From positions 1-61,650 of IMG/VR virus record IMGVR_UViG_3300032324_000012: a stretch of 61,650 bases of DNA. The stretch is one strand, 5' to 3'. Within the stretch, counting starts at the first letter, position 1. Every line of letters begins with the position of its first letter. The position numbers were made by a program, and so were the translations under genes. The notes beneath the pieces were generated by a model. It saw only the letters and a list, made by a program, of their open reading frames with translations. It was not told the DNA's origin and searched no databases. The DNA comes from a virus. Lineage: Duplodnaviria > Caudoviricetes. Of this stretch, positions 1 through 61,650 are shown piece after piece.

Positions 1-123
1 CATTTGCTGATGGCGCTCGGATGGGTTGTGAATTGTGTAGCCGATCCCATAGAACTCGCGTACGTGACAGCCGTTCTTGGCTACGGCTCCAACTAGCCCC
101 AACAGTAGTAACAGCAAGAACCA
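1..123. repeat. Terminal direct repeat (circular assembly overlap), copy 1
   Basis: 1-123 (catttgctga...gcaagaacca) is identical to 61528-61650. Confidence 0.97.
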
Positions 124-129
124 ACGCAT

Positions 130-225
130 TTACCATATCCCAGCCCATGCAATCACGTAAGAGCAAAAGACCACAAAGCAGAAGATTGCGGCGAAGGCTA
201 CGATAGCTTCCACCCAATCCCACAT
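130..225 (-). CDS. 31-aa single-TM peptide (not in ORF track)
   Basis: Hand translation MWDWVEAIVAFAAIFCFVVFCSYVIAWAGIW*; fills the gap between neighbouring minus-strand genes exactly, with its TAA directly before the next ATG at 129. Confidence 0.6.
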   Translation of the reverse strand: MWDWVEAIVAFAAIFCFVVFCSYVIAWAGIW

Positions 226-226
226 G

Positions 227-421
227 CTATAGCCCCAAAACCTTTTTTAGTAGTTCGCCTGCGACTCCGGGGCCGAACAGGACGCACACAATCACCCCAT
301 ACAAAAGGTACTCAATCTTAGTCATGCGCTTGTCCCCATCACGCAAAGAACGATCAATGCTGTTGTATCGTTCAGTGCAGATGGCTTCGTGTACGGCTAA
401 TTTTGTTTCAGTGGTGTCCAT
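227..421 (-). CDS. Small membrane protein, possible lysis-associated (holin/antiholin-like)
   Basis: Likely start MDTTETKL at 421; C-terminal hydrophobic segment YLLYGVIVCVLFG; lies between tail genes and lysis genes. Confidence 0.6.
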   Translation of the reverse strand: MDTTETKLAVHEAICTERYNSIDRSLRDGDKRMTKIEYLLYGVIVCVLFGPGVAGELLKKVLGL

Positions 422-423
422 GA

Positions 424-1311
424 TTAGAACGTGATTGAGCCTGAACTCGTCCACTGATAAACTCTAAAACCATTTGCTGTTGTTATCGTTGGTGAGCCAG
501 TTGTAGATGTTGCAAGTTTAAATGTGTCGGGGTAACGAATGATGACGATACCCGAACCGCCAGAACCTCCAGCTAAGTTTGATCCAGTGCCGTTGTTACC
601 CGGCCCTCCGCCTCCACCGCCAGTGTTTGCTGTACCTGCTGAACCTGCGGTATTACCTGTGCCACCTGCACCGCCACCGCCAACACCACCTGTGCCAGCA
701 GTAGATTGACTTCCACCGCCACCACCACCAGCATAAGCCGTTCTAGTTCCAGAAATATCAGATGCAACACCTCCGCCACCACTGGAAGCTGGTGTGGAAC
801 TACCAACCGTTCCAGCACCTCCGCCACCACCAGCGTTATATGGTGCGGCATTAGCAATTCCATACCCGCCGCTATTGCCTTGACCATTGATGCCAATTGC
901 AGGGGTGTAGCCTTGGCTTGTTGTATAGCCTCCACCACCGCCAGAGCCTCCAGATTCAGCCGCCGAGCCTCCAACACTTAGGGCATTCCCACCAGAACCA
1001 CCACCTGTAGCAGTGACATTACCAAATACAGAACTGTTACCATTAGCTTTACTGCTAGTTGTTCCTGAACCACCAGCGCCAACAGTAACCGTAATAGAAG
1101 AACCTTGAGTAATCCCAGTATAGCCAGCCAATAACCCACCAGCGCCCCCACCAGCAGAAGAGCCAGTACTGTTACTGCAAAAAGCTCCCGAACCGCCACC
1201 AGCAACAACCAAGTACTCCACATTAGGTGGAGCAATTCCTGTCCAGTTTTGGTTTCTAACGGTTTGGGATACTTGCCCAAGCGTCCACATTCCAGAATAT
1301 TGTTGGGGCAT
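424..1311 (-). CDS. Glycine-rich domain virion/adhesin-like protein (paralog 4)
   Basis: VEYLVVAGGG N-motif, poly-Gly runs, GGSGIVIIRYP...WTSSGSITF C-motif shared with three neighbours. Confidence 0.8.
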   Translation of the reverse strand: MPQQYSGMWTLGQVSQTVRNQNWTGIAPPNVEYLVVAGGGSGAFCSNSTGSSAGGGAGGLLAGYTGITQGSSITVTVGAGGSGTTSSKANGNSSVFGNVTATGGGSGGNALSVGGSAAESGGSGGGGGYTTSQGYTPAIGINGQGNSGGYGIANAAPYNAGGGGGAGTVGSSTPASSGGGGVASDISGTRTAYAGGGGGGSQSTAGTGGVGGGGAGGTGNTAGSAGTANTGGGGGGPGNNGTGSNLAGGSGGSGIVIIRYPDTFKLATSTTGSPTITTANGFRVYQWTSSGSITF

Positions 1312-1312
1312 C

Positions 1313-1735
1313 TTATGCTCCTTGTATTACTTCATCCCATGTACCAGCTTCAAGGTTCCATGTATATGTTTTGCCATCTTGCGGATACGCTGGTCGCACA
1401 ACCCATGAGGTGTCAGACTCACGCCATACATAATCTGCGCCATCAGTAGGCATAGGAGTTGGAGCACCCCATTGGCAAGTATCTTCGTTCAATACCCACG
1501 AAGTAAAAGGCTTTGGCGGAATAAATGCATCACGCACTAAGTCGTATGAGTAACCAATACCCGCAAAGTTTTTGCGTAATGGCGTACCGCCACCATTATG
1601 TATACCGCCATATGTGTTGTATGAGGTTTGAATCCACTCGGATGGATCGCCCCAGTGACCTGTTGCCAAAACGTCAGCTTCAATGACAATAACTTGGTCA
1701 ACGATGCCGTTATTGATGTGTGCAAAATGTGCCAT
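1313..1735 (-). CDS. Tail-associated protein (possible fibre assembly/chaperone-like)
   Basis: MAHFAHIN...WIQTSYN...RKNFAGIGYSYD...FIPPKPF.SW; Trp/Pro-rich; embedded in the Gly-rich gene cassette. Confidence 0.65.
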   Translation of the reverse strand: MAHFAHINNGIVDQVIVIEADVLATGHWGDPSEWIQTSYNTYGGIHNGGGTPLRKNFAGIGYSYDLVRDAFIPPKPFTSWVLNEDTCQWGAPTPMPTDGADYVWRESDTSWVVRPAYPQDGKTYTWNLEAGTWDEVIQGA

Positions 1736-1744
1736 GATTTTCCT

Positions 1745-2599
1745 TTAAAAAGTTACAGTTCCAGATGCTGTCCAAGTGTAAATCTGATAGCCATCAGAGT
1801 AGGAAATTTGTGGGTTTCCAGTTGTAGAAGTTGGTGCTGATTGTGTTGCAGGATAACGAATGATTACGATGCCAGACCCACCATTTGAGCCAAGACCACC
1901 GTTACCAGAGCCACCACCTCCACCTCCGCCCGTATTGCCAGTTGCGTTTGCAGGTGCAGAACCGCTTGAAGCTGTATTCCCACTTGCGCCACCACCTGCT
2001 CCGCCAAAACTTTGAGAGCCAGTGGTATACCAACCGCCACCTCCACCACCAGCATAAAATTGTCTTCTACCAGTGATGGTTGAACACATACCCGCGCCAC
2101 CATCACCTGCTTTTATAGATGCAATTCCGTTTTGCCCAACAGAACCTGCTCCACCTCCGCCACCTGCGGTTGTTGAAGTGCCACTGCCACCACCTCCAGC
2201 AAAACCTTGTCCAGAAGTTCCAGCGGCCCCATTACTACTACCCGCCCCATTTCCACCGCCACCAGAGCCGCCTGTTGCAGGAGCTACGTTACCCGGAGCA
2301 ATACCGCCTGCGCCACCACCTGTGGCTGTTATAGAACTAAAAACAGAGTTTGAACCGCTTGTGCCTTGGTTGTTTTCTGTTGCGCCTTTTACACCACCAG
2401 CACCAATAGTAACTGTCAATGCAGAGCCTGTAGCAACGGCAAAATTAGCCGCAGTTAAAAGACCGCCAGCGCCACCGCCGCCACCAATACCACCACCACC
2501 TGAGCCACCTCCAGCAACTACCAAATATTCAACGGTTGCAGGCGCACCAGACAACGGATTGAATGTTGCAGTTATAAAACCACCTTGTCTATTGCTCAT
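1745..2599 (-). CDS. Glycine-rich domain virion/adhesin-like protein (paralog 3)
   Basis: VEYLVVAGGG ... GGSGIVIIRYP ... WTASGTVTF. Confidence 0.8.
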   Translation of the reverse strand: MSNRQGGFITATFNPLSGAPATVEYLVVAGGGSGGGGIGGGGGAGGLLTAANFAVATGSALTVTIGAGGVKGATENNQGTSGSNSVFSSITATGGGAGGIAPGNVAPATGGSGGGGNGAGSSNGAAGTSGQGFAGGGGSGTSTTAGGGGGAGSVGQNGIASIKAGDGGAGMCSTITGRRQFYAGGGGGGWYTTGSQSFGGAGGGASGNTASSGSAPANATGNTGGGGGGGSGNGGLGSNGGSGIVIIRYPATQSAPTSTTGNPQISYSDGYQIYTWTASGTVTF

Positions 2600-2608
2600 G
2601 TCTATTCC

Positions 2609-4060
2609 TTAGAAGGTGATTGAACCACTGGATGTCCATCTGTACACACGGTTTTTGTAGCCAGAGCCTGTAGCAAATGGCGACAGTTGATTCCATGCCA
2701 CAGAATTGTATACAGTAGGTCTAAATGCGTTGCTAGAACTGTCTACTAAATATGCGCCAGATACAGTATTCAACAAAATGCCAGTACCGCTAACAGGAGT
2801 TAATGGCGCAGTTAATGGTGCAAATGCGGCAGTGTAAACCGCAGTACCTTTAACAATACGAAAATTACTTATGTTCCCAGAAAAATAATTAGCGGCGCTG
2901 GTTTCAGCGCCAACTCCAAGATCACCACCATAATCAATGTTTGCAGAACTTGTTCCAGACGCAACTAAAGTGCCATCAATATACATAGCCATAGCAGTAC
3001 CGTTTCTCACTACGGCAACGTGATACCAAGTATTTGTGCTTAGTGTTGTGCTAGTTAGAACAGCACTTGCGTTCATGTAAAAAATTATGTTTGATGCGGC
3101 TCTAACCGCCAACCCCCATCCAGCCGCCAAAGTAGAAGGATTGGCTTGAACTCCAATGTAACGATTGTTGGCAAAATTTGAAATGTAAACAAATGCTTCA
3201 ATAGTAAAAGAACCAGTCCCAAGATTGTAGGCGGCATTGTTTGCATACTGTAGATATTGCGAAGTTCCATTAAAACTCAAACTACCCGACCCACTTGTAC
3301 TTACAGTTGGTGAACCTGTTGTAGCTGTTGCCGCCGCATATACGTCTGGGTATGAAACAATGACAATGCCTGAGCCGCCAGTACCACCCGAAACTGCGTA
3401 AGAACCGCCAGAGCCACCACCAGTATTTGCTGTGCCGCTGTTTGCGTTGCCAGAAGCATTAGACACGGCATTACCACCACCGCCAGCGCCGCCAAGACCC
3501 TGAGTGCCAGAACCTGATCCACCACCACCACCCGAATACGCAGTCATGGTTCCAGAGATTGGCAAAGCAACGCCTTGACCGCCGTCGCCACCGCCGCCGC
3601 CAGCGCCGTTAAAAGAATCAAGACCCGCTGATCCAGCGCCTCCGCCAGCACCTGAAAATGTAGTGCCAGAAGTATTGTTTCCACCAGAGTTACCTTGAAC
3701 GCCGACGGCTGGGCCACCAAGTAAAGTACCGCTGTGATTGCCACCAGCACCAGAACCACCAAGACCTGAATTAGTTCCCAAACCACCACCACCAATAGCA
3801 ATAATTTGGCTGAATTGAGAGCTTGCACCTATAGTACCAGTTGCGCCGCCAGCGCCAACAGTTACTGTTAAAGCAGAGCCAGATGTAACGGGGCAAGAAC
3901 CGTTTAGTAATCCACCCCCACCGCCACCGCCAACAGTGCCGCATCCACCACCTCCAGCAACAACTAAATAGTCAACTGATGGAGGCTTAATGCCTGTAGT
4001 CCATGCGCCTTGTTGAATGGCCTGATTAACTTGCTTGAGATTGAATAAACCTTGTGCCAT
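2609..4060 (-). CDS. Glycine-rich domain protein with inserted LamG/ConA-like lectin domain (paralog 2)
   Basis: Gly-rich module plus SLSFNG...FTIEAFVY...TWYHVAVVRNG...MYIDG...FSGNISNFRIVKG, a LamG-like pattern. Confidence 0.8.
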   Translation of the reverse strand: MAQGLFNLKQVNQAIQQGAWTTGIKPPSVDYLVVAGGGGCGTVGGGGGGGLLNGSCPVTSGSALTVTVGAGGATGTIGASSQFSQIIAIGGGGLGTNSGLGGSGAGGNHSGTLLGGPAVGVQGNSGGNNTSGTTFSGAGGGAGSAGLDSFNGAGGGGGDGGQGVALPISGTMTAYSGGGGGSGSGTQGLGGAGGGGNAVSNASGNANSGTANTGGGSGGSYAVSGGTGGSGIVIVSYPDVYAAATATTGSPTVSTSGSGSLSFNGTSQYLQYANNAAYNLGTGSFTIEAFVYISNFANNRYIGVQANPSTLAAGWGLAVRAASNIIFYMNASAVLTSTTLSTNTWYHVAVVRNGTAMAMYIDGTLVASGTSSANIDYGGDLGVGAETSAANYFSGNISNFRIVKGTAVYTAAFAPLTAPLTPVSGTGILLNTVSGAYLVDSSSNAFRPTVYNSVAWNQLSPFATGSGYKNRVYRWTSSGSITF

Positions 4061-4066
4061 AAAACC

Positions 4067-4924
4067 TCAAAATGTTATTGTTCCAGACGAAATCCACTCG
4101 TATACACGCCAGTTTCCTGTGATGTATATAGCAGGAGAACCTGTTGTAGATGCGGCTGGGGATAAATATGATGGATAGCGAATGATTACGGTTCCAGAAC
4201 CACCTGCGGCTCCAACTTGTACATTTGCCCCGCCACCACCACCTGAGCCTGTATTTACCACACCGCTTGTAGCCATCGAAGTTATGGATGTCAAAGGGTA
4301 GTCAGCACCACCTTGACCAGCATTATTAGAGCCACCGAAGTTTCCAGCAACTTTGTAAGACCCACCACCGCCACCAGCCGCGTACACTACTGGGTTGCCA
4401 CTCAAAGTAGAAACTGCGCCTGCGCCGCCACGACCCGCCCTGCTTACGTTTGAAAAACTAGCTTGGCCTGCCGAACCCGCACCTCCACCGCCACCACCGT
4501 TGTAAGGATCGCTGTTATACCCAACACCACCATTATTACCTTGCCCAGCAGTGCCAGAACCTACTGTTCCACCGCGAGAAGCACCTCCGCCAGAGCCACC
4601 AGAACCACCATTTTGGGAATCTTCAGCACCATAACCACCGCCTACAGCGGTAATATTTCCAAAGACAGAATTACCGCCCTGAGTTCCATTTCCACCGCCA
4701 CCCGTAGTGCCTGCACCGCCAGCGCCGATAGTCACCGTAATAGATGATCCAACAGTAACAGGATACCCAATAGCAGTTAAAAAACCACCACCGCCACCGC
4801 CACCTGCTTTGTTACCACCGCCTCCACCACCTCCAGCAACGACAAGATACTCAACTGATGTGGTGGGTGTAGCTATGCCGTTGACAACGGTAGAAATGTA
4901 ACCGCCAACTTTATTCAGAGACAT
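4067..4924 (-). CDS. Glycine-rich domain virion/adhesin-like protein (paralog 1)
   Basis: VEYLVVAGGG ... GGSGTVIIRYP ... WISSGTITF. Confidence 0.8.
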   Translation of the reverse strand: MSLNKVGGYISTVVNGIATPTTSVEYLVVAGGGGGGGNKAGGGGGGGFLTAIGYPVTVGSSITVTIGAGGAGTTGGGGNGTQGGNSVFGNITAVGGGYGAEDSQNGGSGGSGGGASRGGTVGSGTAGQGNNGGVGYNSDPYNGGGGGGAGSAGQASFSNVSRAGRGGAGAVSTLSGNPVVYAAGGGGGSYKVAGNFGGSNNAGQGGADYPLTSITSMATSGVVNTGSGGGGGANVQVGAAGGSGTVIIRYPSYLSPAASTTGSPAIYITGNWRVYEWISSGTITF

Positions 4925-4936
4925 GAAAGCCTCCTA

Positions 4937-5338
4937 TCAGGTGATTGCTTCAAATGTGGCTGTGTAGTTCAACGCACTACCTGTACCAGAGATCACGCCC
5001 ACAGACTGGTTCTCAGTCACGTAGAACGATGTCGTCTTGTCGGTAACAATCACAGAAGCGTTCGGGGGAACGCTAACTTGATACGCAATGTAATACGGTG
5101 TACCGCTTGCATAGGTCGCATTGTTTGAAATAGCCACAGTACAAGTTGCCGCAGATGAAGTGACGTTAGCCACAACAATGCTGGTCACACGGTTTACTGT
5201 ACCAGCCGCAGGTGTCAAGCCTGTCAGCGAAGTTGTACCGTTGTGTGTCCACGCAACTGAAACAGAAGTATTTGACGGAATAACATATGCTGAATTACCG
5301 TAAATACTCGTGACGTTGACAATGTTTGGATTTGCCAT
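4937..5338 (-). CDS. Virion structural protein (beta-rich)
   Basis: 133-aa T/S/V-rich ORF with RBS (aggag) in the tail operon. Confidence 0.7.
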   Translation of the reverse strand: MANPNIVNVTSIYGNSAYVIPSNTSVSVAWTHNGTTSLTGLTPAAGTVNRVTSIVVANVTSSAATCTVAISNNATYASGTPYYIAYQVSVPPNASVIVTDKTTSFYVTENQSVGVISGTGSALNYTATFEAIT

Positions 5339-5347
5339 GTTTGCTCC

Positions 5348-6019
5348 TTAGAATCCGAAGATCATCGCCATAGCGATGGATTTACCTGTTGTAATACCAG
5401 CCGTACCCCACTGAGGTGCCGTGCCCCCACTATTTACGACCAATGCTTGACCCGCAGTGCCAATACCCAAGCGTATAACGTCTGTACCGTTAAAGTACAT
5501 CGTATCACCTGCGGTCGTTGTAGGAGCCAGCGCATCGAACGCGGCTACCGCTGAAGTCTGTCCAGTACCGCCGTTGGCGATAGGCACTGCGCCAGTAAGC
5601 CCCGATGCTGGGATAACGCTAGATGCAACCTTAACAAAATCAGAACCATTCCAAGCAGCAAGGCACTTCTCACCTGATACGATCGTAACGCCTGTCGTTG
5701 GGCCAGCGCCGCGAAGAACAATAGAGCCTGTACCAGCGTTAATGACAGCGTAGGCTTTACTTTGTGCAGGGGCTGTGATATTGCGAGTGGTTGCGCCGTT
5801 GCTTGCAGTCCACAGCAAAATGGCTTGACGGGCTTGGTTAGCCGCAAGTGTCGTCGTTGTCAGCGTAACATCTGTATCTGTGCTGAGAGTTGTTGTACCC
5901 GCAACGGCACTATCAAGTAGTGACGTAATTGCAGTGTTGACGGTATCGCCCCAAGTACCAGACAACTCTCCGGTAACTGGAAGGGCAAGACCCAATAGTG
6001 ACGTTGCTTGCGTAGTCAT
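5348..6019 (-). CDS. Tail fibre-like protein
   Basis: LGLALPVTGELSGTWGD N-terminus; VPIANGGTG and LGIGTAGQAL fibre-type repeats; C-terminal GKSIAMAMIFG. Confidence 0.65.
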   Translation of the reverse strand: MTTQATSLLGLALPVTGELSGTWGDTVNTAITSLLDSAVAGTTTLSTDTDVTLTTTTLAANQARQAILLWTASNGATTRNITAPAQSKAYAVINAGTGSIVLRGAGPTTGVTIVSGEKCLAAWNGSDFVKVASSVIPASGLTGAVPIANGGTGQTSAVAAFDALAPTTTAGDTMYFNGTDVIRLGIGTAGQALVVNSGGTAPQWGTAGITTGKSIAMAMIFGF

Positions 6020-6028
6020 TTAAAACTC

Positions 6029-6919
6029 CTATGTTGGAATATCTGTCCATCCGGGATTTTGGATCGTCGACACATCACCCCAGTTTGCTGTTTGTGTGTC
6101 GTTAATCACTGACCATCCCCGAATAAATACAGTTCCAATTGCTCCAGTACCTTGTACTCCCACCGGGATTACTCTGTCGCTTACTTTAACTGAAACTGTG
6201 CCAATTTGTCCAGAGCCTTGGACTCCAATTACGTTTTTAATTACATTCGCAATTGCAGTACCAACTCGGCCTGTACCCACTACTCCTGTTGGTATTGCCC
6301 CGCCGTTATAGACAAGCGTTACGCTACCAACAGAACCAATACCTTGAATACCCGTTGGGATGAGGGTTTCGCTCACATTGATCTGAACGCTACCAACATT
6401 ACCCGTACCCAGTACCCCAGCAGGTGTGAATTGGATATACGGAACCGTAGTACCTATAGCGCCACTACCCTGCACTCCAGTAACTGTGATCGTACGACCA
6501 ACTCGGAGTACGGGCGTACCAACTGCGCCTATACCTTCAACACCAATTGGGATGATAAAATCATCTACGTTGGTAAAAAAGTCACCAATCTGCCCAACAC
6601 CCTGCACGCCCGTCGGTGTGTAAACGACTTTAGCCCTTACATCACCAATAGACCCGTTAGCCACCACGCCCGTAAGCGTGAAGTTAACTTTTGGCAGAGT
6701 TGTACCAACCGCACCTGTAGCAGAAACGCCTGTGGGTACAAACGTAACCGATACTGAAATTCCAACTGTCCCGACAGCGCCCGTACCCTGTACAGAAATA
6801 CTGCCCTTGCCCCAAGGAGAAACACCCCAGCCTTGACTACCCCAGCCATCTAGCGGGAAGACTATACCCTCGCCGCCCCAGCCGTTATAGCCCCAAGGAT
6901 ATTCGCCCCATGAAGACAC
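6029..6919 (-). CDS. Repeat-rich virion protein
   Basis: About 12 repeats of PTGVxGxGxVGT; WG-rich N-terminus. Confidence 0.7.
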   Translation of the reverse strand: MSSWGEYPWGYNGWGGEGIVFPLDGWGSQGWGVSPWGKGSISVQGTGAVGTVGISVSVTFVPTGVSATGAVGTTLPKVNFTLTGVVANGSIGDVRAKVVYTPTGVQGVGQIGDFFTNVDDFIIPIGVEGIGAVGTPVLRVGRTITVTGVQGSGAIGTTVPYIQFTPAGVLGTGNVGSVQINVSETLIPTGIQGIGSVGSVTLVYNGGAIPTGVVGTGRVGTAIANVIKNVIGVQGSGQIGTVSVKVSDRVIPVGVQGTGAIGTVFIRGWSVINDTQTANWGDVSTIQNPGWTDIPT

Positions 6920-6929
6920 TTCAACTCAC

Positions 6930-7385
6930 TTACGCAATACGAATAATCGCAGTAGCGGCACCGGCGGTTGGGAACTGAATTGTGAAGTCACCAGAACTTA
7001 CTTGCTGGTCACCGCCAAAACTCAATACCGCGCACGCAGCGCCAGAAGCCGTCGAGTTATAAATCAATCCACCACAAGTTGTGAACGTTGCAGAAGACCA
7101 AGTAGTGTCAGCAAAGTCACAGATCGCAGTTGTACCGTCAGCCACAGGCGTAACAGATGTCAAAGTATTACCCGCTGTTGTATAGCCACTGCCGTTAGCC
7201 AACTCGTCACCACCCATGTTTGAGTAGTTTGTGGTTGCTGCGCCGTATGTGCCAGAACCAGCGGCTGTAGCCTTGAACAAAGCGAGTTTAAATGTGTTAC
7301 CGGTGCTTGCCGTGAAGTTGTGTACGGCTTTAAGGATTTCGACCTTGAATGAAGTCGGCATCGCCGTGGTGATAGTAATTGCCAT
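6930..7385 (-). CDS. Virion structural protein (paralog of 7674-8090)
   Basis: TSFKVEILKAVH..FKLALF..GYTTAG..CAVLSFGGD pattern shared with the 138-aa neighbour. Confidence 0.7.
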   Translation of the reverse strand: MAITITTAMPTSFKVEILKAVHNFTASTGNTFKLALFKATAAGSGTYGAATTNYSNMGGDELANGSGYTTAGNTLTSVTPVADGTTAICDFADTTWSSATFTTCGGLIYNSTASGAACAVLSFGGDQQVSSGDFTIQFPTAGAATAIIRIA

Positions 7386-7386
7386 G

Positions 7387-7674
7387 TTATTTCTCCAAGA
7401 GAGTTACAAGATCGAAATGCCCCGCATCGCGGAGTTTGTTAGCCAAAGTCGTGTTGTTCGACTCAATAGCGCGGTTCATGTAGAACACCAACACACCACG
7501 GATGTGTTCACGAAAGGCATGAGCCTGATCGCGAATGGCCGGATGGGACTGATCCCCAACATAAATAATTTTGTTCAGGGCTTGCTCTGCAAGTTCTTCT
7601 GGCGTAAACCCACGATGACTCACTGTGTGAACCATCACGTCGCCAATATCCCCTGATGATGTTGCAGCAAACAT
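7387..7674 (-). CDS. Hypothetical protein (late operon)
   Basis: 95-aa ORF tightly packed between neighbours. Confidence 0.65.
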   Translation of the reverse strand: MFAATSSGDIGDVMVHTVSHRGFTPEELAEQALNKIIYVGDQSHPAIRDQAHAFREHIRGVLVFYMNRAIESNNTTLANKLRDAGHFDLVTLLEK

Positions 7675-8090
7675 TACGTAGATGACCTTATCAAAGCTGC
7701 CGTTGCAGTGTTAGCGGGCATTGTGATTGTAAAGTTGGTGGACGTTTTGTCAGAACCAAAATCCAATACAGCAATTGACTTGTTACCTTGTGTTACGTTG
7801 TACATCAACGCGCATCGCGCAGTTACAGAAGCATTAAACACAACATCACTAAAATTTACATACGCGGTGTAGCCCGATGCGTTAAGCGTAACGCCTGTCA
7901 TTACAACACCGCCGGGAGTGTACCCAGTGCCACTTACCTCGTTGATACTGTTATACACAGTTGTGGCTTCGTTTAAATTTGCATCCGCAGAGTACAAAGC
8001 AATCTTGATCGTGTCCGTGAGCAAGTCATGGATACCTTGATACAACTCAGCCTTGAAACTTGTTGTCTGCGTTTGAAGAATGTTACTCAT
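7674..8090 (-). CDS. Virion structural protein (paralog of 6930-7385)
   Basis: TSFKAELYQGIH..IKIALY..GYTPGG..IAVLDFGSD. Confidence 0.7.
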   Translation of the reverse strand: MSNILQTQTTSFKAELYQGIHDLLTDTIKIALYSADANLNEATTVYNSINEVSGTGYTPGGVVMTGVTLNASGYTAYVNFSDVVFNASVTARCALMYNVTQGNKSIAVLDFGSDKTSTNFTITMPANTATAALIRSST

Positions 8091-8737
8091 GTCACAGGCA
8101 TCCGGTATTGGCCATCACGATAAGCATCCATGCGTTGCTTACCATCACCAAAGTTCTTGAGCAGGCCGATCGCTTGTGCGTACAACTTATCGTACACAGC
8201 CGTATCCGTTTGTTCGCCCTTCATGTACCGCAGTGCTTCAATCAATGCGCCGTTAAGGAGAGCAGTGTCAAAGTTGTCGCCAAGCCATGTAGTGCCAGCA
8301 GTCACGATGGACTCAGGGTAATAGAAGTAATGCAACTCAACGCTATACGACGCATCAGGTGTTGGGCCAACAATCAATGACAACTCGGTATCATCTGTTG
8401 ACAGCGGGCCAAATATACCGTAGTGTTTTGGAAGACCTGTACTTGTTGGGTTTGGATATGCTTCACGCATGAAGTTCACATCCTTGTTGAGCAAGTACAA
8501 GTAGTCACCGTTGGCTTTGATCACCGCAAGCGAATAGGGCGAAAGAAAATCAGAAGGCGCAGACAGATACTTGTTGCTTGCTGTCAGTGAACCTATGACG
8601 TTCTTACGCAGGTTAGACAACTGCACCGTGTTGTAAATCTTCTGTTCCGCTTGACGCGTGAACATGTCCAAAGACACATCTTCGAATTCGTTTTCGCAGA
8701 TGTCTTTGATTTGGGTTTTCAACTCGGTGTAGTTCAT
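8087..8737 (-). CDS. Putative head-tail adaptor protein
   Basis: MNYTELKTQI...G.PKHY...GPTPD..Y.VELHY...TTWL...LLNGAL pattern typical of podophage adaptors; position after head genes. Confidence 0.6.
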   Translation of the reverse strand: MNYTELKTQIKDICENEFEDVSLDMFTRQAEQKIYNTVQLSNLRKNVIGSLTASNKYLSAPSDFLSPYSLAVIKANGDYLYLLNKDVNFMREAYPNPTSTGLPKHYGIFGPLSTDDTELSLIVGPTPDASYSVELHYFYYPESIVTAGTTWLGDNFDTALLNGALIEALRYMKGEQTDTAVYDKLYAQAIGLLKNFGDGKQRMDAYRDGQYRMPVT

Positions 8738-8746
8738 GTCTACCTC

Positions 8747-8992
8747 TTAGGCCATGGGGCCGCGTGCCATTCTGCCTTTGGTCTGGGCTTTACCGCCACG
8801 CACCATGATGCCCGACGTCTTTGTAGGCTGATCGCCAGCAGACTTGCTGAGGTTACCAATGCTCATGTTGACAGTATCAACCTTGCTGTGGTTTGGGCCA
8901 CTACCGGGATTCTCAGCAACAGTCACGCCCTTACCACTCATAGTGTGCGGCTTGGCGTAGGACGATGCAGGTTTGTTGTTTACTGTAGCCAT
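8747..8992 (-). CDS. Small basic protein
   Basis: Likely start MATVNNK at 8992; K/G-rich, C-terminal RGGKAQTKGRMARGPMA. Confidence 0.6.
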   Translation of the reverse strand: MATVNNKPASSYAKPHTMSGKGVTVAENPGSGPNHSKVDTVNMSIGNLSKSAGDQPTKTSGIMVRGGKAQTKGRMARGPMA

Positions 8993-8993
8993 A

Positions 8994-9185
8994 TTAACCT
9001 CGCTTTTGCGCTGCAATTTTAGCCAAACCGCGACCCATGGTCTTCATGTCTGCGTTAGTTTTGCCGCCACCAGAGCGACCTTTGCCGCCAGTCTGGATGC
9101 CAACTGCGGGGCCGCTATTGCCCAAATTTTTACCTTCGGTCTTGCCTTTTTTAGCAACGCCGTCTGCTGATCGTGTATATGCCAT
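8994..9185 (-). CDS. Small basic protein
   Basis: 63 aa, K/G-rich, ADGVAKKGKTEG motif; RBS aaggag. Confidence 0.65.
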   Translation of the reverse strand: MAYTRSADGVAKKGKTEGKNLGNSGPAVGIQTGGKGRSGGGKTNADMKTMGRGLAKIAAQKRG

Positions 9186-9195
9186 AGTGATCTCC

Positions 9196-9579
9196 TTAAC
9201 TTACCGTTACTGTACCAACAAATGTCGTTGCCACCAAATAATTTGGTGTTAAAGCGACGTCAAAATTTCTTCCCCCGCCAACCGGAGCCCAGCCCCACTG
9301 GATGTCCCGAGAACCACCGGTCAAATTACCAGTAGCGTTCACACCGGCAGTAACGTACGTTGTATCCCTACGCGGATTGCGTAGAGCCTGTGGGTCATCC
9401 ACGGGGTACATACCCAACTGTAACTGCGGCTGATCAGGGTCCCAGCACTCATTGCAGACCAAGATGTTAAATCGTTTGGTCTTGATTATCTCTTCTTTTA
9501 GATTGCGCAGGCGAAACTGAAAACCACAGCGATCACATATCGCAATGGCTATCTTGCCGGATGCAAACCTATTTCCCAT
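9196..9579 (-). CDS. Zinc-finger (CxxC...CxxC) late protein
   Basis: CDRC and CNEC motifs followed by DPDQPQL. Confidence 0.7.
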   Translation of the reverse strand: MGNRFASGKIAIAICDRCGFQFRLRNLKEEIIKTKRFNILVCNECWDPDQPQLQLGMYPVDDPQALRNPRRDTTYVTAGVNATGNLTGGSRDIQWGWAPVGGGRNFDVALTPNYLVATTFVGTVTVS

Positions 9580-10508
9580 TACACACCGCTCCCGAGGAAC
9601 TGACGACGGGGTACAAAGCGAATTGCGGCCTTCTCGCGGTCTTCACCTGCGGCAAGATCAAACTGTGTGTCATACGCTTCTTTGAGCATTGGGAGCCGTT
9701 GCATCAACTCAGGCACCTTCATGGCGATGTAATAGGCCAAGCCAGCCACCACACACGGCAGGAAACGGAAATTCATGTCGGCTGTCTCTACACCAGCCCC
9801 CGCGTCTTGAATGCGGCGTAGGCGGTAATACACGAGCGTGTACTGTTGCGAGTTATCAGGTGTAAGCCACAGCGTCACGGCTGGTACGTTGGGGTTGTAT
9901 ACAGTTGCGCCCGTAGTGTGCGCCGCTGGCGTTGTATTCTGTTGACCACGGAAACAGTTGTATAGGGTATTCCCTGTGATGTATCCGTAGTTGATAATCT
10001 CGTTGTCCAGCTTGATGAAGCCAGTTCCTGCTAGATTCGACGCGTCTGCCACTGTAATTGTTGTGGCTGTGGACGTAATCGTACCAACTAAAGTTGTTCC
10101 AACAGGGGCTGTCTCACCGCTCATGCGTTGAACCCAAATCTGGATTGGACGTCCCGGCGCTAACTTGTTAGGGATAGTCGCGTACGTGGATACACTGATA
10201 CGTGTGATAGTAAGGTCGGCCTGTGTAGACGCTGTGTTGCCACCCGTACGAATAACATGCTCTAACAAGTCAATGGTGTCATTAGGCAGGGCGTATGTGT
10301 TTTGACCCGGTACGAGAGGAATAGTCCCTTCCTCAATCGTCCACATGTTGATACCACGGTTTTGCCACTCAATGGTCATCAAGTTCATGGAACGACGCGC
10401 AGTGCGTAGGTCATAGCCAGAACGCATCTCGCGGCCCGCACGCTCCCATGCTTCCTCGGCAATTTCCGTGAAGTCAAGATTAAAGAAGGTCGAGCCAGTA
10501 GTGGTCAT
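9579..10508 (-). CDS. Putative head-tail adaptor/tail tubular protein with inserted beta domain
   Basis: EEAWERAG...ARRSMNL...WQNRGIN N-part and FRFLPCVVAGLAYYIA C-part flank a T-rich insert (IKLDNEII.Y...RGQQNT). Confidence 0.6.
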   Translation of the reverse strand: MTTTGSTFFNLDFTEIAEEAWERAGREMRSGYDLRTARRSMNLMTIEWQNRGINMWTIEEGTIPLVPGQNTYALPNDTIDLLEHVIRTGGNTASTQADLTITRISVSTYATIPNKLAPGRPIQIWVQRMSGETAPVGTTLVGTITSTATTITVADASNLAGTGFIKLDNEIINYGYITGNTLYNCFRGQQNTTPAAHTTGATVYNPNVPAVTLWLTPDNSQQYTLVYYRLRRIQDAGAGVETADMNFRFLPCVVAGLAYYIAMKVPELMQRLPMLKEAYDTQFDLAAGEDREKAAIRFVPRRQFLGSGV

Positions 10509-10738
10509 CTAAATCCTGCCGTTTTCTTTGCTATTGCTTTGGGTTGCGCTACGAATTGTTTTCCGGCTTTTTTGCCAGCGCGTTTCGCACGTGTTGTCGC
10601 AGCATACTCACTTGCACTGAGACTTTTAATTGCAGCAGAAGGAAGGTATCTTTCACCTGTTTCAGAAGATTTTTTACCACTTTTGGTTCTCCATTTTTGG
10701 TCACCCCAATCCTTCAATGATTTTTGAGGTGCTTTCAA
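10505..10738 (-). CDS. Small basic protein
   Basis: 77 aa, very K/R-rich (SLKDWGDQKWRTKSGK...ERYLP). Confidence 0.7.
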   Translation of the reverse strand: MKAPQKSLKDWGDQKWRTKSGKKSSETGERYLPSAAIKSLSASEYAATTRAKRAGKKAGKQFVAQPKAIAKKTAGFR

Positions 10739-11010
10739 TCTCGGTACCCCCCGCCAGCCGCCTTGTACTTCTTGGCAACTAACTGAGCTTTACGGGCTGA
10801 CCACTGACCTGCGCCGGTGCCTTGCGTTGCTGCGGCTTTTACTTGGGACACAATCCTCTTACGAAGACTAGGCTTTGTGTAATTGCCCGCAGCGTTTACC
10901 TTACCGCCTTCTTTGTACTGCGTAAAGTCAGTATCGTCCCGCCGGGCTTTTTTAACACCCTTGGGCATCTTGTTTGGGGATATGGCCCCCATGCCACGGC
11001 TGGCGATCAT
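10735..11010 (-). CDS. Small basic protein
   Basis: 91 aa; YKEGG, NYTKPSLRKRI, WSARKAQL; ATGA overlap with next gene. Confidence 0.7.
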   Translation of the reverse strand: MIASRGMGAISPNKMPKGVKKARRDDTDFTQYKEGGKVNAAGNYTKPSLRKRIVSQVKAAATQGTGAGQWSARKAQLVAKKYKAAGGGYRD

Positions 11011-11013
11011 GAT

Positions 11014-11286
11014 TTAGCACATCTTTCCACGTGTTTTACCACGCTTTGCGATGCCGTCTGCACGAGTAACGCCACCTGAAGAGAACTTACGTGGGGCGGA
11101 CTTACCATCAATATCTTGAGGTACGGGCATGCCTTCACGAAACACTGTGTCTTTTGGGGGCGCAGGTTTTTTTGGCGTAGGCTTTTTTGGCATAGGCTTT
11201 TTAGCCGATGGGACACCTTCTGGATCAGTCGGTGGTTTACCCATTTCGGCAGTGTAAATACCGCCATCGTTAAAACGTTTTTTCAT
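11014..11286 (-). CDS. Small basic protein
   Basis: 90 aa; FNDGG, FSSGG, RADGIAKRGKTRG. Confidence 0.65.
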   Translation of the reverse strand: MKKRFNDGGIYTAEMGKPPTDPEGVPSAKKPMPKKPTPKKPAPPKDTVFREGMPVPQDIDGKSAPRKFSSGGVTRADGIAKRGKTRGKMC

Positions 11287-11294
11287 GGTGTCCC

Positions 11295-11786
11295 TTAGCA
11301 GGCCATGCCGCCTTTAGTCATCTTAACCATTGTGCCTTTGGTTTTGCCTTTTGTAGCAACACCGTCAGCGCGTTTAGAGGCGGAACCACCAGCAGACATT
11401 TTAGTCATACCACCAGAAGCCAACTTAGTCATAGGCTGACCTTTGTGCAAACGACCTTCGTGTTTGTTCACGGCCTTCTGCATCATGCCCTTGTCCATTT
11501 TGACGTCTGCGTGGGCCATGCCGCCCTTGGCCATTTTACCTTTGCCGTCAGCAGCAAAAGAAGGAACCATTTTGTCGCCCTTTTTGACCATAGTCATACC
11601 ACCGTCGGCGTATCCGCCCATCTTCATCTTTTTCATATCGCCACCTTTAGAAAATTTACGGCCTTTATCGGCCTCGTTAAACTCTTTACCCACAGACTGT
11701 GGGACGCCTGCTTTCTTAGCAAACGATGGGTTGTTAGCCACCGCCGCCATGAAATTGTGTTGCTTCTTACTCGTCGACGGCATCAT
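11295..11786 (-). CDS. Basic Met/Lys/Gly-rich protein with repeated xxxGG motifs
   Basis: MPSTSKKQHNFMAAVA start; FSKGG, MKMGG, YADGG, MAKGG, LASGG, MSAGG, MTKGG. Confidence 0.7.
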   Translation of the reverse strand: MMPSTSKKQHNFMAAVANNPSFAKKAGVPQSVGKEFNEADKGRKFSKGGDMKKMKMGGYADGGMTMVKKGDKMVPSFAADGKGKMAKGGMAHADVKMDKGMMQKAVNKHEGRLHKGQPMTKLASGGMTKMSAGGSASKRADGVATKGKTKGTMVKMTKGGMAC

Positions 11787-11961
11787 TTGCCTTAGTACGA
11801 TTGGTCATTTCACGAACAGTATCAGACTCCCAAATACGAAGCCCAAGATAAATAATCGTGAACAGAGAAGCCAGAGGTGGAAGCCACGTGGCCATAACGC
11901 CAACAGTTGTTAAGACCGCTGCGCCGTCTGCGACTGCTTTGGCTGTGTCATGTTGAGTCAT
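11767..11961 (-). CDS. Small membrane protein
   Basis: Likely start MTQHDTAK at 11961; hydrophobic AVLTTVGVMATWLPPLASLFTIIYLGL. Confidence 0.6.
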   Translation of the reverse strand: MTQHDTAKAVADGAAVLTTVGVMATWLPPLASLFTIIYLGLRIWESDTVREMTNRTKANDAVDE

Positions 11962-11962
11962 A

Positions 11963-12217
11963 TCAGCATTTCCATCTTGCAAGAGCAGCCGCCTTACGGG
12001 TGGGCTTACCCTTCTCGTCTTTCATGGGGCCGGGCATGCCCGACATGCGTGCGCAGAACGAATCCTTGCGCTTACCGCCTTGGGGTTGTGGAGCCTTAAG
12101 GTTACTACCCGTAGCAGCGTTGTACTTGGCTCGGCCTTTGGCAGTCAAACCCGCACCCTTGGATACAGGTAATTTTTCGCCACGACCGACAGCAAGGGAT
12201 GGGGTTTTCTTAGCCAT
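11963..12217 (-). CDS. Small basic protein
   Basis: GLTAKGRAKYNAATGSNLKAP...SFCARM...WKC. Confidence 0.7.
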   Translation of the reverse strand: MAKKTPSLAVGRGEKLPVSKGAGLTAKGRAKYNAATGSNLKAPQPQGGKRKDSFCARMSGMPGPMKDEKGKPTRKAAALARWKC

Positions 12218-12716
12218 AATAAATATTGGCAGAAGTTATGTTGGACATGCTTAAATAGATACCGTTTCTAACCAGTATTCCCTCTCCGGGAATCAACGCA
12301 AAATTACCAAACAAATCACCCGCACCAATGTCATAACTAGCAAGCCAGAGTTGTGCGTATGCAGCATTTGTTCCAGCAACAATGGTTCCAGAGTTAATAT
12401 CTGTAACTGTGAAAGTGTTTGCGCCAGTGCGTGTAATTGTGTAGTTACCGTTTGTACCAGATGTTCCGCTTGCTGTTGCAAACGTAAGCCCAACTACATC
12501 TCCAGTAGCCAGCCCGTGTGCGCTCTTGGTAACAGTGATAAGAGTACCCGCCCGCTCGTATGTAGCGGCTACAGGTGCTGTAGTTGTGTCAAAAACGTCC
12601 AGTGTTCCAGCGTTAGCTGAACCAACTATAGAAAGAGCCTTGAGCCTATTGCGCCCCAAAATAACAAAACCTGAGTTGTTAAGGTGGCCCGATTTAACGT
12701 CATATTGCATTGCCAT
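12210..12716 (-). CDS. Virion structural protein
   Basis: Likely start MAMQYDVKS with aaggag RBS; TVT..HGLATGD.V beta-repeat. Confidence 0.65.
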   Translation of the reverse strand: MAMQYDVKSGHLNNSGFVILGRNRLKALSIVGSANAGTLDVFDTTTAPVAATYERAGTLITVTKSAHGLATGDVVGLTFATASGTSGTNGNYTITRTGANTFTVTDINSGTIVAGTNAAYAQLWLASYDIGAGDLFGNFALIPGEGILVRNGIYLSMSNITSANIYYG

Positions 12717-12730
12717 AATCAATCTCCTTT

Positions 12731-12750
12731 AAAAAAGGGGCCGAAGCCCC
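12731..12750 (-). terminator. Rho-independent terminator
   Basis: Minus strand GGGGC-TTCG-GCCCC-TTTTTT directly after the 12759-13298 gene. Confidence 0.8.
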
Positions 12751-12758
12751 GAGGTTGA

Positions 12759-13298
12759 TTAAGAATCTGCAAATGGTGTAGCGACAACACCAGAACCGTT
12801 AAGCAGGCCGTTAACCATGTATTTGTTAGCTGCAATTGCAACGATCTGAATCCATGTACCTGCCACGCCGCCAGTTGTTGTACCGTTCAAGTTAATGAAG
12901 TCGTTGGTAGAAGCGGCGGTGAAGCCAACCACAGCGCCAGAAGAGTCAGTATCAACAGAGATCAAAGAACCAACAAATTTGTCAGTGCCGTCTGTACCAA
13001 TCTTTAACGAACTTGTAGAGATGGTTGTAGGAACCCAAATTGTGTAAACCACACCTTCGTTATTGATTGTGTTGGGGTCTTGGCCGGGGCCAGATGTAAC
13101 GGGATTAGTTGAAACATTGATTGCGGGTAATGTCAATGTCAATGCCGCTGCCAAAGAACCACCAACAGCAATGATGCGACCGCCATGAGCTTCGGGAGTT
13201 AATGTGGTGCTTGTTGTGATGTCAACAACAGTAGCTGGGCCTTGTTGATAAATGCCACCCAATGAACGAACTGGGCCTTGAAACGTAGTGCGTGCCAT
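12759..13298 (-). CDS. Capsid-associated/decoration protein
   Basis: MARTTFQGPVRS start, beta-rich; in the head module with its own promoter and terminator. Confidence 0.65.
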   Translation of the reverse strand: MARTTFQGPVRSLGGIYQQGPATVVDITTSTTLTPEAHGGRIIAVGGSLAAALTLTLPAINVSTNPVTSGPGQDPNTINNEGVVYTIWVPTTISTSSLKIGTDGTDKFVGSLISVDTDSSGAVVGFTAASTNDFINLNGTTTGGVAGTWIQIVAIAANKYMVNGLLNGSGVVATPFADS

Positions 13299-13304
13299 GA
13301 TTTT

Positions 13305-13382
13305 TCCTTACATGCAAGTTGGGGTGTTCTGTCTGCATGTCGTCAGCCGGGACTGTCAGAACACCGGATAAGCCCGGATTAC
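13305..13382 (-). ncRNA. Candidate structured RNA, possibly Mu-gpT-DE-like (capsid-downstream element)
   Basis: Interleaved complementary pairs: 13323-31/13357-65 (9 bp), 13310-16/13334-40 (7 bp), 13347-51/13373-77 (5 bp); 5' leader of the 179-aa gene; family name is an unverified inference. Confidence 0.45.
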
Positions 13383-13386
13383 TGTG

Positions 13387-13415
13387 TTTATAACACGGTA
13401 TTTTTAGGCGTGCAA
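13387..13415 (-). promoter_or_regulatory. Sigma70-like promoter
   Basis: TTGCAC-17 bp-TATAAA on the minus strand, with TG extended -10. Confidence 0.6.
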
Positions 13416-13455
13416 CATTTATTTTGTTGTCACAATTTGTTGGCATCATCAAAAC

Positions 13456-13896
13456 ATGAACTATAGCATTGTCCACGCCGATATTGAGTTACCAGAAATA
13501 GTAGACCTGTTGACTTTGCTTCAAAAAACGTGCCTTCCCCACGACAAAATTTACCCGCTTACAAAAGGATATTGGTATGTTGTTTTTTCAGAAACCGGTG
13601 AAGCGGTTGGCTTCGGTGGCATTGTCCCCTCTGTTCGTTGGTCTGACACTATGTACTTATGTCGCGCAGGCGTTATACCAACTCATCAAGGACAGGGACT
13701 CCAGAAGCGGCTTATCCGACAGCGCCTTAAAGTGGCCAAAAGACTAGGCATGAACTGGGTCATCACTGACACCAACGAAAACCCGGCCTCCGCTAACAGT
13801 TTGATAGCTGCGGGTTTCAAAATGTTTGAGCCATCTCAACCTTGGGGTTTTAAAACAGCGCTGTACTGGCGGTATCGGATCAAACATGCCGTATAA
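13456..13896 (+). CDS. GNAT-family N-acetyltransferase
   Basis: Acetyl-CoA motif A V.PTHQGQGLQKRLI and N.AS..L.AAGF; opposite strand to the surrounding late genes. Confidence 0.8.
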   Translation: MNYSIVHADIELPEIVDLLTLLQKTCLPHDKIYPLTKGYWYVVFSETGEAVGFGGIVPSVRWSDTMYLCRAGVIPTHQGQGLQKRLIRQRLKVAKRLGMNWVITDTNENPASANSLIAAGFKMFEPSQPWGFKTALYWRYRIKHAV

Positions 13897-14266
13897 AGAC
13901 CCAAAAGTTAAGCAAACTAAACAAAAAACGTACGCAAATACGTACTATGAAAAAAATAAAGACGCTGTAATTGCGGCAAGTAGAGCTTCCGCCAAAGAGT
14001 ATAAAGATAAATGGCGTAGCTTTAAAGCTACATTATTTTGCGTCAAATGTAAACAAGATCACCCAGCCACGTTTGATTTTCACCACGTAGACAGCACCAC
14101 AAAAGAAGCGTCGGTCAACAAACTAATTAAGAACCGCGCTTTCAAACGTGCTATGGATGAAGTCAAGAAGTGCATTGTGCTTTGTGCCAACTGTCACCGC
14201 ATACACCATCACAATGAACGTATGGCTAAAAAAGCCAAAAAGAAAAAAGGGGCCGAAGCCCCCTAG
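13886..14266 (+). CDS. HNH-type endonuclease-like protein
   Basis: Likely start MPYKDP at 13886; CVKC...FDFHH...KC.VLCANCHRIHH. Confidence 0.75.
   Translation: MPYKDPKVKQTKQKTYANTYYEKNKDAVIAASRASAKEYKDKWRSFKATLFCVKCKQDHPATFDFHHVDSTTKEASVNKLIKNRAFKRAMDEVKKCIVLCANCHRIHHHNERMAKKAKKKKGAEAP
14243..14262 (-). terminator. Rho-independent terminator (identical 20-mer to 12731-12750)
   Basis: aaaaaaggggccgaagcccc, just after the 77-aa acidic ORF. Confidence 0.75.
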
Positions 14267-14268
14267 TA

Positions 14269-14502
14269 TCATTTGTTGTCAGCAGCTTCTGCGGCGGCTT
14301 CAACTTCAGCGCCGTCTAACTCTTCTTCAGTATCGTCGTCTTCAAACTCGTCGTCATCAGGCAAAGCTACGTACTCAACAGCCCAACCGTAATTTTCCTG
14401 AAATTGCACAAATTCTTGAAAAATTTGAATCATGTCAAAGTCGTTTGTCTCAATAGACAATTTATTGTTGCCAAAAAAACCAAATTCCATTTCAAATTTC
14501 AT
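14269..14502 (-). CDS. Small highly acidic protein
   Basis: 77 aa with D/E-rich C-terminus (DDDEFEDDDTEEELD); agggg RBS; own terminator. Confidence 0.65.
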   Translation of the reverse strand: MKFEMEFGFFGNNKLSIETNDFDMIQIFQEFVQFQENYGWAVEYVALPDDDEFEDDDTEEELDGAEVEAAAEAADNK

Positions 14503-14568
14503 GATATGCCCCTGTGTTTATGCAACCACATTGGCTGCAAATTGATCGTAGTTTAACTTTGTGACAAG

Positions 14569-14592
14569 AAAAAGGCCACCCGAAGGTGGCCT
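14569..14592 (-). terminator. Rho-independent terminator after major capsid gene
   Basis: Minus strand AGGCCACC-TTCG-GGTGGCCT-TTTT. Confidence 0.8.
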
Positions 14593-14619
14593 CAAACTTA
14601 CCCTTGTGGGGCTGTTTTA

Positions 14620-15528
14620 TTAAGCACCGGGCGAACCGAAGATGCCCAAAGGATCAGAAACGCCGAAGCTATAACGCTCGCGAGACTTGTAACGGGCATT
14701 GCCTGTATCGAAGTCAGCGTCCATGCTGTTCTGCAATGGAGTACGAACGAAGTGCTTCAAGCCGTTAGGCACGTCAGTCATCAAGAACCAAGCGTTGGTG
14801 TCTGTCAAGTAGTGGTTAATTGCGTAACCACCAGCGATAGAACCGTTGTTCTTCAATGCGTTGATGTCGTTGTCAGCAGTGCCAACACGCAGTTCAGTTT
14901 CCAACAAGCGGGTTGCAACGAATTGCAAGCTTGGGGGAACAATCAACTTAGTGGGCTTGGCTGCGATCAACAAACCGCGCTCGTCTGTCCAACCAGCGAT
15001 CTGAATAACGGCGGCTTCCAAAGAAGTCTCGTTCAAATCGGCAGCGACTGTAGGACGATTGCTGTTAACACCACCAGAAACCAAGGGGTGGGATGTAGAG
15101 CAAAGAACTTGACCGTCACCATAAGTGGGGCCGCCAGTAAAGGCAGTGTTCAAGATTGCAGCAGCTTTAACTTGCTTAGTATAAGCCATAGCGCGGGCCA
15201 AAGCCTTTGTATAGCGGGCGGACAAAGAGTCATACAAGTTATCTTCGATAGCTTCTTCAGTCAAGCTGAAGCCCATCGCGATAGTCTCGTGTGTGTAACG
15301 AGCCGTGAATGCTTCTTGTGCATTGTCATAAGCGATGGCAGAGCCCTCGTTCTTAACAGGAGCAGCAGAGAAGCCAGACAGCTTGGTCTCTTCTTCGAAT
15401 GAACGCTCAGAAGTCTCGGATTCGAAGATTTCTTTATGCTCTTCGCCGTATTTCTTGTATTCCAAACCGAACAATGCGTTCAGGCCGGGGAGCAGTTCTT
15501 TAAGTAGTTGTGCGCGTGAAATAGCCAT
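14620..15528 (-). CDS. Major capsid protein (Mu gpT-like)
   Basis: MAISRAQLLKELLPGLNALFG...KLIVPPSL...RERYSFGVSDPLG; size, strong RBS, terminator and position after the scaffold. Confidence 0.85.
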   Translation of the reverse strand: MAISRAQLLKELLPGLNALFGLEYKKYGEEHKEIFESETSERSFEEETKLSGFSAAPVKNEGSAIAYDNAQEAFTARYTHETIAMGFSLTEEAIEDNLYDSLSARYTKALARAMAYTKQVKAAAILNTAFTGGPTYGDGQVLCSTSHPLVSGGVNSNRPTVAADLNETSLEAAVIQIAGWTDERGLLIAAKPTKLIVPPSLQFVATRLLETELRVGTADNDINALKNNGSIAGGYAINHYLTDTNAWFLMTDVPNGLKHFVRTPLQNSMDADFDTGNARYKSRERYSFGVSDPLGIFGSPGA

Positions 15529-15540
15529 GGTTTATGCTCC

Positions 15541-16149
15541 TTATACGCCAGTAGAGTTGTTGTACTGGTGCATAGTTGCGTTAATCTTGACGATAAACTC
15601 AACAAATGTATCAGCGCCTGTTGCTGTCTCGCGGACCACATCAATGATACGGATAGGCAACGTATTGGTCGTATCTTGCGTACCTTGATCAATCGCTACA
15701 GCGGAGTTACCAGTGATGGTAGAGCCAGCGTTTTGAATCAGAGCAATGTTATTACCAATAGCAGAAATGCCCATTCCAGTCACAGTTGTGCCTGAAGAAC
15801 AAGAAACTACTTGGAACAGCGTATCAGGATCATCAGCGACTACTGCGAAGATTTTAGTCCCCGAAGCAATTGCTTGACTGGCTGGATAGTACTGTTGTTG
15901 CTGGAGTTGACCAGTTGACTGATTAAAAAACTGAACGCCTAAGAAAATACCGCAAGGCGTGGCAGTTGTTGTGCCAGTGTCCTTTTCAATAGTTCCATCA
16001 GCAATACGTTTTACCAAGTCACCATAAAAAATGCTAGTGTTGTAACCACTTGCAATTTGCATCAGGCGGGTTGCGCCTGCAAATACCTGTCCACCAATCA
16101 GGTTTACAGGCTTTAGCCCGTATGGGGCGTCGACCGTGGGATAAGCCAT
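15541..16149 (-). CDS. Capsid-associated (stabilising/decoration) protein
   Basis: DAPYGLKPV...IFYGDLV...DDPD; directly upstream of the MCP. Confidence 0.6.
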   Translation of the reverse strand: MAYPTVDAPYGLKPVNLIGGQVFAGATRLMQIASGYNTSIFYGDLVKRIADGTIEKDTGTTTATPCGIFLGVQFFNQSTGQLQQQQYYPASQAIASGTKIFAVVADDPDTLFQVVSCSSGTTVTGMGISAIGNNIALIQNAGSTITGNSAVAIDQGTQDTTNTLPIRIIDVVRETATGADTFVEFIVKINATMHQYNNSTGV

Positions 16150-16166
16150 ATTAAGCTCCTATAAAA

Positions 16167-16616
16167 TTAAGTACCTTTGCCAAAAGTCACCTTCGTTGTT
16201 CGCTCATTGAAAAGCGGCATACGAGGATCGTTTTCGCGCATGAGATTGTGGTCTACCGAGCGCATCTGAGACACAGCTTGATCTTGAAAGAACCCGTTGC
16301 GATCTTCTACCATCTCGGAAGGGGTTTTGCAAAGCATCAAACCACCGATAACGACGTTGTCTTTGAAGCGATCATTCTCGACTCCAGCAACAAAAATCTC
16401 GGGGTGATCAACTGCCTTAACGGGCTCCCAGCCCTCGCGGAGTTTTAGGGACACATTCATAGCATCTAACTCGCCACGTGTGCTGATTCGAACCCAATGA
16501 AAGTCATAGCCCGCCTCTGGATTAGGAGTGGGTAACGTATCTGGACGAATCCAATTACGCTTACGAGCCGTTTGTTCACGAGTTTCCAGTTCACGATTTA
16601 GTCTGTTCTCAGCCAT
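16167..16616 (-). CDS. Head-module protein
   Basis: 149 aa; GYDFHWVR...REGWEPV...GGLMLCK; between scaffold and capsid genes. Confidence 0.65.
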   Translation of the reverse strand: MAENRLNRELETREQTARKRNWIRPDTLPTPNPEAGYDFHWVRISTRGELDAMNVSLKLREGWEPVKAVDHPEIFVAGVENDRFKDNVVIGGLMLCKTPSEMVEDRNGFFQDQAVSQMRSVDHNLMRENDPRMPLFNERTTKVTFGKGT

Positions 16617-17649
16617 TTTGTTTCCTTATTTCCAATGCAACCTGTTTGGCGTAGTCTTCTAAAGACACTCCGAGTTTTTTTGCTAATGCAACCTGCGTGC
16701 GTGTCAGCGTAATCTTTTTAGGGGCGACGCTTCGTGTAGCCGGTGCAACAACATTCGCCTTACGGCGAGGCTCTTCAGTCTCTAGGTCGTTGTTCTCGTC
16801 AGTAAACTGTTCTGGGAACAACTGTCGCATACGAGAGTTGATCTTCTCGTAGTAATCGTCAGATTGCGGGTTGACGCCCTGTTTGACAAGTTTTTGGTGC
16901 AACCCCAGCGCAAAACTTGTCATCTCATCGTCTTCTCCAAACCACTTATTCTTGGATTGCCAAGCTGTAGCCCGAGTGTCAACAGACGGTTCTGGGGTGT
17001 TGTAAGTAGTTTGTACATCAGAATCATCCTCCTGTAAAGGGGGTATCGTGATGTTTTTTACGCGATCTGCTTTTAGCGTAGCGTTTGTAAGTGCTTCTTG
17101 CGCTTCTACAAGGGCTTTCGAGTCCCCTGCTTCGTACGCACGTCGGTACTTACCCTTTGCATTAAGAAGTTCTTGGTCAACCTGTTTCTTGGCCTGTTCA
17201 AGCAAAACTTCTTGGTTTTTATTGACCGTACCTTTAAGCTGTTTGTTTTCCGCAACAAGCTGCTGGGCATACCGCAGTGCCTCTTGACGTTCACGTTCCG
17301 CAGACTCAGCGGCGCGGCGTTGGTCATGGAAACCTTTGCTGAAGTGTTGCAGTCGTTTCTTGACGCGTTCGGAGTATTGCTCCATCTCGTCGTCGGTCAA
17401 CTCCATAGGAGCCTTGGACTTTTGCTTGCCCCGATCATCTTCATCACGATCGTCAACCACTTCAATGTCTAAGTCAGACTCTTCCTTCTCAGCCTTTGCA
17501 GGCTTTGCTGGCTTGTCTTCCTTCAAAGGGTCTGATCGACCCTCGATGGTAATTTCAAAATCACCATTGGCTTTTTCCTTTACGCCCTTGTCAGCGGCTT
17601 CCGCTTTGTCGGGATCGGGGAACTCAAACTGTACTTGTTGAAACGCCAT
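16609..17649 (-). CDS. Putative capsid scaffolding protein
   Basis: Acidic N-terminus, long coiled coil, C-terminal LTRTQVALAKKLGVSLEDYAK. Confidence 0.7.
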   Translation of the reverse strand: MAFQQVQFEFPDPDKAEAADKGVKEKANGDFEITIEGRSDPLKEDKPAKPAKAEKEESDLDIEVVDDRDEDDRGKQKSKAPMELTDDEMEQYSERVKKRLQHFSKGFHDQRRAAESAERERQEALRYAQQLVAENKQLKGTVNKNQEVLLEQAKKQVDQELLNAKGKYRRAYEAGDSKALVEAQEALTNATLKADRVKNITIPPLQEDDSDVQTTYNTPEPSVDTRATAWQSKNKWFGEDDEMTSFALGLHQKLVKQGVNPQSDDYYEKINSRMRQLFPEQFTDENNDLETEEPRRKANVVAPATRSVAPKKITLTRTQVALAKKLGVSLEDYAKQVALEIRKQNG

Positions 17650-17659
17650 AGTTCATTCC

Positions 17660-18037
17660 TTATGCACGCGTTACGCCACGCGGATCGGCAACAACGGCAT
17701 CAATTGAGTCGTCGTTCATAAGACGATATTCGACACCATTTACTCGGACACGGGTGCCAGAGTTAGCACGGAACACCACGTAATCGCCAACTTGACACCA
17801 TGGCCCATCTGGGTAACGGTCTTTGTCGGAGTACGCTTGTGCTCCCATATCGAGTACCAAACCAGTCACAGTCATGAGCATTTCTTCATTAATTGTTTTC
17901 TGGGCCTTGATGATTCCCATATCACCGATTGTTTCCTCAATTTGAGGTAGGGCTATAAGCAGCTTGTAGCCGACGGGTTTTGGAAGTTGTAATTCCAATT
18001 CGTCATCGGTAACAGCGGTTTGAACTTCAATTGTCAT
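17660..18037 (-). CDS. groES: GroES-like co-chaperonin
   Basis: Likely start 18037; PVGYKLLI...GII...VLDMG...VGDYVVF...GTRVRVNGVEYRLMNDDSIDAVV matches the Cpn10 pattern. Confidence 0.8.
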   Translation of the reverse strand: MTIEVQTAVTDDELELQLPKPVGYKLLIALPQIEETIGDMGIIKAQKTINEEMLMTVTGLVLDMGAQAYSDKDRYPDGPWCQVGDYVVFRANSGTRVRVNGVEYRLMNDDSIDAVVADPRGVTRA

Positions 18038-18224
18038 CGTCTTCATCCTGAGAACGCAAAAGGTCTTGAGTTGTTTGTATGGCAAGTTGGAGACCTCGAA
18101 TCCTACCCACCACTTCCCGATATTCAGAGTAGTCTTTAGCCCCTCCGTTTGCCAGAAACTGTGTTGCAGAGAGCACATCCTCTGCATATTTTGCGATTAG
18201 CACGTCATAGACGGTTTTAGCCAT
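18027..18224 (-). CDS. Small head-module protein downstream of portal
   Basis: 65 aa; LANGGAKDYSEYREVVGRIRGL. Confidence 0.65.
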   Translation of the reverse strand: MAKTVYDVLIAKYAEDVLSATQFLANGGAKDYSEYREVVGRIRGLQLAIQTTQDLLRSQDEDDDN

Positions 18225-18227
18225 GGA

Positions 18228-20657
18228 TTACTCCTTACTACCCGGCATTTTGGGCTGTTGTTGTGGTGTTGCTAACACCTTCAAGGCATCAAGACGGAGG
18301 CGTTCTTTGGCTTGGTCTTGCTGGGCTTCTACCCGCATGCCTTCCTTCATCGCTTCAATCTCGACACGATCTTTATCCAACTGCAATTTCTGCCCTGCAA
18401 TTTGCATGTCGGCTTGATCTTTTGCAGCTTTGCGAGACACTTCCATCTCTTGTATCTTGACCTTGGCCTGTTCCAACTGGAACAGCGGGTCTTGTGCTTG
18501 TTGCTGTGCTTGCTGTTGCGCGGCGTTTTGCTGGTGAGCCTGCGTAAGTTGTTTGCCCGCGTCCGCAACGAGACGTGCAAGCTGAACTTCCATGTCTTCT
18601 GGCAACTGCTCGTCTGGTGGAGGCAGTGGCACACCAAGGCGCTCTTCGATCTGCTTGCGGTATGAGAAGCCCAAGTGCTCGGCAATGTGTGCTTGCAGTG
18701 AAGCCATGATCTGTTGCGCCATGGGGTTCTGACCGATTGTTCCTGCGATCATCGGGTCTTGCATGAACGACGTATGCGTTGCAATGTGTGCATCGTGATC
18801 TTGATAGATAAATGCCTTGATCGGTTTGCCAATAAGCGCTGACATGTTTTCAGATACGGGATCACGTGGCTTCTGATCATTAGCCATTGGAATAATCTTG
18901 TCTGCGTTTTTGATGCCCAACACTTCGAGCATCTGACGGTGCAAGTATGGCAAGTCGTAAATCTGCGGAGCCTTCTCCGACATCTGGAACGCCGCTTGGT
19001 ACTGCACCACACGTTGCGCCATTGTTGACGCGTTGGGATCAGACACAGGGATGACGTCCACCGACTTATAGTCTTCGCGGCGTGCGCGTGGAGGGCCTTG
19101 CTCTGGCTCGAATGTGTACTCTTCTGGCGCGTAGTCAGCGATGATTTCCTTGAGCAACTTGAACTCTAACTTCATCGCGTAGTGCACGCGGGCTTGTACC
19201 GCGGCCATCGGTTTTAATGTGCGCTCAAGCAATGCAAGTGTTGTACCTACAGGTGCGTTAGCAGACATGTCACTAATGTTCATGTCGCTGATTGCGCCAA
19301 GGCGTCGGCCTTCTTCCGTAATACGTTGTAACAACGCAAGCAGTGTCTGGCTAGGCTCCTTGTACGGGAGCATCATGATGTTGTCTTTGATTGCGCCTGA
19401 CGGCACGTCTACATCACGGAACTCTCCCGGTGCGATCGGTGTATCGTCACCCTTTACGCGAAGACCACGAGCCTTTAAGCCACCGGGCAAGTTAGACAGT
19501 GTTCCTGCATCCACCAATTGGCGAATAATTGCGGTTCCGGCGCGTGCGTATCCACCGATGATGTGGATCAAACCCAAGCCATAAAAACCAAAGCCGGGCA
19601 CGTACACATAGTGCACGAAGTGATCGCGCTTGCGTGTCAACTCATCATCTGGGTTCCAGTTGCGACGCACAGCAAGAACTTCTTGCGTACCGCGCTCAAT
19701 AGTCACCACGTACGGTTTTGCTAAATCATCTTCCTCATCGTCCACACCATCAATGCACAAGTGTGCATGAATCTCAAGCAGTGTGTAACGCTCGTCGTTA
19801 GTCAGCGTGTAGCCACCCTCTTCGGCTTTTTTCTTCTCGATGTCTGTGTGGAACGCAACAGGCTCGCCCAAGTCTTTCTTGCAATAGAACCCGCTTGCCA
19901 TCAAGCGATCCATCTCGTTCTTTGTCTTACGCATCACGTGCGTAACACGTTCGGCCTGTTCAATGTTTGACGCGCCATAAGGCACGATGACATCTTCTGC
20001 TGGGATGTAAATAGCCACTTGACGACCCATTGACGGATCGTAATAAACTTTCTTGAACGCAGAACCTGCAAGGCCCAATGAGTACAGCATGCGCTCATGC
20101 TCTGGGCGATACTCCACCATGACGTCTGTCAACTGGTAGTTCATGTCTTCCTTGACACGATTAGCCGCTTCTTCTTTCTCCTTAGTCACCTTGCCAATAA
20201 TCTTAGTCTTGACAGGGCCAGCGGGTGGAAACGTTTCACTCATCGTCTCGGCTTGGAAGCGGATTGCCGCTTCAGCCAACACTGTGGAGTACACACCGCA
20301 CGCATCATCCCAAGGCTCGGTGCGCTCTTCGTATCTGAAGCCAAGTACTTCCAGACCTTTAACAAATGTATCTGACCATTCTTTACGTGAGGCTGTGTCG
20401 GTATCAACCAACTCAGTCAAGTCACCTGCAAGTGTTGCAAGTGTTCCCTCATCCATGTACTCAGCCAAGTTGTCGCTAAACTCGCCTTCACCATCCTCGG
20501 CATCGTCAGGTACAAGTGTGATCTCCACACTGCCATCACTGAGGGTCACCATATCTGGATTGACAATGTCAATCTCCATCTCGTTTTCTTCGGCCTCGCC
20601 TAGCGCGTCGATGCCCATCGGTGCAGCGTAGAGACTCTTGTCTATGTTTGTTGTCAT
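18228..20657 (-). CDS. Portal protein
   Basis: 809 aa directly after TerL; GSAFKKVYYD, PGFGFYGLG, Gln-rich coiled-coil C-terminus. Confidence 0.85.
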   Translation of the reverse strand: MTTNIDKSLYAAPMGIDALGEAEENEMEIDIVNPDMVTLSDGSVEITLVPDDAEDGEGEFSDNLAEYMDEGTLATLAGDLTELVDTDTASRKEWSDTFVKGLEVLGFRYEERTEPWDDACGVYSTVLAEAAIRFQAETMSETFPPAGPVKTKIIGKVTKEKEEAANRVKEDMNYQLTDVMVEYRPEHERMLYSLGLAGSAFKKVYYDPSMGRQVAIYIPAEDVIVPYGASNIEQAERVTHVMRKTKNEMDRLMASGFYCKKDLGEPVAFHTDIEKKKAEEGGYTLTNDERYTLLEIHAHLCIDGVDDEEDDLAKPYVVTIERGTQEVLAVRRNWNPDDELTRKRDHFVHYVYVPGFGFYGLGLIHIIGGYARAGTAIIRQLVDAGTLSNLPGGLKARGLRVKGDDTPIAPGEFRDVDVPSGAIKDNIMMLPYKEPSQTLLALLQRITEEGRRLGAISDMNISDMSANAPVGTTLALLERTLKPMAAVQARVHYAMKLEFKLLKEIIADYAPEEYTFEPEQGPPRARREDYKSVDVIPVSDPNASTMAQRVVQYQAAFQMSEKAPQIYDLPYLHRQMLEVLGIKNADKIIPMANDQKPRDPVSENMSALIGKPIKAFIYQDHDAHIATHTSFMQDPMIAGTIGQNPMAQQIMASLQAHIAEHLGFSYRKQIEERLGVPLPPPDEQLPEDMEVQLARLVADAGKQLTQAHQQNAAQQQAQQQAQDPLFQLEQAKVKIQEMEVSRKAAKDQADMQIAGQKLQLDKDRVEIEAMKEGMRVEAQQDQAKERLRLDALKVLATPQQQPKMPGSKE

Positions 20658-20666
20658 GATTTATCC

Positions 20667-22214
20667 TCAGTAGTAACCGCCACGACGACGTGACTTAAAG
20701 TATTTAATTTCATCAGGCTCGTCAGACGGCAGTCTGATAAACCCACCCTGACGGAATCTCATGAGTGCCATCACTGCAGAGTCCACCAAGTCATCGTTGC
20801 TCATGAACGGAAATCCTGCGATCTCCTCCACAACTTCTTCAGCCCAGCGGGTTTGTGGAACCCAGCACAACCTAGAAGCCACGATGTCTGCCACGGAGTT
20901 TAACCGCGCTAACTTATCACCGCTACCCCTGTGTGGGGTGTACTCCCCCACGGGCATACCCATGCGGCGCAGTTCTTGATACAGTGCAGTGCCAGAGGAC
21001 TTCTTCTCCACGATGAACGCATCTGGCTCCCAGTCTTTGTATTCTTCCAGTGCCAACTTCTTTAGTTCAGGAAACTCAATCCGTTTTTTGATAGCGTTGA
21101 GCAGGATGATGTTGTGGCATCCTTCTTCCTCGTTGAAGAACACTCCCCATGTTGTAAGTGCAGTGTAGTCGGCACGGTTGTGGCTTTCGGCTGCCGCGTC
21201 CAAACTCATGATCACGTACTCACAGCGGGGCGGCTCGTCTGCCTCCCAGATGTTCCACCACTCACGCTTGACAACTGATGCTTCTTCTGATGTGGGATTT
21301 TGCTGGTACTGCGCGTTCCACTGGAACGTAGGCATCGACGCCTTTGTTCTGTACAGTGCTTTAAGGTCAAAGAATTCTGGCCACAGGGGTTTCTCGTTGT
21401 CCGTTCCCTGATTGAAGATAGCAGGAAACTCAACTACCTCGTACTGGTCGGCATCCTCGTTCTTGCTCATGTCCCCCGTGACGCGCCCTGTCAGGTCGTT
21501 TTGATGCCATCTGGTTTGAATAATGGCGACCCGTCCGCCCGGCATAAGACGAGTACGGGCTCCGTATGTGAACCACTCGTACGCTTTGTCAAACACATCA
21601 AAATTTCCGTTGATGATGTCCTGTTCATTGTGAGGATCGTCCACGAGTAACAAGTCAGCCCCCCGACCAGCCAAAGCAGAACCAACGCCGCAAGCGAAGT
21701 ACTCGCCGCCCATGTTTGTGTTCCATCTTCCGGCTGACTTGCTGTCAATGGCAAGGGTGACTGTTGGAAAAATTTGTTTGTATCTGTCATCGTCAATGAT
21801 GTTCCTAACTTTGCGGCCGAAGTCCACAGCGAGGTCTGTGGTGTGGGAAACCATCAGCACCTTCTTATTAGGGTATTTACCTATGAACCAAGCAGGGAAA
21901 TAAATAGAAACAAGTTGGGATTTGCCGTGACGTGGTGGCATATTCACGCACACCCTGTCTTTTTTACCCTCAGCAATGTCCATTAACAAGTCAGCCAGTA
22001 TGCGGTGATGCTTACCCACCTTGTAGTCAGGCTGCATGTGCTTACAAAACTCAATCAGATCGTCGTAACATGCACGGGCAGTCTTGCGGCTGTCCAAAAT
22101 GTCTGCAATCTTGTCGATCTCCGCCTGTTCTTCGGGCGAATACGAGTCCAAGTTGTCCAGCATTAGCCGGATTTCCTCTTCCGTAAAATCTAAAGTGTCA
22201 ACTTGGGTCAACAT
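20667..22214 (-). CDS. terL: Terminase large subunit
   Basis: Walker A MPPRHGKS, Walker B LLLVDDP, QTRWH coupling motif, nuclease MSLDAA and DDLVDS. Confidence 0.95.
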   Translation of the reverse strand: MLTQVDTLDFTEEEIRLMLDNLDSYSPEEQAEIDKIADILDSRKTARACYDDLIEFCKHMQPDYKVGKHHRILADLLMDIAEGKKDRVCVNMPPRHGKSQLVSIYFPAWFIGKYPNKKVLMVSHTTDLAVDFGRKVRNIIDDDRYKQIFPTVTLAIDSKSAGRWNTNMGGEYFACGVGSALAGRGADLLLVDDPHNEQDIINGNFDVFDKAYEWFTYGARTRLMPGGRVAIIQTRWHQNDLTGRVTGDMSKNEDADQYEVVEFPAIFNQGTDNEKPLWPEFFDLKALYRTKASMPTFQWNAQYQQNPTSEEASVVKREWWNIWEADEPPRCEYVIMSLDAAAESHNRADYTALTTWGVFFNEEEGCHNIILLNAIKKRIEFPELKKLALEEYKDWEPDAFIVEKKSSGTALYQELRRMGMPVGEYTPHRGSGDKLARLNSVADIVASRLCWVPQTRWAEEVVEEIAGFPFMSNDDLVDSAVMALMRFRQGGFIRLPSDEPDEIKYFKSRRRGGYY

Positions 22215-22860
22215 CGTCGTCAAAAGGGGTGTTTTCAGCCAAAATATCGGCTTTTTCTGCTGTTTTTGGCATATTTAGCCCCAACTCTGCATCCACATCA
22301 ATGACGTCGCCCGCCAATACAACTTCGGCGTCCTGAATTTCAGGCTGGGCAACCAATCTTTGCAGTTTTGCACGCAGTTTGCTGCGCAACTCGTCGGTTG
22401 TCTGGTGCGTAATTGTAATTTCTGTGCGGTCTGTGAACAACCCCACGTCTGAAATTTTGCCCAGTAACTCTAATGCACGGATTCTGATGCGGGGGTCAGG
22501 GTTAATTGACTCTTCGATTAGTCTATTAGTTACTGCATGTCGTATTTCAACCGCATGATTGACCACTGCACGCCCATATTCGTCTAGGTACGACCGAATG
22601 TTCTGCAAAGAAGCAGGGGTCATCGCTGATGTATTTACGTTGTTGGCTTTTTGCGACGTTGTTTGTGGGTTGGCCGCATACGCTGTAGTTAACGCAGCAG
22701 CAACTTCTTTGTCTTCAGATGTTTCTGGGGGAATCTCTAAGCCATGGTCTTTCAACAGTTCCATTGAACGGCATGCAGCCTCGGCCCGCTCCCGCAGGTC
22801 GACATACGCCATGTCAGGCGTGATCTCAATACCCAGTTCGGGCATTAACTCTAGTTCCAT
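22198..22860 (-). CDS. Putative terminase small subunit
   Basis: Overlaps terL start; RIRALELLGKISDVGLF helix; likely start MELELMP at 22860. Confidence 0.55.
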   Translation of the reverse strand: MELELMPELGIEITPDMAYVDLRERAEAACRSMELLKDHGLEIPPETSEDKEVAAALTTAYAANPQTTSQKANNVNTSAMTPASLQNIRSYLDEYGRAVVNHAVEIRHAVTNRLIEESINPDPRIRIRALELLGKISDVGLFTDRTEITITHQTTDELRSKLRAKLQRLVAQPEIQDAEVVLAGDVIDVDAELGLNMPKTAEKADILAENTPFDDDVDPS

Positions 22861-23200
22861 ATTTTTCGCAAGTCTTAGTGACCGATGCACCAGTATACAC
22901 ATAGAACAAAATTTTTTGCAATGGGGGGTACTTAAAAAGATGACGGGGGGTGTTTCTGTATATGTTAGTCAACCCGCCGAAACGTACCTGTAATAACACA
23001 GGGGGTGGCATGTTATAGCGTGATAGGTCACGTGGGCTTTGCTGCAGAGTCAGCGTGGTTTGTATTTGGTCTGGCTGGGATTCGTTCGTCTGTAATAGTA
23101 TACCTACGACAGCCACGGGACTCCTAACCATACAGCGGGGGGTGCCGTACCGGTGGGTCACGCCATAACCCGATTCGGCGCGTTAGCCCCTGCCCCATTT

Positions 23201-23217
23201 GTTAGGCGACGCCTAAC
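23201..23217. repeat. 17-bp palindrome copy 1
   Basis: GTTAGGC-GAC-GCCTAAC. Confidence 0.9.
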
Positions 23218-23255
23218 AGAACAACACGATCTGATATGAATCGATACGTTTTCCC

Positions 23256-23284
23256 TTGACATGACAAGTCATCAGGCGTACAGT
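23256..23284 (+). promoter_or_regulatory. Early sigma70 promoter P1
   Basis: TTGACA-17 bp-TACAGT. Confidence 0.75.
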
Positions 23285-23354
23285 TCAGTCATCGGTTAAG
23301 CAATGCGGACACAAGAAGCGCGCTTAACTGATACATGTCTCGAAAGGACACAAA

Positions 23355-23858
23355 ATGAAAGCAGTTAAATTATCCGCCGCAACGATCACCGCCGTTGTTG
23401 ATACTCTCAAAGCTGAAGCTGGCGTTGCAAAACGTTGGGTGAAAGCGGCTGACATGCTTCGTGCAGAGGGTATGACAAGTGAGTTGTTGTTGAACGACAA
23501 GGAGGTTCGCGATGGGTTCAAGAAAGACGTTGTGTTGTTGTCTTTCACCAAAACAGAGCAGAGCATCATGGCACTGCCTGCAACGACCCTGAGCGATGAG
23601 CAGAAGGTCACGAAACGTTGGGTACAACAGCAGATCGGTTCCCGCCTGAATCGCGTTGTGCAACACGTCAAGAAAGCAGAAGACGATGAGTTGTTAAGCG
23701 ATGACGATCGCGGTGCCAAGAAGGTCAGCGACATGGCAACGCGCCTGAAGCGTGACCTGACAAGTTGGATTGACAAGGTTGAGAAAGCAGAAGCAGTGAC
23801 ATTCAGTGCCACTGAGATGGTCAAGTATTTGAAAAGCGCAAGCGCGTTGATCAAGTAA
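23355..23858 (+). CDS. First early gene, helical protein of unknown function
   Basis: 167 aa; aagga RBS; monocistronic with own promoter and terminator. Confidence 0.8.
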   Translation: MKAVKLSAATITAVVDTLKAEAGVAKRWVKAADMLRAEGMTSELLLNDKEVRDGFKKDVVLLSFTKTEQSIMALPATTLSDEQKVTKRWVQQQIGSRLNRVVQHVKKAEDDELLSDDDRGAKKVSDMATRLKRDLTSWIDKVEKAEAVTFSATEMVKYLKSASALIK

Positions 23859-23863
23859 CCCCC

Positions 23864-23895
23864 AAGCCCCGCCCTAAAAAGCGGGGCTTTTTTTT
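23864..23895 (+). terminator. Rho-independent terminator
   Basis: AAGCCCCGC-CCTAAAAA-GCGGGGCTT followed by a T run. Confidence 0.85.
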
Positions 23896-24014
23896 CGTCT
23901 TCATTTTTTGATTTTATGTATTCACCGCCTAACATCTTGATGCCAGTTCTTGGAGTAGCGTGGTGTGAAGTTGCACTGTGTTGCGCAATACCCCAAACCT
24001 GGATCGGTGGAGTT

Positions 24015-24031
24015 GTTAGGCGTTGCCTAAC
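24015..24031. repeat. 17-bp palindrome copy 2
   Basis: GTTAGGC-GTT-GCCTAAC. Confidence 0.9.
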
Positions 24032-24255
24032 AAAGTGATGCCAGTTCTCACAGTAGCGTGGCGCGGCGTCAGTTCTAAAGTTCGCTATTGACTAAGTTCT
24101 AACGTAACTTTTTAATGGGCTTAGTAAAGTTCGTTTTATTTAAATTCCTGCGTTGTTATGGCGTGTTTGAAAGTTCTTTTTTTGCATAAAGTTCTTATAA
24201 AGTTCTTATAAAGTTCGCACTAGCCGCGTACTTTATATTTTTGTGGCAGATCATT

Positions 24256-24272
24256 GTTAGGCGTTGCATAAC
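24256..24272. repeat. 17-bp palindrome copy 3 (one mismatch)
   Basis: GTTAGGC-GTT-GCATAAC. Confidence 0.8.
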
Positions 24273-24481
24273 AGATTGTTTCTTTCCTATGCAATAGTGT
24301 ATTATCTTATCTAATCTTTATAGTTTTATAAAGTTCTTTTTAGGGTCGGGTAGTCCGAAGGGTAAAATTATTTTCCTCAAAAAGTTTTTAGGAAAGTTCG
24401 CGCTTGACCGAGGGGGCACAAGCAATTCTAGGGAGGGGGTGTATACCCGACCCTACAATAAACAACCGAACTCTTTAACCA

Positions 24482-24494
24482 AATCAAGCACTTG
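24482..24494 (+). promoter_or_regulatory. IHF consensus site
   Basis: AATCAAGCACTTG matches WATCAANNNNTTR. Confidence 0.5.
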
Positions 24495-24566
24495 CAAAAT
24501 CGTCATAAAGAACTTTATAGGAACTTATACTTCTCGCCACATTTCGATACAATCAGCCACAAACAC

Positions 24567-24595
24567 TTGACATACACCACCAAACATGTTATACT
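24567..24595 (+). promoter_or_regulatory. Early sigma70 promoter P2
   Basis: TTGACA-17 bp-TATACT with TGn extended -10. Confidence 0.85.
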
Positions 24596-24647
24596 ATAGG
24601 TTGTTCAGTAGGAATTCGCCTAGTGAACTAACAAACCCAGTAACCAT

Positions 24648-24664
24648 GTTAGGCACCGCCTAAC
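24648..24664. repeat. 17-bp palindrome copy 4
   Basis: GTTAGGC-ACC-GCCTAAC. Confidence 0.9.
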
Positions 24665-24684
24665 AAAACCAAGAAAGTAACTTT

Positions 24685-24921
24685 ATGGGACACAATCGAC
24701 GACTCAAACCAATCTGCGATCGGTGCGGTGATACGTACTCCGCTAAACGTGCCAATGCAGGTTATCACATCTGCTTGCTCTGCGGGGAAGATGCGGCACG
24801 TGAGGAACGCAAGGGATGGTGCATTGCGCAGGAATACGGCAAGGGCAACTATCAGTTCATCACAACGGCCAGTGCATCAGTTGCACTCAAACAAACCAAT
24901 CAGAAACAACTTAGGGGATAA
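24685..24921 (+). CDS. Small Zn-finger (CxxC...CxxC) early protein
   Basis: CDRCG...CLLCG; downstream of P2. Confidence 0.7.
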   Translation: MGHNRRLKPICDRCGDTYSAKRANAGYHICLLCGEDAAREERKGWCIAQEYGKGNYQFITTASASVALKQTNQKQLRG

Positions 24922-24923
24922 AC

Positions 24924-25115
24924 ATGGAACGTGCTGAAGTAGACATGAGGGATAAAACTGTGGAGAGCATCAGTTACCCAAATCCTTGGAGTGAGGGCAT
25001 CACCATTACATTCACCGATGGTAGCAAGTTAAATGTATACGAACGTATGCAAGCAGGCGAGATCATGGTGACGTACAACGGCAACGAAGTTATACACGAT
25101 AGGGATTCAGAATGA
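24924..25115 (+). CDS. Hypothetical early protein
   Basis: 63 aa, agggg RBS. Confidence 0.6.
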   Translation: MERAEVDMRDKTVESISYPNPWSEGITITFTDGSKLNVYERMQAGEIMVTYNGNEVIHDRDSE

Positions 25116-25288
25116 CTGACTTATTATTACAAGACGAGTCCGAGGGGTACGAGCCCCAACGACTTAGCCGATGGTTTGCCAGCAAGCCGGACGCAAGGCA
25201 CGTGGTGCGCAAGCATCACACAAACGAGTGGGCATGGCACGAGGCCAAGGCACAGGAACATGACGCACGAGGAGAAGAGACATGCTAA
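25112..25288 (+). CDS. 58-aa early protein (not in ORF track)
   Basis: ATGA overlap; MTDLLLQDESEGYEPQRLSRWFASKPDARH...GEETC*. Confidence 0.55.
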   Translation: MTDLLLQDESEGYEPQRLSRWFASKPDARHVVRKHHTNEWAWHEAKAQEHDARGEETC

Positions 25289-25374
25289 CAACGTGGGAGA
25301 AGTTCGAACGTGCGGTGTTGTTGGTGGCAGTGATCGTGCTCATGCTCGACTTGCTTTACTGGCGACCATACTGA
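25282..25374 (+). CDS. 30-aa single-TM early peptide (not in ORF track)
   Basis: ggag RBS; MLTTWEKFERAVLLVAVIVLMLDLLYWRPY*. Confidence 0.6.
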   Translation: MLTTWEKFERAVLLVAVIVLMLDLLYWRPY

Positions 25375-25395
25375 CTATCGGATTGTATCTAATCC

Positions 25396-25424
25396 TTGAC
25401 ATACGTATCATACTGTGGTACAAT
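25396..25424 (+). promoter_or_regulatory. Early sigma70 promoter P3
   Basis: TTGACA-17 bp-TACAAT with TGn extended -10. Confidence 0.85.
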
Positions 25425-25475
25425 ATATGTATCGAGTGGGAATTCATCTGCTCGATAAAGCGAAAGTAAAAACGT

Positions 25476-25492
25476 GTTAGGCACCGCCTAAC
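25476..25492. repeat. 17-bp palindrome copy 5
   Basis: GTTAGGC-ACC-GCCTAAC. Confidence 0.9.
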
Positions 25493-25527
25493 TATTTAAA
25501 TGACTGTAAACAACTTAGGATATTATC

Positions 25528-26442
25528 ATGAACGCTTCATCACCTGAAACTAACGTAGTTACTACGAACACACCATCCATCTCAACATCAGCAATGCTTG
25601 TTGAATTATCGATCAGCACATGGACAGGACGCAAACTGGACAAACGTGCCTCGCAAGACGTAACCGCCCAAGCCTCTGCGCAAAAGGGTGTTGCCAACGT
25701 CAATAAGAAGTTACTCGGTGACTGTGCCGAATTGGATGCGGTACAGAAGTTCACAGCCAATGCACGTAACGTGCACTACGCCATGACAATGCCATGGTCA
25801 GACACAGGTCTGCGCTTATTGCCCACGACCCAATACTTCAAGTACCACAGGGAGATGACTACCCTGCAAGCGGAGTACGAACGTCAGGTTAACGTGTTTC
25901 TGCAAGCATACGATTGGGAGATCAGCCAAGCGCAGGTCAAACTCGGTGACTTGTTTAACTCGGACGAGTACCCGACAGCGGACAGCCTCACATCTAAGTT
26001 CAAGTTCAAGATGAACTACATGCCACTTGCCGATGCGGGTGACTGGCGTGTGGACATTGGCAACGAGGCCAAGGACGTGTTGGCATCTCAGTACGAGACG
26101 TACTACACAACACAGTTGCAAACCGCAATGGGTGACGTGTGGTCACGAGCACATGATGCACTGGCAAAGATGTCAGAGCGTCTTGACTATGCAGATGGCC
26201 CGACAAAGAAGATATTCCGCGACTCACTGGTTGACAACGTGGTGGACATCATCGAACTACTCGGTGCATGCAACATCACAAACGACCCGACCATGGAGTT
26301 GGCACAGAAACAACTTAGCACAGCCATGCGAGGCATCACACCCGATGCACTGCGTGAGGACGCTTACCTGAGAGCAGAGACCAAGCGTCACGTGGACGAG
26401 GTCAAGAAGATCATCAACAACTTACCATCACTCGGCATGTAA
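25528..26442 (+). CDS. Helical protein, DUF3150-like partner of AAA/VWA module
   Basis: LVELSISTWTGRK...TMPWSDTGLRLLP...FNSDEYP; directly upstream of the AAA ATPase; family assignment is inference. Confidence 0.6.
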   Translation: MNASSPETNVVTTNTPSISTSAMLVELSISTWTGRKLDKRASQDVTAQASAQKGVANVNKKLLGDCAELDAVQKFTANARNVHYAMTMPWSDTGLRLLPTTQYFKYHREMTTLQAEYERQVNVFLQAYDWEISQAQVKLGDLFNSDEYPTADSLTSKFKFKMNYMPLADAGDWRVDIGNEAKDVLASQYETYYTTQLQTAMGDVWSRAHDALAKMSERLDYADGPTKKIFRDSLVDNVVDIIELLGACNITNDPTMELAQKQLSTAMRGITPDALREDAYLRAETKRHVDEVKKIINNLPSLGM

Positions 26443-26459
26443 GTTAGGCACCGCCTAAC
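26443..26459. repeat. 17-bp palindrome copy 6
   Basis: GTTAGGC-ACC-GCCTAAC immediately after the TAA stop. Confidence 0.9.
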
Positions 26460-26488
26460 AACTTAACTTAACTTAACGAAAGACTATC

Positions 26489-27583
26489 ATGGCAAATTCA
26501 GCAATCTCTATGTATGCACTCTCACTTGACCAATGTGAGAACGCCATCCGCTTAGGCGGTAACAAGCGCACTGTACTTGTACAGGGTCACATGGGTACAG
26601 GCAAATCATCCCTGCTCAAGTCATTGGGCAAGGCCATGCCGAAACACGTGATGTGTTACTTTGACTGCACGACCAAGGACTTGGGCGACATCACTATCCC
26701 TCAGTTGCAGACTATCGACGAGCAAGGCTACGTACGTTACGTGACCAACGAAGAGTTGGGTCTGCACTTGGGCAAAGACATCATCTTGATGGTGGACGAG
26801 TACGGCAAGGCTAACCCTGCGGTGAAGAACGCGATGTTGCGCTTGTTGCTCGAACGCAAGATGGGTGGTTACGAGTTATCACCTGACTCGATTGTGTTTG
26901 CCACAACTAACCTTGGGGCAGAGGGTGTGGGTGACATGTTGCCCCCTCATGCACGTAACCGCATCTCGGTGGTGACATCGCGTAAGTCTACGAACATGGA
27001 ATGGATTGAATGGGGTATCAACAACAACATCGATCACACATTGCTTGGTTGGTGCAAAGACAACCCACAGTTGTTCGCATCGTTCGAGGACGTGAAAGAC
27101 CCTGAGAACAATCAGTACATCTTTCACCCCAAGGCACCACGCACTGCGTTCGTAACACCACGTTCACTCGAAGCCGCATCTGATTGGCTGAAGATACGTG
27201 ATGGCATGGACTCGGTCACGTTAACAAGTTTACTCATGGGCACGATAGGCGAGAGGGCCGCGATGGACTTGATGGCGTTTGTCAAATTGTCTGATCAGTT
27301 GCCCACGTTGCAATCGATCAAGGACGACCCGATGAACGCGAAGGTGCCCGACAGTTCGGCAGGTGTATGTATGGTGATCTATCGTACGTTGGCATCTATC
27401 GAACGTGATTGGGTTGACTCATGGATGGATTACTTTGGACGTTTGGACAAAGAAGCACAGGGTTACTTTGCCAATGGCGTACGTAGTCCCAAGTACAACA
27501 AGCAGAACATCGTGATGACTAACAAGAAGTTCACGAAGTGGGCGCTTGACAACAACCACATGTTTGGTGGTGACAAAAAATAA
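26489..27583 (+). CDS. MoxR/dynein-related AAA+ ATPase
   Basis: Walker A GHMGTGKS, Walker B ILMVDE, sensor ATTN, TPRS motif. Confidence 0.85.
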   Translation: MANSAISMYALSLDQCENAIRLGGNKRTVLVQGHMGTGKSSLLKSLGKAMPKHVMCYFDCTTKDLGDITIPQLQTIDEQGYVRYVTNEELGLHLGKDIILMVDEYGKANPAVKNAMLRLLLERKMGGYELSPDSIVFATTNLGAEGVGDMLPPHARNRISVVTSRKSTNMEWIEWGINNNIDHTLLGWCKDNPQLFASFEDVKDPENNQYIFHPKAPRTAFVTPRSLEAASDWLKIRDGMDSVTLTSLLMGTIGERAAMDLMAFVKLSDQLPTLQSIKDDPMNAKVPDSSAGVCMVIYRTLASIERDWVDSWMDYFGRLDKEAQGYFANGVRSPKYNKQNIVMTNKKFTKWALDNNHMFGGDKK

Positions 27584-27600
27584 GTTAGGCACCGCCTAAC
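27584..27600. repeat. 17-bp palindrome copy 7
   Basis: GTTAGGC-ACC-GCCTAAC immediately after the TAA stop. Confidence 0.9.
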
Positions 27601-27617
27601 AACTAATGGAGAACGAC

Positions 27618-28880
27618 ATGCTAATGATTAACAAACAACTTACAGCCGAGCAACGCTTGGAACGTGCGATCGTAGAGATCATGCACAACGACAGATACTT
27701 TGCACTTGCAGGTGTCTTGATGATTGGTAAGCGCGAGGTGGTGGATGACTTACCAACTGCCGCAACCAATGGACGTGACGAGTTCTATGGACGCAAGTTT
27801 GTGGAATCCCTCAACGATGCCGAGTTGCGCTTTCTTGTATTGCACGAGTGTTATCACAAGTTATACAGGCACTTGCATACATGGCGTCATCTGTACGACG
27901 AGTACCCACGTCTGGCAAACATGGCGTGTGACTATGTGATCAATATCAAGTTACTCGATGACAACAGCGATGGCTTTGCACGTATGCCCATGCGTGATGG
28001 TAAGCAGGTGGGATTGTGCGACCCCAAGTATCGGGGCATGGACAGCGCACAGGTGTACAACTTACTCAAGGAAGAAGCCGAATCCGGTGACGGGGAAGGT
28101 GACGACACGGGCGAGGGCGATGGTCAAGGTGATGGGCGCGGCAACGGAAGCTCGGGAACTGGCATCTCAGATGACCCCCATGGTGGCTTGGACTCGCACG
28201 ATTGGGAAGGCGCGAAGGGATTGTCCGACGAAGATCAAAAGGGGTTGGAACGTGACATCGATGAAGCGATACGTCAAGGTGCCTTGGCCGCAGGCAAGAT
28301 GGGCTCGGGCGGCAACCGCGACTTGGAAGCATTGATGACACCGAAGGTGGATTGGCGCGAAGCATTACGCGAGTTCATAAACACTACGTGTGCAGGGAAT
28401 GATTACTCAACGTGGAGGCGGCCCAACCGCAGGTTTGTGTCATCAGGCTATTACATGCCATCAGGTGTAAGCGAACGTGTGGGCGAACTAATCATCGCTA
28501 TCGATACATCAGGCTCGATCGGTGGGGCTGAGTTGGCTAAGTTCTTGAGCGAGGTCAAGGGTATCTGCGACACAGTACACCCCGATGCTATCCGCTTACT
28601 GTATTGGGACACAGAGGTGTGCGCGGACGAGCGGTATGTGGGTGCGGAGATTGACAACTTAACGAGTTCTACCAAACCCGAGGGCGGAGGTGGCACCACA
28701 GTTGAATGTGTACCCGCATACATCACAGAGCACAGCATCAAAGCGCAAGCCGTTGTTGTGTTGACCGATGGATATCTCGGTGGCTCATGGGGTCAATGGT
28801 CTATGCCCGTGTTGTGGGCAATCGTAGGTGGTAACAAAGAAGTAGCCGATGTTGGCAAAACAATTCATGTTAACGATTGA
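27618..28880 (+). CDS. Metallopeptidase (HExxH) plus VWA domain protein (DUF2201-like)
   Basis: PTAATNG, LHECYH, NMACDYVIN, acidic G/D linker, MIDAS DTSGS, GGGT, VLTDG; start 27618 follows the GGAGA RBS. Confidence 0.85.
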   Translation: MLMINKQLTAEQRLERAIVEIMHNDRYFALAGVLMIGKREVVDDLPTAATNGRDEFYGRKFVESLNDAELRFLVLHECYHKLYRHLHTWRHLYDEYPRLANMACDYVINIKLLDDNSDGFARMPMRDGKQVGLCDPKYRGMDSAQVYNLLKEEAESGDGEGDDTGEGDGQGDGRGNGSSGTGISDDPHGGLDSHDWEGAKGLSDEDQKGLERDIDEAIRQGALAAGKMGSGGNRDLEALMTPKVDWREALREFINTTCAGNDYSTWRRPNRRFVSSGYYMPSGVSERVGELIIAIDTSGSIGGAELAKFLSEVKGICDTVHPDAIRLLYWDTEVCADERYVGAEIDNLTSSTKPEGGGGTTVECVPAYITEHSIKAQAVVVLTDGYLGGSWGQWSMPVLWAIVGGNKEVADVGKTIHVND

Positions 28881-28892
28881 AGGGAGAACGAA

Positions 28893-29861
28893 ATGAGATT
28901 CAATACATTCGATTCAGTAGTCAAGTGGTACGAAGCAACCAAGCCTGTGGTCAGCGTGAGGTTCACGAAGGAAGATGACATTCGCCCAATCAGCGAGCGT
29001 CGCTACACCTACAGACGTATTAAGAAGTACGACGAGAACTGCTATGCGTTGCTCGATGGTGATTACTCTGAGCGCAACACAAGCGCGGAGTATGAGAAGG
29101 CCATGGCACCAATCGTGTGGACACGTGACCCCGAGAGTGGTGATACGTTTGTACGTATCCGTAATGGTGTTGCACCATACCCGCACCATGGACGCTATCG
29201 GTTCTTGCAATGGAACTTACCGCAGACCATGCACTTTGCTATTGATCAGAGCGGTGTGCAGAAGGTCAAGGTATGTACGAGCAACGCACTACGTGAGTAC
29301 CAAGCGTTCAAATCCTGGGATGAGTTTGTGTTACCCAAGACTAAGTTCTCATGGAATCACAACAACAAGCGACCGAATGGCGCGGACGATGGATTGTTCT
29401 TGACGTTCAAGTGCAACGAGGATGGCACGTTCACAAGGTGGGGTGAGAAGATCGCTGTGCGCACACGCAACATCGACATGGACTTGAAACGCGAGTGGAA
29501 GCCGCGACTGCACGAGTTCTATATGTTCATGGCATCTATCGTACCAATGCTTGAGTTCACGTGGTCAACACACAACGAGTACATCAATCAGATTGACGAG
29601 TGGAAAGAAGCCAATGGTGGTGGGCATGCGTTTGGTACTGCATGGGGCAGGACATCTCTGTATGGCATACCAAAAGAAGTTGCACGTGATGTTGTGAAAG
29701 ACACCGAGCATCCGCTACGTGTGGCAGTTGCCGCATTGATAGCGCGAGAGACCGATGGGCATCGACAGATCAAGTCAGAGGAACAGTTGCGTGCGGTACG
29801 TAAGAAGTACAACTACGCTATGAATAAATTTTTACACATGCAAGAAACGAAGGAGATTTAA
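28893..29861 (+). CDS. Hypothetical early protein
   Basis: 322-aa ORF with GGAGAACGAA leader. Confidence 0.8.
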   Translation: MRFNTFDSVVKWYEATKPVVSVRFTKEDDIRPISERRYTYRRIKKYDENCYALLDGDYSERNTSAEYEKAMAPIVWTRDPESGDTFVRIRNGVAPYPHHGRYRFLQWNLPQTMHFAIDQSGVQKVKVCTSNALREYQAFKSWDEFVLPKTKFSWNHNNKRPNGADDGLFLTFKCNEDGTFTRWGEKIAVRTRNIDMDLKREWKPRLHEFYMFMASIVPMLEFTWSTHNEYINQIDEWKEANGGGHAFGTAWGRTSLYGIPKEVARDVVKDTEHPLRVAVAALIARETDGHRQIKSEEQLRAVRKKYNYAMNKFLHMQETKEI

Positions 29862-29862
29862 T

Positions 29863-30846
29863 ATGTCATACATTCACACTACAGTAGCACGTATCAATAA
29901 AGATACTGCCGATTACATCGAGCGGTTCAATAATCGTGTCTTAACGACAGACGATGCAACCAAAGATGCTATGCAGATATACATCAATAACACGCGGGTG
30001 TTTGACGGACTGCACGTTGGTAAGAAGTTAGGCACGTTCTGCGACGCTATCCTCAAGGCCAACCGCCATGTGAAGTTCGGTGTTGCCAAGACTATCAAGG
30101 GTGAGTTCATTCACGGCACGAATCGTCAGGCACTAGCAGAGGTGTGGGTGTACATGCCTGAGCATGAGTACGCCATGATGCGTGTGGGATATGCCGACTA
30201 CGCTGTGAAGGGTAGTTCAGAATCTAAGTTCGGTGTGTACTCACGGCTACTACAGAACAACAAGTTTGACTCGCAACGCGATCAGTACTACATGGTAACG
30301 TCTGACGACTTAGACCGCATCATGAAAACTGTGAAGAAAGTCATGCGACCATACGCACCGCATGAAGCGGCTAACGTGGTGTTCGAGGTATACCAAAGCA
30401 AGGTACACAACAATGTGTGGACAGCCACGTCTGAGGCACGTGATGCGAAGGACGCCGCGATAGGGCTTAACGACTTACGCAATGAGTTGTTTGCACTGTA
30501 CGACTTGGGCTATGAGTTTGCATCCGAGACCTTGAAGGACAAGGTGGGCAAGTGGAAGAGGGCGGTAACTGCATTGCACGAAGCCGAAGCCAAGAAACGC
30601 AACGCATACTTTGTAAGTGTGGTACTGCGCGGTGAAGAGTTACTGTGCAACGTGATGACTGTGGATGATGTCAGGAAGGTACACAATATCAAGGACACAA
30701 ACGCCACACAAACATTCAAGATGGAGGACTTGCCCGAGGACATCGCGGAGAAGGTCGCGACCTTGGGTATGGTAGACAAGGGGCACTACGTCGAGGACGT
30801 AGGTATGAAGGTATCTGATACTACGTTTTGGGTTGATCGTACATGA
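29863..30846 (+). CDS. Hypothetical early protein
   Basis: 327 aa with aaggag RBS; C-terminus LPEDIAEKVATL...VEDVGMKV...FWV resembles that of the next gene. Confidence 0.8.
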   Translation: MSYIHTTVARINKDTADYIERFNNRVLTTDDATKDAMQIYINNTRVFDGLHVGKKLGTFCDAILKANRHVKFGVAKTIKGEFIHGTNRQALAEVWVYMPEHEYAMMRVGYADYAVKGSSESKFGVYSRLLQNNKFDSQRDQYYMVTSDDLDRIMKTVKKVMRPYAPHEAANVVFEVYQSKVHNNVWTATSEARDAKDAAIGLNDLRNELFALYDLGYEFASETLKDKVGKWKRAVTALHEAEAKKRNAYFVSVVLRGEELLCNVMTVDDVRKVHNIKDTNATQTFKMEDLPEDIAEKVATLGMVDKGHYVEDVGMKVSDTTFWVDRT

Positions 30847-31250
30847 AAGAGTTCCAAGAAGGTGTAACTATCAATCAGGCGATACGCTATCTGATAACAG
30901 AACACGTATCGCGGGACGATCGACTGCGCTTACTCAACAGGGTATGGCAGGTGGACATACGCAGTATGTCATTCAAGATGTTGGAGAACATACCCGTGGT
31001 TACTGACGACAGTATCTACCGAGTAAGTGTTTGTCCTGATGGCGTTGATGTTGTTTGTTTCGGAATGGGTGTTGACACCATCCATGATGGGCATTATATT
31101 AACGCTGACGTCCTACCCAAATGGGTACAGGAACGCCTTGCTGTATTGATGATGATGACTAGCACCCCTCCAACAGAAGAAGTGGAAGGTGTCGGTCGCA
31201 GAATATCTCGTGACGTGTATTGGGTATACAAGCCCGATGGCGTTGTGTGA
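30843..31250 (+). CDS. Hypothetical early protein
   Basis: 135 aa, ATGA overlap; LPKWVQERLAVL...VEGVGRRI...YWV. Confidence 0.75.
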   Translation: MKEFQEGVTINQAIRYLITEHVSRDDRLRLLNRVWQVDIRSMSFKMLENIPVVTDDSIYRVSVCPDGVDVVCFGMGVDTIHDGHYINADVLPKWVQERLAVLMMMTSTPPTEEVEGVGRRISRDVYWVYKPDGVV

Positions 31251-31256
31251 TGTGTT

Positions 31257-31273
31257 GTTAGGGACTCCCTAAC
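31257..31273. repeat. 17-bp palindrome copy 8 (symmetric variant)
   Basis: GTTAGGG-ACT-CCCTAAC; the inner pair is swapped in both arms. Confidence 0.85.
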
Positions 31274-31303
31274 ATTTTTTAACTAAGAACGAAGGAAACT
31301 AAA

Positions 31304-31615
31304 ATGCGTAAGAAGAAGTCTGCTACCCAACGGGTACGCGAAATGATCGAGCAAGGCCACAACAACAAATACATTGTGGCTCAACTCAAATGCAAACCAC
31401 AGGTGGTGTACAACGTACGCTATCAAATCAACAAGTCCAAGGGGCTTGGTGCCTTGGGCAAACAGGGAACTGGCATCTCTGCGCCCCCCGTATGGAGCCC
31501 CCCTCCGATTGCACCTATGCCTAAACTTGGTGAGTATCAGATCACCATGGTTGAGCCCACGCCTCCAACATTGTGGCAACGTGTCAAGGGGTGGTTCGGT
31601 GGCACAAACGCCTGA
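31304..31615 (+). CDS. Small basic protein with possible HTH
   Basis: MIEQGHNNKYIVAQLKCKPQVVYNVR is HTH-like. Confidence 0.6.
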   Translation: MRKKKSATQRVREMIEQGHNNKYIVAQLKCKPQVVYNVRYQINKSKGLGALGKQGTGISAPPVWSPPPIAPMPKLGEYQITMVEPTPPTLWQRVKGWFGGTNA

Positions 31616-31892
31616 AGCAAAGGTCAAGGCTAAAGTAGTAGCCCAACTCAAAGCGTTGGGTGCCTATTATTTCTACCCCGTCACAGGGGGATATGGTGGT
31701 AGCGGGGTGCCCGACATTGTTGGGTGTCTCCGTGGTACGTTCTTTGCCATTGAGTGCAAGGCAGGGAACAACAAGCCGACCCCATTACAACAAAAGAACA
31801 TTGACGCTATCACTAAGCAAGGTGGCTTGGTGTGGGTTGTCAACGAGGAAAACCTAAACGAAGTAACGAAAGTACTAGAGGCAATACCATGA
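31599..31892 (+). CDS. VRR-NUC / Holliday-junction-resolvase-like nuclease
   Basis: GTG start; PEAKVK...GVPDI...FFAIECKA...PTPLQ...GG. Confidence 0.85.
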   Translation: MAQTPEAKVKAKVVAQLKALGAYYFYPVTGGYGGSGVPDIVGCLRGTFFAIECKAGNNKPTPLQQKNIDAITKQGGLVWVVNEENLNEVTKVLEAIP

Positions 31893-32074
31893 ATGAATAT
31901 CGACAAACCCCATACGACACAGGCAAGGTCAAGATCGGTGTGCATTACGAACGCAAGCAACCACTACAAGATGAGGGCGTGTTTGCTGAGATGTTACAGA
32001 CCGCGTTGATAGAGCCCCCCAAGCCGCTTTTCGAGCGCATCATGCACCGCATCAAAGTCAGACACCTGACCTGA
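31889..32074 (+). CDS. Hypothetical protein
   Basis: ATGA-coupled start MNEYRQTPYDTGKVKIG. Confidence 0.6.
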   Translation: MNEYRQTPYDTGKVKIGVHYERKQPLQDEGVFAEMLQTALIEPPKPLFERIMHRIKVRHLT

Positions 32075-32077
32075 CGT

Positions 32078-32323
32078 ATGAGAATGACTGTAACCAAAAG
32101 AACGCGAGCCACTTTGCGGGAAGCGGCTGATGGCCTGACCTTAGAAGAACTTGCTGAGGTGTCAGGCTGTACACGAACCAATATCAGAAAGGTTTTAAAG
32201 AACATGCCTGACGTATACATCGACCGATGGGAGCCCGCACCACGTAAGCAGTACAAGGCTGTGTGGTGCATTGTTATCCCGCCAACCGATTGTCCTAGAC
32301 CTGATGGGGAGAAGAACACATGA
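32078..32323 (+). CDS. Winged-HTH DNA-binding protein
   Basis: GLTLEELAEVSGCTRTNIRKVL. Confidence 0.65.
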   Translation: MRMTVTKRTRATLREAADGLTLEELAEVSGCTRTNIRKVLKNMPDVYIDRWEPAPRKQYKAVWCIVIPPTDCPRPDGEKNT

Positions 32324-32601
32324 CTGACTGGACACCGGAAGAAGATGAAGCCTTTAACGCGGTGGAGAAACACAGCAACCTTGGCAAGCAGATACTGCGG
32401 AACATCGAGGGACAGCCTTATGTGTACACACCCAAACATGCCATTGAGATGTTTGAGGCTGAATGGCGGGATAGGTTGAAAACTGCAATTTTTACGGAGC
32501 GTAACGCCACACTAGAAGAAGTTGCCAAAGAGTTCGACAAGATGCCCTTTGGCGACACCGCCGCGTCCTTTGCGGTATTTGTAAGGAACATGAAGACATG
32601 A
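32320..32601 (+). CDS. Hypothetical protein
   Basis: 93 aa, ATGA overlaps on both sides. Confidence 0.7.
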   Translation: MTDWTPEEDEAFNAVEKHSNLGKQILRNIEGQPYVYTPKHAIEMFEAEWRDRLKTAIFTERNATLEEVAKEFDKMPFGDTAASFAVFVRNMKT

Positions 32602-32792
32602 GTGGTTTTGTTAAACGTCAACTTGATATTGGTGGTAGCCGACAGCCCGTACATCAATACAAGTTATGTAACAAGTGTGAAGAGATGAGGCCCCCGGAAG
32701 GTGGCATACAGATGAGCCCCAATAGATGGCACTGCGCCCTTTGTTGGACTAAACGAGTAACGATCGATAAATTAAATGGAGAACGAAGATGA
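32598..32792 (+). CDS. Small Zn-finger protein
   Basis: CNKC...CALC. Confidence 0.65.
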   Translation: MSGFVKRQLDIGGSRQPVHQYKLCNKCEEMRPPEGGIQMSPNRWHCALCWTKRVTIDKLNGERR

Positions 32793-33367
32793 TAAGCAAC
32801 GACGAACTGAACGAAGCCACTGCAATACTGCGCGGTGCGTGGAAACAAACAACCGAACACAAGGGTGGGTACTGTGCCGTATGTGATAAGTGGGGGAAGA
32901 TCAACACCCTGCCATTGACAGGCAGTATGGTCAAGGCGTTGATATGGCTACACCACGAGCATATCGTATCGGGTGATAAGTGGATTAACGTACCTGCACG
33001 TGCCCCGCGCTACGTCATGCGTTCTTACTCTATATCTACTCTTAAGCATTGGAATCTGGTGGCACAAAGATACGTACCGCCCCCGACCAAGGAAGAGATT
33101 AAGGAGGGTGCACCGCGCAAGACTAAGACATCAGGCATGTGGCAGATCACACCGCATGGCATTGACTTTCTGAATGAGGCGGTCAAGGTTCCTAAGAAGT
33201 TGTTTGTCTACAACGATACCCGAGTAGGCGCAAGCGACGAACTAATCACGGCACGTGAATGCTTTGAGAAAGAGTTCAACTACGACGAGATGATGTCAAG
33301 CACGTACGCTTACAAAGGTGACCCACAAATAGACGATGGAGAAGAAGATGAATCTAATCACGATTGA
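32789..33367 (+). CDS. Hypothetical protein (possible winged-helix)
   Basis: 192 aa; CAVC, LKHWNLV, SGMWQITPHG; GGAGAACGAAG leader. Confidence 0.7.
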   Translation: MISNDELNEATAILRGAWKQTTEHKGGYCAVCDKWGKINTLPLTGSMVKALIWLHHEHIVSGDKWINVPARAPRYVMRSYSISTLKHWNLVAQRYVPPPTKEEIKEGAPRKTKTSGMWQITPHGIDFLNEAVKVPKKLFVYNDTRVGASDELITARECFEKEFNYDEMMSSTYAYKGDPQIDDGEEDESNHD

Positions 33368-35174
33368 CTTTGAAACTTATTACGACAGGGAGTTCTCACT
33401 CTCGAAGATTACAACTGAGGAATATGTACGCAGTGACATGTTCGAAGTCATTGGTGTTGGCGTAAAAGTCAACAACGAAGAAACTGTGTGGGCAAGTGGT
33501 ACGCATGAACAAATCAGGGATTGGTTGCAGAAGTCATTCAATTGGGCAGACTCAATGGTCTTGGCTCACAACACACTGTTCGATGGTGCTATTCTTAATT
33601 GGCGCTTTGGTATTTATCCTCGTGTTTGGCTTGATACTTTGTGTATGGGGCGTGCTCTACATGGCGTGGAGGTGGGCGGTTCACTCAAGGCGTTGGCAGA
33701 GAGGTACAAGTTGGGCGAGAAGGGCACTGAAGTTGTAAACGCCCTTGGGAAACACCGCGCCGATTTCACCGAAGAGGAACTGTCTCGCTATGGTGATTAC
33801 TGCATCAACGATGTGGAGTTAACGTACGCGCTGTTTAACAAGATGGCACGTAAGTTTCCCAAGCAAGAGTTGAAGATCATTGACCTGACCCTGCGCATGT
33901 TCATCGAGCCACGGCTTGAGTTAGACCTTGAGATGCTTGAGCAACATTTGGTTGAGACGAAGGCACGTAAAGAAGCGTTGCTTGAGAGTAGCGGTGTGGA
34001 CAAGGCTGAACTTATGTCCAATGACAAGTTCGGTGAACTGCTCAAATCGTTTGGTGTTGAGCCGCCCATGAAGATTAGCGCAAAGACAGGCAAGCAAGCG
34101 TGGGCATTTGCTAAGACAGACGAAGAGTTCAAGGCGTTAGCCGATCACCCTGACGACAGGGTGCAAGCGTTGGTTGCCGCACGTCTTGGCACTAAGAGTA
34201 CGCTAGAAGAAACACGCACACAGCGGTTCATTGACATTGCCAAGCGCGGTAGTCTGCCGGTTCCAATCAGATACTATGCCGCACACACTGGCAGGTTCGG
34301 TGGTGATGACAAGATTAACATGCAGAACTTACCGAGTCGTGGTGCGAATGGTAACAAGTTAAAGAAGTCGATCATTGCACCCGAGGGTTACACAATCATT
34401 GATGCTGACTCCGCACAGATTGAGGCACGTGTATTGGCTTGGCTTGCGGGGCAAGATGATTTGGTCATGGCGTTCGCTGAAGGTAAAGACGTTTACAAGA
34501 AGATGGCATCCGCTATCTATGGTAAACCCGAGTTCGAGATTACAAAGGATGAGCGGTTTGTAGGTAAGACTACGATTCTTGGCGCAGGGTACGGCATGGG
34601 CGCACCGAAGTTTCAGTTGCAGTTGAAGGGCATGGGCGTAGAGATTGAGTTGGAAGAGTCCCGACGCATCATTGATATTTACCGCAGGACAAACGATGCC
34701 GTGGTACGCCTATGGCGTCAGGCTCAGAACGGGCTTGTGAACTTGTCAAGAGGTGATTCATCTCCGCTTGGCCGGGCTGGTGTGCTTGAGTTGGTTCCTG
34801 CTGAGAGTGCAATCCGCTTGCCGAGTGGTCTGCTGATGCGGTATGACGACCTGCGGTTCACCGAGACAGACAAGGGGGTGGAGTTCCACTACCAAACCCG
34901 TAAAGGTCGCACCCGTATTTATGGTGGAAAAGTTATTGAGAACGTGTGCCAAGCCATCGCTAGGTGTATCATAGCGGAGCAGATGTTACGTATTGGTAAG
35001 CGATACAAAGTTGTGCTGACTGTGCATGACGCTATCGCCATTGTTGTGCGTAACGTTGAAGTTGAGGAAGCCAAGTTGTATGTAGAAGATTGCATGCGGT
35101 GGGTTCCCGAGTGGGCTACGGGCCTCCCCGTTAATTGTGAGTCAGGCTATGGCAAGTCATACGGAGATTGTTAA
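33348..35174 (+). CDS. polA: DNA polymerase family A with 3'-5' exonuclease
   Basis: ExoI IDFET, ExoII HN..FD, ExoIII YC..D, TGR, NMQN, motif A DSAQIEARV, motif B RFVGKTTILGAGYG, motif C VHD. Confidence 0.95.
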   Translation: MNLITIDFETYYDREFSLSKITTEEYVRSDMFEVIGVGVKVNNEETVWASGTHEQIRDWLQKSFNWADSMVLAHNTLFDGAILNWRFGIYPRVWLDTLCMGRALHGVEVGGSLKALAERYKLGEKGTEVVNALGKHRADFTEEELSRYGDYCINDVELTYALFNKMARKFPKQELKIIDLTLRMFIEPRLELDLEMLEQHLVETKARKEALLESSGVDKAELMSNDKFGELLKSFGVEPPMKISAKTGKQAWAFAKTDEEFKALADHPDDRVQALVAARLGTKSTLEETRTQRFIDIAKRGSLPVPIRYYAAHTGRFGGDDKINMQNLPSRGANGNKLKKSIIAPEGYTIIDADSAQIEARVLAWLAGQDDLVMAFAEGKDVYKKMASAIYGKPEFEITKDERFVGKTTILGAGYGMGAPKFQLQLKGMGVEIELEESRRIIDIYRRTNDAVVRLWRQAQNGLVNLSRGDSSPLGRAGVLELVPAESAIRLPSGLLMRYDDLRFTETDKGVEFHYQTRKGRTRIYGGKVIENVCQAIARCIIAEQMLRIGKRYKVVLTVHDAIAIVVRNVEVEEAKLYVEDCMRWVPEWATGLPVNCESGYGKSYGDC

Positions 35175-35848
35175 TGGATAAGTTACCGGCGTGGTCGTTT
35201 TCGTCGATCAAGACATTTGAGCAGTGCCCCAAGAAGTACTATCACTTAAAGGTGGTCAAAGACTTCAAGGAGCAGGAGACGGAGGCGATGCACTACGGGA
35301 CACGTTTCCATGAGGCGGCTGAGTTTTACATCAAAGATGGCACCCCCCTACCCGAGCCGTTTAAGTTCGCGAAGGGGGCGCTGGACAACCTTAACCAACT
35401 ACATGGTGAGAAGTTATGTGAGTTCGAGATGGGACTCACCGAAAACCTTGAGCCGTGCGATTTCAAAGACCCGAACGTGTGGTGGCGAGGTATCGCTGAC
35501 CTGATCATCCTTGACCGAGAGAAGGGCGAGGCGCGGGTGCTAGATTACAAAACAGGCAAGTCTGACAAGTACGCTGACAAGGGGCAACTTGAACTCATGG
35601 CCTTGGCTATATTCAAGTTCTTTCCCGAGATCAAACGCGTCCGAGGGGGCTTGCTATTCGTCATTGCGCGGTCATTCCCCAAGGCAAATTATTCCAAAGA
35701 AGATGAGCCCGTCTTGTGGCAGAAGTGGCTTAGGGATTATGATCGCATGAAGTTTGCGTACACCAGTAATGTGTGGAACCCACGCCCGTCAGGGCTGTGT
35801 AAGAAGCATTGTGTGGTGTTGAGTTGTCCACATAACGGGAGGGCATGA
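35174..35848 (+). CDS. PD-(D/E)XK (Cas4/RecB-like) exonuclease
   Basis: SFSS..FEQCP, GTRFH, GIADL, LDYKTGK, QLELMA, C..C...C..C tail. Confidence 0.85.
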   Translation: MDKLPAWSFSSIKTFEQCPKKYYHLKVVKDFKEQETEAMHYGTRFHEAAEFYIKDGTPLPEPFKFAKGALDNLNQLHGEKLCEFEMGLTENLEPCDFKDPNVWWRGIADLIILDREKGEARVLDYKTGKSDKYADKGQLELMALAIFKFFPEIKRVRGGLLFVIARSFPKANYSKEDEPVLWQKWLRDYDRMKFAYTSNVWNPRPSGLCKKHCVVLSCPHNGRA

Positions 35849-36141
35849 TGCCATATACCAAATCACCTAGACCTTACAAACACGAGTACGAGAAGCAGAA
35901 GGCGCGTGGCGAACTTGACGAGCGTATGGAACGCCAACGTGCGCGTAGAAAGATGGATGCCAGTTCCCCCGACAAGAATGGGAACGGCAAGGCTGACAAG
36001 CGTGAAGGTAAGGATATTGACCACGTCAAGATGCTGTCAAAAGGCGGCTCTAATAAGACGGGCATACGTCTGTTGACACCCGCAAAGAACCGAGCACGTA
36101 ATGGGCACAGCGTTCGTGAGGCGGGTGGTAAAAAACCGTGA
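35845..36141 (+). CDS. Small HNH-like protein
   Basis: KDIDHVKMLSKGGSN...NRARN. Confidence 0.65.
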   Translation: MMPYTKSPRPYKHEYEKQKARGELDERMERQRARRKMDASSPDKNGNGKADKREGKDIDHVKMLSKGGSNKTGIRLLTPAKNRARNGHSVREAGGKKP

Positions 36142-36731
36142 CGCCCCTGATCACAATCAAAGTTCCTGACGCCGTGGTGTACGGGAACTTTCTATCCACA
36201 ACTGAATGCGCTGAGTTGATAGCCCGTGCCGAGGGGCACATGAAGTTCTCTAAGGTTGTTGATCGCGCATCGGGCAAGCCCGTGTTACATGAAGCCCGTA
36301 CAAGTTCATCCATGTTCTTGAAGCGTGGGCAGAACGACCTTGTCACATGTATTGAGCAACGTATCAGTAACTTGACCGGACTGCCCGTGGAGAATGGTGA
36401 GGGTATTCAAATCCTGCGCTATGACGTAGGGCAAGAGTACCGCAAGCACTACGACTACTTCAACCCTGAGCGTGAGACAACACCGCATCACATCAAACGT
36501 GGTGGGCAACGTATTGCTACGTTGTTGATGTACTTGAATACACCGGAAGGTGGGGGTGCGACAACGTTCCCACATGCGGGTATATCCGTACATGCGAACG
36601 AAGGTAACGCCTTACTTTTCCGCTACGATACACCAACCCCTGCCACAAAAACATTGCACTGCGGTGAACCTGTTACGAGTGGTGTGAAGTGGGTCGCAAC
36701 AAAATGGATACGACAATCAAAATTTGCTTGA
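36138..36731 (+). CDS. 2OG-Fe(II) oxygenase, prolyl 4-hydroxylase-like
   Basis: EGIQILRY, HYDYF, RIATLLMYLN, GG.T.FP, TLH.GEPV..G.KW. Confidence 0.9.
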   Translation: MTPLITIKVPDAVVYGNFLSTTECAELIARAEGHMKFSKVVDRASGKPVLHEARTSSSMFLKRGQNDLVTCIEQRISNLTGLPVENGEGIQILRYDVGQEYRKHYDYFNPERETTPHHIKRGGQRIATLLMYLNTPEGGGATTFPHAGISVHANEGNALLFRYDTPTPATKTLHCGEPVTSGVKWVATKWIRQSKFA

Positions 36732-36756
36732 CGGCAATTCAATGATAGGTTAGATT
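36728..36756 (+). promoter_or_regulatory. Possible sigma70 promoter
   Basis: TTGACG-17 bp-TAGATT upstream of a ~220-nt structured intergenic region. Confidence 0.5.
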
Positions 36757-36952
36757 AGAATTTAATAGAATGGCAGTTAGGTGTGAGTGTGCCGTTCGGG
36801 GTGTTTCTAGTTGACTGTTTTCAACCCTTTAACCGCACCAGTCAGCATGCGTAGACTTTCGCGCAGGAACTGACAAGAGTAAGTTGGTATATCGAGCAGA
36901 TTGGAGACCCCATTCTGCTCGATATGCTTTATAAAAAATAAGTGAGAACGAA

Positions 36953-38494
36953 TTGGAAATCATAGACAACAAGGCATTGTTGCTGACACTGCGCAACCCG
37001 CAACGTGTCACTACAGTCATTCCGAAAAGCAAAGAACTATCCAACAATCAAGTTGTTGTCAAGTGGGGTTTAGACGAAGCCCAAGTTCTGCGCAACCTCA
37101 AGATCAAAGGGGTGCCTAGTCCCATCTTGGGACAGTACAACTGGCCGGGTCAGTACAAACCCTTTGATCACCAAAAAACAACGTCCGCTTTCCTTACCCT
37201 CAACAAACGTGCGTTCTGCCTAAACGAGCAGGGCACAGGCAAGACAGGCTCAGTCATTTGGGCGGCAGACTATCTGCTTAAGCAAAAGCGTATTCGACGT
37301 GTGCTAGTGATCTGCCCCTTGTCAATCATGGATTCCGCATGGAGAGCCGATCTATTTAAGTTTGCCATGCACCGCTCGGTAGACATTGCTTATGGCGCAA
37401 AGAACAAACGCCAAGCCATCATTAACGGCGCATCAGAGTTTGTAATCATCAATTACGACGGCGTTGAAATTGTGGCCGATGACATCTCACGGGGCGGGTT
37501 TGACCTGATTGTTGTCGATGAGGCCAACGCCTATAAGAACAGCATGACGAAGCGGTGGAAAGTACTGAACGACCTTATCAAACCCGATACATGGTTGTGG
37601 ATGCTAACGGGTACTCCTGCCGCGCAATCCCCCCTTGATGCTTACGGCTTGGCTAAGTTAGTCAACCCCCAAGGTGTGCCACGTTTCTTCTCATCCTTTA
37701 GGGACATGGTCATGCTCAAGCTGACCAACTTTAAGTGGATGGCTAAAGAGAACGCAACAAACACAGTGTTTAACGCCTTGCAACCTGCTATCAGGTTTAC
37801 CAAGGATGAGTGCTTAGACTTACCGGACATGACGTATGTCAAGCGAACAGTCGAGTTGACCAAGCAACAGCAGAAGTACTACGACCTATTGAAGAAGCGC
37901 ATGGTAGTGCAAGCCGCAGGGGAAGAGATCACGTCAGTCAATGCTGCCGTCAACATGAGCAAACTCCTACAAATATCTTGTGGCGCGGTGTACACCGATA
38001 CGGGCGAAACCGTTGAGTTCGACATTAAGAATCGCTATGCCGTACTGAAAGAAGTTATTGAGGAAGCAAGCCAAAAGGTGCTGGTGTTTGTGCCCTTTAA
38101 GAGCGTGATCACTATCCTGACAGACAAACTCAATGATGAAGGTATTAAGACTGAAGTAATCAGTGGTGATGTGCCTTTGAACAGGCGCACCGACATCTTT
38201 AACAGGTTCCAAACCGACCCCAACGACACACGAGTGCTTGTCATCCAACCTCAGTCAGCCGCCCATGGTGTAACCCTGACAGCCGCGAACACTGTGGTGT
38301 GGTGGGGGCCAACTTCATCCCTTGAGACCTACGCACAAGCCAACGCCCGAGTGCACCGCTCGGGTCAGCGACACCCAACAACAGTGGTACAACTCGTCGG
38401 GTCAGGTGTAGAAAGACACGTATACAACTTATTAGATAATAAAATAGATGTTCACACAAAAATAGTTGATCTTTACAAAGAAATACTTGAATAA
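36953..38494 (+). CDS. SNF2-family (SF2) helicase
   Basis: EQGTGKT, VVDEA, LTGTP, HGVTLTAA, QANARVHRSGQ. Confidence 0.92.
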   Translation: MEIIDNKALLLTLRNPQRVTTVIPKSKELSNNQVVVKWGLDEAQVLRNLKIKGVPSPILGQYNWPGQYKPFDHQKTTSAFLTLNKRAFCLNEQGTGKTGSVIWAADYLLKQKRIRRVLVICPLSIMDSAWRADLFKFAMHRSVDIAYGAKNKRQAIINGASEFVIINYDGVEIVADDISRGGFDLIVVDEANAYKNSMTKRWKVLNDLIKPDTWLWMLTGTPAAQSPLDAYGLAKLVNPQGVPRFFSSFRDMVMLKLTNFKWMAKENATNTVFNALQPAIRFTKDECLDLPDMTYVKRTVELTKQQQKYYDLLKKRMVVQAAGEEITSVNAAVNMSKLLQISCGAVYTDTGETVEFDIKNRYAVLKEVIEEASQKVLVFVPFKSVITILTDKLNDEGIKTEVISGDVPLNRRTDIFNRFQTDPNDTRVLVIQPQSAAHGVTLTAANTVVWWGPTSSLETYAQANARVHRSGQRHPTTVVQLVGSGVERHVYNLLDNKIDVHTKIVDLYKEILE

Positions 38495-38515
38495 AGGAGA
38501 AAACGCCACTATAAT
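38487..38515 (+). promoter_or_regulatory. Sigma70 promoter for replication genes
   Basis: TTGAAT-17 bp-TATAAT. Confidence 0.75.
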
Positions 38516-38545
38516 AAAGATTCCAACAACCAACCGGAGAACGAA

Positions 38546-38950
38546 ATGACAGAAGAAACAGCCAAAGTACCAGTTGAAAAATTGGTCAAGGTATATTTAA
38601 AGATGAAGGCCAAGCACGACGAAGCCCGTATCGCCTACGAGGAAGGGGAAAAAATTCTCAAGGGTCAGATGGACAAAGTCAAAGCGGCTTTACTTGCATA
38701 CTGCAAGGAACAGAACATCGAGAGTGTGCGTACGGAAGAAGGTTTGTTCTACCGCACTGTCAAGGCTAACTATTGGACGAGCGATTGGGAGTCCATGCGT
38801 AAATTTATTGTAGAGCAGGGTGTGCCCGAACTTCTACATGAGCGTTTGCATCAGGGAAACATGAAACAATTCCTTGAAGCCAACCCCGAACTGCTACCAC
38901 CGGGTCTCAACGTGGATAGCGAATACACCATAACTGTACGGAGGAAATGA
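38546..38950 (+). CDS. Replication-module protein (coiled coil)
   Basis: 134 aa, GGAGAACGAA leader; SVRTEEG...DW...LLHERL...PPGL. Confidence 0.75.
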   Translation: MTEETAKVPVEKLVKVYLKMKAKHDEARIAYEEGEKILKGQMDKVKAALLAYCKEQNIESVRTEEGLFYRTVKANYWTSDWESMRKFIVEQGVPELLHERLHQGNMKQFLEANPELLPPGLNVDSEYTITVRRK

Positions 38951-39210
38951 TGACAGAGCCGTTTGTGCCGATCGAAGCGTTGGCTAAACACTTCACGGTC
39001 TCAGTCTCAACTGTACGTGCTTGGTTGCGTCAGGGCTATATCCCTAAAGATACATACGTAAAAATAGGCAACACCTATCGTTTCAATGTGTCTCAAGTGG
39101 TAGCCGCCCTTTCTAGCAAGCCCAAGGACGACGTGAAGATGATTGAACCTGACGTTGGACTACCCGTCCAACTTGAACTTGATTTTGAAACAACTGATAG
39201 AGATATTTAA
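38947..39210 (+). CDS. Excisionase/MerR-like HTH DNA-binding protein
   Basis: IEALAKHFTVSVSTVRAWLRQGYIP...KIGNTYRF. Confidence 0.75.
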   Translation: MMTEPFVPIEALAKHFTVSVSTVRAWLRQGYIPKDTYVKIGNTYRFNVSQVVAALSSKPKDDVKMIEPDVGLPVQLELDFETTDRDI

Positions 39211-39222
39211 CTGGAGAACGAA

Positions 39223-40137
39223 ATGAGCGATTTAACAATTTTTGGTAAACCCAACAACGCCGCCCTTGCATTACTTAGCGGTATCGAAGACAACCTGACA
39301 AGCACCCTTGCGGGTAGCACAGGTAGCGGCAATCGTCGCATCTCCATTGAAGGCGGTGCATTCCGCGAATTCATTGGCGGTAAAGAAGTTCGCGTTAGCG
39401 AAGATCGTGCAATGAACGTTGTGTTGGTTAATGCCGCACCCGTATCCCGCATGTTCTTTGAGGGCGTGTACCAAAAGGGCAAGATCACAAAGCCAACATG
39501 TTGGTCGTCTGATACCCAACGCCCCGACTCCGCTGTTCCACAAGATCAGCGTCAGGCGTCATTCTGCAAAGATTGCCCACAACACGTTAAGGGTTCTGCA
39601 TCAAGTGGTGAAGGCCGCGCTTGCCGATTCCAACAGCGTATTGCTGTGATGATTGAGAGCGAGTTGAGCAAGCAAGAAGTCTATCAAATCAACCTGCCAT
39701 CAACATCAGTGTTCGGTGATGCAGAAGGTAAGAAGATGCCACTGCAAGCCTATGGTCGCTACCTCAAGGCACACAACACACACGCCATTAGTATCGTGAC
39801 CGAGATGCGTTTTGATATTGACAGCGCAACACCTAAGTTGATCTTCAAGCCGGTACGCGCATTGGAAGAGCACGAGTTGAAAGCCGCCTTGGAGATGCGT
39901 GATCACGCTGACACTGTCAAGGCAATCACTTTGAACGTGTCTCAGATGGATGGTGTGATTCCCGCACCGAAAGCCATCGAAGCCGCACCTGCCCCTGCAC
40001 CAAAACCCAAAGCCGCACCTGCTAAAGTTGAAGCCGAGGAAGTAGTGGAAGAGCCTATCAAGGTAACAAAGAAGGCCGCAACCCCTGCGGCTGAGAAGTC
40101 TGATATTGCTGACATCGTGGGTGATTGGGACGACTGA
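39223..40137 (+). CDS. Putative ssDNA-binding protein
   Basis: Upstream of the primase; Cys cluster (C..CKDC..C), P/A/K linker, acidic-aromatic tail DIVGDWDD. Confidence 0.55.
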   Translation: MSDLTIFGKPNNAALALLSGIEDNLTSTLAGSTGSGNRRISIEGGAFREFIGGKEVRVSEDRAMNVVLVNAAPVSRMFFEGVYQKGKITKPTCWSSDTQRPDSAVPQDQRQASFCKDCPQHVKGSASSGEGRACRFQQRIAVMIESELSKQEVYQINLPSTSVFGDAEGKKMPLQAYGRYLKAHNTHAISIVTEMRFDIDSATPKLIFKPVRALEEHELKAALEMRDHADTVKAITLNVSQMDGVIPAPKAIEAAPAPAPKPKAAPAKVEAEEVVEEPIKVTKKAATPAAEKSDIADIVGDWDD

Positions 40138-40248
40138 AGATTCGGGGGGAAAGTTTGACGGGGTATGCTTTTTGAAAGCTTGCAGACGACCTGTCATTCC
40201 GGTACCCCCACCTTTCGGTTATCTCTTTCACTTTAACTATCGGCGGAT

Positions 40249-43101
40249 ATGGAAACTAAAACATTTTTGGAGGCAGTGTTGGGAGACACTGGGCACTACT
40301 GTGTCTTTGCGGGTCGTTTATCGGACGAACGCAAAGTGCAGAAGTTCTACAGTTCTCTTGATGAAGTCATCCATGCCGCCCACAATTTGGACAACGAAGG
40401 TTATGACGCGTATTTTGCACTCGGTACGTTTGAAGAGGCGGGGTCTCGTAAAGTACCCAACGTAAAACAACTCAGGTCGTTCTTCTTAGATTTAGACTGT
40501 GGGCCGTCAAAGGACTACGAAACACAGGCAGACGCGTTACTAGCACTACGCACGTTCTGCAAAACAGTAAGATTACCGAAGCCAACACTCGTAAATTCAG
40601 GGCGTGGTATCCACGTGTACTGGCCACTGACCGAATCTGTTTCACGTGAAACATGGATTCCTGTTGCGGAGCGGTTCAAAAGACTATGCCGTGAACACAA
40701 TATGTATGGTGACCCTGCGGTTACTGCTGACGCGGCTCGGGTACTTAGAGTTCCCCTGACGCACAATCACAAAGACACCCCGCCGAAAGCTGTGGTGTTT
40801 ATCGGCTCCCCTGCCGACCCAATCCCGTTTGAGTTGTTCTGCAACTTGATCGGAGATGATGAGGTGCCGCCCGTATCCAAGAAGTACGCGCCCCGTGAAG
40901 CGGACGCAATGATGCAAGCCCTGTCGGGTAGTTACATCAGCCGCTTTAAAACTATCCTGATTAAGACTCAGGCAGGTAGCGGGTGTGCACAGATTGGCGA
41001 AGCGGTGATGAATCAAAACAACATCTCTGAACCACTGTGGCGAGCCGCATTATCTATTGCTAAGTTCTGTGTTGATGGGGGCAAAGCCATCCACAAGATT
41101 TCATGCAACCATGAGGAATACACTGCCGAGCGTACTGAAGCCAAGGTTGACCTGATCAAAGGCCCATACCTGTGCGAACGCTTTGACGAGTACCGCCCTG
41201 ATGTCTGCACGAACTGTCAACATTGGGGCAAGATCAAGTCACCCATTTCGCTTGGGCGAGAAGTACAAGAGGCTGAGGAAGCGGATAACGTAGTGGTGCA
41301 AAAGCCGCTAGGTATCCACAACGCAACCCCTATCAAGTACAACATACCCAAGTACCCCCACCCGTATTTCCGTGGGAAGAATGGTGGAGTGTTCAAGCAC
41401 TCCAAGAACGCTGAAGGCGAGGACAAAGACGTCATGGTTTATTTCAATGACCTGTACGTTGTTCGTCGCTTGAAAGACCCCGAGATGGGTGAAGCGTTAG
41501 TGATGAGACTGCACCTGCCAAGAGACGGGGTACGTGAATTTACGTTGCCTCTGACTGCGGTAGGAACTAAAGATGAGTTCAGAAAATACTTAGCCTCGCA
41601 TGGCGTTGCCGTCTTGAACGTGGGCGAGTTAATGGAGTACACAATGAGATGGGTAAACGAGTTACAGTTTACGGCCGAAGCTGACGAAGCACGTAGGCAG
41701 TTTGGTTGGACAGATGACAAGGGCACATCCTTTTGCCTTGGCAATATGGAAGTGTTCAAAGATCGCGTTGAGATCAATTCACCTTCAAGTGCAACTGCGG
41801 GTCTATTCCCTGCCTTCAACCCAAAAGGTTCGTTGGAAGAGTGGAAGAAAACCATGTCGTTCTACAACAAGGCCGGTATGGAGATGCACCAATTCATAGT
41901 TGGTATGTCATTCGGTGCGGTGTTGATGGAGTTTCAACCAATCAATGCGGCGGCGTTTCACATATACAGCAAAGGTTCCGGTCTTGGTAAGACAACAGCA
42001 ATGTTGGCAGGTGCCTCGATATGGGGTGACCCTGAACTGACTATGCTCCAAGAGCGTGATACGTACAACTCAAAGATGAACCGCGCTGAGGTCTACAAAA
42101 ACCTGTGCGTGTACATGGATGAGATGACCAACACCGCACCGAAAGACCTGTCTGACTTTGCCTATCAACTTCCTAGTGGTATGCAACGAAACCGCATGGG
42201 GCCTAAAGGTAACGTTGAGCGGGTACGTGGTAAGCCATGGAAAACTTTGTTTGGTACGACAGGTAATACCAGCATGATTGAGCGTATCGCGTTGTATAAG
42301 GCTCTGCCACAAGCAGAAGCCCAACGGGTATTGGAATACAAAGCCATACCTGTCAACTTCGAAACCAAGGAAGAGACAGACAAGTTCAGTGCCGCAATCA
42401 AGGAACACTACGGGGTGGCGGCTGTACCCTATCTCCAGTATGTCATGAACAATCTGGAGCCGGTAAAAGAACTTGCCCTGACAACTCAACGCAAGATTGA
42501 CATAGCGGCGGGCCTCAAAGCCGATAACCGCTTTTGGTCTGTCTTAGCATCACGTTCGATTACTGGCCTGATGTTGGGTAAGAAGTTGGGTTTGATTGAC
42601 TGGCAGATTGCACCAATCGTGCAGTGGATTATCAAGGTCATGCAAGACGCACGTACCGACATGGCCGAGATGGGTGTTGATGTTGAAAGCATCTTGACAG
42701 ACTTCTTGGCTGACCACTACAACGGCATCCTGCGTATCAAGAGTACGGATGATGCACGTAAACAAGCAACAGGGTTAGATCATCTGATTCACCCCGAGGC
42801 CGTACCACGAATGAACTTTGTGGCTCGGTACGAGTACGACATTAAAAGGTTGTACCTTCTGCCCAAGCCGCTCAAAGAGTGGTGCGGTAAACAACAGATC
42901 AACTATGGTGGATTTGTTGATGGCCTAAAAACAGGACGCACGAAAGCAAAGAAGGAAAAGGTTCGTTTGGGTAAAGGCACCCATTCAAACTGGCCACCCG
43001 TCGATGCAATTACTGTGGACTGCTCATCATTTATGGACGATGAAACTGAGCAAAGTATGGCGACAACCGCCGCGCTCCTCCAAAAACAGGCTACACCTTG
43101 A
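40249..43101 (+). CDS. Primase-helicase (AEP/RepB-type primase plus DUF927-type helicase)
   Basis: FFLDLD and SGRGIHVYW primase motifs, CERF..CTNC, Walker A GSGLGKT, Walker B VYMDE. Confidence 0.85.
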   Translation: METKTFLEAVLGDTGHYCVFAGRLSDERKVQKFYSSLDEVIHAAHNLDNEGYDAYFALGTFEEAGSRKVPNVKQLRSFFLDLDCGPSKDYETQADALLALRTFCKTVRLPKPTLVNSGRGIHVYWPLTESVSRETWIPVAERFKRLCREHNMYGDPAVTADAARVLRVPLTHNHKDTPPKAVVFIGSPADPIPFELFCNLIGDDEVPPVSKKYAPREADAMMQALSGSYISRFKTILIKTQAGSGCAQIGEAVMNQNNISEPLWRAALSIAKFCVDGGKAIHKISCNHEEYTAERTEAKVDLIKGPYLCERFDEYRPDVCTNCQHWGKIKSPISLGREVQEAEEADNVVVQKPLGIHNATPIKYNIPKYPHPYFRGKNGGVFKHSKNAEGEDKDVMVYFNDLYVVRRLKDPEMGEALVMRLHLPRDGVREFTLPLTAVGTKDEFRKYLASHGVAVLNVGELMEYTMRWVNELQFTAEADEARRQFGWTDDKGTSFCLGNMEVFKDRVEINSPSSATAGLFPAFNPKGSLEEWKKTMSFYNKAGMEMHQFIVGMSFGAVLMEFQPINAAAFHIYSKGSGLGKTTAMLAGASIWGDPELTMLQERDTYNSKMNRAEVYKNLCVYMDEMTNTAPKDLSDFAYQLPSGMQRNRMGPKGNVERVRGKPWKTLFGTTGNTSMIERIALYKALPQAEAQRVLEYKAIPVNFETKEETDKFSAAIKEHYGVAAVPYLQYVMNNLEPVKELALTTQRKIDIAAGLKADNRFWSVLASRSITGLMLGKKLGLIDWQIAPIVQWIIKVMQDARTDMAEMGVDVESILTDFLADHYNGILRIKSTDDARKQATGLDHLIHPEAVPRMNFVARYEYDIKRLYLLPKPLKEWCGKQQINYGGFVDGLKTGRTKAKKEKVRLGKGTHSNWPPVDAITVDCSSFMDDETEQSMATTAALLQKQATP

Positions 43102-43303
43102 CGATCTTGCACCCGATGGGGTGCGGTTTGTCCTCGATTGGGATAACTTCCCGATAGGTGGGTCTGTGTTTATACCATGTATAAACACCTTGGAGTGCGT
43201 GCGGCAGGTCTATGATATTACCCAAAGACGTTATTGGGTGGTGGAATACCGTCCCCGTATTGAGGATAGCAGGTGGGGGGTTCGCATTTGGAGACGACTG
43301 TGA
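43040..43303 (+). CDS. Small hypothetical protein, last early/middle gene
   Basis: Likely start MKLSK at 43040; IGGSVFIPC...GVRIWR. Confidence 0.6.
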   Translation: MKLSKVWRQPPRSSKNRLHLDDLAPDGVRFVLDWDNFPIGGSVFIPCINTLECVRQVYDITQRRYWVVEYRPRIEDSRWGVRIWRRL

Positions 43304-43312
43304 TACTATCCC

Positions 43313-43388
43313 GACCGAGCAGGTTGCCTGTCTCCTTCGTTCTCCTTAGAGGAGTTTATCCCCCGCCCTAATAAGCGGGGGATTTTTT
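43313..43388 (+). ncRNA. Candidate trans-acting anti-RBS small RNA
   Basis: TGtGATACT extended -10 at 43299-43307; core TCTCCTTCGTTCTCCTT (43331-47) antisense to leaders of at least 7 genes; terminator at 43358-88. Confidence 0.55.
43358..43388 (+). terminator. Rho-independent terminator at convergence of the two genome arms
   Basis: ATCCCCCGC-CCTAATAA-GCGGGGGAT-TTTTT. Confidence 0.85.
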
Positions 43389-46300
43389 ATTCCTCGTCTT
43401 CGTCGTCGTACTCGCGAATATTACGCATCAATTCAGGTCGCAGTGACTTATTAAGTGTAATGCCGTGGTACATCTCGGAGGTTGTCCGCATGTGCTGTGC
43501 CATAGAGTTGTCAATCGTGTCGGGTGTAATTGCCGCAGTCGGGTGCTTCTTATTGAAGTCAAGCATCTTCTGCAACACACTTGCACGTTCTTGCCCGTCG
43601 CCATTGCGGGTGGCAATGTAAAAGTTGCGCAGTAACTTGGTGCGGTCTTCCATGGCCTTGCGCTCAATGTTCTTCAGCGAACTATTGATTTCCAACTGAC
43701 GGGTGTATTCGGCAGGGGCGAAACCAAAGAACTGAGCAAACGTATTCCAATAGCCAAGGTCACCAGTGATAGGGTCACCACGCAAGGTGTTTGCACCTTC
43801 AGTACCAAAACGCATGGACTTCAACATGTTACCCATTGCAGACGGGAGCATCTGCTCGACACCGCGTTGGGTGTAGCCCTCGTTGATCAAGTTTAGGCCA
43901 CGTTCCATTCGGCTTACAACACCAAGCACAGGGCCACCTGCTTGCTCCATCAGACTCAATAAGACGCTATCGCTTGGTTTTGTGGTGGTGTCGCGGAACA
44001 ATAAGTCGCTCAGACCCACACGATTGGCAATCTCTACGCCAAACACAGCATTACCAAGACCACTGTAGTACAACTCACCCATCCACTTACGTGCGGCTGT
44101 ATCCATATCATCGTCATCATCACCCTTAAAGATGTTGTAGACCATGGCGGCAACACCGAACATCGGTACACCGGATGCACCGGCAATCAGGGCGGCAGAG
44201 CCGTAGATACCTGCAATCTGTTTCATGGCGGCTTTGCGGACTTCGGGGTCTTGGTCTTTTAGTGCATCCCGTGCGGTCTTAAACAGCATGTAGTACATAG
44301 ACACGCCGTAACGTTTGTACATGAAAAGAATTTTACCCAAAGGCCCTTGAGCGATACGCGGCGCAGCGGCGGCGGCTGTACCACCGTTAGTAAGTTCTGT
44401 TACGTACACCGCATAGTCAGCGGCTTCTTGTTCTGCCTTGGCGTCAAGGGTGCGACCCTTCTTACGCATCTGATTGAGTTCCAACTCGTAAGCCGCAATC
44501 AGTGCAACTTGTCGGTTCATGCGTTCGCCATGATGGAAAACGAAACCGGAAGCGGCATTGACCTTGGTGAGCAAGTTGTTCTCTTCGCCTACGTCAAGGA
44601 TGTCGTATACCTGTGAGCGGTTCAACTGACCACGTGCACCGGCTACCTTGACCAAAGTTTCAAGGTGCTTCAACTCAGGGTGCTTGGAGAAATCGTAGTT
44701 GTCCATGGATGGGAAAGCCTTGACCTTTACCATCTTCTCGCCCTTATCGGTGGGCACTAACATTTCTACTTCGCGGTCAAACCCACTGCCTGTAAAAATA
44801 CGAGCGGCCCGGCCAATAGCCGTTGCTGTAACACCGTATCCGTACTTACCACCCAAGTAAGGCATCACAACCAGCGGGACTTGCGCCAAGTTGACGATGG
44901 CTGACGACACGTTGAAACCGAGCGTCATGTTAAAGCCAAACGATGTGGCTAACTTAGACCACTGCGGTACGTTGGGGCTGATCGCATAGTCAATACGTGC
45001 ATCCATCTCATCCATATACTGCACGGCTTCTTCTTGGTTGCCTTGGCTACGGACGTAGTCTTTGATCTCAGTGCGCAGTTGCTCAAACTTCTGACCATAT
45101 TCCATGTTAGAGAGTTGGCGGGACAGGCTAAACGTCTTTGTACGCAACGCACCAATCGCATCGTGTTGGAAACCTAGCGTTCCTTTACGTCGACGGAATG
45201 ACTGAGCAAACGATGTCTCAGGCAGGGTGTTTAAGAACAACCGCATCACTTCTTCAGTGACATCCGAGTTGACCTTGTTGGCTTCCAATGTACGTAACAC
45301 CCCATTTACAAACGATGTGGCGGGTGCGCGGCGGTAGTTAATTTGGTTTGCGTTGGCAAACTTCTGTACGTCGTCAGCCTTGGCTGACGTGTCAGCCTTG
45401 AGTTCCTTGATTGCTTGGTCGCGAGCATAGTTAGTCTCGTATGCCTCGACGTAAAACTCTCGGTTGCCGTTGCGTGGGTCGACCGCGCTGTATGACAGCC
45501 AGTACTTACCTGAACGAGTAAGTGGGAAGTAAGGTTCGATATGACCACTTGCAAACAGGCGTTGGTAGACTTCGGCCTTAATTTTATTGGCAGTGCCTTT
45601 GTCCTCGATAGCCGAGTCAATACGTGCGTCAAGTACGTCCTTGACTTGTTCATACATCTTCTTGTACGTGTCACGCATCTGGTTGTACACAGAGTGACCG
45701 CTCTCGCCAAGTTTGCGCCAGTCGGCTTGCATGGCATCCCAAGCCTTTAACTTCTCCGCATCTTTAGCGTATTCGGCGCGGGGCTTGGATGGGTCAACTT
45801 GCTCTAACGTACTTGTATATATGACGTTGTTGAGGGCGTCTACCTTATCGGAATTGGTTTTTGCCCATTTTTCCACACGCTCAATAATTGGCTCAATAGA
45901 TTGACTACGGGCGTTCTCTGACCCTGCGCGTTCCCCCACAAGCACATCCAACTTATTTGCCATCGGGATGTATTTTTTCGCTACGTCGACCAATGCGTTA
46001 AGCGGTAGTGCACTGCGTACAATGTTTTTAATTGCGTTGGGTGTAGTACCCGTGAAGAACTCGTCAATACGGCCTTTCCACTCCGCGCTGATGTATGGCA
46101 GTTCGTGATAGCTTTCGCTCAATCCATCAAGAAGTTTGCCACCCCTACCTTGCAAAGCGGCGGCGTACAACACATCCCCACTGCGGAATTCGGGTGCAGG
46201 GGAAAGAATCTCGTTAATCATTGCATCGGTAGCGTCAAGCGCAGAGTTTGGACTCTTTGTTTCCATATTCATCAAACGACGAATAAAGTTACCAACCGAT

Positions 46301-49300
46301 GTTTTGAAGCGTTGCCATGCGGAGATAGGCTCGCCTTTGGGATTGATAGCGGCTAACTTGGCTTGGAACGCAGGATTACTGAACGCTTCAGCAACAAATT
46401 CATCTAACGATTGCGCGCCGTATGCTGTGTCTAGTGAGCCTTTGACATTGTTGTACAACTCTGTAAGTTGTTTAGTCAAAGGGTGCGACTTATTATCTAG
46501 GACATGTGACGTAGTAGCGTGCGTTACTTCATGCAGTAAAGTGTGTAGGTCAAGCACCTCACCGGCATCGATACTAATCGTGTCTGTCTTGGGGTCGTAG
46601 CGTCCGGCAACGGGCTGACCGGAGGCGTTCTTTAAGTTCTTGACAAACTTAATTTTTGTGTCCCCAATAACTTCAGACAGTCGCTGTGCGGCAGTCGACG
46701 TACGTCCAAGGTTTTGATTTGCAATCATGCGAAGCGCACCAAGCAGGTTGCCCGACTTAGCCACAGCAATGATGGCAGGGTGCAATGGGCGAGTCAGGGC
46801 TACGGCATCTTTGAGCAAGTCAAGTTCGCTATCCATTTGCTCTTGCACTGCGCGATCAAGGGCTTGCTTGGCGTTAAGTTCTGCCAAACGTGCGGCAGTC
46901 TTCACCTCACTTGTTATGAAGTAGTGCTGTAAGCGGTCGATCAGGGCCTTGCGATCAGCATCACTCAGGGAATTAAAGTATGCCTCGGCATGCTTACCAC
47001 CCATTCCGGGAACGAACGCTCCTTCTTTTCCAAACTTTGGATCAGGAATTTGGCCAGCCGTCAGTTGGCTGTTGATCTCATTCAGTACTTTGGATGCGTT
47101 CTTTTCAGGATACATCGCGTTGTACATGTCCGCTGCAAGGAAGTCGATAGCCTTGGCCTTGTCTTCTTTAGCCAGTGCATCGTACATGGCAGAATCTTTG
47201 ACCACACCCTTAATCTCGGGCTTACCTTCGGGTTTACCCTCGGGTTTACCCTCGGGCTTAGTTTCAGCCTTGGGTGTAGCCTTGGGTGTAGCTTTGGGCG
47301 CAGGTGTAGCCTTGGGCGCGGTAGTAGCTTTGGGCTTAGTCTCAAACTTGGTTGTGGGCTCGGGCTTCTTCTCCGTTTTTAATGGAGTTGTCCCCACGTC
47401 TTTTCTGTCTGTAACGCTTCCAGTAGGTCGCTTACCGCTTGCCACTCCAGTGCTTGCAGGTGCTTCAGTTCGTTTGGTATCACTAGCGGGTCGAACAGGC
47501 TTCTTCGGTTGTTCGCTTGGTTTATTACCTGCATCGCTAGTTCCAGTTGCTTTACCGGTATCTGCATCAGGGGTAGTTGGCTTTCGTGGCGCGGCATTTG
47601 TTTTCTCCTTAGTCGTGGGCGCTAAGACCTTACCGCGAGGGCCGAACATCTCGCCTTGTTTGGCTAGTCCACCAAAGGCTTGCATTGCAACACCCTCAAT
47701 GGCTTGCTTGGTTGCGGGGGATAGATTAGGGTTACTACGTACACGCACCAACACATCCGCAACTTGCGGTTGCTGTGCGGGGTCAGCCATGTCTTTGTTG
47801 AGTAGTTGGCGATAAAACCCTGACTGTTTAGGCAATCCGGTGCGGTCAAGAATCTCAGGCGTTAGTACAGTGCCGAACGGAACGGCTTGACCTTCAAGTT
47901 CTTCGTCAGAGAAGGCTTGGGGTGCGGCACCCTTTGGTTTACCCATGCCCGGGAAACTAGGTTGTTCCTGTACACGTCCTGTTTTCTTTTCAGGAATGAG
48001 TGCTTCCATTGCCTGATTCTGGGCAGGTGCAGATGGCTCTACTTCGGGAGCCACAGGTTTAGCGGCTTTAAAATCTTCTGAGCGTTTGACTAACTCTTGC
48101 TCACGTTCTGTCAGCGTTGTATTTGCATAGCGTTGACGTTTTAATTCAGCCTTAAACGCCGCACCGACATCCTTGATGTCAGGGTTACTGATCATTGGTA
48201 AGAGAACTTGCAGGCGACGATCTTCGGTGGACTTCTTTTCCTTGCGGGTAATAGTGTCGTCCAATTCGGCAAGGTCAGACTCAAACTTCAAACGTCCGGT
48301 TTCACTGGCCTTGTCTTCTGCGGCTTTGCGTGCATCAGCGGCTTGTTTTACCCTATCAACTTCTTTCTGATTCTTTTCATCAGCGATCATCTCAATGATC
48401 TGTTGATCTTGGGTGCGGCCACCTACCAGTGGCAGTTCACCTTGGCGCTCGTCCTTAACTGGTGCGGCCTCATCTACCTGCTGCTCCGGGGGAGTCTTCG
48501 GTGGTAATGTATCTCCAAACAAGTCAGGCTGTACTTCATCAAAGGTCTCTTGCAGCGCTGCTTGCTTTCCGCTCCTTGCAAGGTTGCGGTCGAATGTTGA
48601 CATCCCTGCCATGGGGTCAGAGGTACGTAGGTCTTCTTCACGCTGACGTGATTGGGCTTGCTTGCCTGCCTGATATTCGTCGTAATCGGCGCGGGTAGTA
48701 ATGACTGAGCCATCCGGCATGATGACCGGAGTAAACGGCTGTGCGTCATACCCAAGCAGTTGGGTTTCTTGTTTACGTTCCTCACCTGCGGGTGGGGGTG
48801 CCTGTTCTCTATCTTCACCAAGTTGTGCGCGGCGAGCCTTACGGCCAATCGTCATGTCAACAATCAAACTGGCTAGTGCACCAACACCTGCGCCGTATGC
48901 GCCCTCTTCGCCGGAACCGACAAGAATTTCTTGTTTGGGGTCGTACACGCCTTTGGCAATCAGGTTCTGCGCAACCTTCTGAGCGGCTTCTGTTGCGCCT
49001 TCAACACCACCCCGTGCCAGTGCAGTACCTATCAGACTCTTGAATGGTTTGATCTGTGGGGCAAGAATGTCAAGCAAACCAGTAGGCGCACCGAGTTGTG
49101 TAGCCAAGCGTCGTTCTTCGCCTGTGGCACCTTTGGCTTCAGCGGCTTCACGGGCTTCACCTGCACCTGCGGCAACACCAAGACCTGAACCAGCTACCCG
49201 CCCTGCTAGACCGAGAGGGCCAAGCGCAAAGAACGGTAGTGTTGAGCCCAGACCTTGACCAAGATTACGCCCGACAGAATCTTCGTACCCTGCACTTGCT

Positions 49301-49647
49301 TCAAATGGCTTCTTGGCAACCCCAGCAATTTCTTTAATTTTTTCCCGTGCAGACCGCTCAGTGTCGTCAGGCAATAACGCTGCGATACCAGTTCCTGCGG
49401 TCTCGGCCAAGCCAATTGCGCCGGGGACTACACCTTTAAAGAATTCCTTGACGTTACCGCCAAATGTAGTTTCAGGGGCTTCCGGGGGGCGGTTCATCAA
49501 CGCCGCACGGCGTCGCTCAATATCCGCAGTTTGTTGGTCGCGGATATGGCGTTGTGTGGCTAGGACTAGGTCGCGCTCCGAGGCACCGGCGGGGCCTTCA
49601 ATCTCATAGACCTTCCCGTCCGGTGCGGTTATCTCGTATAGCGGCAT
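43387..49647 (-). CDS. Large internal virion / polyvalent protein with zincin metallopeptidase domain
   Basis: 2086 aa; GRYDP...I, TLLHEVTH, DEFVAEA; P/K-rich linker; last gene of the late arm. Confidence 0.75.
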   Translation of the reverse strand: MPLYEITAPDGKVYEIEGPAGASERDLVLATQRHIRDQQTADIERRRAALMNRPPEAPETTFGGNVKEFFKGVVPGAIGLAETAGTGIAALLPDDTERSAREKIKEIAGVAKKPFEASAGYEDSVGRNLGQGLGSTLPFFALGPLGLAGRVAGSGLGVAAGAGEAREAAEAKGATGEERRLATQLGAPTGLLDILAPQIKPFKSLIGTALARGGVEGATEAAQKVAQNLIAKGVYDPKQEILVGSGEEGAYGAGVGALASLIVDMTIGRKARRAQLGEDREQAPPPAGEERKQETQLLGYDAQPFTPVIMPDGSVITTRADYDEYQAGKQAQSRQREEDLRTSDPMAGMSTFDRNLARSGKQAALQETFDEVQPDLFGDTLPPKTPPEQQVDEAAPVKDERQGELPLVGGRTQDQQIIEMIADEKNQKEVDRVKQAADARKAAEDKASETGRLKFESDLAELDDTITRKEKKSTEDRRLQVLLPMISNPDIKDVGAAFKAELKRQRYANTTLTEREQELVKRSEDFKAAKPVAPEVEPSAPAQNQAMEALIPEKKTGRVQEQPSFPGMGKPKGAAPQAFSDEELEGQAVPFGTVLTPEILDRTGLPKQSGFYRQLLNKDMADPAQQPQVADVLVRVRSNPNLSPATKQAIEGVAMQAFGGLAKQGEMFGPRGKVLAPTTKEKTNAAPRKPTTPDADTGKATGTSDAGNKPSEQPKKPVRPASDTKRTEAPASTGVASGKRPTGSVTDRKDVGTTPLKTEKKPEPTTKFETKPKATTAPKATPAPKATPKATPKAETKPEGKPEGKPEGKPEIKGVVKDSAMYDALAKEDKAKAIDFLAADMYNAMYPEKNASKVLNEINSQLTAGQIPDPKFGKEGAFVPGMGGKHAEAYFNSLSDADRKALIDRLQHYFITSEVKTAARLAELNAKQALDRAVQEQMDSELDLLKDAVALTRPLHPAIIAVAKSGNLLGALRMIANQNLGRTSTAAQRLSEVIGDTKIKFVKNLKNASGQPVAGRYDPKTDTISIDAGEVLDLHTLLHEVTHATTSHVLDNKSHPLTKQLTELYNNVKGSLDTAYGAQSLDEFVAEAFSNPAFQAKLAAINPKGEPISAWQRFKTSVGNFIRRLMNMETKSPNSALDATDAMINEILSPAPEFRSGDVLYAAALQGRGGKLLDGLSESYHELPYISAEWKGRIDEFFTGTTPNAIKNIVRSALPLNALVDVAKKYIPMANKLDVLVGERAGSENARSQSIEPIIERVEKWAKTNSDKVDALNNVIYTSTLEQVDPSKPRAEYAKDAEKLKAWDAMQADWRKLGESGHSVYNQMRDTYKKMYEQVKDVLDARIDSAIEDKGTANKIKAEVYQRLFASGHIEPYFPLTRSGKYWLSYSAVDPRNGNREFYVEAYETNYARDQAIKELKADTSAKADDVQKFANANQINYRRAPATSFVNGVLRTLEANKVNSDVTEEVMRLFLNTLPETSFAQSFRRRKGTLGFQHDAIGALRTKTFSLSRQLSNMEYGQKFEQLRTEIKDYVRSQGNQEEAVQYMDEMDARIDYAISPNVPQWSKLATSFGFNMTLGFNVSSAIVNLAQVPLVVMPYLGGKYGYGVTATAIGRAARIFTGSGFDREVEMLVPTDKGEKMVKVKAFPSMDNYDFSKHPELKHLETLVKVAGARGQLNRSQVYDILDVGEENNLLTKVNAASGFVFHHGERMNRQVALIAAYELELNQMRKKGRTLDAKAEQEAADYAVYVTELTNGGTAAAAAPRIAQGPLGKILFMYKRYGVSMYYMLFKTARDALKDQDPEVRKAAMKQIAGIYGSAALIAGASGVPMFGVAAMVYNIFKGDDDDDMDTAARKWMGELYYSGLGNAVFGVEIANRVGLSDLLFRDTTTKPSDSVLLSLMEQAGGPVLGVVSRMERGLNLINEGYTQRGVEQMLPSAMGNMLKSMRFGTEGANTLRGDPITGDLGYWNTFAQFFGFAPAEYTRQLEINSSLKNIERKAMEDRTKLLRNFYIATRNGDGQERASVLQKMLDFNKKHPTAAITPDTIDNSMAQHMRTTSEMYHGITLNKSLRPELMRNIREYDDEDEE

Positions 49648-49656
49648 ATCTATTCC

Positions 49657-51369
49657 TTATTTTGTAGGCTTCTCGCGGACAGTAAATCCTCCGAGTCCGC
49701 CTTGTCCACCACCGTAAAGTTTAGCCTGAATAGAGGAGGCCAACGTGTCAAAAGGCTTAGTAGTCTTATCTACGGCGGCATCAATTTCTAATTGCAACGC
49801 GGCTTTTCTACCCAAGGCTTCTTTATCTTTAGGGTTAGCCATAAGCGCCATCTCGATTGCTTGCGCATCTTTTTGGAAACTCTTAATCACGGCATTCTCG
49901 GCGCGGGCACGATTGTTTGTAATAGTGCTCAGGTGACCTGTTAGTTTAGCAAAATCATTGGCATCGCGCTGTGCGGCAGTCGCGGCGTTTTGTGCGCCAA
50001 TCTTAAGTTTTTCAATCTCACGCATGGCGGCATTGTCTGCAACTTGAGCCTGAGTTTTAGTTATGTCCGTACCGGCCTGAAGACCTGAACGAAGTAACTG
50101 ACTGGATTGGTCAAACGTTTTAAACCCGGTTTCAATACCGGACTTAACTGGCTCACGCTCAAGCCCGACAAGACCTTCGCGTTTATCTTGCAACTCTTTA
50201 AACCGAGCACGTTTTTGTGCGTTTTGTGCGGTATCAAAGTTCATAGCGGTTTCAGCGCCACCGGCAAACTCACCTTGACTACGTCCCCCCATACCAAGCA
50301 GGTAACGTTTGATGCCTTCACGACGTTGCATCTCGGGGTCAAAGTCTTTTTCGTACATGCCCCTAAGACCTGCAATACCTTCTTCGTATATACCACGTTG
50401 CGCGGGTGTAAGTTTTAGGCGGTCTTCTATGCGCTTTTCCTCCGCCAATTTATCGGCTTGCGGATTAGTGTTTAATGCTGAAAGAGTTTGACGATTCAAT
50501 GCGTTTTGCACTGTGTCTTCTGGTGGCCCCATTTGCAATCCACCCAAACCTTGTTGTGGTTTAGGGGGCGCGGCAGGCATAGGAGGTTTGGCCGCTTGTG
50601 GGAGAGGGGGAGCCATTGGTTTTGGCGCGGGAGGGGGCACAGCGGCCTGTGGGCCTGCCCGCATAGTAGCCTGAGCCTCGGACACGGGTAAGCGGTCTGC
50701 TTGTGGTATTTGTGGTGCTTGTGGCGCGGCAGGTGCAAGGGATGCAATACCTAAGTCACGTTTAATACCGTAAGGGCTGGGGGGAATTGCCGCACCCCCA
50801 CGTTTTTCCAATTCCATAAGGCGGTTACGTTCGACTTCACTGCGCTCGCGTTTAAGGCGCTCTTGGTTGGCCGCTTGCTCCATTGCAAGTATACGTGCGC
50901 GGAAGTCTTCAAATGATTCGCCTTCCTTACGTTTGTAGCGTTCATCCTTGTTAGTCGGGCCACCATCGTCAAACGCAACGATACCTCCTGCGGCCATGGC
51001 TTTAGGTTCCATAGCACTTGCAGCGCCGGGGGCACTTGCGATACCACCCATTAACTTCTGCATGGCTTCTTTTTGTTCTGTCTGTTGCTGTTGTGCAAGG
51101 TCGCCGCGCTGTTGAGCAAGTTCATTCTTAGTCATGTCCATGACTTCTTTTTCGCGCTGTTGCGCGATAGTTGAACTAGACTCGCCGTTAGCGGCTTGCT
51201 GTTGAGCCATCTGCATCTGCATTTCACGTGCGGCGGCTTCCTGCGCCGATTTAATTTTTTGCAGTGCTAACAGATCAATTAGTTGCTGCGATGCAGCATA
51301 CTTTTGTTGCAGGGCTTGTGGGTCACCTTTGTATGCGGCAACACGGGATGCGACTTCGCGATCAATCAT
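49657..51369 (-). CDS. Putative internal virion (ejection) protein
   Basis: 570 aa, A/Q-rich helical; MAAGG and FDDGG motifs. Confidence 0.65.
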   Translation of the reverse strand: MIDREVASRVAAYKGDPQALQQKYAASQQLIDLLALQKIKSAQEAAAREMQMQMAQQQAANGESSSTIAQQREKEVMDMTKNELAQQRGDLAQQQQTEQKEAMQKLMGGIASAPGAASAMEPKAMAAGGIVAFDDGGPTNKDERYKRKEGESFEDFRARILAMEQAANQERLKRERSEVERNRLMELEKRGGAAIPPSPYGIKRDLGIASLAPAAPQAPQIPQADRLPVSEAQATMRAGPQAAVPPPAPKPMAPPLPQAAKPPMPAAPPKPQQGLGGLQMGPPEDTVQNALNRQTLSALNTNPQADKLAEEKRIEDRLKLTPAQRGIYEEGIAGLRGMYEKDFDPEMQRREGIKRYLLGMGGRSQGEFAGGAETAMNFDTAQNAQKRARFKELQDKREGLVGLEREPVKSGIETGFKTFDQSSQLLRSGLQAGTDITKTQAQVADNAAMREIEKLKIGAQNAATAAQRDANDFAKLTGHLSTITNNRARAENAVIKSFQKDAQAIEMALMANPKDKEALGRKAALQLEIDAAVDKTTKPFDTLASSIQAKLYGGGQGGLGGFTVREKPTK

Positions 51370-51378
51370 AGTAAATCC

Positions 51379-52248
51379 TTATTTAGCCGCAGCTTTGTCT
51401 TTACCACCAAACAAACGATCATACATATCCATCAAACCACCGGACTGACTGCCAGCCTGAGAAATTGCGCTAGGTTGGGTGTATGAATACTGTTGTGTTG
51501 CCAACGGTAAGTTCTGAAGCAATGACTGCATATACTGCACCTGTTTGAGTGGGTAGTCGCGTTCAGTTTCAAACTGTGTTTTATCAGCAGTAATGCCTTC
51601 AGACTCAATACCGCGCTGAATACCACCAACATCAGTTTGTTTCTGCAACGCCGCAAGGCCATATTGGTTAGCCATATCTTGTGCAGTCTGACCACGACCT
51701 TGCTCTACGTTGAACTGTGCCATGGCTTTGTCATAAGCGTCTTTGTAACCTGTACCGGTAATGCCTGACAACTTCTCCATCAGTGCGCGATTACCTTCAG
51801 ACTCCATGATTGCTTGACGTGAACCACCATACGCACCGGCTTTGGTGAGGCGACCCGCATCGTTAATGCGCGAAATCTCTGCTTGACGGCGCATTTCTTC
51901 AATCTGTGGGTCGAGAGCCGCCTTAAGGTATGGGTTCATGTAGTTCTTGGCTTGGTCTGCCGTGAACGTTTGTGGCGTGAACGCGCCCATTGAGGAAGTG
52001 GGGATTGTTAAACCTGCCAAGCCCTGAAACGCTTGGGTTTGCAAATTAGATGCACCGGCAGTTAGGGGGCCTGTATATGTTTGGTACGGCTCCGAAGCGA
52101 GTGCTTGTCCGCGCCCCAGCATCTCGGTAACGTAAGGGCCTACATAGTTAGAAAGGGCAGACTCCCGCCCAGTTTCTAAACCAACCATGGGGTCTTTGGG
52201 TGCGGTTGTACCAGTTTGACCTGTTGTGCCTGTAGTTGATGCGCTCAT
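51379..52248 (-). CDS. Putative internal virion (ejection) protein
   Basis: YMNPY...AGAYGGSRQAI; Q/A/G-rich. Confidence 0.65.
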   Translation of the reverse strand: MSASTTGTTGQTGTTAPKDPMVGLETGRESALSNYVGPYVTEMLGRGQALASEPYQTYTGPLTAGASNLQTQAFQGLAGLTIPTSSMGAFTPQTFTADQAKNYMNPYLKAALDPQIEEMRRQAEISRINDAGRLTKAGAYGGSRQAIMESEGNRALMEKLSGITGTGYKDAYDKAMAQFNVEQGRGQTAQDMANQYGLAALQKQTDVGGIQRGIESEGITADKTQFETERDYPLKQVQYMQSLLQNLPLATQQYSYTQPSAISQAGSQSGGLMDMYDRLFGGKDKAAAK

Positions 52249-52256
52249 ATATTACC

Positions 52257-53282
52257 TTACGCTAGAAATTTATCGGGGTTAATCTGCTTGCCCTGCTTCT
52301 TTGTGCCAGTGCGAGCCGTACGGATTTTGTCCATCATGGCATACAAACGTTTTGCACCGGCTTCGGAATTTCCGTTACCTAAATGGCTTACAACATCAGC
52401 AGGGATTACAAACTCTCCATGGCTTAATCTTGCTTCTTGTTTACCACCAATTCGTGCTGGAATTTTATCAGCCATTCCATCAGTTGCGCCACCTAAATAT
52501 CGACCTTTTGCCATACTAGCAAGTCCACCGGAAGCCATCTTCACGCCCCGTGCATTTTCTTCTGTATAAACAGGTACTTTTAAATCTTGGGCAACGCTAG
52601 ACGCGGGGCGAGAGGCTACCGCCGTACCACCACCCGCAGGAGACGTAACGGGAGTGGAGGGGGGCAATTCGGGGCCACCAGTAGATGAGAAAGTGCTAGG
52701 GCGTTTTAAGAACCGTTGGTCGTAGAACGCTTGGTTCTGTATGTCCGTAGCCTGTTTAGTTGCAGCCGCCTGTGCCGCCGCTAGTGCATTTGCGTCGCCT
52801 TGTTTAACAAACTGAGGGGCTGTAAAAAATTGTCGCCCTGCTTCTCCCGGCCTACGTGCAGTGTCACGTGAATAATCAATCTGCTTACGCACGGCTTCGT
52901 ACTTAGGGATACTGCCTTGGTAGCCAACCTTTTCTTGTGGCTTATTGGCTTGGTACAAACCATATAGACCACCTGCCGCACCCGCTACAGAACGCCAATC
53001 GACGCCACCGTCTTTAGTCATAAACGTATTTTTTAGCGAGTTAAACGCATCAGCGCCCACTTTTTGAAGTACCCCACCTAACTTAGTAGCTAACGAAGGG
53101 TCGCTAGATAACTCAGGAAAATTTGTTGATAGGTAGTTACCTAAAGCGGCGCTTGTTTCTGCATCGTAATCGTAGTTATCCGCAGGGGGGTAGAGGCTAT
53201 CAACGTAAGCCTCATTACCAAAATCCATATCATCGTCCCTACTGGCGTTGTCAAAGTTTATGCCGTCAAATTCGTCACCCAT
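52257..53282 (-). CDS. Putative internal virion protein
   Basis: C-terminal MASGG...DGMADKIPA...LSHGEFVIPADVV domain. Confidence 0.65.
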   Translation of the reverse strand: MGDEFDGINFDNASRDDDMDFGNEAYVDSLYPPADNYDYDAETSAALGNYLSTNFPELSSDPSLATKLGGVLQKVGADAFNSLKNTFMTKDGGVDWRSVAGAAGGLYGLYQANKPQEKVGYQGSIPKYEAVRKQIDYSRDTARRPGEAGRQFFTAPQFVKQGDANALAAAQAAATKQATDIQNQAFYDQRFLKRPSTFSSTGGPELPPSTPVTSPAGGGTAVASRPASSVAQDLKVPVYTEENARGVKMASGGLASMAKGRYLGGATDGMADKIPARIGGKQEARLSHGEFVIPADVVSHLGNGNSEAGAKRLYAMMDKIRTARTGTKKQGKQINPDKFLA

Positions 53283-53286
53283 GATC

Positions 53287-57692
<4,406 letters not shown>

Positions 57693-57693
<1 letters not shown>

Positions 57694-58043
57694 TATCCGA
57701 CCTTCCAATTCGTTCCGTCTGAATATACAGGCACGGTTACGGCACCGCCAGTCACAACGGTTGCCCCAAACGTCGGAGTTAAAGCGTCTGTTACAAAAGC
57801 CCGTGCACCCCTACCCGAAGTAACTGCGCTAGGCAGTGTGGCTACAGTGTAATTGGTCAACGGAGGTAGAACGCCGGTCGTTGTTTTAAATTGCGCAAGA
57901 ATTGCGTCAACCCTATTGAAGTACAGACGCAAAACGTTGTTAAGTTGATCGTGGTATTGACGCACATAGACTTCAGGTGCAAGCGGCAAGTTAGGCGCAA
58001 CAACCTGATTGATCTCGTCCTCTGACGTAACAATTAACGTCAT
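57693..58043 (-). CDS. Tail-associated protein
   Basis: APNLP..P..Y...LRLYFN N-part; YTVATLP...[11 protein letters not shown]-part. Confidence 0.65.
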
Positions 58044-59911
58044 GGAGTACCCCTGCGGCCATCTTGTTTAATGTCAATACGGGGACTACCAAGTTGCCAT
58101 GCACAGCCCAGTTGATTGGACTCAACCTGCATGATCATCTGACGGCCACGAACACGAACAAACACTTGACCTGTAAACTGCTCAATCACTGCGGTTGAAG
58201 TACGCGTCACTGTTGCATCTGAGTTACCGCCTACGGAGATGGGGTTGTTGTACCCCGAGCCAGAGTTCTGCATCGGAATAAGTGTCATGGTTACCTGTGG
58301 TGACGCAGTGTCTGAACCACGGAACGTGATGTCTGGGAGCATGCGGTAAACAAAACCGAAGTGGCTACCATCGTCAATATCAAACTCAGCGGAACCAATG
58401 ATTGCGTTAATTGCAACGGGGGTGCCGGTCTCGTTGTTGTCGTTACCCTGCTCGTGGTTTACTAGGTTGTTATTGTAAGTAGCGGCAAGCGGGTAGTCAC
58501 GCAGGCCAGAGTCAAGCCATGCTGTTCGTGCCAATGTGCCGTAAGACCACACACCTTCGCCGTTGTTTTCAAAGTAGTCAAAAATTACGTAACGGTCAAT
58601 CGTATCGCTATTAGCAGAGCAATAGAACCACCAGACTTCATTGAAGCCTTCGTTAGTGCCACAAAAAATCTGGGCCGCTTGACCTAAGTTAATGTCCTGA
58701 AAGATGTGTTGGCGCAAGTCACAACGAAGCGTTTGAACACGTCCATCGTATTTATAGAACTTGTCCACGCCCATCCAATAGATAACGCCAGAGGCAATCG
58801 TTGCCGCGTTCGAACTTGTGATTGAAATGTTGTCGCCAAGAATCTGGCTGCCCCACACAATTGGTGGGCCTTGGTATTGCAATGAATACACAGTCGAATC
58901 GGTGAACACCACAATCTCTTGGCGAGTCTGCACTGCGGTGACAATCTCAGAACCATGCGAAAGTTGCAGGCTACCGGCCTGTGACGTAGCGGACACAGTC
59001 CAATCGACAACGGATTCCTGATCAGACCAGCGGATAAGCATCGGGTTCTGCACTGCTGAACCATAGTCGTTACAGCCAAATGCAAATACAAATCGGCTTG
59101 TATCAGACACAAATATAAACTTCTGCACTGTGGGCACATCCGACGCGCCCGCTTTACTGGATACAAGAACTCCGCGAGCATCAACGCCAAGGGTTGCATC
59201 CCAATAATAAATCTCACCGCCTTGGGGTGCAAAGATCAAGTCTTCACCAAAGTTGGTTTGGCTCCAGATACGAATACTTGTTTCTGATACTGAGGGGATA
59301 CCAATACTCCATGGGCCAGTTCCCCATGTACCTGCACCCCAGCCGGTGAGCGGAATCTCAATTGCAGGGCCCACGCTAACTTGATACGTCGCAACTACTG
59401 ACGCGCCACCATAAGAACCCGCAGCCAACGCCGAAGGAGTTGTGATTGTGTATGTGTTACCTGTTAGCACAGTAACCTGAAACTCGGCATTGAGAATAGA
59501 CGCGTAGGTGCCTGTAGCCCCACTGAACGTCACAAAGTCCCCCGTACCACACCCGTGCGTTGCATCAGTTACTGTGACAGTTGTAGTGCCGTTGGCGCTG
59601 AATGGGTTTGAGCCAAGGCTTGCCGTGTCTCGAATCGGCGTGATGTCGTTGTACACCCCACCTTTTTCAATGTAAAACTTCAGGTTAGTGCCTACACCAA
59701 TCAGGTTGTAGTTTTCAAGCGTAACCCAGTTCCACAAAGAACGGCAAACACCCAAGAATGTAGATGCTGAAATACGCACCCATCCACCGATCTTTTCAGG
59801 TGTTCCTTGGCGGAACCGAACCTTGTCGGCAATGTACCAACCGTTCTCGGCTGTATAGCGGGTGTTTTCTTTATTTACACCAGCTTTCAGGGTCAGTTTT
59901 TTGAGCGCCAT
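58040..59911 (-). CDS. Putative tail nozzle / DNA-stabilisation protein (P22 gp10-like)
   Basis: 623 aa, beta-propeller-like (IRWSDQE, YWMG, EVWWFY), upstream of the ejection proteins. Confidence 0.6.
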   Translation of the reverse strand: MALKKLTLKAGVNKENTRYTAENGWYIADKVRFRQGTPEKIGGWVRISASTFLGVCRSLWNWVTLENYNLIGVGTNLKFYIEKGGVYNDITPIRDTASLGSNPFSANGTTTVTVTDATHGCGTGDFVTFSGATGTYASILNAEFQVTVLTGNTYTITTPSALAAGSYGGASVVATYQVSVGPAIEIPLTGWGAGTWGTGPWSIGIPSVSETSIRIWSQTNFGEDLIFAPQGGEIYYWDATLGVDARGVLVSSKAGASDVPTVQKFIFVSDTSRFVFAFGCNDYGSAVQNPMLIRWSDQESVVDWTVSATSQAGSLQLSHGSEIVTAVQTRQEIVVFTDSTVYSLQYQGPPIVWGSQILGDNISITSSNAATIASGVIYWMGVDKFYKYDGRVQTLRCDLRQHIFQDINLGQAAQIFCGTNEGFNEVWWFYCSANSDTIDRYVIFDYFENNGEGVWSYGTLARTAWLDSGLRDYPLAATYNNNLVNHEQGNDNNETGTPVAINAIIGSAEFDIDDGSHFGFVYRMLPDITFRGSDTASPQVTMTLIPMQNSGSGYNNPISVGGNSDATVTRTSTAVIEQFTGQVFVRVRGRQMIMQVESNQLGCAWQLGSPRIDIKQDGRRGTP

Positions 59912-59920
59912 TAGTCACCT

Positions 59921-60358
59921 TTATTTGCTGGCAACGCCTTTGGTCTTCTCAAAAGAACGCATACCGGCAATGCCCAAGATGCCTGATAATATCACCCAAA
60001 GTTGGTCTGCGTCCAGTACTGGCGGGGGCTCCATACCTACTGGAACCCAACCCATAGCCTGTAAGTATTTCCAAGCCCACTGAAACAACGGATAGAGCAA
60101 GAACTGATACCCCATAGCGGCTACGCCAATCCAACCGATAGCGGGACGCCAGCCACTAACAAACACACTAGAAGATGCCGCTTCAATTTTATTAACGTCA
60201 ATCTGCGCAAGGTCTGTGGCTTGGTCGATGCGCTTTTCTTCAAGATCAAGCTTTCGTTGCTCGATCTCCATTTCCATGCGCTCTTTGTCGGTAGTGACCA
60301 GATCACCCGCAACCTTACCTACAGCTTCAATAATTGATCCAACGGCAAGCAAGCTCAT
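59921..60358 (-). CDS. Holin (GTA 3TM-type)
   Basis: EA.S.SVFVSGWRPAIGW...LGIAGMRSFEK; adjacent to the endolysin. Confidence 0.8.
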   Translation of the reverse strand: MSLLAVGSIIEAVGKVAGDLVTTDKERMEMEIEQRKLDLEEKRIDQATDLAQIDVNKIEAASSSVFVSGWRPAIGWIGVAAMGYQFLLYPLFQWAWKYLQAMGWVPVGMEPPPVLDADQLWVILSGILGIAGMRSFEKTKGVASK

Positions 60359-60870
60359 TTCAAACCTTTCAGTGTGCGGTTTAGCCAGCCCTTGAGGAAC
60401 TTAACCTGCACGGGGTTTTTGTTGCAAATTTCAACGTATCGGGCAATCTTAGCCAAGGCATACTGCTCCTTGAACCGCTGGCCGTCGGGTATCTGATTAA
60501 GTTTTTCAATAGTCTTGGCACCGATACCGCCGTCAGGGGTGGCTCCAACGACCAATTGAGCAAGCTTTACAGCCATGCCCATACCGGCGTTCACACCAAA
60601 GTTGAAGATAGTATTGGCTACATCTTGGTTTGCAATCTCGTTACCGCGCATCTTGTCCCAGAACTCCACGCGGTAGAACTCACGCACCATGGGGGTTAAG
60701 GAGCCGCCCATTTCTTTCTTGTCCACAAGCGCCCAACCGGGCCACTGAGGATTCTTGTTACGGGCAATACCAGCGTAGGTCATGCCACCCGTGTCGCCGG
60801 GTACTTCGTGGAGGACGTAGCCGCCCTCGTCTTGCATCATGAGTTCAAAGGCTGGTTCAAACTGCGCCAT
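60355..60870 (-). CDS. Endolysin, glycosyl hydrolase family 108 with PG-binding domain
   Basis: EGGY...D.GG.T.AGI; F.FGVNAG; DGGIG.KT; FLKGWLNR. Confidence 0.9.
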   Translation of the reverse strand: MAQFEPAFELMMQDEGGYVLHEVPGDTGGMTYAGIARNKNPQWPGWALVDKKEMGGSLTPMVREFYRVEFWDKMRGNEIANQDVANTIFNFGVNAGMGMAVKLAQLVVGATPDGGIGAKTIEKLNQIPDGQRFKEQYALAKIARYVEICNKNPVQVKFLKGWLNRTLKGLK

Positions 60871-61136
60871 TATTTATCCTTTGGTTTAGTGTCTTCATTT
60901 TGCATGAGTTTGATACCAGACAGGAACCCAATCATGCCGCCGATAAGAGTAGAAAAAGCGGGTGAAATCATTTTGAAAATCTCGGCGTTGTCCACTTCCT
61001 TGGCCCACAGACCCAACATAAAGGCAACTACCATGGCCAATACGGAGATACATAGGGTCGTGCTTACCATCAGAGTGACGTATAGCGTCAGTTTTTCTTT
61101 CGTGTCCGGCACGTGTTGTGGTGGTTTTTTGGTCAT
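60870..61136 (-). CDS. Two-TM membrane protein (lysis module)
   Basis: Two hydrophobic segments; ISPAFSTLIGGMIGFLSGIK. Confidence 0.7.
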   Translation of the reverse strand: MTKKPPQHVPDTKEKLTLYVTLMVSTTLCISVLAMVVAFMLGLWAKEVDNAEIFKMISPAFSTLIGGMIGFLSGIKLMQNEDTKPKDK

Positions 61137-61372
61137 ACGTATTTGTCAAAATGTTTTGTGTTGTTAAAGATTTCCAACTCAATCGTGTTTTGTCTTGCCC
61201 GTTTGTTGTACAACTCAATCTCAAGTGCATCAACTGCTTTGTTTACCTTTTCGGCTTTTACAGCCTGTTTGTACTCAGCCTCCAACCGTTCCGCTCTACG
61301 TTCCGAAGCTATTGCTCGGACATCGTATGGGGTAGGAAACACAAACGGATACCATTTGCGAAGCTGAATCAT
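61133..61372 (-). CDS. Hypothetical protein
   Basis: 79 aa, ATGA-coupled on both sides. Confidence 0.6.
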   Translation of the reverse strand: MIQLRKWYPFVFPTPYDVRAIASERRAERLEAEYKQAVKAEKVNKAVDALEIELYNKRARQNTIELEIFNNTKHFDKYV

Positions 61373-61650
61373 TTCTTTTCACGTTTAATCGCTTCTTCAT
61401 AGCCACGCAAAATTAAAGATCGGGCTTCTGCCGAGTCTGCTGTACCCGCCCACATAGGCAGGTTGTTCCAAATCACCACATAATCTTCGGATTTGCAGTA
61501 GGGCGCATTGTTCTTTAGCCAAGCAATCATTTGCTGATGGCGCTCGGATGGGTTGTGAATTGTGTAGCCGATCCCATAGAACTCGCGTACGTGACAGCCG
61601 TTCTTGGCTACGGCTCCAACTAGCCCCAACAGTAGTAACAGCAAGAACCA
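61369..61650 (-). CDS. Exported protein spanning the circular junction (true start at 129)
   Basis: Through the overlap it reads MRWFLLLLLLGLVGAVAKNGCHVREF...; signal-peptide-like N-terminus. Confidence 0.65.
   Translation of the reverse strand, partial: WFLLLLLLGLVGAVAKNGCHVREFYGIGYTIHNPSERHQQMIAWLKNNAPYCKSEDYVVIWNNLPMWAGTADSAEARSLILRGYEEAIKREKK
61528..61650. repeat. Terminal direct repeat (circular assembly overlap), copy 2
   Basis: Identical to 1-123; a minus-strand ORF reads straight through the junction. Confidence 0.97.

Follow-up and report, generated by a model that had tools for sequence, protein, structure and literature searches.

Two early leaders of an uncultured freshwater phage have a composite structure consisting of two independent conserved modules: hairpin A, a real RNA element at the predicted start of the transcripts, and palindrome B, a short inverted repeat that recurs through the early region with arms specific to each phage. 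Such leaders look like a combination of message protection and a phage-specific protein site rather than a put-type antiterminator, which the earlier note on this DNA had suggested. The window (the whole stretch of 61,650 nucleotides analysed here) is the complete 61.6-kb genome of this phage. IMG/VR contains at least 291 of its relatives, and the closest cultured kin have only ~30-37% protein identity. Relatives that are 85-99% alike were seen as assembled contigs in one metatranscriptome and in three runs labelled RNA-Seq (rated probably DNA). A blastn search against GenBank phages using positions 24300-26500 gave no match, and no tRNA genes were found. The Rfam E-value scan of 22000-29000 returned four weak matches, none of which was near the leaders or reached the gathering score. 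In the main texts (supplements aside) of the literature on phage intergenic palindromes, on DUF3150 and phage, and on cultured cyanophage names, nothing was found on this clade or element.

Organization of the early leaders

Both direct reading and a scan identified P2 and P3 as near-consensus sigma-70 promoters. Each is followed by the same layout, as had been described previously: a 26-nt hairpin (A), 19 nt and GTTAGGCACCGCCTAAC (B). The A stems comprise 10 positions each, with one G.G mismatch behind P2 and three G.U pairs behind P3, and the loop AATTCR is indeed common to both. In the P2 leader, both the minimum-energy fold and the centroid fold leave the spacer unpaired; in the P3 leader, the centroid fold does so. 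A further promoter, P1, drives a single 167-aa gene with its own strong terminator at 23864-23889. The P1 stem-loop starts at the predicted +1 (-19.6 kcal/mol, z -4.65) and does not have the hairpin-A loop. The promoters, hairpins and adjacent genes are as follows:

23256..23332, + strand: promoter P1 (23256-23284) with its own 42-nt 5'-terminal stem-loop (23291-23332)
24567..24595, + strand: early promoter P2; TTGACA at 24567-72, 17-nt spacer, TATACT at 24590-95, TG upstream; 11/12 consensus
24603..24628, + strand: hairpin A of P2; apical GGAAUUCG; -10.9 kcal/mol, z -5.2; 40.3 bits with covariance model R1
24629..24647, + strand: A/C-rich unstructured spacer of 19 nt, the length of which is not kept in relatives
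24685: ATG of the gene behind P2
25396..25424, + strand: early promoter P3; TTGACA at 25396-401, 17-nt spacer, TACAAT at 25419-24, TG upstream; 11/12 consensus
25431..25456, + strand: hairpin A of P3; apical GGAAUUCA; -10.2 kcal/mol, z -3.3; 41 bits with model R1
25528-26442: DUF3150 gene, start ATG at 25528
26489-27583: AAA ATPase gene

The view that no further promoter follows until ~36.7 kb had to be abandoned, since an 11/12 promoter-like site is present at 31072-31100 and a terminator-like hairpin at 31256-31274. Judging from its sequence, the latter resembles an intrinsic terminator that separates the early operon from the replication genes. No strong terminator was found within 25.4-31.25 kb, and 31256 is the only strong terminator-like site downstream of the leaders.

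Conservation of hairpin A

To examine covariation, 25 hairpin-A leaders from related phages (24 distinct rows) were aligned. Pairing was observed in 89% of cells, compared with 29-49% when the partners were slid, and the covariation score was 0.508 versus 0.272 in shuffles, none of which (0/500) reached the observed value. The covariation expected among homologous leaders was thus found, with compensatory changes on both sides at five of the ten pairs. There were 27 G.U cells and one C.A cell (the latter counted among itemised pairs), and the remaining non-pairs were A.A, U.U or C.U. This excess of G.U over C.A implies strand-specific pairing and points to RNA.

A covariance model of hairpin A (R1) had strong matches in the window at the two leaders only. 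In 80 related loci it gave 32 matches, every one on the gene strand, and in all 32 the first paired base lies 6-7 nt past the -10 of a TTGAC-N-TAnnnT promoter, which is the predicted +1. Among 50 distinct P1-, P2- or P3-type leaders, 49 have a predicted RNA in which nucleotide 1 or 2 is paired, versus 293 of 500 random places in the same loci, a control that is already high (59%). Three features of hairpin A support the earlier suggestion of an RNA-level element at about +1: its covariation, the strand specificity of its G.U pairs and its constant distance of 6-7 nt from the -10 hexamer, the start sites being predicted ones.

Alignment positions G12, G13, A14, A15, U17 and C18 are invariant or nearly so in both promoter types, and the loop with its closing pairs is near-invariant across two otherwise different stem families. 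In other kin, motifs related to the apex (GATAAAGCG and GGAAAGCG) are found within larger leader structures, either in the loop or in the 5' internal loop. The order promoter, A, B is kept in all 28 leaders examined. The exact 19-nt spacing between A and B holds for the window and its nearest kin, but not over the 28 leaders, in which it ranges from 5 to 28 nt.

Palindrome B in the window and in related phages

A scan of the whole window for the B motif, with at most three mismatches, revealed 14 strand-matches at 8 places (0.09 expected; 0/100 shuffles reached 14). These are seven copies and one terminator-like variant, all in the early region and mostly located between a stop codon and the next ribosome site. 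B, taken earlier for the second hairpin of the leaders, is not specific to them: exact copies also occur at 26443-59 and 27584-600, and variants at 23201, 24015, 24256 and 31257. The RNA fold of B has -7.8 kcal/mol (z -4.6). The copies are listed below; no strand is assigned to the palindrome except for the terminator-like variant.

23201..23217: B with centre GAC; starts 55 bp upstream of the P1 -35 hexamer, a position kept in relatives
24015..24031: B with centre GTT, in a non-coding, iteron-rich region
24256..24272: imperfect B with one G.A mismatch, which is kept in three relatives (L059, L060, L062)
24648..24664: leader copy of P2, GTTAGGC-ACC-GCCTAAC; ends 20 nt before the ATG at 24685
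25476..25492: leader copy of P3; ends 35 nt before the ATG at 25528
26443..26459: exact copy; its first base directly follows the DUF3150 stop codon
27584..27600: exact copy; starts at the base after the AAA ATPase stop codon and ends 5 nt before the next ATG
31256..31280, + strand: B-like palindrome GTTAGGG-ACT-CCCTAAC followed by T6; hairpin at 31256-31274, 6/7 stem pairs as in B

A general role of B as an intrinsic terminator was rejected, because among 41 copies in six genomes an uninterrupted T run was found only at 31257.

Among 80 relatives, each phage has its own arm sequence, which is invariant within the phage and present in 2-12 copies per locus. The arm types include GTTAGGC, GTTAGTC, GTTAGTG, GTTATAC, GTTAGGG, GTAGTCC and TTATAGC, as well as others. 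Even close kin with 94-97% identical neighbouring proteins have different arms at all copies. The centres, on the other hand, vary freely within one genome: ACC, GTT and GAC all occur in the window, and L080 has six different ones. Centres may be found in both orientations on one strand of one operon (e.g., CCG and CGG in L098). In 382 perfect-arm copies the centre is 3 nt long in 297 and 4 nt in 46, with lengths of 0-2 and 5 nt being rarer, and centres of 3, 4 or 5 nt co-occur within one genome. Several phages have full palindromes without a free centre, such as AATT in 6/6 copies of L133. The non-Watson-Crick cells of 454 distinct copies (14 G.T, 14 A.C and 56 other) indicate neither wobble nor strand bias. 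In addition, there are mixed half-sites (GTTAGTG with CCCTAAC, and GTTAGCC with GACTAAC), in which pairing is lost and the halves are still recognisable.

With regard to location, 258 of 389 perfect copies are found between genes, another 37 extend across ORF ends and 52 are within the first 25 codons, in loci where ~83% of the DNA is called coding. Distant kin account for 48 of the 389 as copies within the first 25 codons, on the gene strand and mostly in the DUF3150 gene. B starts -5 to +6 nt from the stop codon in 138 of 213 copies with an upstream stop, and ends 12-22 nt before the start codon in 107 of 196 copies with a downstream start. In six whole genomes, all copies (about 5-12 per genome) are confined to one early region of ~3-12 kb. 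Many kin also have a copy ~43-56 bp upstream of the P1 -35, where no transcript is predicted. A distant cultured relative, Planktothrix phage Pra-JY27, contains 12 copies of GTTCAG-N-CTGAAC in 18.8 kb, all of which are at gene junctions, most ending 22-23 nt before an ATG.

Palindrome B as a DNA site or an RNA element

Our best joint explanation, which we consider to be a little short of an even chance, is that A provides 5' protection of early mRNAs and that B is the site of a phage-specific protein, preferably in duplex DNA. B would be recognised, in a sequence-specific manner, by a factor that the phage encodes and that varies in specificity between phages, and it would mark leaders and stop-to-start junctions of early genes only. 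A symmetric protein bound to it as double-stranded DNA might block or tune early transcription in the manner of an operator or a 'stoperator'. The anatomy, conservation, covariation and distribution of the elements are observed; from these we infer the existence and identity of a binding factor and the DNA or RNA level of its action. Invariant arms with free centres, the lack of wobble or strand bias, the spacerless palindromes and the copy upstream of P1 all suggest a DNA site. What argues against it is the variable length of the centre, which would be hard to accommodate for a rigid dimer and easy for a hairpin. Moreover, the copies sit where an RNA element would be placed, and one variant forms the stem of the terminator-like hairpin at 31256. 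No DNA-binding partner was identified among the candidates examined. For B itself, the DNA-site reading is preferred and the RNA-level reading is nearly as likely.

In the latter, B would act in RNA as a 7-bp hairpin at early junctions that is bound or cut by a phage-specific RNA-binding protein, A again being a conserved 5' cap; as a complete account we consider this possible, if on the unlikely side. Candidate partners would be an antitermination partner of the N/boxB kind, a translational repressor, or a hairpin-specific endoribonuclease that splits early polycistronic RNA. The positions near stop (138/213) and start codons (107/196), the gene-strand copies in the first 25 codons in distant kin (48/389) and the 12 junction copies of Pra-JY27 are consistent with such an RNA element, as are the centres of 3, 4 and 5 nt in one genome, the B-like stem at 31256 and the presence of B after A in 28/28 leaders. 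However, RNA hairpins are usually recognised through the loop, and B has the reverse pattern, its loops being least and its stem sequence most conserved. G.U is not in excess over A.C (14 vs 14), the mixed half-sites break pairing while keeping recognisable halves, and spacerless palindromes exist. Furthermore, the conserved copy upstream of P1 lies outside any predicted transcript, and none of the early genes was recognised as coding for an RNA-binding protein or a nuclease.

A more elaborate version, which we regard as unlikely, is that B and an early protein form a phage-specific RNA-level system. The protein would read the stems of junction hairpins and either cut polycistronic RNA at gene boundaries or ride the polymerase past 31256, with the loop of A as a loading point on nascent RNA. 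There would be at least 10 mutually exclusive specificities among close relatives.

Comparison with mycobacteriophage repeats

A precedent for B as a DNA site is found in Cluster O mycobacteriophages. Their 17-bp repeat (7-N3-7) is a 7-bp inverted repeat around three free bases, in which the arms are invariant within a genome and the centre varies, and its authors predicted that it is bound by a dimeric DNA-binding protein (PMC4351075). The centre lacks orientation bias, and many copies are intergenic or near gene 5' ends (PMC4351075). B likewise has 7-bp arms around ~3 free bases (297/382 centres of 3 nt), invariant within a genome. The copy numbers differ, with more than 30 genome-wide in Cluster O (PMC4351075) versus about 5-12 in the early region only for B. 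In contrast to the Cluster O repeat, the arms of B diversify between close relatives, its centre varies in length, and a copy follows every hairpin-A leader examined. We know of no function assigned to the Cluster O 17-bp repeats since 2015.

Stoperators of Cluster A phages, the sites of the L5 repressor, are thought to stop elongating polymerase (PMC9283540, in part). They are similar to B in that many copies of one phage-specific site are located in short intergenic gaps and near promoters (PMC9283540, in part), and 258/389 copies of B are intergenic. However, stoperators are asymmetric 13-mers oriented with transcription (PMC9283540), whereas B is symmetric. They are also bound by the monomeric immunity repressor of a temperate phage (PMC9283540, in part); the scanned proteins of the window included no recognisable integrase or repressor.

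Candidate partners of palindrome B

The P1 protein was considered as the B binder and stays a candidate. Its type does not cleanly follow that of B: proteins 66-77% identical to that of the window go with four arm types. Its residues 91-103 co-vary with the B type but also with lineage, so that this signal is confounded by ancestry. The model of the P1 protein is all-helical (pLDDT 80.9); a Foldseek search with it gave no match at E 0.001 or better, VIA-align returned only generic helical hairpins (Z up to 7.3), and Atlas gave weak leads only (DUF3102 and a Streptomyces phage repressor domain at 0.79). The first early gene encodes a Zn-ribbon protein, for which the nearest named cluster has a DksA/TraR zinc finger (score 0.89, a lead only). 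It was rejected as the binder, being without correlation to the B type. The 7-bp stem and 3-nt loop had raised the idea of a phage RNA polymerase with hairpin promoters. No polymerase domain was found in the 2086-aa, the 1473-aa or the other window proteins scanned, and this idea was dropped.

Possible role of hairpin A

Of the roles considered for hairpin A, 5'-end protection of early mRNAs is the most likely. The stem-loop would form from the very first nucleotides of the P2 and P3 RNAs, leaving a 5' end without a single-stranded tail, and may thereby protect these messages against the 5'-end-dependent decay carried out by RppH and RNase E. 5' structures stabilise because both enzymes require single-stranded 5' ends (PMC3997798, in part). 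The start sites and the stabilising effect are both predicted from sequence. Stabilising stem-loops of the ompA/papA type are similar to A in starting at the first nucleotides of the transcript without a single-stranded 5' tail; at the predicted starts, the pairing of A begins within 1-2 nt of the RNA 5' end. The conservation of A is likewise at the level of RNA structure, pairing rather than stem sequence being kept. The difference is the conserved apical loop of A, which such stabilisers do not need and which argues against a pure stabiliser. Given this conservation, something may dock at the apical GGAAWUCG too.

A decidedly unlikely alternative is that A serves chiefly as a regulatory site at which RNA polymerase or a host or phage protein docks, or as a DNA element of the initial transcribed region, with GGAAWUCG as the ligand site and 5' protection as a secondary effect. 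Such docking would agree with the near-invariant loop and closing pairs across two stem families, with the presence of GATAAAGCG and GGAAAGCG in larger leader structures of other kin, and with the Zn-ribbon product of the first early gene, again as a lead only. On the other hand, no ligand is known and the P1 5' hairpin does not have this loop. The strict start of pairing at the predicted +1 (32/32) fits 5' protection and would be superfluous for docking, and the G.U pairs speak against a purely DNA-level element.

Comparison with put and nut antitermination

The proposal of a put-like antiterminator unit was not borne out: B is dispersed, the spacer is variable, the stems are short and regular, and there is no match to an HK022 model. 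In such a unit, A and B, or A alone, would act in cis as an RNA that, like HK022 put, alters RNA polymerase without the help of a protein factor and suppresses both pausing and termination, a reading that has in our view only a small chance of being right. In the case of put, the beta-prime zinc-binding domain mediates the effect on termination. The ~70 nt of put RNA fold into two stem-loops, long and irregular, whose residues together make contact with RNA polymerase (PMC9378689, in part). Similar to put, the leaders lie promoter-proximal behind two early promoters, have two stem-loops and show conservation at the RNA level. From A to B they span 62 nt, near the ~70 nt of put, distant kin have irregular 5' structures of 58-70 nt, and the terminator-like site at 31256 lies between early and replication genes. 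However, instead of ~70 nt of irregular stems, A has 26 nt with 10 positions and B 17 nt with 7 bp, both short and regular, and the spacer between them is unstructured. Its length of 5-28 nt in kin is at odds with adjacent stems that form the polymerase interface jointly (PMC9378689, in part). Moreover, put is one dedicated element per early operon, which A fits (behind P2 and P3 only) and the dispersed repeat B (seven copies and a variant) does not.

Searches led to the same result. Two elements that lie next to the HK022 operators and resemble each other served, with a predicted structure, to build a covariance model (R2); these elements are not annotated as put. This two-sequence model had no match in 24567-25527 at E up to 10, its best match elsewhere having E 0.18, and model R1 had no match at the HK022 elements. 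No Rfam family matches the leaders, and there is no strong terminator inside 25.4-31.25 kb. In addition, P1 combines a 5' hairpin with a strong terminator that is evidently obeyed, which implies that a 5' hairpin in this phage does not imply antitermination.

In the nut system, lambdoid phages use boxA and boxB with the N protein. The early leaders described here are similar in that a shared part (A) is followed by a phage-specific hairpin (B) whose specificity diversifies between relatives. By contrast, the boxB loop is the conserved recognition element, whereas the loops of B vary in one genome and its stem is fixed; B also recurs at every early junction, and no N-like protein was recognised among the scanned early proteins.

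Finally, we give almost no credence to a functionless relic of a promoter-region duplication, which would account for TTGACATAC, the loop and B being common to P2 and P3. The conservation data already contradict it: across many phages the two leader types are maintained as distinct lineages that show compensatory changes, and within a genome the arms of B change together at every copy.

Implications for early gene expression in this phage clade

What appeared to be a curiosity of two copies has become a clade-wide rule: strong early promoters are predicted to start their RNA inside a hairpin (49/50 leaders), and early gene junctions carry a palindrome with arms that are fixed per phage and change together from one phage to another. 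A coordinated change of this kind is the hallmark of two recognition partners under diversifying selection, such as a repressor and its operator, N and nut, or a polymerase and its promoter. Many natural specificity variants and a cultured cyanophage with the same layout make the partner of B and the level of its action testable. If the protein code at the RNA level were true, it would be a natural, diversifying hairpin-protein code that governs early expression across a large freshwater phage clade, and a cultured Planktothrix phage would have a distant counterpart of it.

Organization of the early region

The window, which is 61,650 bp long and has direct terminal repeats, makes up a complete virus record of IMG/VR; public runs label it a freshwater metagenome phage. 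The minus strand encodes the late and structural functions (terminase, portal, head, lysis), and a plus-strand block at 24.6-43.1 kb encodes small early proteins, a DUF3150 protein, an AAA ATPase and a VWA/DUF2201 protein and, further on, DNA polymerase, exonuclease, helicase and primase. Among the window proteins scanned, none was recognized as a phage RNA polymerase, an integrase or a repressor. The nearest cultured phages showed only 30-37% protein identity, and the early region had no DNA-level match in GenBank phages. By searching IMG/VR with the DUF3150 protein we confirmed 291 relatives, from which 80 loci (identity 62-99%) were kept for analysis. Upstream of the DUF3150 gene, almost all of these 80 loci run in the same order, from a strong sigma-70-type promoter through a structured 5' leader and then a short palindrome to the Shine-Dalgarno site and the start codon. 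The RNA data were assembled contigs only, from one metatranscriptome and three RNA-Seq-labeled runs rated as probably DNA; these contigs represent the early region in relatives and cannot show ends or strand.

The product of the first gene after promoter P2 (24685-24921) is 78 aa long and has a CxxC-15-CxxC zinc ribbon conserved clade-wide. Its nearest named Atlas cluster carries the DksA/TraR zinc finger; this high-scoring match, taken only as a lead, hints that the early protein binds polymerase.

Hairpin A at the predicted transcript 5' end

The earlier note described a common two-hairpin leader after promoters P2 (24567-24595) and P3 (25396-25424), and all of its coordinates and sequences proved correct when the window was re-read and scanned. 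Both promoters match 11 of 12 consensus positions and have an extended -10; downstream of each come hairpin A (26 nt, loop AATTCR), 19 nt and the 17-mer GTTAGGCACCGCCTAAC (element B). The leader folds are stable relative to shuffles, and the shared architecture is real and conserved in relatives. The proposal of an RNA-level element in these leaders holds for hairpin A, with its covariation and G.U asymmetry. B is a dispersed, phage-specific palindrome.

Hairpin A was aligned in 25 leaders of two promoter flavors, P2-type (TATACT, then ATAG) and P3-type (TACAAT). Pairing on its 10-pair structure was found in 89% of cells, compared with 29-49% when partners were slid, and five of the ten pairs had both-sided changes. 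The covariation score (0.508, against 0.272 in shuffles) was reached by none of 500 shuffles; the aligned sequences are related, so this control overstates independence, from which the slid controls and the G.U asymmetry are free. The cells contain 27 G.U and a single C.A (counted among the itemized pairs), other non-pairs being A.A, U.U or C.U. Such an excess of G.U over C.A on one strand is expected of RNA and not of a duplex DNA site. A covariance model of A gave strong matches in the window at the two leaders only, and 32 matches in 574 kb of related loci, every one on the gene strand and with its first paired base 6 or 7 nt past the -10 hexamer. This is the usual distance at which sigma-70 polymerase starts, and A is thus predicted to begin at the transcription start. 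Nucleotide 1 or 2 of the predicted RNA is paired in 49 of 50 distinct P1-, P2- and P3-type leaders, versus 293 of 500 random places. Hairpin A is an RNA element located at the predicted transcript 5' end.

A third early promoter bears on its function:

23256-23284, plus strand: P1, promoter of a single 167-aa gene
23864-23889: strong terminator that ends this gene

The P1 transcript also carries a stem-loop (42 nt) at its predicted +1. Because P1 serves one gene closed by a strong terminator, the 5' hairpin is typical of the early promoters of this phage in general, independent of operons that would need antitermination. Single-stranded 5' ends are required by both RppH and RNase E, which accounts for the long-known stabilization of mRNA by 5' structures (PMC3997798). 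By analogy, hairpin A, paired from the first nucleotides, would shield early mRNA from RppH/RNase E-dependent decay, and such 5'-end stabilization is our preferred candidate function. It leaves unexplained the near-invariant apex GGAAWUCG, common to both stem families of A, and the related motifs within larger leader structures of other kin. Both features would fit a ligand bound at the apex, which is a possible alternative.

The P1 gene (23355-23858) is mosaic across loci L059-L138, with two main types, and P1 proteins can be as low as 37% identical between phages whose DUF3150 proteins are 97% identical.

Distribution of element B

Element B is a palindrome of 7-nt arms around a short centre. 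Its family is far above chance in the window (14 strand-matches, 0.09 expected), at the following positions:

24648, 25476, 26443 and 27584: exact copies
23201 and 24015: copies with different centres
24256: imperfect copy
31257: variant sharing six of seven stem pairs with B, followed by T6

The 17-mer is not restricted to leaders; the copies at 26443 and 27584 have their first base directly 3' of a stop codon. The stretch separating B from the ATPase gene's ribosome site contains a triple AACTT repeat, AACTTAACTTAACTTAAC (26460-26477), and AACTTAGG is also found ahead of two other start codons (24908, 25512).

Every relative carries an arm sequence of its own (at least 10 arm types), with 2-12 copies per locus, invariant arms and variable centres. 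In L061 and L111, loci whose neighboring proteins are 94-97% identical to those of the window, both arms have changed compensatorily in every copy (GGC/GCC to GTC/GAC or GTG/CAC), which suggests that the arms are selected for a particular sequence matching another component of the same genome. As for such a partner, the P1 protein is mosaic, with an all-helical model for which no informative structural match was found, and arm type did not correlate with the zinc-ribbon protein.

In each of six whole genomes, every copy falls within a single early region of 3-12 kb. The 389 distinct perfect copies divide into 258 between genes, 37 across an ORF end, 52 within the first 25 codons, six within the last 10 codons and 36 at internal positions, in DNA with a coding share of ~83% by crude ORF calls. 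B starts -5 to +6 nt from the stop codon in 138 of 213 copies with a nearby stop, and ends 12-22 nt ahead of the start codon in 107 of 196; in 48 cases TAG within the left arm is the stop codon itself. B lies downstream of A in every one of 28 leaders, and the 19-nt spacing thought to be fixed applies to 10 of them, all nearest kin of the window, the overall range being 5-28 nt. B is a phage-specific module separate from A.

DNA or RNA level of element B

Sequence features give a slight edge to B being a duplex DNA site of a symmetric protein. Its stem is constant in sequence, with a free centre; the 65 imperfect copies among 454 have no wobble or strand bias (14 G.T, 14 A.C and 56 other non-Watson-Crick cells); mixed half-sites recur; several phages have palindromes without a free centre; and one copy lies upstream of P1, in a region without a predicted transcript. 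The Cluster O mycobacteriophage repeat is a parallel, predicted by its authors to be the site of a dimeric DNA-binding protein (PMC4351075). The main rival is that B acts as an RNA hairpin, for which speak the variation of centre length within one genome (3 nt in 297 copies, 4 nt in 46, other lengths rarer), the placement of copies between stop codon and ribosome site, and the one variant that is a terminator-like stem.

Comparison with put and nut sites

The put-like antiterminator reading of the leaders is not supported, chiefly on anatomy. The put RNAs of HK022 are described as ~70 nt, with two long irregular stem-loops that jointly touch the beta-prime zinc-binding domain, and one per early operon (PMC9378689). 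The leader stems here are instead short and regular, A and B are separated by an unpaired spacer whose length varies, and the second stem belongs to a dispersed repeat. Two mutually similar elements adjoin the HK022 operators (mean column identity of 80% for the two aligned sequences); a rough model built from these two, to which the record gives no put annotation, did not match the window leaders at E up to 10, nor did the hairpin A model match the HK022 elements. Homology to put is therefore only weakly ruled out. The combination of a common part (A) with a phage-specific hairpin (B) is an appealing parallel to a lambda-type nut site; unlike nut, B has variable loops and a fixed stem and is repeated at every junction.

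P3 was also thought to have no further promoter until ~36.7 kb. It heads no such unbroken stretch, because an 11/12 promoter-like site at 31072-31100 is followed by a terminator-like hairpin at 31256-31274. The site is near-consensus and lies inside an ORF (30843-31250), ~150 nt ahead of the B-like terminator at 31256; TTGAC-type sites occur in matching coding context in at least 10 relatives.

Other features of the control regions

At 24070-24350 and 24508-24526, repeats of AAAGTTC(T/G) and their complement AGAACTTT fill a ~650-bp non-coding region upstream of P2. They may form an origin or serve as regulator sites; in relatives the corresponding place is occupied by GAACATT-type repeats, in some downstream of a P2-type promoter. 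Of the pieces listed for its run, a 220-nt metatranscriptome contig (24148-24366) had the greatest depth, although contigs are no proof of transcription. A 20-nt inverted repeat (24333-24352 with 24444-24463, 85% complementary, 91 nt apart) has G-rich runs inside. In relative L062 a leftward promoter-like site begins just before the right arm of the repeat, so there may be a leftward structured non-coding RNA that also takes in B at 24256 and 24015. The divergent control region from the late leftward promoter (22921-22892) to P2 contains six GGGGG(G)TG runs, at 22925-23145 and 24411-24440.

On the minus strand, 22859-22921 comprises this late promoter, with TTGCAA, an 18-nt spacer and TATACT, and then CATCGGTC. 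(C)ATCG(G/A) is found at the predicted starts of the late leftward promoter, P1, P3 and the relatives' leftward promoters, and may be a preferred start-site context. A very stable hairpin (-28 kcal/mol, z -7.9) at 36886-36928, within the 220-nt gap ahead of the helicase gene and followed by TTTAT, could act as either a terminator or a leader. In its stem the 3' arm of hairpin A from P3 (TCTGCTCGAT) recurs, here perfectly paired.

Junction palindromes in a cultured phage

Element B is a diversifying junction palindrome specific to the early region, and the more interesting object here. A distant cultured relative, Planktothrix phage Pra-JY27, whose DUF3150 protein is 30% identical, carries GTTCAG-N-CTGAAC 12 times in 18.8 kb (copies within 620-18019 of that locus), always at gene junctions and mostly ending 22-23 nt before the next ATG. 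This cyanophage may offer an experimental system for junction palindromes.

Follow-up and report, generated by a model that had tools for sequence, protein, structure and literature searches.

We examined a 61,650-nucleotide stretch of DNA from a virus (Duplodnaviria; Caudoviricetes; IMG/VR record IMGVR_UViG_3300032324_000012, positions 1 to 61,650), referred to below as the window. The two gene arms of this phage converge on an 83-nt gap (43304-43386), which lies between the TGA stop (43301-03) of a plus-strand ORF and the stop (43387-89) of a 2086-aa minus-strand ORF. The gap holds a CU-rich core, TCTCCTTCGTTCTCCTT, preceded by an extended -10-like box and a hairpin and followed by an intrinsic terminator. 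Features of this locus and of the gene leaders that match it are listed in the table.

Features of the convergent gap and of the matching leaders in the window
Position	Strand	Feature	Sequence or description
27608..27620	+	Leader of the metallopeptidase-VWA (DUF2201) gene (candidate target)	GGAGAACGAC-ATG
28883..28895	+	Leader of the 322-aa gene (candidate target)	GGAGAACGAA-ATG
29846..29865	+	Leader of the 327-aa gene	AACGAAGGAGA-N6-ATG; second layout, pairs with the first CUCC copy
31286..31306	+	Leader of the 103-aa gene 31304-31615	AGAACGAAGGA-N7-ATG
32778..32791	+	Leader of the 192-aa gene	GGAGAACGAAG-ATG
36944..36955	+	Leader of the SNF2-family helicase (candidate target)	GAGAACGAA-TTG
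38536..38548	+	Leader of the 134-aa gene 38546-38950 (candidate target)	GGAGAACGAA-ATG
39213..39225	+	Leader of the 304-aa gene 39223-40137 (candidate target)	GGAGAACGAA-ATG
43103..43303	+	Conserved small ORF (66-aa core)	Its stop codon forms part of the proposed promoter
43281..43286	+	Weak -35-like element	TTCGCA, 17 nt upstream of the hexamer, inside coding sequence
43301..43309	+	Extended -10-like box	TGATACTAT; TG from the TGA stop, hexamer TACTAT (43304-09)
43317..43334	+	5' hairpin (HP1)	GAGCAGG-UUG-CCUG(U)CUC; predicted transcript start at 43316/43317
43331..43347	+	CU-rich seed	TCTCCTTCGTTCTCCTT; part kept beyond the close clade, CTTCGTTCTCC(TT), 43335-43347
43342..43354	+	Weak hairpin (HP2)	CUCCU-UAG-AGGAG; partly masks the second CUCC, with UUCGUU 5' of it open
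43358..43389	+	Intrinsic terminator	9-bp stem (stem region 43358-83), 8-nt loop and U-run; overlaps the stop codon of the 2086-aa gene

A conserved unit in the convergent gap

We identified 62 related IMG/VR loci (denoted L followed by a number) that hold both flanking genes, and 59 of these keep the same unit, with the exception of L039, L072, and L073. The unit consists of the TGA stop codon followed by TAnnnT, a 5' hairpin at the predicted transcript start, an unpaired CUCC-containing stretch, and a plus-strand intrinsic terminator. The architecture is kept down to 35–50% protein identity. The protein encoded by the small upstream ORF is conserved in relatives down to 36% identity. This protein matches no Pfam or PHROG family, and although its AF2 model is confident (pLDDT 93), it has no PDB fold match better than E = 0.5.

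Among 45 unique gap sequences from relatives, the stop codon is TGA in 44, and the hexamer has T1 in 45, A2 in 45, and T6 in 41, while positions 3-5 vary freely, as in the profile of a sigma-70 -10 element. The 76 predicted genes of the window end in TAA (38), TGA (33), or TAG (5). The preliminary description placed the -10 at GATACT (43302-07); however, the relatives show that the conserved hexamer lies 2 nt downstream. A strict consensus scan found no sigma-70 site in 42000-45000, the box has only a 4/6 hexamer plus TG, and conservation of the weak -35-like sequence is confounded by the conserved G-V-R-I-W codons. The promoter remains a proposal.

A local hairpin starts at the 7th or 8th nucleotide after the hexamer in 33 of the 45 unique sequences, and five class-O sequences carry a longer stem (classes here are groups of relatives defined by their seed). 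All four modelled pairs of HP1 show changes on both sides, with 99% of alignment cells paired, and six of eight pairs in the terminator stem covary. On the model alignment as a whole, 96.4% of cells are paired and 10 of 12 pairs change on both sides, which none of 500 shuffles reaches, and pairing collapses when the partners are slid. The window RNA folds with an MFE z-score of -3.6. This alignment is fitted to the structure, however, and the covariance model did not reach classes J, K, L, M, and O at E ≤ 1; these are assigned by synteny and architecture only. A MAFFT alignment of all classes was not structure-consistent and was not used for counts. One additional hit of the model in the window, at 23813-23895 (E = 0.18), is only a similar terminator without a seed.

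At least one CTCC lies between the -10-like box and the terminator in 45 of 45 unique sequences, and at least three of its four nucleotides are unpaired in the MFE fold in 34 of 45. The preliminary description proposed that two anti-SD halves around UUCGUU serve two leader layouts (SD-AACGAA and AACGAA-SD). This holds only for the close clade of the window: the first TCTCCTT copy is kept only in relatives of 96–99% identity, and is lost even there in L005 and L009. The family-wide feature is one or two CUCC motifs, and in other clades one of them sits in the loop of the 5' hairpin. GGAG, AAGG, or AGGA is kept 3' of the seed in classes A and B, but in shifting register.

Several features favor the plus strand. 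The T-run lies on the plus side of the terminator only, and minus-strand tails with at least five T occur in 0 of 46 sequences. (An automated terminator search absorbed the T-run into an outer stem in 14 window-clade sequences, and the low plus-strand T counts there are artefacts.) In addition, G-U cells number eight against two A-C cells, and all 34 covariance-model hits at the gap are on the plus strand. An alternative is that late minus-strand transcripts read through the hairpin and carry a sense copy of the leader cassette that titrates a leader-binding protein or ribosomes, or sponges a plus-strand RNA. Read-through is plausible without a T-run on that side, the minus strand folds as well as the plus strand (z = -4.7), and a decoy would also be expected to co-vary with the leaders. 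However, the conserved TGnTAnnnT and its spacing to the hairpin have no role on the minus strand, and no leader-binding protein is identified. Moreover, both leader layouts of the window are sub-words of one contiguous complement, and in L021 the match runs on over the AUG, which fits base pairing better than one protein site. We consider this alternative unlikely.

Complementarity to leaders of the same phage

Exact 9-11-mers of the complement of the core lie on the plus strand directly 5' of the start codons of eight genes (table), in agreement with the preliminary description. There is also one internal copy at 36596, which had not been listed, and the only minus-strand copy is the core itself. 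GAGAACGA gives seven matches against a mean of 1.10 in 100 dinucleotide shuffles, none of which reaches seven, and AACGAAGGA gives three matches against 0.39, with 0 of 100 shuffles reaching three. A leader match of at least 9 nt occurs in 7 of 24 plus-arm genes and 1 of 50 minus-arm genes (Fisher p = 0.0012), although the 31304 gene was not in that gene list. Shuffled RNA bodies give a mean of 0.26 leaders against eight observed. The leader of the 322-aa gene gives the best RNAduplex energy of 74 leaders (-24.9 kcal/mol). Weak matches reported previously at 26475 (AACGAA) and 33338 (GGAGAAGAAG-ATG, polA) are present. The element was described as unseen at late-gene starts; however, one late leader (gene 4937-5338, TCTAAGGAG) matches 9 nt of the 3' half of the core. 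Any CUCC motif pairs with any SD, and specificity thus rests on the flanks.

The exposed stretch and the leaders of three orthologous genes (the SNF2 helicase and the genes at 38546 and 39223) change together between clades. The window clade pairs UUCGUUCUCC with GGAGAACGAA, whereas L021 pairs CAUCUCGUUUCUCCU with AGGAGAAACGAGAUG (15 nt), L025 pairs UCUCGUUUCUCCUG with CAGGAGAAACGAGA (14 nt), L041 pairs UCAAUUCUCC with GGAGAAUUGA, L043 pairs UCUCCUUGGUU with AACCAAGGAGA, L051 pairs GGUUCUCCAUA with UAUGGAGAACC, L055 pairs ACAUUCUCCUGUU with AACAGGAGAAUGU, and L060/L061 pair CCAUUCUCCA with UGGAGAAUGG. Leaders of the helicase match their own RNA in classes A, B, K, and M, and those of the 38546 gene have own matches of 10–15 nt in classes A, B, G, H, J, and K. 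With 14 seed classes and the discovery clade left out, the mean own match is 9.36 nt against 6.99 nt for other classes, own is strictly best in 7 of 14, and 0 of 200,000 permutations reach the observed sum. Control leaders show almost no effect (5.33 against 5.13 nt). Gene starts in relatives are inferred from tblastn plus the nearest start codon, and an earlier comparison with a permissive definition of start sites was too noisy and was replaced by these orthologous leaders.

The co-variation is not universal. Six of the 14 classes (C, D, E, F, I, and O) have at most 8 nt of match at the three leaders. Class C (L026) keeps A/B-like leaders while its RNA reads CUCGUCUCUCC, and L004 has a C inserted in the seed with unchanged leaders. 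Nevertheless, the pattern is repeated with a different word in a 52%-identical genome, that behind L060. There, GGAGAATG occurs seven times on the forward strand and once on the reverse strand, and the reverse copy is the loop of the proposed RNA, while the reversed-word control gives 0 and 0. Six forward copies lie 2–5 nt before ATG or TTG, and one lies across a start. In class O genomes the evidence is weak, since this word occurs only two times forward and one time reverse, with a control of 1 and 1 in one of them.

These comparisons argue strongly against a gap that is merely a terminator plus a decayed ribosome-binding site or a chance match. Although SD-like words are common before genes and short matches are easy to find, the counts are far above shuffles, no minus-strand ORF follows the word in any clade, and stems, seed, and leaders covary. 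It is likewise improbable that the RNA acts mainly on host mRNAs, as a general anti-Shine-Dalgarno RNA or a mimic of the 16S tail. CUCC is the only family-wide invariant of the exposed stretch and six classes lack long matches to the three phage leaders, but the flanks of CUCC co-vary with phage leaders in at least seven classes, which is not expected if host SDs were the target, although host targets cannot be examined while the host is unknown. A search of genome contigs gave one 30% hit in an uncultured betaproteobacterium MAG, and the window has no tRNA genes.

A probable anti-leader RNA and its relation to known systems

We favor the interpretation, though with only fair confidence in the absence of a demonstrated transcript and of evidence of repression, that the gap encodes a plus-strand small RNA of about 72 nt (roughly 43317-43389) that occludes a private ribosome-binding cassette and probably tunes or shuts off translation of several replication-stage genes. 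Its exposed stretch (UUCGUUCUCCUU in the window) is complementary over 9–15 nt to the Shine-Dalgarno-to-start-codon region of a subset of the early/middle genes of the phage, and different sequences maintain this complementarity in different clades. We infer that host RNA polymerase transcribes the RNA from its own promoter, although it may also arise as the 3' end of the operon mRNA. The open UUCGUU may serve as a toehold on the AACGAA spacer, after which pairing would open HP2 and cover GGAG. This would block 30S binding and lower translation of the helicase/replication-module genes, possibly also exposing them to RNase. Contigs of relatives in four RNA libraries (marine, freshwater sediment, wastewater, and lake; Logan), which hold 5–14% of the sampled words, are 88–95% alike, and two run across the gap (41146-43546 and 43269-43501). 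As contigs give no ends, strand, or level and DNA carry-over is possible, they support no conclusion on expression. The early-to-late or dormancy switch suggested in the preliminary description remains conjecture, and although no repressor was said to be visible, an 87-aa HTH_17 protein is encoded at 38947-39210.

A less likely alternative is that there is no separate sRNA gene, and that the element is the 3' untranslated tail of the early/middle polycistronic mRNA, pairing within or between molecules with leaders further upstream. The element lies directly behind the last plus-strand ORF, shares the terminator of the operon, and has its three best-supported targets 2–6.5 kb upstream on the same strand, and the scan called no promoter. 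However, the -10-type conservation and the fixed 6–7 nt from the hexamer to the base of the 5' hairpin are unexplained for a mere tail. Five targets at 27.6–32.8 kb also appear, from the initial reading of the sequence alone, to be separated from it by several terminator-like palindromes. The two readings are not exclusive.

More tentatively still, this widespread family of uncultured freshwater, marine, and wastewater phages may run an RNA-based translational regulon, in which each lineage carries its own cassette on a set of helicase/replication-module genes together with a matching RNA of roughly 70 nt at the end of that arm, the two co-evolving like a lock and key. Such pairs would be a natural source of mutually orthogonal riboregulators. 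Phage sRNAs described so far come mostly from prophages and act on host genes or on a single immunity operon (PMC12197685, PMC4933390), and our literature searches found no description of an RNA such as this one. If confirmed, it would be an RNA regulon inside a lytic programme.

A search with Rfam 15 covariance models, C4 and IsrK included, gave no match at gathering score on either strand of the window. DNA comparison with 50,697 phage records likewise gave no match in near or distant mode. The primase/helicase protein finds only distant named phages, and the best, Pseudomonas phage Rollin (31% identity), has overlapping ORFs and no gap at its convergent point and is thus no model for this RNA. 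sRNA2 of phage PAK_P3 is described as having an 11-nt tRNA T-loop-like stretch and single 11-nt matches inside two genes (PMC4933390).

The c4 antisense RNA of phages P1/P7 is also a small trans-acting phage RNA whose exposed sequences pair around a ribosome-binding site of a phage mRNA and block translation (PMC12197685). However, c4 belongs to a temperate immunity module and controls one operon (ant), whereas here a genome with a lytic-type layout has eight or more candidate leaders, and the RNA sits at the 3' end of the early/middle arm with its own -10-like box and terminator. In the icaR mRNA of Staphylococcus aureus, a pyrimidine-rich motif (UCCCCUG) in the 3'UTR pairs with the Shine-Dalgarno region, prevents formation of the initiation complex, and creates an RNase III substrate (PMC3868564). 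That is a bacterial case with one mRNA acting on itself, while the present element has several leaders, a conserved promoter-like box that would make a free RNA, and lineage-specific flanks that co-vary with the targets. LhrC and other UCCC-motif sRNAs of Firmicutes use short C/U-rich motifs, often in two or more copies, to pair with SD sequences of several mRNAs (PMC12282133), but are host-encoded and regulate host metabolism, whereas here the motif is CUCC with clade-specific extensions matching a phage cassette. In logic, the proposed RNA is a counterpart of a protein translational repressor such as T4 RegA (PMC3014915), which probably binds at the ribosome-binding regions of many early phage mRNAs and turns their translation down. 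RegA is a protein, however, and the regulator proposed here is an RNA that reads its targets by base pairing.

Genome context and the convergent gap

The window is a complete 61,650-bp phage-type genome, and its assembly holds nothing else. It consists of three arms, two of minus-strand genes and, between them, one of plus-strand genes (see table). The plus arm encodes a MoxR-like ATPase, a DUF2201 metallopeptidase-VWA protein, DNA polymerase A, an exonuclease, an SNF2-family helicase, an HTH protein and a 950-aa primase/helicase, whereas the right minus arm starts with a 2086-aa DarB-like protein. No DNA-level relative exists among 50,697 phage records, and the nearest named phage by primase is Pseudomonas phage Rollin at 31% identity.

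Features of the convergent gap and of associated sites (window coordinates unless a locus is named)
Feature	Coordinates	Strand	Sequence or remark
Left arm	to about 23.9 kb	-	
Plus arm	24.7 to 43.3 kb	+	
Right arm	43.4 kb to the end	-	
Small ORF	43103-43303	+	66-aa core
Convergent gap	43304-43386		83 nt, between the TGA stop of the small ORF and the stop of the 2086-aa gene
Extended -10-like box	43301-09	+	TGATACTAT
Core	43331-47	+	TCTCCTTCGTTCTCCTT
Terminator	43358-83	+	followed by a T-run
Inferred RNA	43317-43389	+	about 72 nt
Additional copy inside a gene	36596		
Late gene with a 9-nt match	4937-5338		matches the 3' half of the core
1473-aa late gene	53287-57708	-	leader at about 57709-57721, GGAACGAA, start codon TTG
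HTH_17/MerR-like protein, 87 aa	38947-39210	+	leader ACGGAGGAA
DNA polymerase A start region	33336-33350	+	GGAGAAGAAG before ATG 33348
Second terminator	23813-23895	+	CCCCGCCCTAAAAAGCGGGG plus T-run
Seed variant in locus L004	L004:5192-5284		TTCGTTCCTCC
Metatranscriptome contig with an inserted C	43269-43501		inserted C at 43341
Nonstandard gap in locus L039	L039:6764-7250		about 485 nt with extra plus-strand ORFs
Palindrome-preceded leaders in the 52%-identical genome	L085, L086 (G001:C1:6510-6570 and 10364-10424)		TTAGTCG...CGACTAA

The preliminary description placed 9-11-mers of the complement of the core at the translation starts of plus-strand genes, and every one of these positions is right. 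All of them are on the plus strand directly in front of start codons. There is one more copy inside a gene, and the only minus-strand copy is the core itself. The word GAGAACGA occurs 7 times against 1.10 in dinucleotide shuffles, and 0 of 100 shuffles reach 7. Similarly, AACGAAGGA occurs 3 times against 0.39, and 0 of 100 reach 3. Using a simple gene list, from which the 31304 gene was missing, we found a perfect antisense match of at least 9 nt to the RNA body in 7 of 24 plus-arm leaders and 1 of 50 minus-arm leaders (Fisher p = 0.0012). A thousand shuffled bodies gave 0.26 such leaders on average and at most 5, against 8 observed.

Late genes use TAAGGA(G/A)-type Shine-Dalgarno (SD) sequences, although one of them matches 9 nt of the 3' half of the core. 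In addition, the 1473-aa late gene has the same spacer and start codon as the SNF2 helicase leader (GAGAACGAA-TTG), and its leader gives a 7-nt match to the RNA. DNA polymerase A probably starts at ATG 33348 (MNLITIDFET), and not at the upstream ATG 33336 listed by the ORF finder; its leader is the cassette with one base missing. In contrast, the HTH_17/MerR-like DNA-binding protein, which is encoded between two cassette-bearing genes, has a leader that lacks the cassette in all clades.

Anatomy and structure of the unit in related loci

A search of IMG/VR with the primase/helicase confirmed 103 of 106 candidate stretches, and we kept the best 80 loci (designated L), at 99-49% identity. In 62 of them both neighbours of the gap are present in the same order: primase, small ORF, then the giant gene on the other strand. 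In 59 of these 62, and in the window, the two stop codons are 57-120 nt apart, and these gaps give 45 different sequences. The three exceptions are L039, where extra ORFs are inserted, and L072 and L073, where the giant gene abuts, its frame running up to 7 nt from the stop of the small ORF, and no terminator is seen. The small ORF has a 66-aa core conserved through the whole family, with P4, D5, W13, S21, F23, G59, R61, W63 and R64 invariant in 25 sequences. It is predicted to fold confidently (pLDDT 93, beta-alpha-beta-beta), but has no Pfam or PHROG family and no PDB fold match better than E = 0.5. Its constant linkage to the RNA raises the idea, which remains speculative, of a partner protein.

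The stop of the small ORF is TGA in 44 of 45 unique sequences, whereas TGA ends 33 of the window's 76 predicted genes. It is always followed at once by a hexamer with T1 in 45 of 45, A2 in 45 of 45 and T6 in 41 of 45, while positions 3-5 vary freely. This is the information profile of a sigma-70 -10 box with the TG of an extended -10. However, a strict promoter scan calls nothing here. In the window the box lies 2 nt downstream of the register proposed in the preliminary description, whose last T is not conserved.

A hairpin begins at the 7th or 8th base after the hexamer, which is the expected +1. This holds in 33 of 45 sequences by an automatic count, and also in five sequences of class O (seed classes are designated by letters) whose stem is longer than our cut-off, whereas classes D, E and L lack this hairpin. 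Every one of the 45 sequences has at least one CTCC between the hexamer and the terminal hairpin, and 24 have two. In 34 the motif is mostly unpaired in the MFE fold. In the remaining 11, which are the window's clade and its neighbours, it sits in a weak 4-5-bp hairpin with a downstream GGAG/AAGG. In several clades one CUCC lies in the loop of the 5' hairpin (L017, L026, L041-45, L055, L060).

The unit ends in a GC-rich terminal hairpin followed by a T-run on the plus strand. On the minus strand no sequence has at least 5 T in the 8 nt behind the stem (0 of 46), against 27 of 46 on the plus strand, where the shortfall is an artefact in 14 window-clade rows in which the automatic picker swallowed the T-run.

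A covariance model built from 16 sequences of classes A-C found the element on the plus strand at the expected place in 33 loci and in the window. It found nothing comparable elsewhere, apart from a weak hit (E = 0.18) to the second terminator, which is nearly identical to the sRNA terminator but has no seed. On that alignment 96.4% of cells pair, and ten of 12 pairs show changes on both sides, including all four modelled pairs of the 5' hairpin. No shuffle of 500 reaches the observed values, and sliding the partners by 1-3 columns drops pairing to 41-59%. The alignment is fitted to the model, so these numbers lean towards the structure. G-U cells outnumber A-C cells 8 to 2. No Rfam family matches.

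Co-variation of seed and leader sequences

We next examined whether the leader motif and the antisense core co-vary, the key test put forward in the preliminary description. Three leaders that carry the motif in the window (SNF2 helicase 36953, g38546 and g39223) have orthologues inside the fetched flanks, although gene starts in relatives are inferred. Their leaders differ between clades, and so does the RNA, in matching fashion: GGAGAACGAA with UUCGUUCUCC in the window clade, L014 and L023; AGGAGAAACGAGAUG with CAUCUCGUUUCUCCU in L021 (15 nt, one base inserted on both sides); CAGGAGAAACGAGA with UCUCGUUUCUCCUG in L025 (14 nt); GGAGAAUUGA with UCAAUUCUCC in L041; AACCAAGGAGA with UCUCCUUGGUU in L042 and L043; UAUGGAGAACC with GGUUCUCCAUA in L048 and L051; AACAGGAGAAUGU with ACAUUCUCCUGUU in L055; and UGGAGAAUGGA with UCCAUUCUCCA in L060 and L061.

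We took one representative for each of 14 seed classes and left the discovery clade out. The best match of a genome's three leaders to its own RNA averages 9.36 nt, against 6.99 nt to the RNAs of other classes. The own RNA is strictly best in 7 of 14 classes and co-best in 8, and none of 200,000 permutations of RNA against genome reaches the observed sum. Under independent drift from a complementary ancestor, own and cross pairs should decay alike, so this excess indicates compensation. Inherited events are counted once per class here. With 25 finer groups the result is the same (0 of 20,000 permutations, by match length and by RNAduplex energy). Five control leaders (primase, g38947, polA and two others) give 5.33 against 5.13 nt, p about 0.02.

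Not all lineages conform to this pattern. Classes C, D, E, F, I and O have at most 8 nt at the three leaders, although class O has an 11-nt match at another gene. L026 keeps A/B-like leaders with a mismatching RNA. L004 carries one extra C inside the seed while its leaders keep GGAGAACGAA, and a metatranscriptome contig shows an inserted C at the same place. The RNA either tolerates a bulge or this lineage has a weakened pair. Moreover, any CUCC pairs with any SD.

The pattern seen in the window recurs, with a different word, in a second genome. In the 47,970-bp record behind L060 (52% primase identity), the class-M word GGAGAATG occurs 7 times on the forward strand and once on the reverse strand, where the copy is the loop of the RNA's 5' hairpin. 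The word read backwards occurs 0 and 0 times. Six forward copies lie 2-5 nt before ATG or TTG, and the seventh lies across a start. In the 52%-identical genome two of the cassette-bearing leaders are preceded by palindromes. These are of the same type as the GTTAGGC-N3-GCCTAAC palindromes noted earlier before early genes of the window, so palindrome and cassette may form one conserved leader module.

Inferred mechanism and related systems

The sequence shows a unit with promoter-like, hairpin, seed and terminator parts on the plus strand, and complementarity that covers the SD, the spacer and in some clades the AUG. We infer that host polymerase makes an RNA of about 72 nt (MFE -29.7 kcal/mol, z = -3.6), although no transcript has been shown, as four RNA libraries contain 88-95% relatives only as contigs, which also span the flanking genes. 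In this model the open UUCGUU nucleates on the AACGAA spacer, and pairing then extends over GGAG by opening the weak CUCCU/AGGAG hairpin, which occludes 30S binding on the helicase/replication-module messages. The earlier observation of sequences complementary to the core at gene starts is confirmed, and its interpretation as a small RNA antisense to a shared ribosome-binding-site element is supported in silico. However, whether the RNA accumulates late and so times a switch is conjecture. A purely 3'-UTR form, like icaR (PMC3868564), is the main rival and may coexist. A minus-strand decoy is less likely because the -10 profile, the terminator polarity and the G-U bias all point to the plus strand.

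We found no description of an sRNA of a virulent-type phage that reads a shared cassette on its own genes, in literature searches that did not extend to supplements or to most subscription journals. The inferred RNA would work like the P1/P7 c4 RNA (PMC12197685) and like C/U-rich anti-SD sRNAs, such as the UCCC motif of LhrC (PMC12282133). It is not a member of any Rfam family, and its targets, position and genome type differ.
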